Shown here in pieces: positions 1-44,663 of a stretch of 44,663 nucleotides of DNA. The position numbers were made by a program, and so were the translations under genes. The stretch spans positions 1-44,663 of IMG/VR virus record IMGVR_UViG_3300036987_000028; one strand, given 5' to 3'. The stretch comes from a virus (lineage: Duplodnaviria > Caudoviricetes). The number at the start of each line of letters is the position of its first letter. Positions within the stretch are counted from its first letter, which is position 1. A model generated the notes under the pieces. That model made no database searches. It saw nothing but the letters and a program-made list of their open reading frames with translations, and was not told the origin of the DNA.

Positions 1-50
1 CTTGGGCGCCATCCGGCACGGTGCGCCGAGGCCTAGAGCCGCTGCGAGCA

Positions 51-80
51 TTGCGTCGGCGCCCCGAAACGGCCCATAAA
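51..80 (+). promoter_or_regulatory. Putative host sigma70 promoter of the tRNA-Leu gene
   Basis: TTGCGT (51-56), 18 nt, CATAAA (75-80), then a GC-rich discriminator-like stretch 8 nt before the tRNA 5' end. Confidence 0.4.
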
Positions 81-88
81 GGCGCCGC

Positions 89-126
89 GCGGGCGTGGCG
101 GAACGGTAGACGCCAGGGACTTAAAA
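89..126 (+). pseudogene. 5' half of host tRNA-Leu(UAA), interrupted by the prophage (attL)
   Basis: GCGGGCG acceptor strand, D arm TGGCGGAACGGTAGACGC, anticodon stem AGGGA and loop CTTAAAA, then non-tRNA sequence. Pairs exactly with the 3' half at 44452-44501. Confidence 0.93.
118..126 (+). repeat. attL core GACTTAAAA
   Basis: Identical to 44443-44451; flanks diverge on both sides; covers the anticodon loop. Confidence 0.9.
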
Positions 127-133
127 GCTACCG

Positions 134-225
134 CGCGGTCGCTGCAATACCTCAACTACCCATCTAAAGCCTGAAAACACTGGCGTTACGGCGCCGGTTT
201 GAGCCCTCCCGCGGTCGCTGCAATA
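134..225 (+). repeat. 16-bp direct repeat CGCGGTCGCTGCAATA (134-149, 210-225); candidate integrase arm-type sites
   Basis: Exact duplication beside attL; related GTGGCAAT/GTAGCAAT at 44307-44326 near attR. Confidence 0.55.
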
Positions 226-286
226 TTGCAGTAGATTTAGCGGGAGCGCTCCCCTGTGGCAAAACCCCAGCCAACTTGGAGCAAGT

Positions 287-2713
287 ATGACCCTCACCGC
301 TCAGATCGAACGTGAAAACCACATGGCCGCCGAGGGCGCCCGCCGCGTCCGCAAGGGCGTGGAAAAGGACATGGCCAGAGGCGCCGCCGCCGAGACACCG
401 GCTGGCGTGGTCCTCATGAAGCGGTGCGTCGGACCCGTATCCGATGCCATCCGGGAGTTCGTCCAGGGCGCCTTCACCAAGAAGGGCGCCGGGCGCCGCA
501 ATAGCGTGGCGGTCCACCTTCAGGACGTAGACCCCGACCTCGCCGCGTTCATCGCGGTCAAGGAAGCCCTAGGCGGGGCTAGCCGCCATCTCTCCCTCAA
601 GACCACCGCTATCAACATCGCCCACCGGCTGGAGCTGGAGCTTCTGGCCAATCGGTTTGAAGAGGCCAACGAAGCCCTGTACCGGGCGATCATCCGTAAC
701 GCCAAGGCCCGTGGCCTCGCCCCCGAACGCCACGCCAAGGCGGTCCAGCTCGCGGCTAGCAAGTTCGGCATCGCGGACACCAAGTGGACCCCGACCGAGC
801 GCGTCCACATCGGGACGAAGCTCGTGGAGCTTTTCGCCGAGACCGGAGGCCCCGTGGAGCTGGAGCGCGTCCAGGAAAGCAAGACCAGTAAGCAAATCCG
901 TCTGAAGCTCACCGAACGGGCCGATGAGTGGTTCAAGAAGCACAACACCGCCGCGGGCCTCGCCCGACCCCTGTACCTCCCCGCCGTGTGCCCGCCCAAG
1001 CCCTGGACGGACGTGGTGGGGGGCTCGTATTTCTCGCCCGCCATCCGGGAGCGCTCGGTCATCTCGCGGTCGTTCCCCGGCCAGCTCGACCTACTCCGCA
1101 TGGGCGACATGAGCGTGGTCTACGCCGGGCTCAACGGGCTCCAGGAAACCCCGTGGCGGATCAACCGGCGCGTCTTCGCGGTCATGCAAGAGGCTTGGGA
1201 CAAGGAACTCCCAATGCCCTGCATCCCGCCGCAGTCCGATGAGCCGATCCCGGCGACGCCCCCGGAAGTGGAGGCCGCCGAGAAGGGTAGCGACGTGCGT
1301 AAGGCGTGGCGTAATACCGTCCGCCCGATCCACGAGCGCAACCGTGAGCGCCGCTCGCGTCGTTTCGAGTTCGCTCGTGGGCTGGACATCGCGAAGGACA
1401 ACCTGGAGCACGAAGCGATCTACTTCCCGCACCGCTGCGATTTCCGCGGCCGGGCCTACGCGGCGGCCACCACACTCAACCCACAAGGGCCGGATGAGAT
1501 CAAGGCGTTGCTGGAGTTCGGCGAGGGCAAGCCCCTTGGCGAGCGCGGCGTGTTTTGGCTCGGCGTTCACGGCGCGAACCTATTTGGCAACGATAAGGTC
1601 AGCCTCGACGAACGCTTTCAGTGGGCCGCCAAGCACTGGCAAGCGGCGGTATCGGTCGCCCGTAATCCTCTGAGCAATCAGTGGTGGACGGAGGCGGACA
1701 AGCCGTGGAGCTTCCTCGCATGGTGCTTTGAGTGGGCGGAAGCGAGCGACGATTACGTCTCGCGCCTTCCCATTGCGCTCGACGGCTCGTGCAACGGCAT
1801 CCAGCACTACTCGGCGATGCTCCGGGACGAAGTGGGCGGCGCTGCCGTCAACCTCATCCCCGGCAAGAAGCCGAGAGACATCTATCAGACCGTCGCCGAT
1901 GCCGTGAAGGCCAGCATCGCCAAGATCGTGGAGGACGACGAACACCCCGAGCACAACACCGCGTGGGGCTGGCACCACTTCCCTATCGACCGCAAAGTCA
2001 CCAAGCGGCCGGTCATGGTGCTTCCCTACGGCGGCATGTTCAAGTCGTGCATGGAATACGTCGCCGAGGCCGTCCACGACAAGGTGAAGGGCGGGGCTGA
2101 GAACCCCTTCGGCGATGAGCTACGCCCGGCATCGGCGTGGCTGGCGAAGCGCGTATGGGAGGGCATCGACGATACCGTTGTCGCCGCCCGTGCCGCTATG
2201 TCATGGCTCCAGAAGGTCGCGCGGATCACGAGCAAGCACGGCGTCCCCCTCACCTGGACGGCGCCGAGCGGGTTCGTGGTGCGGCAGCATTATAGGAAGG
2301 TGCGTGGCAACTTGATTGAAACCCGGTTCAACGGAAAGGTTATTTCGTTCCGAGGGAGCCAACCCACGGATGAGATCGACGACAACCGGCAAGCGTCCTC
2401 GGTCGCCCCTAACTTTGTCCACTCTATGGATGCGGCGGCGATGATGCTGACGATTGCCGCTTGTCGCGAAGCCGGGCTCCGGTCCTTCGCAATGATCCAC
2501 GACAGCTACGGCACACACGCCGCGGACACCGACAAGCTGGCCGCGATCCTCCGTGACCAGTTCGTAGAAATGTACCTCGCTCACGACGTGCTCGCCGAGT
2601 TCGAAGCGTCGGTTCGCGCCGCGCTTCCCGAAGGCACTGAGCTGCCGCCCCGTCCCGAGACTGGCCACCTGGATTTGGAAGCCGTGAAGGACAGCGCGTA
2701 CTTCTTTGCCTAG
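287..2713 (+). CDS. T7-like single-subunit DNA-directed RNA polymerase (gp1)
   Basis: Motifs DFRGRAY, LDGSCNGIQHYSAMLRD, RKVTKRPVMVLPYG, PNFVHSMDA, IHDSYGTH, C-terminal YFFA. Confidence 0.98.
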   Translation: MTLTAQIERENHMAAEGARRVRKGVEKDMARGAAAETPAGVVLMKRCVGPVSDAIREFVQGAFTKKGAGRRNSVAVHLQDVDPDLAAFIAVKEALGGASRHLSLKTTAINIAHRLELELLANRFEEANEALYRAIIRNAKARGLAPERHAKAVQLAASKFGIADTKWTPTERVHIGTKLVELFAETGGPVELERVQESKTSKQIRLKLTERADEWFKKHNTAAGLARPLYLPAVCPPKPWTDVVGGSYFSPAIRERSVISRSFPGQLDLLRMGDMSVVYAGLNGLQETPWRINRRVFAVMQEAWDKELPMPCIPPQSDEPIPATPPEVEAAEKGSDVRKAWRNTVRPIHERNRERRSRRFEFARGLDIAKDNLEHEAIYFPHRCDFRGRAYAAATTLNPQGPDEIKALLEFGEGKPLGERGVFWLGVHGANLFGNDKVSLDERFQWAAKHWQAAVSVARNPLSNQWWTEADKPWSFLAWCFEWAEASDDYVSRLPIALDGSCNGIQHYSAMLRDEVGGAAVNLIPGKKPRDIYQTVADAVKASIAKIVEDDEHPEHNTAWGWHHFPIDRKVTKRPVMVLPYGGMFKSCMEYVAEAVHDKVKGGAENPFGDELRPASAWLAKRVWEGIDDTVVAARAAMSWLQKVARITSKHGVPLTWTAPSGFVVRQHYRKVRGNLIETRFNGKVISFRGSQPTDEIDDNRQASSVAPNFVHSMDAAAMMLTIAACREAGLRSFAMIHDSYGTHAADTDKLAAILRDQFVEMYLAHDVLAEFEASVRAALPEGTELPPRPETGHLDLEAVKDSAYFFA

Positions 2714-2717
2714 ATCG

Positions 2718-2731
2718 TCCTATTAAGTGGA
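2718..2731. promoter_or_regulatory. Candidate operator TCCTATTAAGTGGA (consensus palindrome TCCACTTAAGTGGA)
   Basis: Related 14-mers at 37193, 37651, 42274, all intergenic. Confidence 0.5.
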
Positions 2732-2752
2732 CTTTCCCGTTAACGCATCAAT

Positions 2753-2769
2753 TAACCTGCCTATTTGGA
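2753..2769 (+). promoter_or_regulatory. Candidate phage RNAP promoter TAACCTGCCTATTTGGA (replication module)
   Basis: 16/17 identical to 12650-12666; located right after the RNAP gene. Confidence 0.55.
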
Positions 2770-2795
2770 ACGAACCCTTTCGGAGATCACTCACG

Positions 2796-2990
2796 ATGAA
2801 ATCGCAGATCACCATTCGGAAAGGCGCCGCCTTCAACGACGTGACCATCGTCACTCCGAAAGGGAAGACGCTCTACTTCGACCTCTCGACAATGACGCGG
2901 CCCGAGCGTTCGAAATTCCACTCTCAGTTCATGGCCGCGTATCGGAAAGAGAACCCTATGCGACCACGCACTGTGGAGGCGCGGGCTTGA
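2796..2990 (+). CDS. Hypothetical protein (64 aa)
   Basis: GGAG RBS before ATG 2796; stop overlaps next start. Confidence 0.65.
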   Translation: MKSQITIRKGAAFNDVTIVTPKGKTLYFDLSTMTRPERSKFHSQFMAAYRKENPMRPRTVEARA

Positions 2991-3265
2991 AGTCCACGTT
3001 CTCCTACGACGGCTTTGCGAATGCTTCCCCCGCGGAAGTGTCGCAAGCCGCCGTCGCGGTCATCAACGTCGTCCAAGAGAGCCAAGCGCACGTCCAAGCT
3101 CACGCTGTGGCGATTGCCTTCCTCATCATGTGCGACCGTTACCGCATCGAACCGCAGACCGTGTTCACCATCGTCAAGAACCTCATGGCTAGCGCCGAGG
3201 CCGGGCACTCGAAAGAGTACCGCGCCCTCATCGACTACGTGACGCACGAGCTGAACCAGGAATGA
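2987..3265 (+). CDS. Hypothetical phage protein (92 aa, TTG start)
   Basis: GGAGG RBS, TTGA start/stop overlap, coupled to next gene. Confidence 0.7.
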   Translation: MKSTFSYDGFANASPAEVSQAAVAVINVVQESQAHVQAHAVAIAFLIMCDRYRIEPQTVFTIVKNLMASAEAGHSKEYRALIDYVTHELNQE

Positions 3266-3408
3266 GTTGCGGCAAGTCCGTGGCTCTCAGACTTCACGCC
3301 GCGATCCTTCTCATGAAGCGCAGCGAACCCCTACCACTCGATCTTGAAACGTACCTCATCGCGCACGGCATTGACGTTGCCGCGCTCGATGCGAAGTACC
3401 GCAACTAG
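3262..3408 (+). CDS. Small hypothetical protein (48 aa, ...PLDLETYLIAHGIDV...)
   Basis: ATGA overlap; fills gap to SSB; below ORF-track cutoff, translated by hand. Confidence 0.6.
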   Translation: MSCGKSVALRLHAAILLMKRSEPLPLDLETYLIAHGIDVAALDAKYRN

Positions 3409-3417
3409 GAAAGACAT

Positions 3418-4158
3418 TTGGCGAAAGAAAAGAAGCCGAAGCGGATCACGCACAACTCCCCGAAGGGCGTGTTCTCTTGGCCGAAGCTGAACGAAGTCGA
3501 TTACGGCACCGAGAAGTATCCTGTTAAGGATGGCCAGTACGTGGTCAATCTCGTGGTCCCCGCCGCCGACAAGGCGACGAAGGCATTCATCAAGCTTCTG
3601 GAGCCGCTGTGGCGCGAAGCGCTGGAGGAAGGCAAGCAGAAGTTCGGCGAGCTGAGCGTTGCACAGCGCAAGAAGCTCAAAGCCGTGACCGAGAACCCGT
3701 TCTTCACGGAAGAGTTCGACCAGGAAACCGAAGAGCCGACCGGCAACATCATCTTCAAGTTCAAGATGGCCGCGTCGGGCAAGTACCGCGAAGGCCGTAA
3801 GGCTGGTCAGACGTGGACGGCGAAGCCGAACGTGTTCGACGCCTCGGGCGAGCTTCTCAAGAAGCTGCCTTCGATCTGGAGCGGCACGGTAGGTAAGGTC
3901 GCCTTCTACACGCGTCCCTACTTCATCGACGGTAGCGGCGCCGCTGGCCTCACACTGGCTCTTAGCGCCGTGCAGATCATCGACCTTGTGAGCGAGGGCG
4001 AGCGTTCGGCTGGCTCGTATGGCTTCGGCAAGGAAGAGGGCTACAAGGCCGAAGACAACGAGGACGACGAGACCTCGGATGAGGATGAGAACGACGACGA
4101 CACGAGCGACGAAGGCGGCGACGCCGACAGCTCGGATGGGGACGACGCCGACTTCTAG
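3418..4158 (+). CDS. Single-stranded DNA-binding protein (gp2.5-like)
   Basis: Position, AVQIIDL motif, very acidic C-terminal tail ending in Phe. Confidence 0.93.
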   Translation: MAKEKKPKRITHNSPKGVFSWPKLNEVDYGTEKYPVKDGQYVVNLVVPAADKATKAFIKLLEPLWREALEEGKQKFGELSVAQRKKLKAVTENPFFTEEFDQETEEPTGNIIFKFKMAASGKYREGRKAGQTWTAKPNVFDASGELLKKLPSIWSGTVGKVAFYTRPYFIDGSGAAGLTLALSAVQIIDLVSEGERSAGSYGFGKEEGYKAEDNEDDETSDEDENDDDTSDEGGDADSSDGDDADF

Positions 4159-4646
4159 TGGCGTTTCCCAAACGTAAGGCTAAGCGCCCGGTTTCCGCTG
4201 AAGAGCGGGGCCGGGCCGCTGGCTACCGATCTGGACTTGAAGACGCCAACGTCGCTCATCTTGAAGCGCACGGCGAGCCCGTCTTCTACGAGCAAGCGAC
4301 CATCAAGTACGACGTGCCCGCTCGCGGCGCCAAGTACAAGCCCGACCTCCCGCTCCGTAACGGTATCATCGTGGAGACGAAGGGCCGCTTCGTGACTGCC
4401 GACCGGCAGAAGCACAAGCACATCAAGGAACAGCACCCCGACCTGGACATTCGGTTTGTCTTCTCAAATCCGAACAACACCATCGGGAAGAAATCCACGA
4501 CCACTTACGGCATGTGGTGTGAGCGCCTCGGCATCCCTTACGCCAAGAAGCTCATTCCGCTGGAGTGGATCAAGGAAGCCCCGTGCCTCAAGCGCCTACG
4601 CGCACTCAAGAAGGCAACGGGATGGGAACCACCGTCAACCTCATAA
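4158..4646 (+). CDS. Endonuclease I / Holliday junction resolvase (gp3-like)
   Basis: YRSGLE, YKPD..L.NGIIVETKGRF, QHPDLDIRFVF motifs. Confidence 0.96.
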   Translation: MAFPKRKAKRPVSAEERGRAAGYRSGLEDANVAHLEAHGEPVFYEQATIKYDVPARGAKYKPDLPLRNGIIVETKGRFVTADRQKHKHIKEQHPDLDIRFVFSNPNNTIGKKSTTTYGMWCERLGIPYAKKLIPLEWIKEAPCLKRLRALKKATGWEPPSTS

Positions 4647-4657
4647 GGAACCGACAC

Positions 4658-4930
4658 ATGGCATACCGCACCATTGGCCCGAAGTCTCAGACCGAGCTTC
4701 TCAAGGACCACTTCATGACCAAGCCGAGCATCTCCGGCCACGAGGCCCGCGGCATGTACCGCATCGACAGCCTCCCGCGCCGCATCCTCGACCTGGAGAC
4801 GCAGGGCCACAAGTTCTTCAAGGAACCGAAGCGTGACCAGACCGGCAAGCGCTACACCCGCTACCACTACCTCGGCCAAGGCTTCGTGGAACAGCCGACG
4901 AGCACGGCGGCCAACTTCACGGGCCTCTAA
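4658..4930 (+). CDS. Small winged helix-turn-helix protein (90 aa)
   Basis: AAGGA RBS; SISGHEARGMYRIDSLPRRILDL...G pattern typical of phage HTH proteins. Confidence 0.7.
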   Translation: MAYRTIGPKSQTELLKDHFMTKPSISGHEARGMYRIDSLPRRILDLETQGHKFFKEPKRDQTGKRYTRYHYLGQGFVEQPTSTAANFTGL

Positions 4931-5301
4931 TGCTCGGCATCTGGATCGCGGTCATCGCACTCGTCTTGTCCGTGGGAAACGTAGGCGCCGCTAGCTTCGG
5001 CGGCGGCGGCTTCCGTTCCTTCTCGGCACCGCGCGTCTACTCCGCGCCGCGGATCACCACGCCTTCGTACACGCCGAGCATCCGGCCCGCGGCTCCCGCC
5101 GTGAAGCCGACTGCCCCGGTGCCCGTCAAACCGACCGTGCTCCCCGTGGCGCCTCCAGCCCCCGCGCTGAAGCCCCCGGCCGCAGTCGGTACGCCGAGCT
5201 ACTCCAGCCCCGCCCCGAGCACGACCAGCTCGTGGTTCTGGTGGTGGTGGTTGTTCTCGACGACGCACGACGACGACAAGAGTGACGCCAAGCGAAAGTG
5301 A
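4930..5301 (+). CDS. Exported/membrane Pro-rich protein with Trp-rich C-terminal patch
   Basis: N-terminal signal-like hydrophobic stretch, GGGGFRSFS, Pro/Ala linker, WFWWWWLF. Confidence 0.7.
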   Translation: MLGIWIAVIALVLSVGNVGAASFGGGGFRSFSAPRVYSAPRITTPSYTPSIRPAAPAVKPTAPVPVKPTVLPVAPPAPALKPPAAVGTPSYSSPAPSTTSSWFWWWWLFSTTHDDDKSDAKRK

Positions 5302-6919
5302 CAGCGAGCTAGTTGAGAAAGGGCCGTGCGATAAGTGCGGCTCTTCCGACGCTTGCGCCCTCTACGACGACGGCCACACGCATTGCTTCTCGTGTGGCGT
5401 TCACACCCCGCCAGACGGCGCGGAACTCAAACCCAAGCAACGGAGGAAAATGGCGGCGGGACTACTCCCCCAAGGTACGCCTAAAGAAATCTCGTCCCGC
5501 GGCCTCACTCTCGCGACCTGCAAAAAGTGGGGCTACACGTTCGGTAAGCTCGGCGTCGATCCCGTCCAGATCGCAAACTACCGCGACGACGCCGGGAACA
5601 TCGTCGGTCAGAAGGCCCGCACCAAGGACAAGGACTTCAAAGTCCTCGGTTCGATCAACGGCCTTCTCTACGGCAAGCATCTCTGGCGAGCGAAGGGTAA
5701 GCGCGTCTTCGTAACCGAAGGCGAAATCGACGCCCTCACCGTGAGCCAAGTGCTCGGTCACAAGTGGCCAGTCGTGTCACTCCCCAACGGAGCGCAAGGT
5801 GCCCGCAAGGCCCTCGCCGCGAACCTGGAGTGGCTCAACGGCTTCGACCAAGTGACCCTTGTGTTCGATATGGACGATCCGGGACGTGACGCGGCGGCCG
5901 ACTGCACATCGCTCTTCCCTCCGGGGAAGCTCAGCGTGGCGGCGCTGCCCCTCAAAGACCCGAACAAGATGCTCCAGGACAACCGCACCGAAGAGCTGAT
6001 CGAAGCGCTGTGGGGCGCGAAGCCTCATCGTCCCGATGGGCTCAAGACCGTTGGCGACGTTCGCGACCGTATCTTTGCGAACATTACGACGGACCTCACA
6101 TGGTTCGATGAGCGCTTGAACGCCATCACGTATGGCCGTCGCTACGGCGAGTGCGTCGCGTTCGGCGCCGGTACTGGCGTGGGCAAGACGACGTTCCTCA
6201 TGCAACAGCTCGCACACGACATCCAAGCTGGTCACAGCGTGGGCGTGTTCGCGTTTGAGCAAGACGTGGGCGAGACCGTGCGCCTCGTGGGCGGACAGAT
6301 CGCTGGCAAGACGTTCCACATACCAGACGGTTCGTGGACCGACGAAGAGCTTCACGCCGTCGTGGACAAGCTGGAGGCCGACAACCGCCTCCACCTGTAC
6401 GACCACTTCGGCGCTTGCGAGTGGGACGTTGTGAAGGAACGCATCCGCTACCTTCGCCACGACTTCGGCGTTCGCATCTTTCTCGTCGATCATCTCACGG
6501 CACTCGCTGCCGCGGAGGACAACGAGCGCACTGGCCTTGAGCGGATCACCGCTGAGATCAGCTCGCTCGCGCAAGAGTTGGGCATCTGGATCGGCGTCGT
6601 CTCGCATCTCGCCACTCCCGAGGGCAAGCCCCATGAGGAAGGCGGTCGCGTCATGATCCGCCACTTCAAAGGCTCCCGCGCCATCGGCTTTTGGATGCAC
6701 GAAATCTACGGATTGGAGCGCAACCAACAGGCCGACGACGAGACCGAGAAGCGACACACGATCATCCGCATTCTCAAGCATCGCAAGGTGGGCCGCACAG
6801 TCGGCTCCACGTTCCCGATCACCTACGAAGACAGCACCGGCCGCTTGATCCCCGCCGACGACGCGGACGACGGCCCCGCTGACAACCCGTTCAAGTCAGC
6901 CGAAGGAGAAGACTTCTGA
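5282..6919 (+). CDS. DNA primase/helicase (gp4-like)
   Basis: Zn ribbon CDKC...CFSC, TOPRIM TEGEID/FDMD, Walker A AGTGVGKT, VDHL, VSHL. Confidence 0.97.
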   Translation: MTPSESDSELVEKGPCDKCGSSDACALYDDGHTHCFSCGVHTPPDGAELKPKQRRKMAAGLLPQGTPKEISSRGLTLATCKKWGYTFGKLGVDPVQIANYRDDAGNIVGQKARTKDKDFKVLGSINGLLYGKHLWRAKGKRVFVTEGEIDALTVSQVLGHKWPVVSLPNGAQGARKALAANLEWLNGFDQVTLVFDMDDPGRDAAADCTSLFPPGKLSVAALPLKDPNKMLQDNRTEELIEALWGAKPHRPDGLKTVGDVRDRIFANITTDLTWFDERLNAITYGRRYGECVAFGAGTGVGKTTFLMQQLAHDIQAGHSVGVFAFEQDVGETVRLVGGQIAGKTFHIPDGSWTDEELHAVVDKLEADNRLHLYDHFGACEWDVVKERIRYLRHDFGVRIFLVDHLTALAAAEDNERTGLERITAEISSLAQELGIWIGVVSHLATPEGKPHEEGGRVMIRHFKGSRAIGFWMHEIYGLERNQQADDETEKRHTIIRILKHRKVGRTVGSTFPITYEDSTGRLIPADDADDGPADNPFKSAEGEDF

Positions 6920-7203
6920 CCGTCGCATTAGTTCTCGGCGGCGAGCATCACGGGCGACACATCAACATAGGGAAGCGAAGCCACGGCGACACGTACTACC
7001 TCCCGATCTTGGAACCCCTGAACCCTTGGTGGCACGAAGCCGATGAGCCTCAAATGCTCACGCATCGTATCGCCGAGTATCGCATCCACCAATTCTACTG
7101 CGGCCCCAACACCTACACCGCATTGCTCCCGTCCGAAGTCCGGTACGGCGATGCAATGCTGCACGTCTTGGAACTCGCCGCGCAAGCCAAACCCAAAACA
7201 TAG
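6916..7203 (+). CDS. Hypothetical protein (95 aa), probable CTG start
   Basis: AAGGAG RBS then CTG overlapping the gp4 stop (CTGA); in frame with track ORF 7009-7203. Confidence 0.55.
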   Translation: MTVALVLGGEHHGRHINIGKRSHGDTYYLPILEPLNPWWHEADEPQMLTHRIAEYRIHQFYCGPNTYTALLPSEVRYGDAMLHVLELAAQAKPKT

Positions 7204-7214
7204 GAGAAACCCCT

Positions 7215-7379
7215 TTGGGCTTCTTGGAAGTTCTCTGCCTACTGTTCGTCGTCCTCAAGCTCGTCGGCGTCATTACGTGGTCATGGTGGCTCGTGTTCGC
7301 GCCGCTGTACCCCGCTGTCCTCGTGTGGTTCGGCATCGCGCTCTGGATCGGCACCATCCTTTGGGATGAGAAGCGTTGA
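7215..7379 (+). CDS. Small membrane protein (54 aa, LKLVGVITWSWWLVFAPL)
   Basis: TAGGAG RBS, TTG start, two hydrophobic segments. Confidence 0.7.
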   Translation: MGFLEVLCLLFVVLKLVGVITWSWWLVFAPLYPAVLVWFGIALWIGTILWDEKR

Positions 7380-7456
7380 CAGGCGGAGACGCTATTCTTC
7401 TTGGCATCTTGATCGCGCTACTCATGCCGTTCGCGGCGTTGCTGTTCTCCAAGTGA
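7376..7456 (+). CDS. Tiny single-TM peptide (26 aa)
   Basis: TTGA and GTGA overlaps with both neighbours; hydrophobic. Confidence 0.45.
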   Translation: MTGGDAILLGILIALLMPFAALLFSK

Positions 7457-8046
7457 GTTGGATGCAGTTCGGCCCGCACCCCTATGAGATTGGCTCACGC
7501 CAAGCTCCGGGGGTTACGGTCATGCACATCGCCCACGCGCTATCACGCATCAATCGCTTCACCGGCCACACGCGGGAGACCATCTCAGTCGCCCGTCACA
7601 GCGTGTACGTCTCGAAACTTCTCGACATGGACCCTCTCGTGGCCATGTACGGGTTGGTTCACGAGTTGCACGAGACCGTCGTCAACGACATCTCGCAACC
7701 CGTCAAGGCGGCACTCGGCTACATGGGGATGAAGCGCCTTCGCAAGATCGCCGACGCCGCGGACACTGCCCTCTACGAAGTGGTGGGCGTTCCGTACCCG
7801 GTCCCGAAGGACATCAAGGCCCTCGTGAAACGCGCCGACAACGCGGCAGTGCTCGCCGAAAAGCGAGACCTCATGCCGGAGTGTGATCGGCCGTGGAACA
7901 TGGTGCCCGGCTATCCGGCATCGGTGACAGCTCTGCCCACCCTCCACCGTGGGGAAGACACAGAGCTATTCCTCGACCGCTACGTTGAACTCTCGCGCAT
8001 TCTGGAGATCACACCGAAGCAATGGGAAGCATCCGCCACTTCGTAA
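7453..8046 (+). CDS. HD-superfamily hydrolase (YfdR-like 5'-deoxynucleotidase type)
   Basis: IAHALSRINRFTGH...SVARHS...LVHELHE....DI..P.K...VKRAD...LAEKRDL; GTG start by overlap. Confidence 0.82.
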   Translation: MSWMQFGPHPYEIGSRQAPGVTVMHIAHALSRINRFTGHTRETISVARHSVYVSKLLDMDPLVAMYGLVHELHETVVNDISQPVKAALGYMGMKRLRKIADAADTALYEVVGVPYPVPKDIKALVKRADNAAVLAEKRDLMPECDRPWNMVPGYPASVTALPTLHRGEDTELFLDRYVELSRILEITPKQWEASATS

Positions 8047-8258
8047 TCCAGGTTCGTCCTGACAACAAAGCCACGCTGATCGGTGAAGTCCCCGACATCG
8101 ACAACGCTCCCGCCACCACCGACGACTGCACCGTCTACGTCCTCAAAGTCTATCTCTTTGCGGGCGCTGAGATGTGGGTAGTCGATTACCTCGGCAACTG
8201 GTGGAAGCACCCGCACGGAACCCCTCTCACACATTGGAACAGAGACAATGCAGAATGA
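8022..8258 (+). CDS. Hypothetical protein
   Basis: Overlapping chain of ORFs, phage-like codon usage. Confidence 0.55.
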   Translation: MGSIRHFVIQVRPDNKATLIGEVPDIDNAPATTDDCTVYVLKVYLFAGAEMWVVDYLGNWWKHPHGTPLTHWNRDNAE

Positions 8259-8511
8259 AGTGGCCGTCACGGCCCACGACCTCACCGGCACGAACGACCT
8301 ATCGGGGTTCGCGGTGGAAGAGCTTCACGTCATGCTTGGTGCTATTCGCCTCGCGGGCGATCTTCGAAAGGCCGCCTTCGGTCAGACGTTGGGAGACACC
8401 CTCGGCTACATCGACCTCGTTGCCGACATGGCAGAGACCGCGACTGAAGACGTTATCGCGGAGGCCATTGCTTTGACTGAGGCCGAGATCAAGACGCGTC
8501 TGAACGCCTAG
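8248..8511 (+). CDS. Hypothetical protein
   Basis: Overlapping chain of ORFs. Confidence 0.65.
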   Translation: MQNEVAVTAHDLTGTNDLSGFAVEELHVMLGAIRLAGDLRKAAFGQTLGDTLGYIDLVADMAETATEDVIAEAIALTEAEIKTRLNA

Positions 8512-8747
8512 TGCCAAGTTTCGTTCGGGCTCTCGCGGAGCTTGCTGAGTTCGCTGCAAAGGCGGATGCAGCTCCGCGGGAGCCACGCGACATACGCATC
8601 TCAATCACGTTCAAGCGCTACGAAGATCGTTGTCGCTTCCTCCACGAGATCATGCGGGAGATGCCCCGCCCCGAGTATCTTCGTGATCCGCGCATTCGCG
8701 CCGACGTGATCGTCTTCAACGGCATCGAAGTCCGCATCCCCGACTAG
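8511..8747 (+). CDS. Hypothetical protein
   Basis: TAGTG overlap; abuts polymerase ATG. Confidence 0.65.
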   Translation: MPSFVRALAELAEFAAKADAAPREPRDIRISITFKRYEDRCRFLHEIMREMPRPEYLRDPRIRADVIVFNGIEVRIPD

Positions 8748-10664
8748 ATGACCGGGCGTTACGTCTTCGACTGTGAGACTAACGGCCTCCTACAACAGCT
8801 CGACCGGCTCCACTGTCTCGGCCTCAAAGACCTAGACAGCGGTAAGTATCATTCGTTCGCAGATCAGAAGGGCCATCGCCCGATCCGCGAAGGCGTGGAG
8901 ATGCTCAACTCGGCCGAGCTGCTAGTCGGCCACAACATCATCGGCTTCGACATCAAGGCGCTCCGCAAGGTGTACCCTTGGTTCGCGCCGAAGGCCCAGC
9001 TCCGCGACACCCTTCTCATCGCGAAGCTCTTCTGGCCCCACATCAAAGATACCGATTGGGCACGGGCCGCGAAGGGCCAGCTCCCCAAGAAGTACATCGG
9101 CCGTCACTCACTCGCGGCGTGGGGATACCGCATCGGCGTCCTCAAGACCGAGTACGACGGCGGATGGGATGCGTGGACGCCTACCATGCACTCGTACATG
9201 GGCGACGACGTAACGGCCACGTCGGCGCTTCTGGAGCGCATTGAAGCCAGAGCTAACAAGCTCGGCTTGCCCCTCTACGACGCGAACCCCAAGCCCGGCG
9301 CAGACTGCATTGAGCTTGAGCACCGCGTCGCCGAGATCGTCGAAAAGGTCATTGAGCACGGCTTCGCCTTCGACAAGGCAAAGGCCACGAAGCTCTTCGC
9401 CAAGATCGCTACACGGAAGGCCGCGCTTGAAGCTGACCTAGCTCGCGTCTTCCCGCCGAAGACCGTCGAAAGCATCTTCGTTCCTAAGAAGAACAACAAG
9501 AAGGTAGGCTACGTGAAGGGCGTTCCTTTCACGAAGCGCAAAGTCGTCCCGTTCAAGCCGTCCTCCCGCCGCCACGTATCCGAGCGCCTCATCAAGCTCG
9601 GCTGGCAACCGGAGGCATACGGTAAGGACGGCTACCCGACTGTTGACGACGACATCCTTCGCGCACTGCCGTACCCGCAAGCTGGTGTGCTTGCCGAGTT
9701 CTTCCTCGTAGACAAGCGCCTCGGCATGATCGCCAACGGTAAGGAAGCGTGGCTCAAGCACGAGACCAACGGCCGGATCAGAAGCCAGATTGATAGCCTC
9801 GGCGCCCACACCGGGCGCATGACGCACAAGAAGATCAATCAGGCTCAAGTCCCCGGCCTCATCGACAAGAAGACCGGCAAGCCCGCGCCCTACGGGGCCG
9901 AGTGTCGCGAGTGCTTCAAGGCCGATGACGGTTACGTGCTCGTTGGCTGTGACGCCGACGCGTTGGAACTCCGCGACCTCGCTGGATACATGGCCCGCTT
10001 CGACGGCGGCGCCTACATCGAAACCGTACTCCGGGGCGACAAGTCCAAGGGTACGGACATGCACACCATCAACGCGAAAGCGTTAGGGTGCAGTCGCGAC
10101 GTGGCGAAGATTTACTTCTACGCGATGATCTATGGCTCCGGCGACAAGAACCTCGCCGTGATCCTCGGCTTCAAGGGCACCGACAAGTTCCTCCGCAAGA
10201 AAGGCGCGGAGAGCAAGGCGAAGCTCATGAAGGCCGTGCCCGCCCTCGGCAAGTTGCTGAAGGCCGTCGCGAAGAAAAAGGTCGAAGTCGAACGCGTCAT
10301 CAAGGGCAAGAAAGAGAAGCTCAAGGTCATCCGTATGCGCGGCCTCGACGGTCGCCCGCTGGAAAGCCGGTCAGAGAACGCAGCGCTCAATACGTTGCTT
10401 CAGTCGGCCGGTGCGATCCAGATGAAGCGCGGCCTCGTGATCCTCTACGACGACCTCATCGCCAAAGGCTGGACCTTCGGCAAAGAGTTCTCAATCGTCG
10501 CACTCGTGCATGACGAGTGGCAGACCAACGTGCTGCCGCACCTTGTCGAAGAGTACGGCGAGACAGCTTGTGAAGCGATCCGCAAAGCGGGCCGTTACTA
10601 TTCTTTCCGCTGCCCTCTTGAAGCTCAGTATAGCTCCGGGGCGAATTGGAAAGAGACGCACTAA
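8748..10664 (+). CDS. DNA polymerase, family A (gp5-like), with 3'-5' exonuclease
   Basis: FDCETNG, GHNIIGFD, HSLAAWG, TGRMTH, DADALELR, AKIYFYAMIYG, LLQSAGA, VHDEWQ. Confidence 0.97.
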   Translation: MTGRYVFDCETNGLLQQLDRLHCLGLKDLDSGKYHSFADQKGHRPIREGVEMLNSAELLVGHNIIGFDIKALRKVYPWFAPKAQLRDTLLIAKLFWPHIKDTDWARAAKGQLPKKYIGRHSLAAWGYRIGVLKTEYDGGWDAWTPTMHSYMGDDVTATSALLERIEARANKLGLPLYDANPKPGADCIELEHRVAEIVEKVIEHGFAFDKAKATKLFAKIATRKAALEADLARVFPPKTVESIFVPKKNNKKVGYVKGVPFTKRKVVPFKPSSRRHVSERLIKLGWQPEAYGKDGYPTVDDDILRALPYPQAGVLAEFFLVDKRLGMIANGKEAWLKHETNGRIRSQIDSLGAHTGRMTHKKINQAQVPGLIDKKTGKPAPYGAECRECFKADDGYVLVGCDADALELRDLAGYMARFDGGAYIETVLRGDKSKGTDMHTINAKALGCSRDVAKIYFYAMIYGSGDKNLAVILGFKGTDKFLRKKGAESKAKLMKAVPALGKLLKAVAKKKVEVERVIKGKKEKLKVIRMRGLDGRPLESRSENAALNTLLQSAGAIQMKRGLVILYDDLIAKGWTFGKEFSIVALVHDEWQTNVLPHLVEEYGETACEAIRKAGRYYSFRCPLEAQYSSGANWKETH

Positions 10665-10939
10665 TGCGCGGCCACATCTACGGCATCGTGCATCCGCAGT
10701 TCCCCGGCTACGTGAAAATTGGGAAGGCGTCCTCAGTTGCGAGGCGCCTTTCTCAATACAACACCGGAGACCCCTACCGCCGTTATGACGTGGCGTTCGT
10801 CATCACAGCAAAGAACTATCACCGCGCCGAACTCATCGCTCACAGACTTCTAAACGGCTACCGCGTCCTCGGAACGGAATGGTTCCGCATCGCGCCCGAA
10901 GAGGCATGTGCGCTCATCGTCAACAAGCTGGAGGAATGA
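10664..10939 (+). CDS. GIY-YIG/T5orf172-like domain protein (91 aa)
   Basis: GHIYGI...YVKIG...RRL.QYNTG.P...E...H......EWF. Confidence 0.8.
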   Translation: MRGHIYGIVHPQFPGYVKIGKASSVARRLSQYNTGDPYRRYDVAFVITAKNYHRAELIAHRLLNGYRVLGTEWFRIAPEEACALIVNKLEE

Positions 10940-11121
10940 TGCTGGAGATCACCCCCGAAGAGGCGTTCGCAATGCGCCTTCGCGCCAAGTACGGCATCGC
11001 TCAGCCGATGGCCCCGCCCACTGAGGCGGACAACGACGACTACCCGGAACTACTAGCCACTCGTGCCGCCTACCTGAACCGCGGCGAACCCGACGAAATC
11101 GAAAAGGACAACGACGAATGA
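10936..11121 (+). CDS. Hypothetical acidic protein (61 aa)
   Basis: ATGA overlaps on both sides. Confidence 0.6.
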   Translation: MMLEITPEEAFAMRLRAKYGIAQPMAPPTEADNDDYPELLATRAAYLNRGEPDEIEKDNDE

Positions 11122-11330
11122 GCAATTTCAAGCGCCCGAGCACCGAAGCAAAGCTGGAGTGTGACGAGTACCGGCGCGACTATCTCACGGTCAGTAAGGG
11201 CGAGTTCAGCTCTGACCGGATTACTTTCGCCATGCTATCGTCTGACCTCGTTGTCGAGACGGTGACGGTAGACAAGGCGTCGGCCCGCGAGTTCGCCGAG
11301 TACATCTTGGAACTCACGAGCGAGTTCTGA
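11118..11330 (+). CDS. Hypothetical protein (70 aa)
   Basis: AAGGA RBS, ATGA overlap. Confidence 0.65.
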   Translation: MSNFKRPSTEAKLECDEYRRDYLTVSKGEFSSDRITFAMLSSDLVVETVTVDKASAREFAEYILELTSEF

Positions 11331-12091
11331 GGAAGACCAGCCTCATCATCGACGCTGACGGCCCCGCTTGGAAAGCTGCCGCGGCGGCACAGACGACATA
11401 CTGGTGGGATGACGAGACCGCTTCCGTCGTCCTCGACTTCGCGAAGGCCAAGGAAATCTTCACCGACTTCTTGGACCGCTATCGCGAAGCCGTCGATGAG
11501 AACGCGGAGCTGGTGCTCTGTTTCTCATGCCCATCGCGCCACTACTTCAGACACGACGTTCTCGCGGGCTACAAGGCGAACCGCTCAGCGGCTACGCCTA
11601 TTGGTCTCCGCAAGCTGAAGGATTGGATCAACACACAGTACGACACAAAGACCAAGCCGAACCTTGAAGCCGACGACGTGGTGGGCATCCTCGCCACTTC
11701 GCCGAAGCTCATCAAGGGGCGCAAGATCATCGTGTCGATGGACAAAGACCTCCAGCAAATCCCCGGCGAGCACCTTAACGGGAGTAGGCCGGAGGAAGGC
11801 ACGTTCCGCATCACGTCCGAGTTCGCCGAGCGCTTCCGTTGGATGCAAGTCCTCACCGGAGACAGCACGGACAACTACGCCGGTCTCCCCGGCTGTGGCC
11901 CCGTTGGTGCAACGAAGGTCATCGCCAGTGCGCGTCCCGATGAACCGCTCAGCGACGTAGTTCTCGCCGCGTACCTCAAAGCCGGATTGACTAAGAGCGA
12001 CTTCGCGCAACAGACGAACGTCGCAACGATCCTCACAGCAACCATGTACGACTTCAAACGCAAGGAACCCATCCTCTGGCCAGCAACGTAG
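11327..12091 (+). CDS. 5'-3' exonuclease (gp6-like), CTG start
   Basis: N-terminal LIIDAD motif lies upstream of the track start 11471; YKANR, LEADDVVGI, SMDKDLQQIPG, GDSTDNYAGLPGCG; no in-frame ATG/GTG/TTG between TGA 11243 and the motif. Confidence 0.92.
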   Translation: MRKTSLIIDADGPAWKAAAAAQTTYWWDDETASVVLDFAKAKEIFTDFLDRYREAVDENAELVLCFSCPSRHYFRHDVLAGYKANRSAATPIGLRKLKDWINTQYDTKTKPNLEADDVVGILATSPKLIKGRKIIVSMDKDLQQIPGEHLNGSRPEEGTFRITSEFAERFRWMQVLTGDSTDNYAGLPGCGPVGATKVIASARPDEPLSDVVLAAYLKAGLTKSDFAQQTNVATILTATMYDFKRKEPILWPAT

Positions 12092-12573
12092 ACAAGACCC
12101 TCGCAGAGCGCGGAGAGCGCTATGGTGACTTCGCCGGTCACGCCAAGATCACTCAGTCCCTCAAGGCCGTCTTCATCGACAGCCCGAAGTATCGCGTCCT
12201 CACGGACAGCATGAAGGAAGCCCTCGACATGGTGGCCCACAAGATCGGGCGCATCTTGAACGGCGACCCGACGTACACCGATAGCTGGCACGACATCGCC
12301 GGTTACTCCAAGCTCGTGGAAGATGAGCTGAGCGCCGCCCCGACCAATGAGGCGATCACCGGCCTCATCGAGACCGCCGCTAACGTGAAGCCGAATGTTC
12401 CGAAGCTCATTGCAGCTCGTGACGCCCTGGACGCCGCGCCTGTCCCCGCCGAGAAGTCGGTCCTCGTGGTCGAAGCGCCCGCCGCTGAAGCTCCGGCCCC
12501 GGAAGCTCCGGCCGCCCCGGCTGTGATCCGCGTGTCGCCGGTCGCCCCGGCCCCGAAGGCTCCCGCTAAGTGA
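12076..12573 (+). CDS. DUF6378-like phage protein with Ala/Pro tail, probable CTG start
   Basis: AAGGA RBS + CTG 12076; TLAERGERYGDF...KIGRILNGDP...DSWHDIAGY. Confidence 0.75.
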   Translation: MASNVDKTLAERGERYGDFAGHAKITQSLKAVFIDSPKYRVLTDSMKEALDMVAHKIGRILNGDPTYTDSWHDIAGYSKLVEDELSAAPTNEAITGLIETAANVKPNVPKLIAARDALDAAPVPAEKSVLVVEAPAAEAPAPEAPAAPAVIRVSPVAPAPKAPAK

Positions 12574-12833
12574 GCGGAGCCCGCATCAACCGTGCCCCTT
12601 CTGCCACACCGGCAGAGGGGGTAACGGGCCAGAATAGTCAGCACACAAATAACCTGCTTATTTGGACCCCTCCAATCTGCCCACCCCTGGATCAATCTCT
12701 GATTGATTACTTACGGGCCGTATTCCCGCTCAAGCTTCAGCGGACACAGGATTTGCGCGACTATGACGCGCTCCGCGGACAACACGAGTTGATCGCGCAC
12801 CTAGAAGGGGTTTTCCGCCAGCAGAACCCATAA
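12570..12833 (+). CDS. Hypothetical protein preceding the structural module
   Basis: LIDYLRAVFP...GQHELIAHL; start uncertain. Confidence 0.6.
   Translation: MSGARINRAPSATPAEGVTGQNSQHTNNLLIWTPPICPPLDQSLIDYLRAVFPLKLQRTQDLRDYDALRGQHELIAHLEGVFRQQNP
12650..12666 (+). promoter_or_regulatory. Candidate phage RNAP late promoter TAACCTGCTTATTTGGA
   Basis: Near-identical to 2753-2769; AT-rich patch just before the structural genes. Confidence 0.55.
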
Positions 12834-12837
12834 GGCT

Positions 12838-13047
12838 ATGTGCAGCTCTAAATCACCCGCACCAGCTCCAGCTCCGGCACCGGCCCCGCCGCCCGCCGCA
12901 GAGGCGCCAACCGCGCCCGTCGTCAACGAGACGGCAGCTTCCGAGCGCAACACCCTCACGTCCGGTAAGAACGGGCGCAACTCTCTCCGCATCGACCGCA
13001 CGAACACGGCTTCCGGCTCCAGCGGTCTCGGCATCCCGACCGCCTAA
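12838..13047 (+). CDS. Small virion protein (gp6.7/7.3-like position)
   Basis: MC- start, Pro-rich, GRNSLRI..., upstream of portal. Confidence 0.75.
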   Translation: MCSSKSPAPAPAPAPAPPPAAEAPTAPVVNETAASERNTLTSGKNGRNSLRIDRTNTASGSSGLGIPTA

Positions 13048-13229
13048 TGTGCTTCGGGAAGTCTAGTGATCCGTTCGCGGCAGCTCGCGTCCAGCTACCG
13101 GCCCCGGCCGCCACGCCCGACGTGATCCCGGCTGACAAACCGGCCGCCGCTCCCGAACCGACACCGAAAGCTACGCCGACGACGCGGACCACCGCCGCAA
13201 GCACCGGGCTCAACCTCCCCACCGTATGA
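13047..13229 (+). CDS. Small virion protein
   Basis: MCFG start, TGLNLP end, overlaps portal start. Confidence 0.65.
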   Translation: MCFGKSSDPFAAARVQLPAPAATPDVIPADKPAAAPEPTPKATPTTRTTAASTGLNLPTV

Positions 13230-14818
13230 GTGAGAAGGTAGACCTCCCGGACGCGATTACCGCAGCAGGACGCTACAAAGAACTAGAGCGCGACCGCCAG
13301 CCGTACCTCGACCGAGGGCGCGAATGCGCAGCACTCACCATCCCCTACGTTCTCCCGCCCCAAGGTCACAGCGCATCCGCGAAACTGGCAACTCCCTACC
13401 AGTCACTCGGCGCTCGTGGCGTCCAGACGATCACGTCTAAGCTGCTACTCTCACTCTTCCCCGGCGTCCCGTTCTTCAATTACAAGATGGACGATCAGGT
13501 CATCCAGAAAATGGGTGCCAAGCGCGGAGAGTACGAGAAGGCCCTCTCGTCACGCGAACGTGCGACGACGACAGAACTCGACACAAGCGTCTTCCGCCCC
13601 GCTGCCTACACCGCTTTGCAAGGCGGCGTCGTGTGCGGCAACGCGTGTCTCTACATTCCCGCCAAGCAAGACGAACGCGCTCAGTCGTTCCGTCTCGACC
13701 AGTTCGTCACTCGCCGTGACGCCTCAGGCAATCTTCTTGAGTTCGTCATCCACGAGATCATGGACCTCGCTTCCGTCCCCGACTACGTGCGCGACGCGAT
13801 CATCGCGAGCGAAGAGTACAAGGAAAAGAAGCCGCTCGAAAAAGCCGACGTGGACCTCTTCACGCACGGCTATCTCAATGGCGACACCGGCAAGTGGGAA
13901 GTCTATCAGGAAGCCGCGGGTTTCTACATCGCGGGCTCCGAAGGCTCGTACAAAGTCGGCGAACTCCCCTACGTATTCTTCGTCCTCAACCTCCAGCCCG
14001 GCGAGCACTATGGCCGCGGGTACGTTGAAGCCATCCTCGGCGACCTCGACAGCCTTGAAGCGCTCTCTGAAGCGCTCGTAGAAGGCTCCGTTGCTTCCGC
14101 GCGAATTGTCTTCCTCGTGAACCCTGGAGGCACGACTTCCCTACAAGTCGTCACCAAGGCCAAGAACGGCGACGTGGTAGCCGGTGACGCCAACGACGTG
14201 ACATCCATGCGCGTCGAAAAGGCGAACGACCTATCCGTCGCGAAGTCACAAGCCGAAGAGATCGGAGCGCGTCTCGCACAAGCCTTCCTCTTGCACTCCG
14301 CAGTGCAGCGAGCGGGCGAGCGAGTGACCGCCGAAGAAATCCGCTTCATGGCGTCCGAACTCGACGACGGTCTCGGCGGCATCTACACGCTACTCGCCGC
14401 AACGCTTCAGCTCCCGTGTGTCCGGCTCTTTGAGCGACGCATGGAAAAGCGCCTCGGCAGCTCGCCACTCCCTAAGGGGATGGTACAGCCCGTCATCGTC
14501 GCTGGCCTTGAAGCCATCGGCCGTGGCCACTCTCAGCGCAACCTCACGATGTTCGTGAAAGAGATCGTCGCGGTGCTCACACCCGAGATCGCGATGAAGT
14601 ATCTCAAGCCCGAAGAGCTAATCGCTCGCTCCGCTGCCGCCTACGGTATCGACACCGAAGGATTGCTCCCTTCCGAGGACGACCTTGCGCAGATGCAGCA
14701 GCAAGAACAGCTCATGATGCTGCTAAAGCAATTCGGCCCCGAGGCTATGAAACAAGGCGGCGGCCTTGCGCAGACTGCGATGCAGACTGGCGCCACTGAC
14801 GCACCCCCTCCCCAATAA
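13226..14818 (+). CDS. Head-tail connector / portal (gp8-like)
   Basis: PYQSLGARGV, GEHYGRGYVE, QRAGERVTAEEIR, GLEAIGRG. Confidence 0.97.
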   Translation: MSEKVDLPDAITAAGRYKELERDRQPYLDRGRECAALTIPYVLPPQGHSASAKLATPYQSLGARGVQTITSKLLLSLFPGVPFFNYKMDDQVIQKMGAKRGEYEKALSSRERATTTELDTSVFRPAAYTALQGGVVCGNACLYIPAKQDERAQSFRLDQFVTRRDASGNLLEFVIHEIMDLASVPDYVRDAIIASEEYKEKKPLEKADVDLFTHGYLNGDTGKWEVYQEAAGFYIAGSEGSYKVGELPYVFFVLNLQPGEHYGRGYVEAILGDLDSLEALSEALVEGSVASARIVFLVNPGGTTSLQVVTKAKNGDVVAGDANDVTSMRVEKANDLSVAKSQAEEIGARLAQAFLLHSAVQRAGERVTAEEIRFMASELDDGLGGIYTLLAATLQLPCVRLFERRMEKRLGSSPLPKGMVQPVIVAGLEAIGRGHSQRNLTMFVKEIVAVLTPEIAMKYLKPEELIARSAAAYGIDTEGLLPSEDDLAQMQQQEQLMMLLKQFGPEAMKQGGGLAQTAMQTGATDAPPPQ

Positions 14819-14827
14819 GGACACTAC

Positions 14828-15079
14828 ATGGCTAAAGCCAACTCACTCCCCGACGACCTTGCCAACCTCCCGGCAGCGTCGCCAGAAGCGGAAGCCGCCC
14901 TCGCTGGCGAGCCCGCAACTCCCGTACCAGCCGCTCCGGCCCCCGCGCCAGAGAAGGCATCTGCCGCCGCGAAGGCTGGCGTAGACAATATTGCCGCCGA
15001 GCGTGAGGGCACCGCTGCCGTCCCCGGCACGACCAAGTACGTCTACGGCAACGCATCCGTGACCGTCATCACGAAGTAA
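14828..15079 (+). CDS. Hypothetical Ala/Pro-rich protein
   Basis: AAGGAC RBS; between portal and scaffold. Confidence 0.65.
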   Translation: MAKANSLPDDLANLPAASPEAEAALAGEPATPVPAAPAPAPEKASAAAKAGVDNIAAEREGTAAVPGTTKYVYGNASVTVITK

Positions 15080-15183
15080 TTCGCGTAGCTCTCTCAGGCT
15101 TACGCAAACTTGGCCCCACGCGATGGCGCGGTCCTATCACCGGCTTGCCGGAATTGAGGATGACATCGCGTGGGGTTCTTTAT
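15080..15183 (+). ncRNA. Structured intergenic element: hairpin displaying UCUCUCAG, then a long stem
   Basis: GCGTAGC-TCTCTCAG-GCTTACGC; GGCCCCACGCGATG pairs with CATCGCGTGGGGTT, enclosing CCGG-CTTG-CCGG. Confidence 0.45.
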
Positions 15184-15212
15184 CCCCTCTCAAGGAACCA
15201 TCACTCCCCTAC

Positions 15213-16037
15213 ATGGTCACTTCCGTCACTTTCCAGTCCCCCGAGACAGGCTCTAGCGCTCCCGCCGACGACACCGCACAGGCCGCTGAGCGCCCCGCGT
15301 GGCTCCCCGCCGAGTTTGAGAGCCCCGAGAAGTTCGCCGAGGCTCACGCCAATCTCCGCGCGGACCACACCCGCAAGTCTCAGGAACTCGCCGAACTTAA
15401 GAAGCCCGCCACACCCGCGGACCCGGCAACTCCCGCCGATCCTGCTACGCCTCCCGCCGATCCGGCTGAGAAACCGAAGACTCCCGCCGAGGCCGCACAG
15501 AGCGTTGCCGACAGCGCGGGCTTCGACCTCACCAGCTACAACGACGAGTACGCGACGACCGGCGACGTATCGCCAGAGAGCCGCGCGAAGATCGTTGAAG
15601 GCTTGAAGGACAAGCTCGGCGCCGACGCTGAGACACTCGTCAACCAGTTCATCGAAGCACAGAAGATCGTTCACGCGAACCAGCGCAACGATTTCTTCTC
15701 TGCCGCTGGCGGCGAGGACACCTACAATTCGATGCTTGAGTTCGCTCGTGAGACGATGACCGACGCCGAACGGGCGAAGTTCAACTCGCACATCAACGGC
15801 AACGATCACGACGTTCGCATGATGGCGCTAGAGAGCCTGAAGTCTCGTTACGAGGCTGAGCACGGTCGCCTCCCGCGCACTCGTCTCACCGGCCAGCGCC
15901 GTCCGAACCTCACGGGCGTCAAGCCCTTCGACAATTCCGCACAGATGGTCGCCGCTATGAGCGACCCGAAGTACGACACCGACGCGGCATATCGCAACGA
16001 GATTGCTCAGCGCATCGCCGCTTCCCCTAACCTCTAA
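15213..16037 (+). CDS. Capsid assembly scaffolding protein (gp9-like)
   Basis: RPAWLP..F, AGGEDTY..M, AMSDPKY..D.AYR; start 15213 preferred to 15123 because upstream is structured and AAGGA precedes it. Confidence 0.9.
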   Translation: MVTSVTFQSPETGSSAPADDTAQAAERPAWLPAEFESPEKFAEAHANLRADHTRKSQELAELKKPATPADPATPADPATPPADPAEKPKTPAEAAQSVADSAGFDLTSYNDEYATTGDVSPESRAKIVEGLKDKLGADAETLVNQFIEAQKIVHANQRNDFFSAAGGEDTYNSMLEFARETMTDAERAKFNSHINGNDHDVRMMALESLKSRYEAEHGRLPRTRLTGQRRPNLTGVKPFDNSAQMVAAMSDPKYDTDAAYRNEIAQRIAASPNL

Positions 16038-16046
16038 AGGACACCG

Positions 16047-16361
16047 ATGTTCCTCATTGATTGGCTCGTAGCCAACTGGACGGAGATCGCTGGTGCTGCC
16101 GCCGCTGGTTACGCATTCGCCGTAGCCGTCGCCAAGCTCACCCCGACGACCGCCGACGACGACGTTCTCGCGTCGCTGCACGGCAAGTTCGGCGCGATCC
16201 TCGCCATCCTCCCCCTCCCGGCCGTATCCCCGGTCGCCAAGGCTCTGTCCGCTTCCGCGAAGGCAGACGCCGCACTCGATAAAGCCGCGCTCACCGCCGC
16301 TGCAAAGGCAGAGGCCGTAGACGTGGCAAAGTCTAAGGCCAGCGAGAAGGCCACCAAGTGA
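16047..16361 (+). CDS. Putative holin-like membrane protein
   Basis: WLVANW...hydrophobic...KLTPTTADD pattern; followed by a spanin-like pair. Confidence 0.55.
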   Translation: MFLIDWLVANWTEIAGAAAAGYAFAVAVAKLTPTTADDDVLASLHGKFGAILAILPLPAVSPVAKALSASAKADAALDKAALTAAAKAEAVDVAKSKASEKATK

Positions 16362-16573
16362 CTTGGCTAAGCGGCCTCGTGAGCTTCATGCCGTTCATCA
16401 CGACAGTCTTCAATTGGCTGACGGGATGGCGAGCAAAGAAGGAAGCTCGCGAGGCTGTGGTCGCCGAGATCACCAAGGCTGAAGCCGAGGCAACGATTGA
16501 AGCTGTTAATGTCATCGCTGAAGACCGTAGTCCTAGCGACGCTGTTAAGCGTCTCGACGACGGTAGCTTCTAG
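16358..16573 (+). CDS. Putative i-spanin (Rz-like)
   Basis: N-terminal TM, helical Ala/Glu region, ends RLDDGSF; overlapped by next ORF. Confidence 0.5.
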   Translation: MTWLSGLVSFMPFITTVFNWLTGWRAKKEAREAVVAEITKAEAEATIEAVNVIAEDRSPSDAVKRLDDGSF

Positions 16574-16763
16574 CGCAATGAGTGGCTCGCCCGTGATCGT
16601 CAAGACATGGTGCCCGCCGCTCACGAGCTACTCGAAAGAGACACAGCGCAAGGCGGCCCGCGAGCTTGAGAAGCTTGGCGACGACGCGGCGACTGCGAAG
16701 TTCGTCACCGACTACGGCAAGCTACGAGATGCTTGTCGCGCGGCGAAAGCCCGAACGAAATAA
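16497..16763 (+). CDS. Putative o-spanin (Rz1-like) exported protein
   Basis: Starts inside previous gene; signal peptide; CPPL..YS...Q...A.EL...DY..LRD.CR; no obvious lipobox Cys. Confidence 0.5.
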   Translation: MKLLMSSLKTVVLATLLSVSTTVASSAMSGSPVIVKTWCPPLTSYSKETQRKAARELEKLGDDAATAKFVTDYGKLRDACRAAKARTK

Positions 16764-16842
16764 CGACCCCTAAGGCATCACCCCGAGAGTACGGACGGGT
16801 TGTGAGCACCACGACGATCCTCGTGGTGGATGCCCATTAGTA

Positions 16843-16915
16843 TCCCCCGCATAGCTCAATGGTAGAGCGCCCGGCATGGACCGGGAAGACCCACGTTCAA
16901 ATCGTGGTCGGGGGA
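16843..16915 (+). ncRNA. tRNA-like element (6-nt anticodon loop, bulged acceptor stem, no CCA)
   Basis: D arm GCTC-AATGGTA-GAGC, stem CCCGG/CCGGG with loop CATGGA, T arm CCACG-TTCAAAT-CGTGG, acceptor TCCCCCG(C)A/TCGGGGGA. Confidence 0.75.
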
Positions 16916-17099
16916 CGTTTACCCATGCGAAGTGTGAAAGACCGCGCCCCTCTTTAGGCGGCGGCCACACGCCCTAAGGCAAGCCTACGTGGCTCGCTCT
17001 GTCAGCTCTTGCGAGAGCGGCTGAAGCGAACAACCTCAGAACGCGATGCCCTGGACGGCGAAGGCATATGAACCTTCATCGCATCAGGACACTACCACT

Positions 17100-18035
17100 A
17101 TGACTAACTCCGTCGTTTCACGCCTTGGCCAGATCAACGCCACGGGCAATGACGATGCACTGTTCCTCAAGCAGTTCGGCGGCGAAATCCTTCGCGAGTT
17201 CGAACGCTCGACGCAGTTCAAGAACCGCCACTTCGTCCGCCAAATCCGCAACGGCAAGTCCGCTCAGTTCCCGCTCATCGGCACCGTTACCTCCAGCTAC
17301 CACACGCCGGGTAACTTCATCGACGGCCAGACCGTCCCCCATGCCGAGATCGTGCTGACCGTCGATGGTCTCTTGGTCGCTCCCGTGTTCATCGCGAACA
17401 TCGACGAGGCCATGAACCACTACGACGTGCGCGGTCCCTACGCGTCCGAAATGGGCCGCCGCCTCGCTCAGCAGTACGACATCAACGTCGCTCGCACGTT
17501 CGTTAAGTCGGCCCGCGCTTCCTCGCCGCTCACCGGCCGCGCTGGTGGCTCGGTTATCGCCGCTGGCGCCACGGTTGCCACGAGCGCTGACGTGCTCGCT
17601 ACTTCGATCTTCGGCTCCGCACAGGTGCTCGACGAGAAGGACGTAGGCGAGGGCGACCGCTTCGGCTGGTTCCGCCCCATGCAGTATTACCTCATGGCTC
17701 AGAGCGAGAAGCTTCTGAACAAGGACATCGGCGGCTCCGGCGCTCTGAAGGACGGTACGTTCGAAAGCTTGGCGGGCATCAAGATCGTCAAGACGAACAA
17801 CCTCCCGAGCACGAACGTCGCGACCGGCCTCACGAAGTACCAGGGCGACTTCACCAACACCGTTGGTATCGTCGCTAACCGTTGGGCAGTCGGCACCGTC
17901 CAGCTCATGGACATCTCGTTGGAGAGCGAATACGAAATCCGCCGCCAGGGCACCTTCATGGTCTCCAAGATGGCAGTGGGCCACGGCACTCTCCGCGCCG
18001 ATTGCGCCGTCGAAATCTCGAAGGCAGCGGCGTAA
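17100..18035 (+). CDS. Major capsid protein (gp10A-like, 311 aa)
   Basis: ALFLKQFGGE, RQIRNGKSAQFP, DEAMNHYDVR, GHGTLR; AGGAC RBS before ATG 17100. Confidence 0.97.
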   Translation: MTNSVVSRLGQINATGNDDALFLKQFGGEILREFERSTQFKNRHFVRQIRNGKSAQFPLIGTVTSSYHTPGNFIDGQTVPHAEIVLTVDGLLVAPVFIANIDEAMNHYDVRGPYASEMGRRLAQQYDINVARTFVKSARASSPLTGRAGGSVIAAGATVATSADVLATSIFGSAQVLDEKDVGEGDRFGWFRPMQYYLMAQSEKLLNKDIGGSGALKDGTFESLAGIKIVKTNNLPSTNVATGLTKYQGDFTNTVGIVANRWAVGTVQLMDISLESEYEIRRQGTFMVSKMAVGHGTLRADCAVEISKAAA

Positions 18036-18058
18036 GCCTCCCTCCACCACGCACTACT

Positions 18059-18092
18059 GGCCTCACATGGGAAACCGTGTGGGGCCTTTTTT
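18059..18092 (+). terminator. Intrinsic terminator after major capsid gene (T-phi position)
   Basis: GGCCTCACATGG-GAAA-CCGTGTGGGGCC-TTTTTT. Confidence 0.88.
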
Positions 18093-18116
18093 GCACCTAC
18101 AGGAACCCTCCACAAC

Positions 18117-18695
18117 TTGGCTGAAGACTTTCCCCAACTGACGACGGAGCTTGAAGCCGTGAACGCCATTCTGGCGTCAGTCGGCGAGAGCCCCATCGTC
18201 ACGTTAGACAACACGTTCGTAGACGCTGAGCTTGCTCGCGATCTACTTCGCCAGACGCTCCGCTCTACGCAGACCGCGGGCTGGCACTTCAACACCGAAA
18301 TCAACTGGCCACTCACACCCGACAACCTCGGCCGCGTCTTCGTCCCTCCGAACCTTCTGAAGTATGAGTTCGAAGACAAGAACTACATCGTGCGCGGAAC
18401 GCGTCTCTACAATCGCGACACGCGTTCGTACACGTTCACGGCCGAAGTGACGTTGCTCACCGCCGTCATGTTCCTCCCCTTCGACTTGTGCCCTGAAGCC
18501 ATGCGCCGCTTCGCTTACGTGAGCGCAGGCCGCCGCTTCCAAGACAAGTATCAAGGCGGCGAAGTCCTCCACCAATTCCAAGCGAAGGACGAAACAGCCG
18601 CGTGGGCCGCTTTGCTGAACTACGAGGCCGACGTGCAGAAGTTCAACGTGCTCTCCAGCTCGGGCACGATGCAGCGGATTAGACAGAACCGCTAA
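18117..18695 (+). CDS. Tail tubular protein A (gp11-like)
   Basis: TELEAVNAILASVGESP, GWHFNTE. Confidence 0.95.
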   Translation: MAEDFPQLTTELEAVNAILASVGESPIVTLDNTFVDAELARDLLRQTLRSTQTAGWHFNTEINWPLTPDNLGRVFVPPNLLKYEFEDKNYIVRGTRLYNRDTRSYTFTAEVTLLTAVMFLPFDLCPEAMRRFAYVSAGRRFQDKYQGGEVLHQFQAKDETAAWAALLNYEADVQKFNVLSSSGTMQRIRQNR

Positions 18696-21052
18696 TGGCG
18701 AAGGCCGAGGGCATCGTCCCGAACCTCATCAACGGAATATCGCAGCAGTCACCCGCTGCACGTCTCAACTCCCAAGCCAACGAGTGCGAGAATTTCCAGC
18801 CCTCGATTGTGAAGGGCCTCACCAAGCGGCCCCCCAGCGAGTTCCTCGCCGACCTCGGCATCGTGCTCCCCGCTGGATCGTTCACGCACTTCATCCTCCG
18901 CGACACGACCGAGAAGTACGTCATGGCGATCCTCCCGACCGGCACCATCCGGGTTTGGGATTTCACCGGAGACGAGAAGACGGTCAACGTCACGGTCGCA
19001 GACGGCTACCTCGCCGGGCTCACCATGCCCGAAGACGAGTTGCGAGCGCTCACCATCGCGGACCACACGTTCGTCGTGAACAAGTCCCGCACGGTCGCTC
19101 ACGGCACCGCACGATCCCCCACACGTCCCTATGAAGCCCTCGTCGGCGTCCTGTCCGGTAACTACGGCAAGACGTACCGCATCAAGATCAACGGCGTCAT
19201 TACCGGCGAGTTCACCACGCCGAACGGAGACAACGCCACTCACGCGCCGATCATCGACACCGTGAACATCGCGAACGAACTCTTCAACGACTTCGTGGCG
19301 AACCACTACGATGCGTCGCCGTGGGCCGTCGGCCGCTATCACTCGACCGTCTACGTCCGCAACACGAGCTTCGACTTCACCATCGCCACCGAAGACGGCT
19401 ACGCCGGTCGCGCGATGAAGGACAACAAGAAGCGCGTCCAGAAATTCACCGACCTCCCGTCACACGGCCCGGCCGATGTGGTCATGGAAGTCGTCGGCGA
19501 CGAGAACACTGGCTTCGACAACTATTGGGTTCGCTTCGACAAGGAGAACGACGCCAATAGCTCCGGCGTCTGGAAAGAGTGCCCGGCTCCGAACACGCTA
19601 CTCGGCCTCGACAACGCGACCATGCCGCACATCCTCGTTCGTGAGGCGGACGGCTCGTTTTCGTTCAAGCCCGCCGAGTGGGAGGACCGCAAGTGCGGCG
19701 ACGCCGATACGGTCCCCGATCCGAGCTTCGTCGGTCAGACGATTGAGGACGTGTTCTTTCACCGCAACCGGCTTGGCTTCCTCACCAAAGAGAACATCGT
19801 CATGAGCGAGAGCGGGAAGTTCTATAACTTCTTCCGCACGACGCTCACCGCGCTACTCGACACCGATCCCATCGACGTTGCGGCGAACCACGTCAAGGTC
19901 TCGCTACTCCGCCACGCCGTGCCCTACAGCGACTTGCTCATCCTCTTCTCGGACCAAACGCAGTTCCGCTTCCAAGGCAACGAGCTACTCACACCGAAGA
20001 CCGTCAACGCCCGACCGCTCAGCGAGCTTAACGCGCATCCGCGCATCCGCCCCGTCGCTGTAGGATCGTCGTGCTACTTCCTCACCGAACGTGAGGGATG
20101 GGCGGCGCTGATTGAATACTACATCGACAAGAGCGTGGAGAACGCGGACACCGACGACGTATCGGCCCACGCGCCCACGTACATCCCCGCTGGCGTCCAC
20201 CGCCTCGTGGCGTCTCCAGACCTCGACATGGCCTACGTGCTCACGACCGGCGATCCCGGCGCGATCTACGGCTACAAGTTCTTCTGGAATGGCCAAGAGA
20301 AGGTGCAGTCCGCATGGTTCCGCTGGACGCTCCCCGGCGTGGACAAGGTGCTCAACGTTGAGTTCGATAAGGGCTCGTTGCTGGCGCTCGTTACGCGTGG
20401 CGGCAAGGTGCAACTGGAGAAGATCAATTGCGAGATCGGCCTCACCGATGAGGGCGTGAAGTACAAGGTCCACCTGGACCGGCGTATCTCGCTCACCGGA
20501 GGAACGTACAATGCCGGTACAGGCAAGACCACCTACGCTCTACCTTACGCCCCGGATACTGGATACCTTGCAGTTACCGCCTCTGGTGGACCTACAGTCC
20601 CCGGAGTGGTGCTCCCGTTTTCGGTCGCCGGTTCCTCTATCGTCGTCGAAGGCGATCATCACCTTCAGCCGATCAAGTTCGGACGCCCGTACTCCAGCGA
20701 GTACGAGTTTTCCGAGTTCTTCTTGCGAGACCAGGAAGGCCGCACGTCCGATCAGGATGGCCGTCTCCAGGTTCTGCACATGGCTCTCTCGTACTCTCAA
20801 GCGGCTTCGTTCCGCGTCATCGTAGAGTGCGAAGGCCGCCCGCCCCGAACGTACACGTTCACCGGGCGCATCGTATCCGACCCGGACAACTTGCTCGGTC
20901 AGATCGCGCTCGATAGCGGGCGTCTCTCTTTCCCGGTGTTCTCCCGAAGCGACCGCGTGAAGATCAGGATCATCAACGACAGTTGGTTGCCCTCAAACTT
21001 CTCGGCCGCGAAGTGGCACGGGACGTGGAACCCTCTCAGCAGACAGCAGTAA
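18695..21052 (+). CDS. Tail tubular protein B (gp12-like)
   Basis: PNLINGISQQ, TMPHILVR, PSFVG, FHRNRLGFL, QSAW. Confidence 0.96.
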   Translation: MAKAEGIVPNLINGISQQSPAARLNSQANECENFQPSIVKGLTKRPPSEFLADLGIVLPAGSFTHFILRDTTEKYVMAILPTGTIRVWDFTGDEKTVNVTVADGYLAGLTMPEDELRALTIADHTFVVNKSRTVAHGTARSPTRPYEALVGVLSGNYGKTYRIKINGVITGEFTTPNGDNATHAPIIDTVNIANELFNDFVANHYDASPWAVGRYHSTVYVRNTSFDFTIATEDGYAGRAMKDNKKRVQKFTDLPSHGPADVVMEVVGDENTGFDNYWVRFDKENDANSSGVWKECPAPNTLLGLDNATMPHILVREADGSFSFKPAEWEDRKCGDADTVPDPSFVGQTIEDVFFHRNRLGFLTKENIVMSESGKFYNFFRTTLTALLDTDPIDVAANHVKVSLLRHAVPYSDLLILFSDQTQFRFQGNELLTPKTVNARPLSELNAHPRIRPVAVGSSCYFLTEREGWAALIEYYIDKSVENADTDDVSAHAPTYIPAGVHRLVASPDLDMAYVLTTGDPGAIYGYKFFWNGQEKVQSAWFRWTLPGVDKVLNVEFDKGSLLALVTRGGKVQLEKINCEIGLTDEGVKYKVHLDRRISLTGGTYNAGTGKTTYALPYAPDTGYLAVTASGGPTVPGVVLPFSVAGSSIVVEGDHHLQPIKFGRPYSSEYEFSEFFLRDQEGRTSDQDGRLQVLHMALSYSQAASFRVIVECEGRPPRTYTFTGRIVSDPDNLLGQIALDSGRLSFPVFSRSDRVKIRIINDSWLPSNFSAAKWHGTWNPLSRQQ

Positions 21053-21061
21053 GGACTACCA

Positions 21062-21538
21062 TTGAAACCGACCTTCGTCCGCCAAGCTACTCGTGCAGAC
21101 GCTATCACAGTCGCGGAACGTATCCGTGCAGAGGATCGCGCCGAGTGCTTGGCGGCGACGGGCGGCGAGCCTACCCTTCTCTTGCCGATGATGGCCGAGG
21201 CGGGCCGTGTGCTCGCTGCCGGTCTCCAGCATAACGACCGCGCCGAGATACTCTTCGGCGTGGACCCGCATCCCCTCGTGCCGCGCGTTGGCACCATCTG
21301 GCTCATGTCCACCCCGGACATCTACGACCACCCCGTAGAGTTCGTGAAGCGCACTGTGGAGCTTCTCGACACCTTTCACCAGGACTACGACCTACTCACC
21401 AACTTCATGGATGAGCGCAACGAGCGCCACCTGAAGTGGCTCCGTTGGATGGGCTTCAAGCTTGTCCGCCGCGTCGAAAGATACGGAGCGGAGAACCGAC
21501 CCTTCATCGAATTTGTGAGCTTCAGACAATGTGCATGA
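21062..21538 (+). CDS. gp13-like internal virion protein / GNAT-like fold
   Basis: R.EDRAEC, LTNF.D.RN..H.KWL.W.GF; position after gp12. Confidence 0.8.
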   Translation: MKPTFVRQATRADAITVAERIRAEDRAECLAATGGEPTLLLPMMAEAGRVLAAGLQHNDRAEILFGVDPHPLVPRVGTIWLMSTPDIYDHPVEFVKRTVELLDTFHQDYDLLTNFMDERNERHLKWLRWMGFKLVRRVERYGAENRPFIEFVSFRQCA

Positions 21539-22026
21539 TGGCCCTCGGGATTATCGCGAGCGTCGGCCAAGCCGTCGCCGGGTACGCCCAAGCAAACCAG
21601 CAGGCTAAAGAGCAGAACGCCTATGCGGAGAGCAACCGGCGAGCTGCCGTAGCCGCCAATAACGACAAGTACGCCTCTCTCCAGAACAACACGCTCCAGC
21701 ACCGCGAAGCCGCCGCGCAAGAGAAGTTCCAAAAGCAGATCGAAGCGATGCGAGCCAAGGCTACCGCTGCCACCGCCGCTGGCGAAGGCGGCGTGACCGG
21801 CATCTCGGTCGATAACCTTGAACAAGACCTCGCCGCTCAGCACGGCCGACAGGTGCAGGCAATCGAGACGAACTACGAGATCAAGAATATGGGCAACTAC
21901 GACGAAGCCGTAGCGTCCTATCACAACGCTATCGGGCGCATTAACAGCGTCCGCGCTGCCGCCAAGCCGAGCCCGCTCGGGTTCATCTTCCAAGCCCTAG
22001 GCGGCATCGCCGGAGGCATGAAGTAA
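21529..22026 (+). CDS. Internal virion protein (gp14-like)
   Basis: MC start, Q/A-rich helices, AGEGGVTGISV. Confidence 0.85.
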   Translation: MCMMALGIIASVGQAVAGYAQANQQAKEQNAYAESNRRAAVAANNDKYASLQNNTLQHREAAAQEKFQKQIEAMRAKATAATAAGEGGVTGISVDNLEQDLAAQHGRQVQAIETNYEIKNMGNYDEAVASYHNAIGRINSVRAAAKPSPLGFIFQALGGIAGGMK

Positions 22027-24125
22027 TGGCGACCAATCGCGTCCAGGTTCAAGACCTCTCCGCACCCGAGCCTATCCGCCCCTTTGGCGTCCAGAGCGAC
22101 ACCTTCGCTCGCCCCGCTCAGCCCGCGATCAACAACGATTGGGAAAACCTTGAGCGTGGTCTCGCCGCCTTCGGTCACGGCGTCCGTCAACTAGACGCGA
22201 CGCTGGAGCACAAGAAGCGCGAAGACCTTACCGCCTACAAGGAGCGGGCGCTAGAAGAGTACGCCCGGTTCCGTCTCGCCAAGGGCAGCGATGCCATGGC
22301 CAACGAGTGGCGCTCCGGCACGGTCCCCTATCAGCACGACCCGATCATGGTCCAGGCGCTCAACAAGTTTTGGGCACAGGACGAAGTAGACGCGTTCAAC
22401 CGCTCGCTCGATACCGACACTGAGCTTCATAAGCAGCTCGGCAACGAGGACTTCGACGTGGGCGGCTACGTCCGCGAGAAGATAAAGCCGCACACCGAAC
22501 GGCTGTACGGACAGGAAGGCATCCTTCCCATCCTCGCCGCTGGCGTGGATACCACGACCGAGCGCCTCACCAAGATACACGAGAAGGCTCTCGGCGAGCG
22601 GCGCACCGCTGCCGTGGAGAACGCGGCTATGTCGCTTCTCAATGGCGCGTGGGACAAGGCCATCGCTAGTGGCGCCCCGCCGACGCAAGGCTTCGCCGAC
22701 GCGCTCCGCACGATCTACCGTGACCTCGGCCCCCGCAAGAACGGAGGCGTCCTCTCGATCCCCTACGGGCGACAGGATGAGCTTCTCCTATCCATGCTCA
22801 AGGACAAGGCCGAAGACCCGCGCTACGCACACCACGTCCACACGATGCTGGACGCGCAACGCAAGTCCCTCGACCCGAGCGAGCAAGTCCTCCCGCCCCT
22901 CGCCGCGATCCAGGCGCACCACGACAAGGTGGCCGCGATCCGCAAGGCGGCCGACGAGACGCTCAAGAAGGATGAGAAGCGCCAGTTCGAACAACGGAAC
23001 GTCAGTGAAGCCGTTGCCGCCGCCAAGCGCGGAGACGGATCGTTCGGCCGTATCCAGGATGAGATCGTCCCCGCGCGTCTGAACGGCGAGCTGGAGATCA
23101 AGGGCGAGGCGCTGAAGCGCGAAGCCATGATCCGCCTACGCGACGAAATCCGTACCGCCAACAGTGGCCAGCCCGACGTGGCCGCCGAGCTTGACGCGTT
23201 CGCCGTCAACAACGTGGAGCACGAAGAGTTCTTCAACGTCCTCCGCGGCGGCTATCGCGGCCTCGGTAACGTCATCACCCGCAAGGACGGCACTCCCGAT
23301 CCTGAGGGCCTACAGCAGATCGAACGTGCCGGCGCTCTCTACATGCAGATGAAGCAGAAGGCGCCGAACTACACACACAGCTACATCAAGGATGAGAAGG
23401 CCGAGGACTTCTACGAGATGTTCGCGCTCGGCGTCTCGCACATGGGCCTCACGCCTAGTCAGTCCGCTGCACAAGCCATGAAGGTCGCTGCAAAGGGCGC
23501 TGAAGCTGCCGAGACGAAGATCACGCCGGAAGCTCAGAAGATACTTGATGAGGGCACTCGCTCTCTTGGCATCTTCCATACGCCCGGCATCAACGACGTG
23601 GGCAGCGTTTGGTACAATCCGTGGTCCGGTATCACGAACCCTCAAGCTCTCGCGCCACTCGCCAAGCGCATCATGCGTACTTACTTGGCCGCCGACATCG
23701 AACCGAAAGAGGCCGCGAAGCTCGCCGCACAACGCGTCAACGAGCAAGCCGTCGTCATCAACGGCAAGGCGTTCCTCGGCATCCCCGACGTGGAGAAGGA
23801 CAAGGAGCCCGCGCTCTACAAAGTCCTCGACAGCGTATGGGCGAAGCACGGGCGCACGATCCGCGCGTCAACCGGCGCCGAAGGCCCTGAAGACCTATCG
23901 TTCTCCCCCGTGGGCAGAGCGTACCTCCAGATCGTCGGCCCCAACGGCATGGCCGTAGTCGATGACAAGGGCCACGAAATCCACACGACGCCCGACATGC
24001 TCAAGCAAGGGCAGAAGCGGATGGCAGACCACGAAGCGCTCCGCACCCGCCGCGCTGTAGAGCTGCAACGCCAAGCTGGCGAACTCCCCCGTCTCCACGA
24101 TCTAGGACCACCCGGCCTCCCTTAA
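22026..24125 (+). CDS. Internal virion protein (gp15-like)
   Basis: Size, position, helical composition; no diagnostic motif. Confidence 0.72.
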   Translation: MATNRVQVQDLSAPEPIRPFGVQSDTFARPAQPAINNDWENLERGLAAFGHGVRQLDATLEHKKREDLTAYKERALEEYARFRLAKGSDAMANEWRSGTVPYQHDPIMVQALNKFWAQDEVDAFNRSLDTDTELHKQLGNEDFDVGGYVREKIKPHTERLYGQEGILPILAAGVDTTTERLTKIHEKALGERRTAAVENAAMSLLNGAWDKAIASGAPPTQGFADALRTIYRDLGPRKNGGVLSIPYGRQDELLLSMLKDKAEDPRYAHHVHTMLDAQRKSLDPSEQVLPPLAAIQAHHDKVAAIRKAADETLKKDEKRQFEQRNVSEAVAAAKRGDGSFGRIQDEIVPARLNGELEIKGEALKREAMIRLRDEIRTANSGQPDVAAELDAFAVNNVEHEEFFNVLRGGYRGLGNVITRKDGTPDPEGLQQIERAGALYMQMKQKAPNYTHSYIKDEKAEDFYEMFALGVSHMGLTPSQSAAQAMKVAAKGAEAAETKITPEAQKILDEGTRSLGIFHTPGINDVGSVWYNPWSGITNPQALAPLAKRIMRTYLAADIEPKEAAKLAAQRVNEQAVVINGKAFLGIPDVEKDKEPALYKVLDSVWAKHGRTIRASTGAEGPEDLSFSPVGRAYLQIVGPNGMAVVDDKGHEIHTTPDMLKQGQKRMADHEALRTRRAVELQRQAGELPRLHDLGPPGLP

Positions 24126-25699
24126 TGAGTGACTTCTTTTCCCTCTTGGGGAACCTCTTCGGCTTCAACGCCGGGGGGTTCTCCGGGGGCTTCTCTCAGC
24201 CTACGCAAGCCGACCTCGGCTACAATCAGTTCCTCTCCTACCTCCAGCCCAAGCAACAGCCGTCACAGGCCGCCGCGCCGCCCGCCTACCAGATGCCACA
24301 CGACATCGGCGAAGCCGTCATGGCTCCGTTCGCATCGTCGTCCACGAGCTACACAGGCCCTCCGGCGTACCATAAGCAGGGCATCCCCACGGTTCGCCAC
24401 GACGCTCCCGCGGCCCCTCAGGCGCCCGCTGTAGTCGCCCCGCTCGAAACCCCTACGCCCTCGCTCGGTCTCGCTGAGCAATCCCGTAAGGACGCGGCGC
24501 CGACGATCCAGACGCCCTGGACAACGCGCGACCAGATACAGACGCCGTGGCCCGCCGAGGCCGCGCCTACCGCATTGGAACCCGCCTACCCGGCGCCCAC
24601 TTCGGTCCCGGCAGAGTACGGCTCACCGATGAAGCTCGGCGTGGGCCTCCCCACCGGCAACCAATTCGAGCGCATCGAAGGCACTCCCTTCAGCGTACCG
24701 AAGCGCGTCGCCGAGGCTGTGGCCAACACCTACGACGGCCCGACGTACAAGCCCGCCAACGCCGCCGACGCGTTCACGTCGAAAGACCTGAACATCGCCT
24801 ACGCGGCTACGCCCGGCAGCGAGTTCGGCAAGAAGGCGAGCGCGAACGCTCAGCCGTTCAACTCACTCGTCTTCCACCACACGTCCGACAAGCGCTCACC
24901 CGCTGAGCAGATCGCGTACAGCCAGAAGGTGGACGCGGGACGTGGCGGACAGTTCGGCTACCACTTCTATGTGGACCCGGCTGGCAACGTCATCCAAGCC
25001 GCTCCCCTCTCCAAACGCACGAACCACCTTCACCCCACCGCGCCGACGCGCTCGCACACCGACGTGCAGAGCACGAACTCAATCGGCATCTCGCTCATGG
25101 GCGACGGCAAGAACCCGACGCCCGCGCAGCTCGCATCCGCCGAGAAGCTCGGTCGCGAACTTCAGAAGTCTCTCAACATCGACCCGCAAAGGATCTTCGG
25201 ACACGGCGAAGTCGAAGGCAATCGTGAGAGCTACGAAGGCCGTGGCCTCGCTGAGCGTCTAAGGAAAGACCCGACACTTACAGTGACTAAGACTTCCACC
25301 GACCACGCCCCGACGCTCACCGCCTATTCCCCTCAGAAGGGCGGCGACAAGATGGAAGGCGGCTACGCAGCGGCCCGCCGCGGTCCCGATGGTAAGGCCG
25401 TCGTCCGCACCCTCGCTGACTACTCGGCCGGTCGCTCCGAATACGTCACCCTCGCTGGCGACAAATCGGAGTTCGGCAAAGAGTACGTCATCCCCGAGAT
25501 CACCTACACGAACTCGGAAGGCAAGAACGTCACGCTCAAGAACGTGCGCGGCGTCGTGCATGACACCGGCTCGGCCTTCAAGGGCAAGGGCGACAAGCGC
25601 TTCGACATCCCCGTAGACCTCGACTTGGCTTCGGAGCATCTCGACAAGCAACCGTTCTCCCACAAGGCCGTCAACTTCATCCCGAAGGCCGTCAAGTAA
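24125..25699 (+). CDS. Putative peptidoglycan hydrolase: Pro-rich N-terminus + Amidase_2-like domain + 3D-like domain
   Basis: LVFHHT...GYHFYVD..G...NSIGISLMG...PTPAQ...IFGHGE; then TAYSP...LAGD...VHDTGSAFKG...RFDI. Confidence 0.75.
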   Translation: MSDFFSLLGNLFGFNAGGFSGGFSQPTQADLGYNQFLSYLQPKQQPSQAAAPPAYQMPHDIGEAVMAPFASSSTSYTGPPAYHKQGIPTVRHDAPAAPQAPAVVAPLETPTPSLGLAEQSRKDAAPTIQTPWTTRDQIQTPWPAEAAPTALEPAYPAPTSVPAEYGSPMKLGVGLPTGNQFERIEGTPFSVPKRVAEAVANTYDGPTYKPANAADAFTSKDLNIAYAATPGSEFGKKASANAQPFNSLVFHHTSDKRSPAEQIAYSQKVDAGRGGQFGYHFYVDPAGNVIQAAPLSKRTNHLHPTAPTRSHTDVQSTNSIGISLMGDGKNPTPAQLASAEKLGRELQKSLNIDPQRIFGHGEVEGNRESYEGRGLAERLRKDPTLTVTKTSTDHAPTLTAYSPQKGGDKMEGGYAAARRGPDGKAVVRTLADYSAGRSEYVTLAGDKSEFGKEYVIPEITYTNSEGKNVTLKNVRGVVHDTGSAFKGKGDKRFDIPVDLDLASEHLDKQPFSHKAVNFIPKAVK

Positions 25700-26328
25700 T
25701 GTGCCTTCCCGCATTGCTGGCGCGTGGGAAGACGTTCGTCATTCCCGCCGCCGATCCGCCTAAGCCCGCCCCCGTCATCCCTCCGAAGGCATCCGTCCCG
25801 AGCGTCGCTCAGTTTGCGAAGCCCGGCGAGCTGCCGCACATCGACCTTGCGAAGACCTACATCGGCACCGCCGAGATCAAGGGCCGCAAGCACAATCCGA
25901 AAATCCTGGAGCTTCGCAGTCTCGCCCGCACGGGCCTCGACAACGACGAAGACCCGTGGTGCTCAGACTTCGTGTGCGGCTGTATCGAGAAGGCCGGAAT
26001 GGTCTCCGCTCGCACCGCTGGCGCTCGCAAGAACCTCCAGTGGGGACAGAAGCTAGACGGCCCGTGCGTCGGCGCCGTTGTCATCTTCTGGCGCGGCTCG
26101 CGCTCCGGCTGGAGTGGCCACGTCGGTTTCGTCGTCGGCCGCGACAAGTACGGGAACCTCATGGTGCTCGGCGGCAATCAGTCCGACGCCGTGAACGTCA
26201 AGCCGTTCTCCACCACCCGCGTCCTCGGCTACCGCTTCCCCAACGAGCTATTGCTCCCGAAGGCAGTCGGCATGGCCACGCTCCCCGTCCTCCGCTCGGA
26301 TGGGCGCCTATCCACCAACGAAGCATAA
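25699..26328 (+). CDS. TIGR02594-type CHAP/NlpC-P60 cell-wall peptidase (endolysin candidate)
   Basis: EIKG.KHNP.I, DEDPWCS.F, GHVGFV, LGGNQSDAV. Confidence 0.88.
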   Translation: MCLPALLARGKTFVIPAADPPKPAPVIPPKASVPSVAQFAKPGELPHIDLAKTYIGTAEIKGRKHNPKILELRSLARTGLDNDEDPWCSDFVCGCIEKAGMVSARTAGARKNLQWGQKLDGPCVGAVVIFWRGSRSGWSGHVGFVVGRDKYGNLMVLGGNQSDAVNVKPFSTTRVLGYRFPNELLLPKAVGMATLPVLRSDGRLSTNEA

Positions 26329-26346
26329 ACACAGAGGCTCGCCACT

Positions 26347-29300
26347 TTGGCAGAAGACACCCTAGTGCCCTCCAGCCCCGAGCTGGCGGGCCTCAACACT
26401 CCCGGATCGGACAATTACGATCCCTTCCACGACACGTCGTTCACCGCACAAGTCACCGACGCGGAAGTACCGACATCCGTCTATCAGCTCACGGTCGCAG
26501 AGGCCGCCTTCCAAGAGAAGCTGAAGCGACAGGACGAACAAGACAACTACAGCGCATGGGACATCGGCGCGGATATGTGGAGCACCAGCTCTATGGGCTC
26601 CGCGTCGCGCATCGCCATCGACGCCGTGACGGGCGAGAGCCCCGTCTTCCAAGTCAATCTCACGCCCCTCGACGATGCCACGTTCGCGGAGAAGCTCAAG
26701 GCCGCACAGGCATCGGGCCTCTCTGACGAAGCGCTCAGCGAACTCGCCGACGCTCGCAACGTGGAAGAGTTCGACTACATCGTGCAGCGAGCCCGCCAGT
26801 TCGCGGAGGCTAACGAGCGTCTCGCGAGCCAAGGCTTCGGCACTCAGGCCGCCAACTTCCTATGGCAATCCTTCAACCCGGTTGAGCTGGCGCTCGGCTA
26901 CGGGTACATCGGCCCCGCGGTGAAGACCGCAAAGGGCTTGAACGCCTCCCGTAAGGCCGTCGCCGGTATCTCGGCCGCTGGCTCTGCCGCCGCCCTCACA
27001 TCGTCTCTGGCGATCCAGGACGCTGGCGGCGCTGCCCCGAGCCTTGGCGAGTACATCTTCGCCGCTGGCCTTGGCGCGTCACTCGGCGCCGCTCTCGGTC
27101 CAGTTGGCTACAGCCCGGCATCCGCCGCTGAGCGCAAGGCTATCGAAGCTGGCGCTCGCCGCGTCGTCACCGTGGGCGAGAAGGTCAGTGCCGCTGAAGT
27201 CGCCGCTACAGAGGCCGCCGCTAACCCGCCGCCCGCCCCGAAGGCCGCTGTGGTCGCCGCCGAGCAAGCCGCTCGCGATGGCGAACCCGCCCCGGCTCCC
27301 GCACCAGCTCCCGACGCGAAGGCGCTCAAGCTCCAGCTCCGTAACGCCAAGCGCGTATTCGAGAAGGATCGCGCTCGTGCCGAGGCCGCTGGCGAGGACG
27401 TGGAGGCGCTGAAGAGTGGCCCCCGCGCTCAGAAGATCGCCGCGCTTGAACAGCAGCTCGCGGACCTGGAGGGCGCTCCCAAGGGCGCTATCCACGCACC
27501 GGCAGACAGCTTCGCCGACGCGCTCAATGACGTAGAGAACCCCGGCGCTCTCAACAGCACCCGCGTTCGGTACTCGCGCAAAGAGCCCGACGAACCGCTG
27601 GAGGACGTTGCCCGTAAGAGCATCCTCGGCCCCGCTCGCGATCTTCTCCAGAAGACACAGCACGAGTACATCGACGCGCTCCAGATGGGCGGCCACGCGA
27701 TGGCGGCCAAGTTCCTGAAGCGCCGCATCGAGAGCCTTGAAGCGAATATCCGCGCTCTGGAGAACGCAAAGACGGACGGCGGCTTCTCTATCAAGCCGTG
27801 GCCGACTGACCTCCCCGACGCGCTCGGTAATTTCCAAGGCAACGCTGCCCAAGGGCGCTACGTCTACATCATGAAGGGCGACCTTCCCGTAGGCCACGTC
27901 TGGTACGCGATCCGCGGCAAAGGCAAAGTCTTCATCAAGTGGTTCGGTCTCTACGGTAAGAGCGAGCAGAACTTCGGCCGCGCACACGACCTCCCGCCCG
28001 GCGCTGTGAAGAGCTTCGCACGAGGCTTCAAAGAGCTTCACCCGGACAAGGTGGGCGACGACGGCAAGGTGGCCTACACAGGTCTCCGCGTCTCCGGCGC
28101 ACACTCCCGTATCGACGGCCCGGCCGGAGCTGAGCGCCAGACCGTGCGCCTCTCGCGCCAAGACCCTATGGAAGCCTCGTTGGCCCGCCCCGGTGCCATC
28201 GAAGCCGCTCGTGAAATCCTCTCGCGCATCCTCCCGGATCACGGCGGCGTCGGCGTCAAGATTGACGACGCGCTCCCACAAGGCATCAACGGCCAATACC
28301 TCGACCGCCTCATCCACTTGGCGACCAACGCCGACGATCTGGAGAAGGCCGCCTACCACGAGGGCACACACGCCCTGAAGGCCATTGGCGTCATCAACAC
28401 CGACGACTGGACCAAGCTCGTGGACAAGGCGTGGAGTAAGCAGCTCCAGCCGCTCCGCGATAAGGTGGAGAAGCTCTACGGCCCCGACGAACTCGACTAC
28501 GATCAGTTCTCGGAAGAGTTGGTCGCGCACATGATCGCGGCCCGCGCCAAGGGCGAGACCTTCGGCGCCGTCGATGCGATCCTTGAGAAAGTGATTAGCT
28601 GGCTCCGCACCGTGCGCGACACGCTCGGCGTCTCCGGCTACCGCACCGCTCAAGACGTGTTCGACGACATCGACACGGGCGCCCTCGCCAAGACCTTCGA
28701 CGAGAACCCCCAGCTCTGGCCCGACAGCCCGCTCGCTGAGAAGGGCTCCGTAGGCGCGGCGATGACACCCGACGCCGATCTACCCGCCGATCTGGAGTTC
28801 GTTCGCGATCAAGCCGTGCGCTGGATCAAGAATGAGGACGTGCCCTACACCGCGTATGGCGGCGTCCGTCCCGACCGTGCCGCGTTCGCTGGCAAGTCGG
28901 ACAACCCCATCTCGCGCTTGCTCGGTAAGAACCTCCTAGACGACAGCGTAGGCTTGGCGGATCACAGCGAGAACTCATTCTCCGCTGACCTCGACCAAGA
29001 ACAGCTCTTCGGTAAGCTCGCCGTCCCGTACCTTCAGGCTCGCGACGCACAGCGTCTCGCCTATCAGAACGCGATGGGCGTCCCGCGCTTCAAGCGTCAC
29101 TTCGCTGCAAAGGAGTTTTACGAGAACCTCGGCCGCTTCATGAGCGGTGAAGAGCTTCCGAAGAACATGCCCGCGCCCGCGAAGGCCGCGATCAAGAAGC
29201 TCGCCGACGTTATGGCCGAGCAGTTTGAGCTTGCCCGCCGCTACGCGCAGAACCCGAAGTACCGTGCAGACCACGCCGACGATGCGCAGATCATCGCGCG

Positions 29301-31386
29301 TCCCCTCATCAACGCCGTGAACCTGAAGCCCCCGGAGGCCGGTAAGTATTACTTCCCGCGCAAATACTCCGCGTTCGCTGTGCAGGAAGCTGTGAAGCGT
29401 GAGGACGGTAAGTTCCTCGACCGCATCTTCACCGAAGCGATCCGTGAGGCACAACCAGGTCTCCAGCCCGAGTACCTGGAGCGCCTCGGCAAAGGCTTCG
29501 CCAAGAACGTCAAGTACCGTTCGTTCGGTCTCGGAGATGAGTGGTCGATTGCCTTCGCAGACGGCGACCGATCGCGCCTCATGAAGTTCCTCATGGAAGA
29601 CGCGGAAATCCCCGCACCGGACGCTGAGACCATCGTCACCAAAATGATGGATGGCCGTGCGCCCGATCCCGGCGCCGCGATGGGCAACTTCAAGAACCGC
29701 GTCCTTCTCAATGAGAACTACGTGGACCCGATCACCGGGTTCAAGCTCATGGACCTCATGGAGAAGAACGCCGACGACGCCTTCCAAACGTACATGATGC
29801 GTCTCTCCGGCCGTCTCGCGATGGCTCGCATGGAAGTCCGTGCGCCCACTCTGCCGCGCTTCAAGCGTGTGTACGAGGCGGATGGCAAGACGTTCAAGGA
29901 CGTGCCCGATGGCGTACACGGCGGCGAGATTATTCTCGACGGCGTTCGCGAAGATGCCGACCTCGACCGCTACTTCCGTTCCATGAAGGAATGGGCAGCG
30001 CAGTTCGGCGACATGCGTCTCCAGCGCCAGACGGACGTGGACATCCAACGGTTCAAGTTCGCCTACGACCGAGTTATGAAGCGCCCCCTGGACGTGCAGC
30101 AAGGCACGTTCGCACAGGTGCTCCGCAACCTCCGTGACTACAACTTCATCCGGCTCATGTGGGCCGTGCCCATCTCAATGATGAATGAGTTCGTGCTCCC
30201 CGTCGCCACGCTCGGCGTGAAGGCGGGCTTCAAGCACATGCCAGCGATGCGTCGCGTTATCGACCAAGCGGGCAAGGCGAAGCTGAACTCGGTCCTCTTC
30301 GACGAGATCGAACACATGGGCATCGGTCACGACACGCTTCACCGACCGACGTTCCGCGCCGTGGACAACTACGCCGACGACCAGCTCGCGGCGATCAACG
30401 GTTCGTTCCACCAGCGGCTCACCGACTGGCTCCAGTACGGTACGAAGCTCACGTCGCACTACTCCGGCATGGCCGGGACGCAAGCCTTCTCCGAACGCCT
30501 CGCCGCGTCGGCAGCTTTCCAGAAGTTGTCGCTCATGGCTGAGAAGTTCCGCGCCGGTCACAAGTTCGACGCCGACGACCTCCAGCGATGGCGGCAGCTC
30601 GGCTTGAGCGACGGCATGATGAAGCGCGTCCTCGACAACTTCCGCCACGCAGAGACCGAGGGCAGCGTCTACTTCCCCGGCTCCGGTAAGAAGCTCACGC
30701 GGCTTCGGCTGGACAAGTGGGAGCCCGACGTGGCCGACGCTGTGGAGCAAGCCGTCTTCCGCCTCACGCGCAAGCTCATTCAGAAGCAGAGCGTGGGCAA
30801 CACGGCGATTTGGATGAGCGACCCGCTCTACCAGAGCATCTTCCAGTTCCGTAACTTCTCGTTCTCATCCCTACCGAACCACACGCTCTACAATCTTCAC
30901 ATGCGTGACGCCGCCGCCGTGCGGACCATCCTGTGGAGCACGACGTGGGCCGCGACGGTTCGTGCGATGCAATTGCAGCTCACCGCTTCAATGCGTCCAG
31001 ACGGCGACGAGTACCTGGAGAAGTACGGCTCGGCATGGCAGCTCGCGAAGGCGGGCTTCTCCCGTTCGGGCTACGCTTCAGTCTCGCCCATGTTCATCGA
31101 CACGCTACTGCGAATGCTCGGCCAGCCCGGCGCGTTCGAAGCGCGTTCCACTGGACAGCCGTCCGACATCTTCGGCGGCTCGCCCCTCATCTCCGCGTAC
31201 AACTCCGCGGTAGAGGGCGTTGGTGGCATCGCCGGTTCGTTTATCGACAGCCGCGAGATGAGCCAAGCGGAGCTACGAGCACTCGGCAGTCTCTTGCCGG
31301 GTTACACGATCCCGTTGACTGGCGTGTTCAGTCACCTAGTCGCGGATCGCCCCAAGAAGGCACCGCGGAAAGACCCGCCGTTCTAA
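26347..31386 (+). CDS. Large internal virion protein (gp16-like) with inserted HExxH-containing region
   Basis: 1679 aa, directly before tail fibre; C-terminal IFQFRNF; internal YHEGTHAL...EELVAH. Confidence 0.82.
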   Translation: MAEDTLVPSSPELAGLNTPGSDNYDPFHDTSFTAQVTDAEVPTSVYQLTVAEAAFQEKLKRQDEQDNYSAWDIGADMWSTSSMGSASRIAIDAVTGESPVFQVNLTPLDDATFAEKLKAAQASGLSDEALSELADARNVEEFDYIVQRARQFAEANERLASQGFGTQAANFLWQSFNPVELALGYGYIGPAVKTAKGLNASRKAVAGISAAGSAAALTSSLAIQDAGGAAPSLGEYIFAAGLGASLGAALGPVGYSPASAAERKAIEAGARRVVTVGEKVSAAEVAATEAAANPPPAPKAAVVAAEQAARDGEPAPAPAPAPDAKALKLQLRNAKRVFEKDRARAEAAGEDVEALKSGPRAQKIAALEQQLADLEGAPKGAIHAPADSFADALNDVENPGALNSTRVRYSRKEPDEPLEDVARKSILGPARDLLQKTQHEYIDALQMGGHAMAAKFLKRRIESLEANIRALENAKTDGGFSIKPWPTDLPDALGNFQGNAAQGRYVYIMKGDLPVGHVWYAIRGKGKVFIKWFGLYGKSEQNFGRAHDLPPGAVKSFARGFKELHPDKVGDDGKVAYTGLRVSGAHSRIDGPAGAERQTVRLSRQDPMEASLARPGAIEAAREILSRILPDHGGVGVKIDDALPQGINGQYLDRLIHLATNADDLEKAAYHEGTHALKAIGVINTDDWTKLVDKAWSKQLQPLRDKVEKLYGPDELDYDQFSEELVAHMIAARAKGETFGAVDAILEKVISWLRTVRDTLGVSGYRTAQDVFDDIDTGALAKTFDENPQLWPDSPLAEKGSVGAAMTPDADLPADLEFVRDQAVRWIKNEDVPYTAYGGVRPDRAAFAGKSDNPISRLLGKNLLDDSVGLADHSENSFSADLDQEQLFGKLAVPYLQARDAQRLAYQNAMGVPRFKRHFAAKEFYENLGRFMSGEELPKNMPAPAKAAIKKLADVMAEQFELARRYAQNPKYRADHADDAQIIARPLINAVNLKPPEAGKYYFPRKYSAFAVQEAVKREDGKFLDRIFTEAIREAQPGLQPEYLERLGKGFAKNVKYRSFGLGDEWSIAFADGDRSRLMKFLMEDAEIPAPDAETIVTKMMDGRAPDPGAAMGNFKNRVLLNENYVDPITGFKLMDLMEKNADDAFQTYMMRLSGRLAMARMEVRAPTLPRFKRVYEADGKTFKDVPDGVHGGEIILDGVREDADLDRYFRSMKEWAAQFGDMRLQRQTDVDIQRFKFAYDRVMKRPLDVQQGTFAQVLRNLRDYNFIRLMWAVPISMMNEFVLPVATLGVKAGFKHMPAMRRVIDQAGKAKLNSVLFDEIEHMGIGHDTLHRPTFRAVDNYADDQLAAINGSFHQRLTDWLQYGTKLTSHYSGMAGTQAFSERLAASAAFQKLSLMAEKFRAGHKFDADDLQRWRQLGLSDGMMKRVLDNFRHAETEGSVYFPGSGKKLTRLRLDKWEPDVADAVEQAVFRLTRKLIQKQSVGNTAIWMSDPLYQSIFQFRNFSFSSLPNHTLYNLHMRDAAAVRTILWSTTWAATVRAMQLQLTASMRPDGDEYLEKYGSAWQLAKAGFSRSGYASVSPMFIDTLLRMLGQPGAFEARSTGQPSDIFGGSPLISAYNSAVEGVGGIAGSFIDSREMSQAELRALGSLLPGYTIPLTGVFSHLVADRPKKAPRKDPPF

Positions 31387-31393
31387 GCATCAT

Positions 31394-31434
31394 GACCCCC
31401 GCCTCTGCCGAAAGGTACGCGGGGGTTCTCTTTT
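31394..31434 (+). terminator. Hairpin/terminator after gp16-like gene
   Basis: GACCCCCGC...GCGGGGGTTC followed by TCTTTT. Confidence 0.6.
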
Positions 31435-31443
31435 GTGAGCCCT

Positions 31444-33471
31444 ATGTCAGACCCGACGAACATCTACTACACCATCGCTGGTACGGACTACACGTTCCCC
31501 TTCGCCTATCTCTCCGCGTCTCACGTCAAGGCCACTATCGACGGCGTGGCGGCGACCTACGAACTCATCGCACAGAACACTATCCGCATCGTCTCGACCG
31601 GCAACGTCGGTAAGACCTTGCGCATCTATCGAGACACGCCGCGCACCGCGATCCATACGTGGGAAGACGGCGCCGTGATCCTCGGCTCCCATATGAACGC
31701 CGCGAATACGCAGAGCGTCTACGTCGCCGAAGAGGCGATGGGCTACGCCGAAGGCATCGCCGAAGAGGCTAAGCAGTTCGCCCTAGACGGTCTCGCTGGC
31801 GCCATCGACACGGCCCTCGACGCCGCGAAGGTGGAGTTGGCCGCGAGCATCGCTCCGCAAGTCACCGCCGCAGAAAGCGCCAAGACTGGTGCAGAGAGCG
31901 CCCGCAACACGGCAGAGACCCACAAGAACGCTGCACAGGCCGCGGTAGCCGAAGCTGAAGCCGCCGTCGAAGGCGTCCCCGCCGCCGCCGAAGCCGCTGT
32001 GGAGGGCGTTGTCGCCGACGCGATAGCCGACGTTCAGACCACGCTCCAATCCTACGTCACAACCGCCGCTGGCCACGTCGCCACGACCGAAGCGAACAAG
32101 ACCGCTACCGCCGCCAGCGCATCCGCTGCCGCGGGCTCGGCCACGACCGCCTCCGGTCACAAGGACGCCGCTGCCGCGAGCGCTACCGCTGCCGCCACGA
32201 GCGCGAGCGGCGTTAGTGCCGCGCTGGCCACGATCCCGGACCTCGCCGCCGACGCTGCCGAAGAGGCTGTGAGCGGCTACGTCGAAGACGCTGAGAACCA
32301 CGCCGACGACGCGCAAGCGACCCTCGACGAGTTCCTGAAGCGCTTCCTCGGCGCCTTCGCAGCGAACCCGACAGTGGACCTCAAGGGCAACGCGCTCCAG
32401 ACGGGCGCCCTGTACTTCAACACCACGGCGCACGAGATGCGTGTGTGGGATGGCAGCTCGTGGGGCGCCGCGTACATCCCCGGCAGTTCATCCGTCGCCA
32501 GCTTCAATGGCCGCACGGGCGCCGTCACCCCGACGACGGGCGACTATGCCGTGGCCCACATCACTGGCCTACAGACCGCGCTTGACGCGAAGGCCGCCGC
32601 TGCCGATCTGGCGGACAAGGCCGATGCCGACGACGTGACGCTCGCGCTCGCCGGTAAGGCCAACACGAGCCATACACAAGCCATCTCCACGATCACCGGC
32701 CTCCAGTCGGCCCTTGATGCGAAGGCCGCGTCGTCTGACGTGACCACCGCGCTCGCTGCGAAGGCCAACGCTTCCGACGTGACCACCGCGCTCGCCGGTA
32801 AGGCGGACACGAGCCACACACAGGCCATCTCCACGATCACCGGCCTCCAGTCGGCCCTTGATGCGAAGGCCGCGTCGTCTGACGTGACCACGGCTCTGGC
32901 GGGCAAGTCCAACACCGGGCACGGCCACGCCACGTCCGACATAACCGGCCTCGACGCCGCGCTCGCCGCAAAGGCCGACGCATCGTCGGTCTCCGGTAAG
33001 GTGGACAGCACTCGCAGCGTCGCGACCTCAGGGCTCGCCACGGGCGGCGGCAACCTCTCTGCCGACCGCACTATCACCGTCCCGAAGGCCGCCGCTTCCG
33101 ACCTCCGCACGGGGACTGACGACACGAAGGCGCTCACCCCTAAGGCGGCCTACGATGCCGTCGCTCCCGTGGCGCTCACCGACGCGTCCACCATCGCCTT
33201 CGACTTCGCCACGGGCAACCATATGTACGTGACGCTCGGCGGCAACCGCGGCATGGGCGCCGGTTCCAACATCAAGCCCGGCCAGTCGGGCACGATCCGC
33301 ATTGCACAGGACGCCACGGGCTCGCGCACGTTGACGTTCAACTCCGTGTGGAAGTTCGCTGGCGGCACCGCGCCGTCGCTCACGACCACGGCCAACGCGG
33401 TCGATGTGCTGAGCTATTACGCGTATTCGTCCACCTGGATTTACGCGTCGCTCGCGAAGGACGTGAAGTAA
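31444..33471 (+). CDS. Tail fibre protein (gp17-like N-terminus)
   Basis: FPFAYL...HVK...IYRDTP adaptor; Ala-rich coil; ITGLQ.ALDAK repeats; QDATGSRTL C-terminus. Confidence 0.92.
   Translation: MSDPTNIYYTIAGTDYTFPFAYLSASHVKATIDGVAATYELIAQNTIRIVSTGNVGKTLRIYRDTPRTAIHTWEDGAVILGSHMNAANTQSVYVAEEAMGYAEGIAEEAKQFALDGLAGAIDTALDAAKVELAASIAPQVTAAESAKTGAESARNTAETHKNAAQAAVAEAEAAVEGVPAAAEAAVEGVVADAIADVQTTLQSYVTTAAGHVATTEANKTATAASASAAAGSATTASGHKDAAAASATAAATSASGVSAALATIPDLAADAAEEAVSGYVEDAENHADDAQATLDEFLKRFLGAFAANPTVDLKGNALQTGALYFNTTAHEMRVWDGSSWGAAYIPGSSSVASFNGRTGAVTPTTGDYAVAHITGLQTALDAKAAAADLADKADADDVTLALAGKANTSHTQAISTITGLQSALDAKAASSDVTTALAAKANASDVTTALAGKADTSHTQAISTITGLQSALDAKAASSDVTTALAGKSNTGHGHATSDITGLDAALAAKADASSVSGKVDSTRSVATSGLATGGGNLSADRTITVPKAAASDLRTGTDDTKALTPKAAYDAVAPVALTDASTIAFDFATGNHMYVTLGGNRGMGAGSNIKPGQSGTIRIAQDATGSRTLTFNSVWKFAGGTAPSLTTTANAVDVLSYYAYSSTWIYASLAKDVK
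32680..32891 (+). repeat. Exact 68-bp duplication in tail fibre (32680-32747, 32824-32891)
   Basis: Identical DNA 144 bp apart, in frame. Confidence 0.9.
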
Positions 33472-33890
33472 TGGCCCTTCCCGGAATGGTCATGCCTCCC
33501 GGTCTCTTCGCCGGTATCTCCGCCCCCGCGTTCTTGACGCTCACCTTGGGAACGTCGGGCGTCTACAGCGACGCCGAGTACGAGTACGGCTATAGGCCGA
33601 GCTACTATGGCAGCTTGACGCCGACCGTAGCCGCGACTGGCGACACCATCTTCGAAATCTACACCAAGTGGGATGACGACGAAGGCTACGTGGGCTTCAC
33701 GATGGTGCTCAATGGTAGTGTGGCCGCTGGCACCAAAAAGCTTCGCGACAACGGCGTCAACTCAACCGCGCTCTCTGCAATGATCCGCTCAGAGGCTGGT
33801 GGCAAAACATACTTTGGAATTACACTTCCACCGTCGTGGTTACAGTGGACCACCACCGGCACGAAGCTCATCCAGATCACCGCATCGTAA
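33471..33890 (+). CDS. Tail-fibre-associated protein (139 aa)
   Basis: TAATG overlap with fibre; beta-rich, aromatic. Confidence 0.6.
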   Translation: MALPGMVMPPGLFAGISAPAFLTLTLGTSGVYSDAEYEYGYRPSYYGSLTPTVAATGDTIFEIYTKWDDDEGYVGFTMVLNGSVAAGTKKLRDNGVNSTALSAMIRSEAGGKTYFGITLPPSWLQWTTTGTKLIQITAS

Positions 33891-33900
33891 GGACACTCTC

Positions 33901-34110
33901 TTGAAACTCTACAACGTGCCCGGCGTGGGAAAGCTCGCGCCGGGGACGCCTTTCAACGCGACTTACCAGTTCGCAAACGAGGACGGCTCTGTCTTCGCAG
34001 ACGAGATCAAGTTCCCCGCGAATTGGCTTGAACTCGCAACACCCGAAGACCTCACCCTCTACAGCATCACCGTAGAGAAAGTACCCGATCCGCCCGGCCC
34101 GACCGCATGA
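33901..34110 (+). CDS. Tail-fibre assembly-like protein (69 aa, TTG start)
   Basis: AAGGAC RBS; FPANWL..ATPEDL. Confidence 0.6.
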   Translation: MKLYNVPGVGKLAPGTPFNATYQFANEDGSVFADEIKFPANWLELATPEDLTLYSITVEKVPDPPGPTA

Positions 34111-34331
34111 ACGAAGACAGTCACCGCGTCCTAGGCCGCGTCGAAGGCAAGCTCGACATGCTCATAGAGGGCGTGAAGCTCATCAACGATAAGCAAGCGA
34201 AGCTCGACGAGCGCGTGGACAGCATCGAACGCGACGCACACACCGGCAAGTACATGCTCACGCTACTCGGCACTCTCGCCGGGTTCGTCGGCGCGAACTT
34301 CGCCACGATCCTCCAGTGGTTCCGCACATGA
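34107..34331 (+). CDS. Coiled-coil protein with C-terminal TM (holin-like, gp17.5 position)
   Basis: LGRVEGKLD coil plus C-terminal hydrophobic helix. Confidence 0.55.
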   Translation: MNEDSHRVLGRVEGKLDMLIEGVKLINDKQAKLDERVDSIERDAHTGKYMLTLLGTLAGFVGANFATILQWFRT

Positions 34332-34417
34332 CGCTATTCCTCATCGCCGCCCTCGGCGGTTTCATCGGAGGCGCTACAGCTATCGGCGCCTTCTGTTACG
34401 CGATGGTCCGCACATGA
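34328..34417 (+). CDS. Tiny hydrophobic peptide (29 aa)
   Basis: ATGA overlaps on both sides. Confidence 0.5.
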   Translation: MTLFLIAALGGFIGGATAIGAFCYAMVRT

Positions 34418-34662
34418 GCCGCAAGAAGACCGCCACCGAAGAGGCGCTTGAGCAGCTACACGCTCAGCTCGCCACGGTCATGAAGGCCCGCCTCAGTGGC
34501 CCTGAAGTGTCCGCCGCGGACCTCAACGTGATCCGCGCATTCCTCAAAGACAACGGCATCGACGCCGTGCCGACGAAGGGCTCGCCGCTTGGCGACCTCG
34601 TGGACAAGCTCCCGACGTTCGGCCCGGACGACATCGCGGCCGAAGACCAAACGTACAACTGA
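34414..34662 (+). CDS. terS: Terminase small subunit (gp18-like)
   Basis: L..LH..LA...AADLNVIRAFLKDNGI; directly before TerL. Confidence 0.88.
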   Translation: MSRKKTATEEALEQLHAQLATVMKARLSGPEVSAADLNVIRAFLKDNGIDAVPTKGSPLGDLVDKLPTFGPDDIAAEDQTYN

Positions 34663-34717
34663 TAACAGGTTAGCGCTAAGTGCTCCCTTCGGGCGCTAAG
34701 CGCTCAGATATGATCAC

Positions 34718-36487
34718 TTGAAAGAACATAAAGACCGCCTAATGAACTCGGCGGCCGACTTGTCGGAAGACCCTCTCAAGGGGGACTTCCGCAAGTTCGT
34801 GTACGTCGTGTGGAAGCATCTCGGCCTCCCCGACCCGACGCCTATCCAGTACGACATTGCGTGGTGGCTCCAGCACGGTCCTAAACGTGCGGTCATCCAA
34901 GCCTTCCGCGGCGTCGGTAAGAGCTGGATCACGGTCGCGTTCGTCCTCTGGACGCTCTACTGCGACCCACAAAAGAAGATCATGGTTGTCTCGGCCAACG
35001 CGCCGAAGGCATCCGAGTTCTCGACGTTCTGTCTCCAGCTACTCCGCGACATGCCGCTACTGCGGCACCTACAGCCCCGCGCAGATCAGCGTAGCTCCAC
35101 GATCAGCTTCGACGTTGGCCCGGCAAAGCCCGATCAGTCACCGTCCGTGAAGTCGCTCGGCATCAATGGCCAGCTCGCCGGTTCACGCGCCGACATCATC
35201 GTCCCCGACGACATCGAAATCCCGAAGAACTCTGACACCGAGACCAAGCGCGAGATATTGCTTGAGGCTGTGAAAGAGTTCGACGCCGTTCTGAAGCCGC
35301 TCCCCACGAGCCGTATCGTCTACCTGGGGACGCCGCAGACGGAACAGTCGATCTACAATAAGCTCCCCGAGCGCGGCTACATCATCCGCGTTTGGCCGTC
35401 GCGCTATCCGACCCCTGAGAAGGCGGCCCGGTATGGCGCCCGGCTCGCTCCGAAGATCGCGAAGCTACTCGCTGCCGATCCTAGCTTGGGCATCAATCGC
35501 GCCCCCACGGACCCGGTACGCTTCGACGAGACCGAGCTTGCTGAGCGCGAACTCTCCTACGGTCGCTCGGGCTACGCGCTGCAATTCCAGCTCGATACCT
35601 CGCTCAGCGACGCGGACAAGTACCCGCTCAAACTCGCCGACCTCATCGTCCACCCGTGCGATCCCTATAACGCCCCTATCGACTTCGCGTGGGCCAGCTC
35701 GCCAAGCCTCTCTTGGAAAGACCTCCCCGTCGTCGGTCTCCAGGGCGACCGCTACTTCATGCCGATGTGGTGGAGCCCTACGGTCACGCTCTACGAGGGG
35801 ACCATCATGGCCGTCGATCCCTCGGGACGCGGCAAAGACGAGACCTCTTACGCCGTCGTGAAGCTACTGCACGGTCGCCTCTTCCTCGTGGCGTCTGGCG
35901 GCTTCCTCGGCGAAGGCTACTCCGATGAAGTGCTGAAGAGCATCCTCATGGTGGCCAAGAAGCACGACGTGAAGAAGATCATCGCCGAGCCGAACTTCGG
36001 CGGCGGCATGTTCGTCAAGCTTCTCCAGGGCGCCGCACAGAAGCATTACGCTTGTGGCGTGGAGGATGCCGAGTGGTCCTCGACCATGAAAGAGAACCGC
36101 ATCGTCGATACGCTGGAGCCGGTCATGAACCAGCACCGGCTCATCGTTGATCCGGCTGTGATCCAGGCCGACTACGAGAGCACGAAGAAATACGACGGGG
36201 ACAGATCACCCGAGTACAGATTGTTCTACCAGCTCCCCCGCATGGTGAAACAGAAGGGCGCTCTACGGCACGACGACCGCCTCGACGCGCTCGCCATGGC
36301 CGTCGCCTACTGGACGCGCCACATGGCCCGAGACACCGACAAGGCCGTCACGGATCACCACGAGGCCGCGCTCAATGCCGAGCTGGAGAAATTCATGAAG
36401 GGAGCGCTCGGCGGACAGGCACAACCCGAGCGTAGGTGGGCCTCAAAGGTCGCGCGGAACGCGAATAATAATCAGCGTACCCACTAG
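34718..36487 (+). CDS. terL: Terminase large subunit (gp19-like)
   Basis: QAFRGVGKSWIT, GSRADII, LGTPQTE, DPSGRGKDET, HDDRLDALA; start may be ATG 34742. Confidence 0.97.
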   Translation: MKEHKDRLMNSAADLSEDPLKGDFRKFVYVVWKHLGLPDPTPIQYDIAWWLQHGPKRAVIQAFRGVGKSWITVAFVLWTLYCDPQKKIMVVSANAPKASEFSTFCLQLLRDMPLLRHLQPRADQRSSTISFDVGPAKPDQSPSVKSLGINGQLAGSRADIIVPDDIEIPKNSDTETKREILLEAVKEFDAVLKPLPTSRIVYLGTPQTEQSIYNKLPERGYIIRVWPSRYPTPEKAARYGARLAPKIAKLLAADPSLGINRAPTDPVRFDETELAERELSYGRSGYALQFQLDTSLSDADKYPLKLADLIVHPCDPYNAPIDFAWASSPSLSWKDLPVVGLQGDRYFMPMWWSPTVTLYEGTIMAVDPSGRGKDETSYAVVKLLHGRLFLVASGGFLGEGYSDEVLKSILMVAKKHDVKKIIAEPNFGGGMFVKLLQGAAQKHYACGVEDAEWSSTMKENRIVDTLEPVMNQHRLIVDPAVIQADYESTKKYDGDRSPEYRLFYQLPRMVKQKGALRHDDRLDALAMAVAYWTRHMARDTDKAVTDHHEAALNAELEKFMKGALGGQAQPERRWASKVARNANNNQRTH

Positions 36488-36492
36488 CCCCC

Positions 36493-37225
36493 AGGAAGCC
36501 CGTACAGGCCCTCCAGTTAAGTTGGCTACCTACATAGCTGGAGGGTCTCAAGTCGGGCGCAAAACCCTATCCCAGCTCGATCCTCGGCCTATCCGGGGCT
36601 TGTCCCTCCCTCGCCGCACGGCCGGAGGCAAGACCTGAGAGAGCAAATCCCATCTCACCCCCGGCGCGGCAACAGTGAACGTTAGTCCACTGAAGAGGAA
36701 CTTACGTTGAACTAGACAAGGTACTTACGAGATAGGGGATTACCACAACCTATCACTCACCTATCAATTGATTATCAGAGATTATTATAGGTCTAAAACA
36801 ATGATACCACGACGTGTCAACCCCCGCTTCGCGGGATGACCACCCTAGGCGCTGTGCCTGTTTAGGAGCCCGTCCCCGGATGGCCCCGTAACAGCAACTA
36901 GGTTCCCCATGTCCAAAGCTCGTTACCGCTTCACTCCGCGCTCACGCTCGCGAGCTGAAGATGAATACGACGACGAGTTCCTCGACAGTCCCTTCCTACC
37001 AGACCTCACCGTCTATTCCCCCGATACCCCATGGGAAGACACCGGGTTGGTCACAGCCGAAGGCGTCCCCATCGAACGGTACGGCGCCGAGCCCATTGGC
37101 TTCCTCACCTTCGATGACACTTCAGAGGACGCGTAGAGCCTCACGACAAGCTCGTACAGTGCCCTTCCGAACTTGTGCCGCTATGTAGATAGCCCACTTG
37201 AGTGGAGGGCCTGTACGAGCTTCCT
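36493..37225. repeat. 46-bp inverted repeat pair (36493-36538 / 37180-37225, 41/46 identical)
   Basis: Left copy reverse-complemented GCTATGTAGGTAGCCAACTTAACTGGAGGGCCTGTACGGGCTTCCT vs right copy GCTATGTAGATAGCCCACTTGAGTGGAGGGCCTGTACGAGCTTCCT. Confidence 0.85.
36909..37136 (+). CDS. Small acidic hypothetical protein (75 aa)
   Basis: Clean ORF with DTGL....G.PI.R...PIGF pattern. Confidence 0.6.
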   Translation: MSKARYRFTPRSRSRAEDEYDDEFLDSPFLPDLTVYSPDTPWEDTGLVTAEGVPIERYGAEPIGFLTFDDTSEDA

Positions 37226-37484
37226 ACGGGCTCTGAACAAGGGTGCGACAGGCTATCCCGATGTTTGGGGTAGAATGCGCGAGCCTCCCCTCGAAAGTGA
37301 AACTAAGGAGAATACCCCCCGGCGCCCCATGCGGCTCGCACGTCATGCGAGGGCCGATCCCTAAGGCTTTGCCACATGCTTTGCCACTGGCCACGCTAGA
37401 ACGCCCGTAAACATTGGGCTCGCGAAGGATGTAAGATGCCTTGACGCGTGGTGACGAGGGCATGACGAGGCCCGGCCGCGCATG

Positions 37485-37610
37485 TTCACGCTCGTGCTCG
37501 CTACCCTGTGTTTTTGCACTCGCTCGCTCACACCCGCGTCACAGGCTCGTGCGTCCACGTCACACGCTCGTGTGTGCTCGTGTGTGTGCCCTCATGCGCG
37601 TGTGCGCGTT
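37485..37610. repeat. Low-complexity GCTCGTG/GTGT repeats near presumed genome end
   Basis: Several GCTCGTG copies and alternating purine-pyrimidine runs. Confidence 0.55.
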
Positions 37611-37650
37611 CACTTCAGTGATCGCGAAAGACCTAAAATTATTTGGATCA

Positions 37651-37684
37651 TCCACTTGACGGGAGGATCGGGATTTGCGATTAT
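37651..37684 (+). promoter_or_regulatory. Early sigma70-like promoter with overlapping candidate operator
   Basis: AT-rich tract upstream; TTGACG (37656-37661), 17 nt, GATTAT (37679-37684) with TG extension; TCCACTTGACGGGA covers the -35. Confidence 0.7.
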
Positions 37685-37690
37685 GAGTTG

Positions 37691-38030
37691 GTCAGAGCGG
37701 CGACGCACTGACTGGCCGGAGGGCAACCGGCTCACCCACGGATCGCAGCGAGCACTGCGAGGGGACACAAAGGGCACCATGCGACACGAGGCAAGGCCCG
37801 TAGGCATTGAGTAGGCAACAGACAGCGCACCAAGACGCGCCATCGCCGAAAGAGCTAGCGGCATTCCGGCCAAGTTGTGAGCGAGCGCTGAAGAGGCGAG
37901 AGCATGGGACGTGTGTGAAGGCGCTTAGGCGTGAGCCGGGCGCAATCACACTCTCTCAAATCGAAACCTAGGGCGTGAGTAACGCCCGATGGTCCTGGGG
38001 GTTGGCATCCCCGGCTGAAGAGATAAGCCA
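37691..38030 (+). ncRNA. Long structured leader / candidate ncRNA ahead of the cassette array
   Basis: No RBS-supported ORF; hairpins GTCAG/CTGAC, GCCGG/CCGGC, TCGCAG/CTGCGA, GCGCTTAGGC-GTGA-GCCGGGCGC, GGGCGT/ACGCCC. Confidence 0.55.
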
Positions 38031-38047
38031 CTGAGAGAGCAAACACC

Positions 38048-38230
38048 ATGATTGACGCACTCATGACGCACGACCAACAGATGACATTCGCCTTCGGGTA
38101 TCTAGGGCTGGCCATCGTCGCCTTGTCAGTGATCTTGAACAAGGTCGCGGCCAAGTATGACGCTCAGGACCAACGCGAAGATGCTGCGATGGATCAAGCG
38201 CCGAAGGGTTGGGCGTTCGCTGAAACCTAA
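38048..38230 (+). CDS. Cassette 1: small single-TM protein (60 aa)
   Basis: Box + ATG; hydrophobic FAFGYLGLAIVALSVIL. Confidence 0.75.
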   Translation: MIDALMTHDQQMTFAFGYLGLAIVALSVILNKVAAKYDAQDQREDAAMDQAPKGWAFAET

Positions 38231-38235
38231 CAGAG

Positions 38236-38267
38236 CTAGGGCCTCGGGGGAAACCTCGGGGCCTTTT
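38236..38267 (+). terminator. Cassette terminator repeat (type A)
   Basis: AGGGCCTCGGGG-GAAA-CCTCGGGGCCTT + T tract. Confidence 0.8.
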
Positions 38268-38321
38268 CTATTAGTGTGAACGCACACTTAAGTGCGTCAC
38301 ACAACTGAGAGAGCAAAGCAT

Positions 38322-38468
38322 ATGTGGACTATCGCAAACATCGTCGTGGCCCTGTGGATGCTTACCATGGGCGCGGATGATGCCTCACGAGGTCACTACG
38401 GGATGGCCGCAGTGGCGTTCTTCCTGGCATTCGTGAACATCGGCGGCGCATTGCTCGCCTTCATCTAA
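38322..38468 (+). CDS. Cassette 2: two-TM membrane peptide (48 aa)
   Basis: Box + ATG; MWTIANIVVALWMLTMG...AVAFFLAFVNIGGALLAFI; below track cutoff. Confidence 0.75.
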   Translation: MWTIANIVVALWMLTMGADDASRGHYGMAAVAFFLAFVNIGGALLAFI

Positions 38469-38470
38469 GC

Positions 38471-38502
38471 CTAGGGCCTCGGGGGAAACCTCGGGGCCTT
38501 TT
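38471..38502 (+). terminator. Cassette terminator repeat (type A)
   Basis: Exact 32-nt repeat. Confidence 0.8.
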
Positions 38503-38549
38503 GCGTTAAATGTACACTTATTGTGAACATCAACCTGAGAGAGCAACAC

Positions 38550-38657
38550 ATGCGCGAAGACGCAAGCCTGTCCGACACGATCCGCCGCATCAATCGCGAG
38601 ATAGATGAGGCCGTCCGGGAGCGGGAAGAGAACGTGAGCATGTTGGAATTGATCTGA
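38550..38657 (+). CDS. Cassette 3: charged helical peptide (35 aa)
   Basis: Box + ATG; MREDASLSDTIRRINREIDEAVREREENVSMLELI. Confidence 0.7.
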   Translation: MREDASLSDTIRRINREIDEAVREREENVSMLELI

Positions 38658-38658
38658 G

Positions 38659-38692
38659 CTAGGGCCTCGGCGAGCAATCGTCGGGGCCTTTT
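38659..38692 (+). terminator. Cassette terminator repeat (type B, GCAA loop)
   Basis: AGGGCCTCGGCGA-GCAA-TCGTCGGGGCCTT + T tract. Confidence 0.8.
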
Positions 38693-38743
38693 GCTTTTTG
38701 TGTGAGCCGCATTCAAGCGGCCACTACTGAGAGAGCAAACACC

Positions 38744-39085
38744 ATGTGCAAAAGCTGCGACGACATCGTGACTAGTGACCTTAGCCGCTTCGGCTTCCGT
38801 GAAAAGCGGTTGGCCGCCGAGTTGCTACTCGCCTACACCAAGTCCACACCGGACTGGCTCGGCGATAACGTCACAATCGCGCTGAACACGCACTCCGGCA
38901 ACGTCTTCCTCACGGATGAGGATTTCAACGTCGGCATGATGAATGGTGAAACGCTAGAGCAATGGCATTGGTGCGGCGAATGCGGCAACGAGGGATTTGC
39001 TGAAGACGTGTTCAAGTTGGTCGCCGGAGACGACGACGACGACGAACCCAAGCGTGTCTGTAACTCGTGCGAACACGAGTTCTAA
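38744..39085 (+). CDS. Cassette 4: acidic protein with three CxxC motifs (113 aa)
   Basis: Box + ATG; CKSC, CGEC, CNSC. Confidence 0.8.
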   Translation: MCKSCDDIVTSDLSRFGFREKRLAAELLLAYTKSTPDWLGDNVTIALNTHSGNVFLTDEDFNVGMMNGETLEQWHWCGECGNEGFAEDVFKLVAGDDDDDEPKRVCNSCEHEF

Positions 39086-39087
39086 GC

Positions 39088-39119
39088 CTAGGGCCTCGGG
39101 GGAAACCTCGGGGCCTTTT
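39088..39119 (+). terminator. Cassette terminator repeat (type A)
   Basis: Exact repeat. Confidence 0.8.
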
Positions 39120-39164
39120 GCTTTTGATAGAGCCGCAATCAAGCGGCCACTGAGAGAGCACACC

Positions 39165-39410
39165 ATGCACATTGAGCACGAGAGCGAGCGCTTCGCTTGG
39201 TACTACGATAGCCGGATGGGCGTCGGACGGTTTGTTCGCAAGTCGGACGATGCGTTGACGTACCTGGAAACTGGCACGGATTGCCAAGACGTGCGCCGGT
39301 CTCTTCGGAGGCTTGAGCAAAAGACTAGCTCGCCTCGCTATCCGAAGGCGGCGCCGTCATTCGCGGACATCTTCGACTGTATCGCGACGGAGTATGAGTT
39401 CCACAACTAG
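39165..39410 (+). CDS. Cassette 5: hypothetical protein (81 aa)
   Basis: Box + ATG 39165. Confidence 0.78.
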   Translation: MHIEHESERFAWYYDSRMGVGRFVRKSDDALTYLETGTDCQDVRRSLRRLEQKTSSPRYPKAAPSFADIFDCIATEYEFHN

Positions 39411-39412
39411 AC

Positions 39413-39445
39413 CTAGGGCCTCGGCGAGCAATCGTCGGGGCCTTT
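39413..39445 (+). terminator. Cassette terminator repeat (type B)
   Basis: GCAA-loop variant, TTTCTCATTT tail. Confidence 0.75.
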
Positions 39446-39494
39446 CTCATTTGTGCGAGCCTCACTCAAGCGGCCGCTACTGAGAGAGCAAAAC

Positions 39495-39788
39495 ATGCAC
39501 TGGTATGAAATCACCATCTGTGTGGTCATGGGCCTCACGCTCTTCGGCATCGTGGTCATCCACGAGCTGCGCGAAGTGTTTGAAGAGCCCGCGGACGCGA
39601 GAATGCAACGAGCCATGCGAGAGATCGCGCGGGACATCCCGTGGGCGGACAATAGCAGGGCTAAGCCTAGGGCATCGGCTACGGTGCGCCGGGAACGCGT
39701 CAAGCTCCCTACAACGAAGCCTAAGGCATCTGCGAAGGTGCTCGCTGGCGGGAACGACAATCTGCCTAGCTTCGGCTCGGCGGCTTGA
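39495..39788 (+). CDS. Cassette 6: N-terminal TM protein with SsrA-like C-terminus (97 aa)
   Basis: Box + ATG; ends GGNDNLPSFGSAA. Confidence 0.75.
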   Translation: MHWYEITICVVMGLTLFGIVVIHELREVFEEPADARMQRAMREIARDIPWADNSRAKPRASATVRRERVKLPTTKPKASAKVLAGGNDNLPSFGSAA

Positions 39789-39790
39789 GC

Positions 39791-39822
39791 ATGGGGCCTC
39801 GGGGGAAACCTCGGGGCCTTTT
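39791..39822 (+). terminator. Cassette terminator repeat (type A, ATGG start)
   Basis: Same hairpin, 5' flank varied. Confidence 0.8.
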
Positions 39823-39873
39823 GCTTTTGTGAGACCTCGCACTCAAGCGGGGCTCACTGAGAGAGCAAACACC

Positions 39874-40158
39874 ATGCAAACACTCATCGAACGCGCCATG
39901 CTGGTCTATCAGTGCGGCATCGCCAACGTCTTCGCGGTCAAGAGCTTCGACCTCAACGTCGCAACTCGGGAAGAGCCGGTGCGCCTCATGCAATCCGACT
40001 TCCGTACCTGTGAAGCCTTTGCGCGGGGCATGTCAGTCGCCGGGACCTCTGTCCGCTCGGCACACTGCAACATGGCCGGTGACATCGCGTTGCAAGATTG
40101 GTCGCTTGATCTGGACGATGCTCCGTTCCGCGATCAAATGCGTCCAGTCGCGATCTAG
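39874..40158 (+). CDS. Cassette 7: hypothetical protein (94 aa)
   Basis: Box + ATG 39874; LVYQCGIANVF...CN.AGD. Confidence 0.78.
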   Translation: MQTLIERAMLVYQCGIANVFAVKSFDLNVATREEPVRLMQSDFRTCEAFARGMSVAGTSVRSAHCNMAGDIALQDWSLDLDDAPFRDQMRPVAI

Positions 40159-40160
40159 CT

Positions 40161-40191
40161 CTAGGGCCTCGGGGGAAACCTCGGGGCCTTT
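40161..40191 (+). terminator. Cassette terminator repeat (type A, TTTCTCATTT tail)
   Basis: Same hairpin. Confidence 0.75.
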
Positions 40192-40243
40192 CTCATTTGT
40201 GCGAGCCGCGATCAAGCGAGCCGCACACTGAGAGAGCAAGCAC

Positions 40244-40522
40244 ATGCAAACCACGATCACACCTGTTTCGTGCAAGTACGGCGCCCCGATGGGCCGACGC
40301 ACACAGCCCGGCGATCCTTCTGGCGAGCGCATTCACCTGCGACGCGTTCGGATTGATTGCGGCGGCTATGACAGCGGCGGCGCCTATTGGGGCCTAGGGC
40401 AACCACTCTTTGAGGCGTTCACGCCTAACGGAGACTGGTCAACCTACTTCCGAGCACGGGACCGGGACGCCGCGAAAGCAGCGGTGCGGGAAGACTACCC
40501 CGACGTGAAGTTCTTTAGATGA
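40244..40522 (+). CDS. Cassette 8: hypothetical protein (92 aa)
   Basis: Box + ATG; YGAPMGR...GGYDSGGAYWG. Confidence 0.82.
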   Translation: MQTTITPVSCKYGAPMGRRTQPGDPSGERIHLRRVRIDCGGYDSGGAYWGLGQPLFEAFTPNGDWSTYFRARDRDAAKAAVREDYPDVKFFR

Positions 40523-40524
40523 GC

Positions 40525-40556
40525 CTAGGGCCTCGGGGGAAACCTCGGGGCCTTTT
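40525..40556 (+). terminator. Cassette terminator repeat (type A)
   Basis: Exact repeat. Confidence 0.8.
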
Positions 40557-40604
40557 GCTTTTAGTGGGGGGCAATCATGCCCGTCAAAACTGAGAGAGCA
40601 CCAC

Positions 40605-41075
40605 ATGAACGCACTTAGCATCGCAGTCGCAGTGGCCAACGCCGAGGCCCCGATCATCGACACCACCGCGGAGGAAGTTATCGAAGTCTCCGCGCAAACC
40701 GTCTTCAACGAGTGCTATCGCAACCTGTTTTCGCAGGGTGCGCAAAGCGCGAACGATGGCGGCGGTTGCATGTATCGGGGACCGAACGACTGCAAATGCG
40801 CCGTTGGGTTCTTCATCCCGGATGCCAACTATTATCCGAGGCTGGAGGGCTCAACGATTGAAGCGTCGAAGGTCTTGAACGCGCTGCCTCTGGAGTATCA
40901 CGCTCACAAGGGCTTGCTTGGCGACCTTCAGGCGAACGTCCACGACATTAAGGGTGCGTGGTCGGAGCCGCGCGACTTGCACAACGCATTCGCCGCGGTT
41001 GCAGCACGTCACGGACTGAAGATGCCGCGCGAGTATCCGCCGGTCGCCTATGGTCCGCAGTTCCTACACTACTAA
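40605..41075 (+). CDS. Cassette 9: hypothetical protein with Cys/His motifs (156 aa)
   Basis: Box + ATG; QG..S...CMYRG....CAVG..IPD...LQ...HD. Confidence 0.82.
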   Translation: MNALSIAVAVANAEAPIIDTTAEEVIEVSAQTVFNECYRNLFSQGAQSANDGGGCMYRGPNDCKCAVGFFIPDANYYPRLEGSTIEASKVLNALPLEYHAHKGLLGDLQANVHDIKGAWSEPRDLHNAFAAVAARHGLKMPREYPPVAYGPQFLHY

Positions 41076-41077
41076 GC

Positions 41078-41109
41078 CTAGGGCCTCGGGGGAAACCTCG
41101 GGGCCTTTT
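41078..41109 (+). terminator. Cassette terminator repeat (type A)
   Basis: Exact repeat. Confidence 0.8.
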
Positions 41110-41151
41110 GCTTTTTGTACGGGGCTAATCCCGCAAACTGGAGAGAGCATC

Positions 41152-41364
41152 ATGAGCACCACGCGCCACATCGGAGCCGACGACAAGGCCGCTATCGTTG
41201 CACACCTGGAGACCGCCGCCCGCACCTACACCGCGGAGAGCGTGAACGTCGGGAAGCGCACGAAGGCGTACAAGGAACTCACAGCCAAGGCTAAGCAGGC
41301 TGGCGAGTTCGCCGACATCATCGAAGCGTCCAGCGGCGACTACGTAGTGACGTTCTCGGAATGA
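41152..41364 (+). CDS. Cassette 10: hypothetical protein (70 aa)
   Basis: CTGGAGAGAGC + ATG 41152. Confidence 0.78.
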   Translation: MSTTRHIGADDKAAIVAHLETAARTYTAESVNVGKRTKAYKELTAKAKQAGEFADIIEASSGDYVVTFSE

Positions 41365-41367
41365 AGC

Positions 41368-41399
41368 CTAGGGCCTCGGGGGAAACCTCGGGGCCTTTT
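41368..41399 (+). terminator. Cassette terminator repeat (type A)
   Basis: Exact repeat. Confidence 0.8.
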
Positions 41400-41442
41400 G
41401 CTTTTGTGCGGGCACATGCTCGCGCAAACTGAGAGAGCACCC

Positions 41443-41679
41443 ATGAAAGCCTTCTACACTGGCGCGGCCGTCGCTGCCTTCGTGTCCGCTATGTTCATCG
41501 TTGCCGCTATCACGGCGACCACATCGCGAGCGCAGAGCTACGGCGGCTATGCCAACTCCGGCTTCGGTATGTCGCGAACGTTCTCGCAATGCCGCCAGTC
41601 TCTCGATCCCGGCAAGCCTATCGTCTGCGGTCGCAAGTCCGCGGAGAAGGCGCGGCCGGTAGCGCGTAAGAAGCGCTAA
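41443..41679 (+). CDS. Cassette 11: small exported basic protein (78 aa)
   Basis: Box + ATG; signal-like N-terminus ending SRA; two Cys. Confidence 0.75.
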   Translation: MKAFYTGAAVAAFVSAMFIVAAITATTSRAQSYGGYANSGFGMSRTFSQCRQSLDPGKPIVCGRKSAEKARPVARKKR

Positions 41680-41685
41680 CCAAAC

Positions 41686-41717
41686 CTAGGGCCTCGGGGG
41701 AAACCTCGGGGCCTTTT
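41686..41717 (+). terminator. Cassette terminator repeat (type A), last of the array
   Basis: Exact repeat. Confidence 0.8.
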
Positions 41718-41765
41718 CCCGTTTTAGGTGGGCGTTAATTCCCTACAGTGAACCTCTGTCTAATG

Positions 41766-41808
41766 ATGGCTTCGTATCGCGTTGTCGATACGGGGCCATT
41801 TTCATTTT
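41766..41808 (+). terminator. Diverged terminator closing the array
   Basis: ATGGCTTCGTATCG/CGATACGGGGCCAT stem + T tract; followed by TTTTGTACGGGGCTA as after the repeat at 41078. Confidence 0.6.
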
Positions 41809-42002
41809 GTACGGGGCTATGTTGTTATAGCAACAGCCTCGAAATTCGCCGATTTCATCGCAACCAAATTACTCAACGCGATGCATTAATTATAACTTTC
41901 GGCGAACCCGAAACGAGGACTCAGTTAGGTGATAACCTGCGACGGGTAGTACACCCTGCAACGACAGGTGTAGCCAGACTGAAGGGGAAGGGGACTATCG
42001 CA

Positions 42003-42260
42003 ATGCCGCACACTGCTGCCGGTCAACCGCCAGACTGTTCTCGCTGGTTGGGCGACCGACTTTATGAGTTCACCGACTATCTCAAGACGTTCATGCCCGA
42101 CATGCTGTTGTTGATACCTGAAGGTGACTACGACAGCATGGCGCTGATTGAGACGTGTCACGCACGATCCATTCTCGCGGAGACAGGCGACGCGCCGCAT
42201 CCCGGCCGTACCTTTTTCCCCAAGTGGGTGTGGGACACCGTCTTTACAACCAATCAGTGA
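42003..42260 (+). CDS. Hypothetical protein (85 aa)
   Basis: Purine-rich RBS before ATG 42003; the upstream part of track ORF 41748 crosses a terminator and AT-rich DNA. Confidence 0.45.
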   Translation: MPHTAAGQPPDCSRWLGDRLYEFTDYLKTFMPDMLLLIPEGDYDSMALIETCHARSILAETGDAPHPGRTFFPKWVWDTVFTTNQ

Positions 42261-42273
42261 TTTCCTAAAATAG

Positions 42274-42287
42274 TCCTGTTAAGTGGG
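42274..42287. promoter_or_regulatory. Candidate operator TCCTGTTAAGTGGG
   Basis: Matches the 14-bp family; upstream of the MarR-like gene. Confidence 0.5.
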
Positions 42288-42348
42288 AAACCAAATCATG
42301 TAGAAGGTGTTCATACCGTGGACGATCAACATAAGGGAGTAGGGTTCA

Positions 42349-42702
42349 ATGGCTTCCGGCAGAGAGGCGAGCTTGGGTAGTATGCCGAGCAAGTTCCTGA
42401 AGGCTTTGGAACGGCTTCAGGACACTCATGCCGACCTAACCGTTCGACAGCTACGCTACCTCATGTTTGTCGCCGAGCATCCCGGCCTCACCGTTGCCGA
42501 GGTTTACCGGGCGCTCGGATCACATGCGAGCATAGCGTCGCGCACGTTCGCCATCCTCTCCGATGTGGGTACGCCCAAGGTGGAGGGGTTAGGCTTCGTG
42601 GACATGCGTCCAGACGAGAAGGACCGGCGATTACGAAGATTGTTCCTAAGCGCTAAGGGTGGGCGTTTCCTCGCCGACCTCCGTAAAGACCTCGGGCTCT
42701 AG
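42349..42702 (+). CDS. MarR-like winged-helix transcriptional regulator
   Basis: LTVRQL..L..V...PG.T..E...SR...L...G.V....D..DRR...L.LS.KG. Confidence 0.88.
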   Translation: MASGREASLGSMPSKFLKALERLQDTHADLTVRQLRYLMFVAEHPGLTVAEVYRALGSHASIASRTFAILSDVGTPKVEGLGFVDMRPDEKDRRLRRLFLSAKGGRFLADLRKDLGL

Positions 42703-42723
42703 CAATAGAGCCCTTCTCTTTTT
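42694..42723 (+). terminator. Terminator-like hairpin between regulator and integrase
   Basis: GGGCTCTA-GCAA-TAGAGCCC-TTCTCTTTTT. Confidence 0.7.
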
Positions 42724-42753
42724 GTAGAAGACCCGTAACTGAGAGAGCAAACC

Positions 42754-43824
42754 ATGCAGACACAGACCCTCACGAAAGGCGTCCGACCTCACGGCAATGG
42801 CTTCATTGCGGAGCCGATGTTCAAGGGGCGGCGTCACCGTCACATCTTCAAGACCGAGCTATCGGCCGCCGAGTGGCTACTGAAGGCTCGGGACGCCGAC
42901 AAGCGCGGCTTGCCGATCCCCGTGCCAGCGGAGACGCTGGTAGCGGCCAAGATCAGCACAGCGAAGGAAGTGGTGGACCACACCTTCAAGATGCGATGGG
43001 CTTCGCAGAAGTCCGCGGATCACACGCTCATGTGCGCCATGTGCTTCGTGCGTTGGGTAGGCCCCAGCGTCCCGGCTAGCGAGGCGTTCACGACGGAGAA
43101 GGTTCACGACTACGTTGCGGTCATGATGGCCGAGCGTAAGAGCGGCAGCACGATCAATCGCCACCTTGCCCGTATCTCGGCTATGGCGAAGATGGCCAAG
43201 GCTCTGAAGCTCATCGCGGACCTACCGCACCTTCCCCGTCAGAAGGAAGGTATGCACCGCATCCGCTACTATGAGCACCACGAGGAAGAGGAAATCCACG
43301 CCAAGCTCCGCGAGTGGGGCTTTGACGATTGGGTAGACTACTTCATCTTCCTCGCCGATATGGGAACCCGCCCCAGCGAGGCCGCTCGCTTCGACTGGCG
43401 CGACTACCGTAACGGCGTCTGTCACTTTGCACAGACGAAGAACGACCTAGCGCGGTCGCTGAAGCCTACGACCCGAGTGGTCGAAGCGCTCAAGCGGCAG
43501 CGAGCCCGCCACCACAACGCTCCCGGCCCGTTCGCTTGGGTTACGCCGCGGGAGGCGCGGACACTGTGGGACCGCCTACGCACTCACATCAAGTGGCTTG
43601 GTCCCGATACCGTCATGTATACGTTCCGGCATACTTGCGCTTCACGGCTCACGATTGCCGGTGTAGACCTCAACCGCATCAAGACGTGGATGGGGCACAA
43701 GACGATCATCACGACGCTCAAGTACGCCCATCTTGCGCCGAGCAGCATGGACGCGGGAACGGACGCCCTGGAGGCGTTCCAATCCCTAAACCGTAAGGCA
43801 CCTGAAGGGGAGTTGGTCACTTGA
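42754..43824 (+). CDS. int: Tyrosine recombinase / phage integrase
   Basis: STINRHL, MGTRPSE (R), TKN (K), YTFRHT, MGHK, KYAH (Y); near attR. Confidence 0.96.
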   Translation: MQTQTLTKGVRPHGNGFIAEPMFKGRRHRHIFKTELSAAEWLLKARDADKRGLPIPVPAETLVAAKISTAKEVVDHTFKMRWASQKSADHTLMCAMCFVRWVGPSVPASEAFTTEKVHDYVAVMMAERKSGSTINRHLARISAMAKMAKALKLIADLPHLPRQKEGMHRIRYYEHHEEEEIHAKLREWGFDDWVDYFIFLADMGTRPSEAARFDWRDYRNGVCHFAQTKNDLARSLKPTTRVVEALKRQRARHHNAPGPFAWVTPREARTLWDRLRTHIKWLGPDTVMYTFRHTCASRLTIAGVDLNRIKTWMGHKTIITTLKYAHLAPSSMDAGTDALEAFQSLNRKAPEGELVT

Positions 43825-43991
43825 TTGGAACCGGGTTCGGCGTGATCGCCGTTATGGTGTGCCTCTATATCGACAGCCGATTGGAGGGCCGAGCCCGGTC
43901 CCGTTTTCGTTGGTATCTTGGGGGCGGCTACGCCGTCCTCGTTTGTGCATTTATGGCCTTCGTCCTCGTGGGCCACGTCTACAAGCTTTAA
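43821..43991 (+). CDS. Small two-TM membrane protein (56 aa, TTG start)
   Basis: GGGGAG RBS, TTGA overlap with int. Confidence 0.6.
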   Translation: MIGTGFGVIAVMVCLYIDSRLEGRARSRFRWYLGGGYAVLVCAFMAFVLVGHVYKL

Positions 43992-44014
43992 TGTGCGCTC
44001 TCTCGCACACAACT

Positions 44015-44050
44015 GGCCCCCTCGGCGAAAGCCCTGGGGGCCTTCTTTTT
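44015..44050 (+). terminator. Intrinsic terminator
   Basis: GGCCCCC-TC-GGC-GAAA-GCC-CT-GGGGGCC-TTCTTTTT. Confidence 0.75.
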
Positions 44051-44070
44051 AGGAGCAGCAGAGAGGCACC

Positions 44071-44265
44071 ATGAAATACATTCTCATCCTGTACGTCTTG
44101 GCGAACCAAGGGCCCACCACCTTGTCGGAAGAGTTCAACAACAAGGACGCTTGCGAGACAGCCCGTGTGGCGGTTCTCAGCTCGGCTTCGACCGAGTGGG
44201 GCGTGTGGAAGGTGGACGCCTTCTGCGTAGCCAAGGGCATCGACAGCAACGGCCGTATCAACTGA
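44071..44265 (+). CDS. Small hypothetical protein (64 aa)
   Basis: GAGG RBS; hydrophobic N-terminus, EF....AC..A...AFCV. Confidence 0.7.
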   Translation: MKYILILYVLANQGPTTLSEEFNNKDACETARVAVLSSASTEWGVWKVDAFCVAKGIDSNGRIN

Positions 44266-44343
44266 AATCTAATGCGGACGGCCGCGAGACGAGACCTTCC
44301 ATGCCAGTGGCAATCGCTGTAGCAATGCGGGGAAAACCGGCTC

Positions 44344-44431
44344 GTGGGCGTGGCGGAATAGGTAGACGCAAGGGGCTTAAAACCCCTCGTGCTTCAAGCA
44401 CTTGCCGGTTCGATCCCGGCCGCCCACACCA
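44344..44431 (+). tRNA. Phage-encoded tRNA-Leu(UAA), complete, with CCA
   Basis: Acceptor GTGGGCG/CGCCCAC-A-CCA, anticodon AGGGG-CTTAAAA-CCCCT, long variable arm GTGCT/AGCAC, T arm GCCGG-TTCGATC-CCGGC. Confidence 0.95.
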
Positions 44432-44442
44432 TCCGTGCTTCA

Positions 44443-44451
44443 GACTTAAAA
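44443..44451 (+). repeat. attR core GACTTAAAA
   Basis: Identical to 118-126. Confidence 0.9.
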
Positions 44452-44501
44452 TCCCTTGTCCCTCACGGGACGTGCCGGTTCGAGTCCGGCCGCCCGCACC
44501 A
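44452..44501 (+). pseudogene. 3' half of host tRNA-Leu(UAA)
   Basis: TCCCT pairs with AGGGA at 115-119; variable arm GTCCC/GGGAC; T arm; CGCCCGC-A-CCA pairs with 89-95. Confidence 0.93.
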
Positions 44502-44514
44502 AGCCACACGTAGC

Positions 44515-44663
44515 TCAGTCCGGCAGACCGAACACCATCAGCGCGTCGCCCTGCCGGAAGCCCCAGATCTGGCTGCCGCCGGCTGCCACGGCGACATACT
44601 GGCGCCCGTCGATCTCGTAGCTCACCGGCGGCGCGTTGACGCCCGCCCCGCAGTTGAAGCTCC
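44515..44663 (-). CDS. Host PQQ-dependent dehydrogenase (alcohol/methanol type), C-terminal fragment
   Basis: Reverse translation SFNCGAGVNAPPVSYEIDGRQYVAVAAGG...GDALMVFGLPD*. Confidence 0.85.
   Translation of the reverse strand, partial: SFNCGAGVNAPPVSYEIDGRQYVAVAAGGSQIWGFRQGDALMVFGLPD

Follow-up and report, generated by a model that had tools for sequence, protein, structure and literature searches.

Early genes of T7 are separated by RNase III sites (R1.1: PMC6121014, PMC1540722), and clustered hammerhead ribozymes that flank single genes and cleave have been reported in prophages, one of which carries ardA, marR and an integrase (Perreault 2011, PMC3088659). In T4-type phages, promoter/stem-loop cassettes known as PeSL allow gene shuffling by recombination between units (Arbiol et al. 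2010, PMC2839356). Ribozyme-punctuated prophage operons have been known since 2011, and the array described here is likely a lineage-specific version of this known phage habit.

In the 44,663-nt stretch of viral DNA analysed (the window), 11 small ORFs at positions 38048-41679, each with a box 5' and a strong hairpin 3', make up the early region of a T7-like prophage (Table 1). A first-pass annotation had proposed an array of 11 cassettes with standard boundaries and mutually unrelated proteins, and both claims were borne out (best protein pair E 0.012). The temperate T7-like Mesorhizobium phage Lo5R7ANS, Rhizobium phage Pasto and LUZ100 (PMC10134795) have the same order of early genes, MarR, integrase, tRNA-Leu and RNA polymerase; no such spacer family was found in the early regions of Lo5R7ANS and Pasto. 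The 11 cassette proteins gave no match in Pfam, NCBIfam or PADLOC and a single one in PHROG, and no known anti-defence or host-takeover family was found among them. Atlas searches with c9 and c7 returned unnamed clusters only, and homologues of c8 are present in five related early regions.

Table 1. Features of the early array and its surroundings; all lie on the + strand
Positions	Feature	Details
37656..37684	Predicted host sigma70-type early promoter	TTGACG-17-GATTAT with TG; no other was found 5' of the array
37957..38030	Type II hammerhead ribozyme motif (predicted self-cutting)	Pattern and model built from relatives
38031..38230	Box and ORF c1	60 aa, hydrophobic stretch
38231..38468	Spacer 1 (hairpin A, U tail, hairpin 2, box) and ORF c2	48 aa
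38469..38657	Spacer 2 and ORF c3	35 aa
38658..39085	Spacer 3 (hairpin B) and ORF c4	113 aa, Cys-rich; 45 homologues, no named family
39086..39410	Spacer 4 and ORF c5	81 aa
39411..39788	Spacer 5 (hairpin B) and ORF c6	97 aa
39789..40158	Spacer 6 and ORF c7	94 aa; 104 homologues, no named family
40159..40522	Spacer 7 (hairpin A with spacer 5 tail: mosaic) and ORF c8	92 aa
40523..41075	Spacer 8 and ORF c9	156 aa; phrog_17693, unknown function
41076..41364	Spacer 9 (variant box) and ORF c10	70 aa
41365..41679	Spacer 10 and ORF c11	78 aa, hydrophobic N-terminus
41680..41820	Closing hairpin A (41688-41715), then hairpin with spacer-like tail (41765-41820)	No box
42349..42702	MarR-type regulator	Own predicted promoter 42243-42271
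42694..43824	Hairpin, U tract, exact box, then tyrosine integrase	356 aa
44344..44451	Phage tRNA-Leu(TAA) and right att core	GACTTAAAA (44443-44451)

The box, CTGAGAGAGCA, is exact 5' of 10 of the 11 ORFs, and the remaining ORF has a variant with a one-base insertion at 41139. Allowing up to one mismatch, it occurs 13 times in the whole window (shuffle mean 1.14). Its fixed character was described correctly before, with a distance to the ATG that we measured as 2-6 nt instead of 3-7 nt. The arrangement had also been thought to occur nowhere else in the genome; this was not entirely accurate, as a hairpin, a U tract and an exact box also precede the integrase (42694-42753), a solitary box without a nearby start lies at 36635, and an extra hairpin with the same type of tail follows the array. 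A role of the box as a phage-polymerase promoter was considered and rejected, since the sequence 5' of it is variable and no copy stands before the middle and late genes.

The spacers measure 76-91 nt from stop to ATG. A hairpin follows all 11 stops, within the 5 nt originally given in 10 cases only (range 1-6 nt), and the repeat is matched 11 times within the array, where shuffling yields 0.33 matches on average. The stems of this hairpin 1 begin 3-8 nt past the stops, its loop is of type A in nine copies and of type B in two, and its folding energy is -22.5 kcal/mol for the sense strand versus -11.5 kcal/mol for the antisense strand, a twofold difference in stability. Each spacer has a second, sequence-variable hairpin (10/10 fold, mean z -3.4). 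All four combinations of hairpin and tail occur among the copies, a mosaicism that indicates probable recombination or conversion. Searches for the exact repeat in viral contigs and by blastn against phage records gave no match, a gapped spacer pattern found nine single matches, none of them an array, and in an Rfam scan only tRNA reached the gathering score.

The T7 early sites resemble these spacers in phage family, genome region and a hairpin right after the stop. The likeness extends to an AGG/CCU stem base, a U-rich 3' side, possibly an internal loop with a lower stem, and then a ribosome-binding site, and pairing of the flanks reaches a Stouffer z of -3.7 for the window hairpins and for those of T7 alike. 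With 12-13 bp, the window hairpins between early genes exceed the 11-bp minimum helix for RNase III (PMC1540722); the S. meliloti enzyme requires longer duplexes than that of E. coli (PMC6121014). The present locus differs from T7 in having 11 units, not five, and nearly identical copies, with a median longest shared stretch of 31 nt within the window versus 8 nt among T7 sites and 6-7 nt against other phages. Moreover, its upper stem is longer and GC-richer, a second hairpin is added, and the putative lower stem measures only about 2-5 bp; in the relatives L003 and L204, pairing of the flanks did not exceed the null. Judged by hand, the fit to the proximal and distal boxes of the E. coli enzyme, which may not be those of the host's, is partial: one A-U and one U-G pair fall in the T7 register, the other distal pair being C-G and one proximal position U-U. 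Apparent covariation in the lower stem was an alignment shift and was discounted. The suggested analogy to T7 sites holds in slot and shape, but a covariance model from only five T7 hairpins found nothing in the window even when E values as high as 10 were allowed, and only two weak matches in four relatives.

At the head of the array lies an element overlooked in the earlier reading, a predicted type II hammerhead of a subtype missed by Rfam, which lies 53 nt 5' of the first gene. It comprises GAAA at 37963, a predicted cut after GUC at 37992-37994 and the core CUGAAGA at 38015, and its bases agree with C3 U4 G5 A6 N7 G8 A9, G12 A13 A14 A15 and U16 H17, flanked by paired stems, in agreement with the rules for type II hammerheads in PMC3088659. 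By eye, loop I forms a pseudoknot with the 3' tail, UGGC/GCCA (38003-38006 with 38027-38030), whose 4 bp are the minimum for this type. The motif is the only pattern match on both strands, with none in 30 resampled windows, and scores 36.4 bits (E 2.8e-7) with a model built from relatives, the next best match reaching 11.3 bits. It does not reach the gathering score of Rfam RF02276; Rfam detects the hammerhead of L174 and none in L329, L303, L304 or L322. The stem III motif of the head ribozyme was found at 62 viral loci, with the core behind it in 43. The catalytic core is absent from the 11 spacers (best spacer 9.5 bits, E 2.7, with the hammerhead model). In 11.6 kb, three sigma70-type sites were found against 3.1 expected by chance, so that support for the early promoter is positional; similar sites occupy the same place, as judged by eye, in L003, L203, L204, L205 and L004.

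The clusters of Perreault 2011 (PMC3088659) are alike in the kind of prophage (marR, integrase), in an element placed between stop and start and in variable genes. Here, in contrast, the ribozyme stands only at the head, and the 11 spacers have no catalytic core. Among 67 related early regions, only the present phage and three close relatives have at least six such hairpins, and these phages fall in one clade in a quick tree. Cores of hammerheads head the early array in four of the five other clade members (L204 and L004, plus L203 and L205 by a relaxed pattern only); none was found at the head in L003. In L004 a type II hammerhead lies directly 3' of the stop of the second small gene. Hammerhead matches number 22 in 358,598 nt of early regions versus 0 in 573,717 nt upstream. 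L329 (T7-type terminase, 50%) has eight type II hammerheads by the model, and all nine of its pattern matches end in one fixed start box.

The reading that we favour, with a probability of roughly 0.58, is that the near-identical two-hairpin spacers mark points at which a single long transcript is divided into one-gene messages, and that they also serve as homologous swap points. Host RNA polymerase would initiate at the single upstream promoter and the hammerhead would remove the leader by cutting. A host double-strand nuclease, most likely RNase III as in T7, would then cleave every spacer within its U-rich linker; the upstream product would keep a hairpin that protects its 3' end, and the downstream product would carry a hairpin at its 5' end together with a standard ribosome-binding box. 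Each gene lies between copies with 30-40 identical bases, and because of this homology the spacers are probably homogenised by homologous recombination and the genes exchangeable, which would permit gain, loss and reordering with expression undisturbed. The evidence points to a function at the RNA level as the reason why the repeats exist, shuffling being a consequence.

An alternative that we regard as rather unlikely is that hairpin 1 and its U tract form a leaky intrinsic terminator, eleven of which in a row would lower early expression step by step or shut it off, with read-through set by ribosomes at the adjacent stop or by an antiterminator at the 270-nt leader. Indeed, 9 of the 11 array hairpins pass a terminator scan as GC-rich hairpin plus U tract. 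They have 4-6 U in the first 8 nt, comparable to the capsid-gene terminator (18059-18086; 6 U, same stem ends as the array hairpins) and to T7 TE (4 U), which also begins 7 nt past a stop. A model of the relatives' spacers, which found all 11 window spacers, had TE and not a processing site as its best T7 match. However, 5 U of 8 also occur in three of the five T7 processing-type hairpins, most counterparts in L203 and L205 have no U tracts (means of 2.6 and 3.0 U of 8), and the array has no internal promoters. The stems, moreover, begin so close to the stops that a coupled ribosome would mask them (PMC7858274), and the same slot is occupied by hammerheads in kin.

It is less probable still that the structures act in an uncut message, with hairpin 2 masking the box until it is released by the upstream ribosome or by pairing of hairpin 1's lower stem, which would couple translation of neighbouring genes, and with the hairpins also blocking decay. 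The U tail pairs with the box in 7 of 10 spacer folds and can alternatively pair with bases at the upstream stop, and the fold of hairpin 2 is kept though its sequence varies. This would leave the cutting ribozyme in the same slot of kin unexplained, and many spacers of L003, L330 and L203 lack hairpin 2 or have a reduced form of it. A similarly doubtful proposal joins several ideas: the spacers would descend from type II hammerheads that lost the core, a nuclease of host or phage would now cut, ribozyme and hairpin would be interchangeable within one phage clade, and the homogenised copies would make the array an actively shuffling, circle-forming platform for early genes. The layout kept in such a descent would be a first hairpin led by CCUAGGG, a cut linker, a second hairpin, and CUGA-GAG taken over as the ribosome-binding box. 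In one contig, 39412 is joined to 38659 through a 33-nt repeat, at depth 6.4 (4-8 for its neighbours). We set aside its interpretation as an excised circle; it is likely an assembly artefact, because it is a lone contig at genome depth in a run, probably of the source sample, whose contigs break at every repeat.

Integron attC sites have end boxes and a bottom-strand hairpin. Excision and insertion of cassettes at the repeats by the phage integrase is very improbable: single genes without spare DNA, an integrase 1 kb away and the contig above would suit it, but the integrase scores 22 bits against an integron-integrase cut-off of 265, its att site is an ordinary tRNA-Leu site (left core at 118-126), both attC end boxes occur in none of the 11 spacers and the top strand is the more stable in all 11, so that the integron analogue put forward earlier failed. 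No link of the integrase to the array repeats was found, and a scan of viral contigs with the integrase found no relative.

Recombination between spacers is nevertheless likely, because the copies are homogenised and mosaic and relatives change content and order. Each array-bearing phage has its own spacer sequence, largely different genes and a partly changed order, as seen for L003 vs L205 and L003 vs L330; rather than the same genes in the same order, the architecture is what is kept. The compared relatives are distant, the array comparison having been made only with those at 63-67% in terminase, while the nearest terminases are those of P0002 (85%) and P0003 (84%). Of the proposal that genes are gained, lost and reordered through the repeats, recombination between spacers thus stands as likely; the comparisons revealed neither an individual exact gain or loss nor a tie to the integrase.

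If the favoured reading is true, one temperate T7-like clade makes single-gene early messages by self-cutting RNAs or by nuclease-cut hairpins in the same slot, and what hammerhead clusters do in prophages, a question dating from 2011, becomes directly testable. Uniform spacers would be a simple route to quick turnover of early genes, the usual seat of host-takeover functions. The PeSL of T4-type phages (PMC2839356) are alike in repeated stop-to-start units with a hairpin and a Shine-Dalgarno sequence and in genes of unknown function, but belong to a different phage family, and the analogy failed on promoters, sigma70-like sites being found inside none of the 11 units here. Repeated promoters are present in L082, a distant relative.

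The array counts and distances of the first-pass annotation, covering ORFs, boxes and hairpins, were borne out by a recount in the window. Each spacer (76-91 nt) runs from the stop codon through a first hairpin, a U-rich linker and a second hairpin of variable sequence to the ribosome-binding start box and the ATG. Hairpin 1 has a 12-13 bp stem with a GNRA loop and, because of G-U pairs, is twofold more stable on the sense than on the antisense strand (-22.5 versus -11.5 kcal/mol). A fold is predicted for hairpin 2 in all 10 spacers that have it, with a mean z of -3.4 relative to shuffled sequences. The claim that this grammar is unique within the genome did not hold, since the integrase gene has a simpler version of the unit.

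Related loci (L-numbers) came from terminase scans of viral, metagenome and genome collections, with at most the 80 best matches taken per scan, and 67 distinct terminase-to-integrase regions from among the matches listed were compared. Among these, stop-adjacent strong hairpins number 11 in the window, 10 in L003, 8 in L205 and 6 in L204, and 0-3 in each of the remaining 63. In a quick tree of 68 rows, the four group with the partial loci L203 and L004 on a single branch (SH-aLRT 99).

Pattern search of both strands found a single hammerhead motif in the window, just 5' of the first array gene, and no match in 30 resampled windows. It scores 36.4 bits (E 2.8e-7; next-best score 11.3) with a model built from hammerheads of five relatives, and satisfies the core, stem and pseudoknot rules of Perreault et al. 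2011 (PMC3088659). An Rfam search did not detect it; Rfam does confirm hammerheads in L174, found with the same pattern. A motif scan for its stem III matched 62 viral loci. Among the matches listed, 22 hammerhead hits fall in the early regions, which with that of the window total 358,598 nt, and none in the 573,717 nt upstream of them; 13 of the 67 early regions have at least one, and the five regions with at least two contain only 0-2 hairpin units each.

A hammerhead core stands at the array head in five of six clade members (relaxed-pattern matches only in L203 and L205), none being found at the head of L003, and in L004 a hammerhead lies directly behind the second small gene's stop codon. 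L329, which has a T7-type terminase, carries eight type II hammerheads, each followed by a fixed start box: its array is the window's grammar with ribozymes in place of hairpin spacers. L303, L304 and L322 have 10, 9 and 7 such hammerheads, in all four loci of a subtype below Rfam gathering thresholds. L330 combines L003-type hairpin spacers with a hammerhead-like element (E 0.005, non-consensus core) after a gene that in L003 precedes a hairpin.

We favor, at a probability of roughly 0.58, the reading of the spacers as message-processing sites. It is preferred because self-cutting RNAs occupy the same stop-to-start slot in kin, a positional argument that tips the balance, and because cleavage of such clustered hammerheads was demonstrated by Perreault et al. 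(PMC3088659). A cut in the U-rich linker would leave the upstream message its 3' hairpin and give the downstream message a 5' hairpin and start box, the same products as from type II hammerhead cleavage. The comparison set from T7 comprised hairpins folded 5' of genes 0.3, 0.5, 1, 1.1 and 1.3, which, R1.1 aside, we take to be RNase III processing sites. R1.1 is documented as one in PMC6121014. The window hairpins match these five in stem base, in the U-richness of the 3' side and in flank pairing, but their lower stems are short and they fit the box rules of PMC1540722 in part. Against a T7-type site, the model of the five T7 hairpins finds no match in the window. The relatives' spacer model, run on T7, ranks the early terminator TE first, and 9 of 11 hairpins passed a terminator scan; both results count against such a site and favor leaky termination instead. 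Leaky termination is nonetheless the less likely reading: the counterpart hairpins of L203 and L205 are U-poor, and a promoter search found none in any window spacer. That the stems start 3-8 nt past the stops also speaks against terminators but is not decisive, as TE itself lies 7 nt from a stop. That the spacers remain uncut and act in translational control is quite improbable.

Reordering of genes by recombination between repeats, as earlier proposed, draws support from differences in gene order and content among relatives and from mosaic spacers, but the relatives are too distant to reveal a single precise event. Spacers are similar inside one phage and dissimilar between phages, the longest shared stretch having a median of 31 nt within the window and 6-7 nt against other phages. 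In the window each of two loop types is found with each of two tail types, a pattern that requires copies to have recombined or undergone conversion with one another, or else mutations to have recurred; of these four combinations, three were each seen on single contigs among the matches listed. None of the 11 array proteins matches the clade's other arrays, and only c8 has matches in related early regions, at five loci that are more distant and do not in every case have a hairpin unit bordering it. Shared gene families are reordered between L003 and both L205 and L330. L330 and L204, which have different spacers, share a gene at 70% identity. The single rearranged contig is probably a product of misassembly, and the contigs of the rearranged-joint set are uninformative on window cassette order. 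Integron features fail in the window, and its spacers lack the promoter of the promoter/stem-loop cassettes of T4-type phages.

The component parts have precedents: processing sites in T7, prophage operons punctuated by hammerheads (described in 2011, PMC3088659) and repeat-mediated gene shuffling in phages (PMC2839356). Searches of the non-subscription literature found no description of arrays of homogenised hairpin spacers in phages of the temperate T7-like kind. Added here are the clade-level view, with ribozyme and hairpin sharing one slot, and direct mosaicism among spacer copies.

The window is a complete integrated T7-like phage with replication and virion genes and, beyond the array, a MarR regulator, a tyrosine integrase and a tRNA-Leu. 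Among named phages it is closest to Mesorhizobium phage Lo5R7ANS (polymerase 43%) and to Rhizobium phage Pasto; as both share its gene order, we infer from sequence that the array is the first-transcribed early region. The host is probably an alphaproteobacterium, because Xanthobacter prophages are the closest named neighbours in the terminase tree. The 14-bp motif is a candidate MarR operator or phage promoter, and the 53-nt inverted repeat region is probably part of genome-end processing. The leader gave no match in an Rfam search; at the DNA level, leader conservation between L003 and L330 is 73-80%.

Features of the window and of related loci
Feature	Position	Strand	Remark
9-bp core	118-126; 44443-44451		splits a host tRNA-Leu
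RNA polymerase gene	287-2713
14-bp motif	2717-2730	+	3' of RNA polymerase gene
14-bp motif	36511-36524	+	3' of terminase gene
14-bp motif	~37652-37665	-	over early promoter -35 box
14-bp motif	42273-42286	+	over MarR promoter
tRNA-like element	16844-16916		undefined anticodon; ahead of capsid gene
Terminase gene	34718-36487
53-nt inverted repeat (87%)	36486-36538 / 37180-37232		flanks 75-aa ORF (conserved in relatives) and orphan box at 36635
Leader	37690-37950		~270 nt, structured; between early promoter and head hammerhead
L329 array	400-4142
L174 (Devosia prophage)	8000-11090		four hammerhead matches in early region, two above Rfam threshold
L082 (distant T7-like relative)	13694-20323		repeats of a unit with sigma70 promoter, hairpin and start box, like promoter/stem-loop cassettes
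L075	9842-17326		repeated palindromic operator-like motifs ahead of early genes
L244			same type of motifs as L075, ahead of early genes
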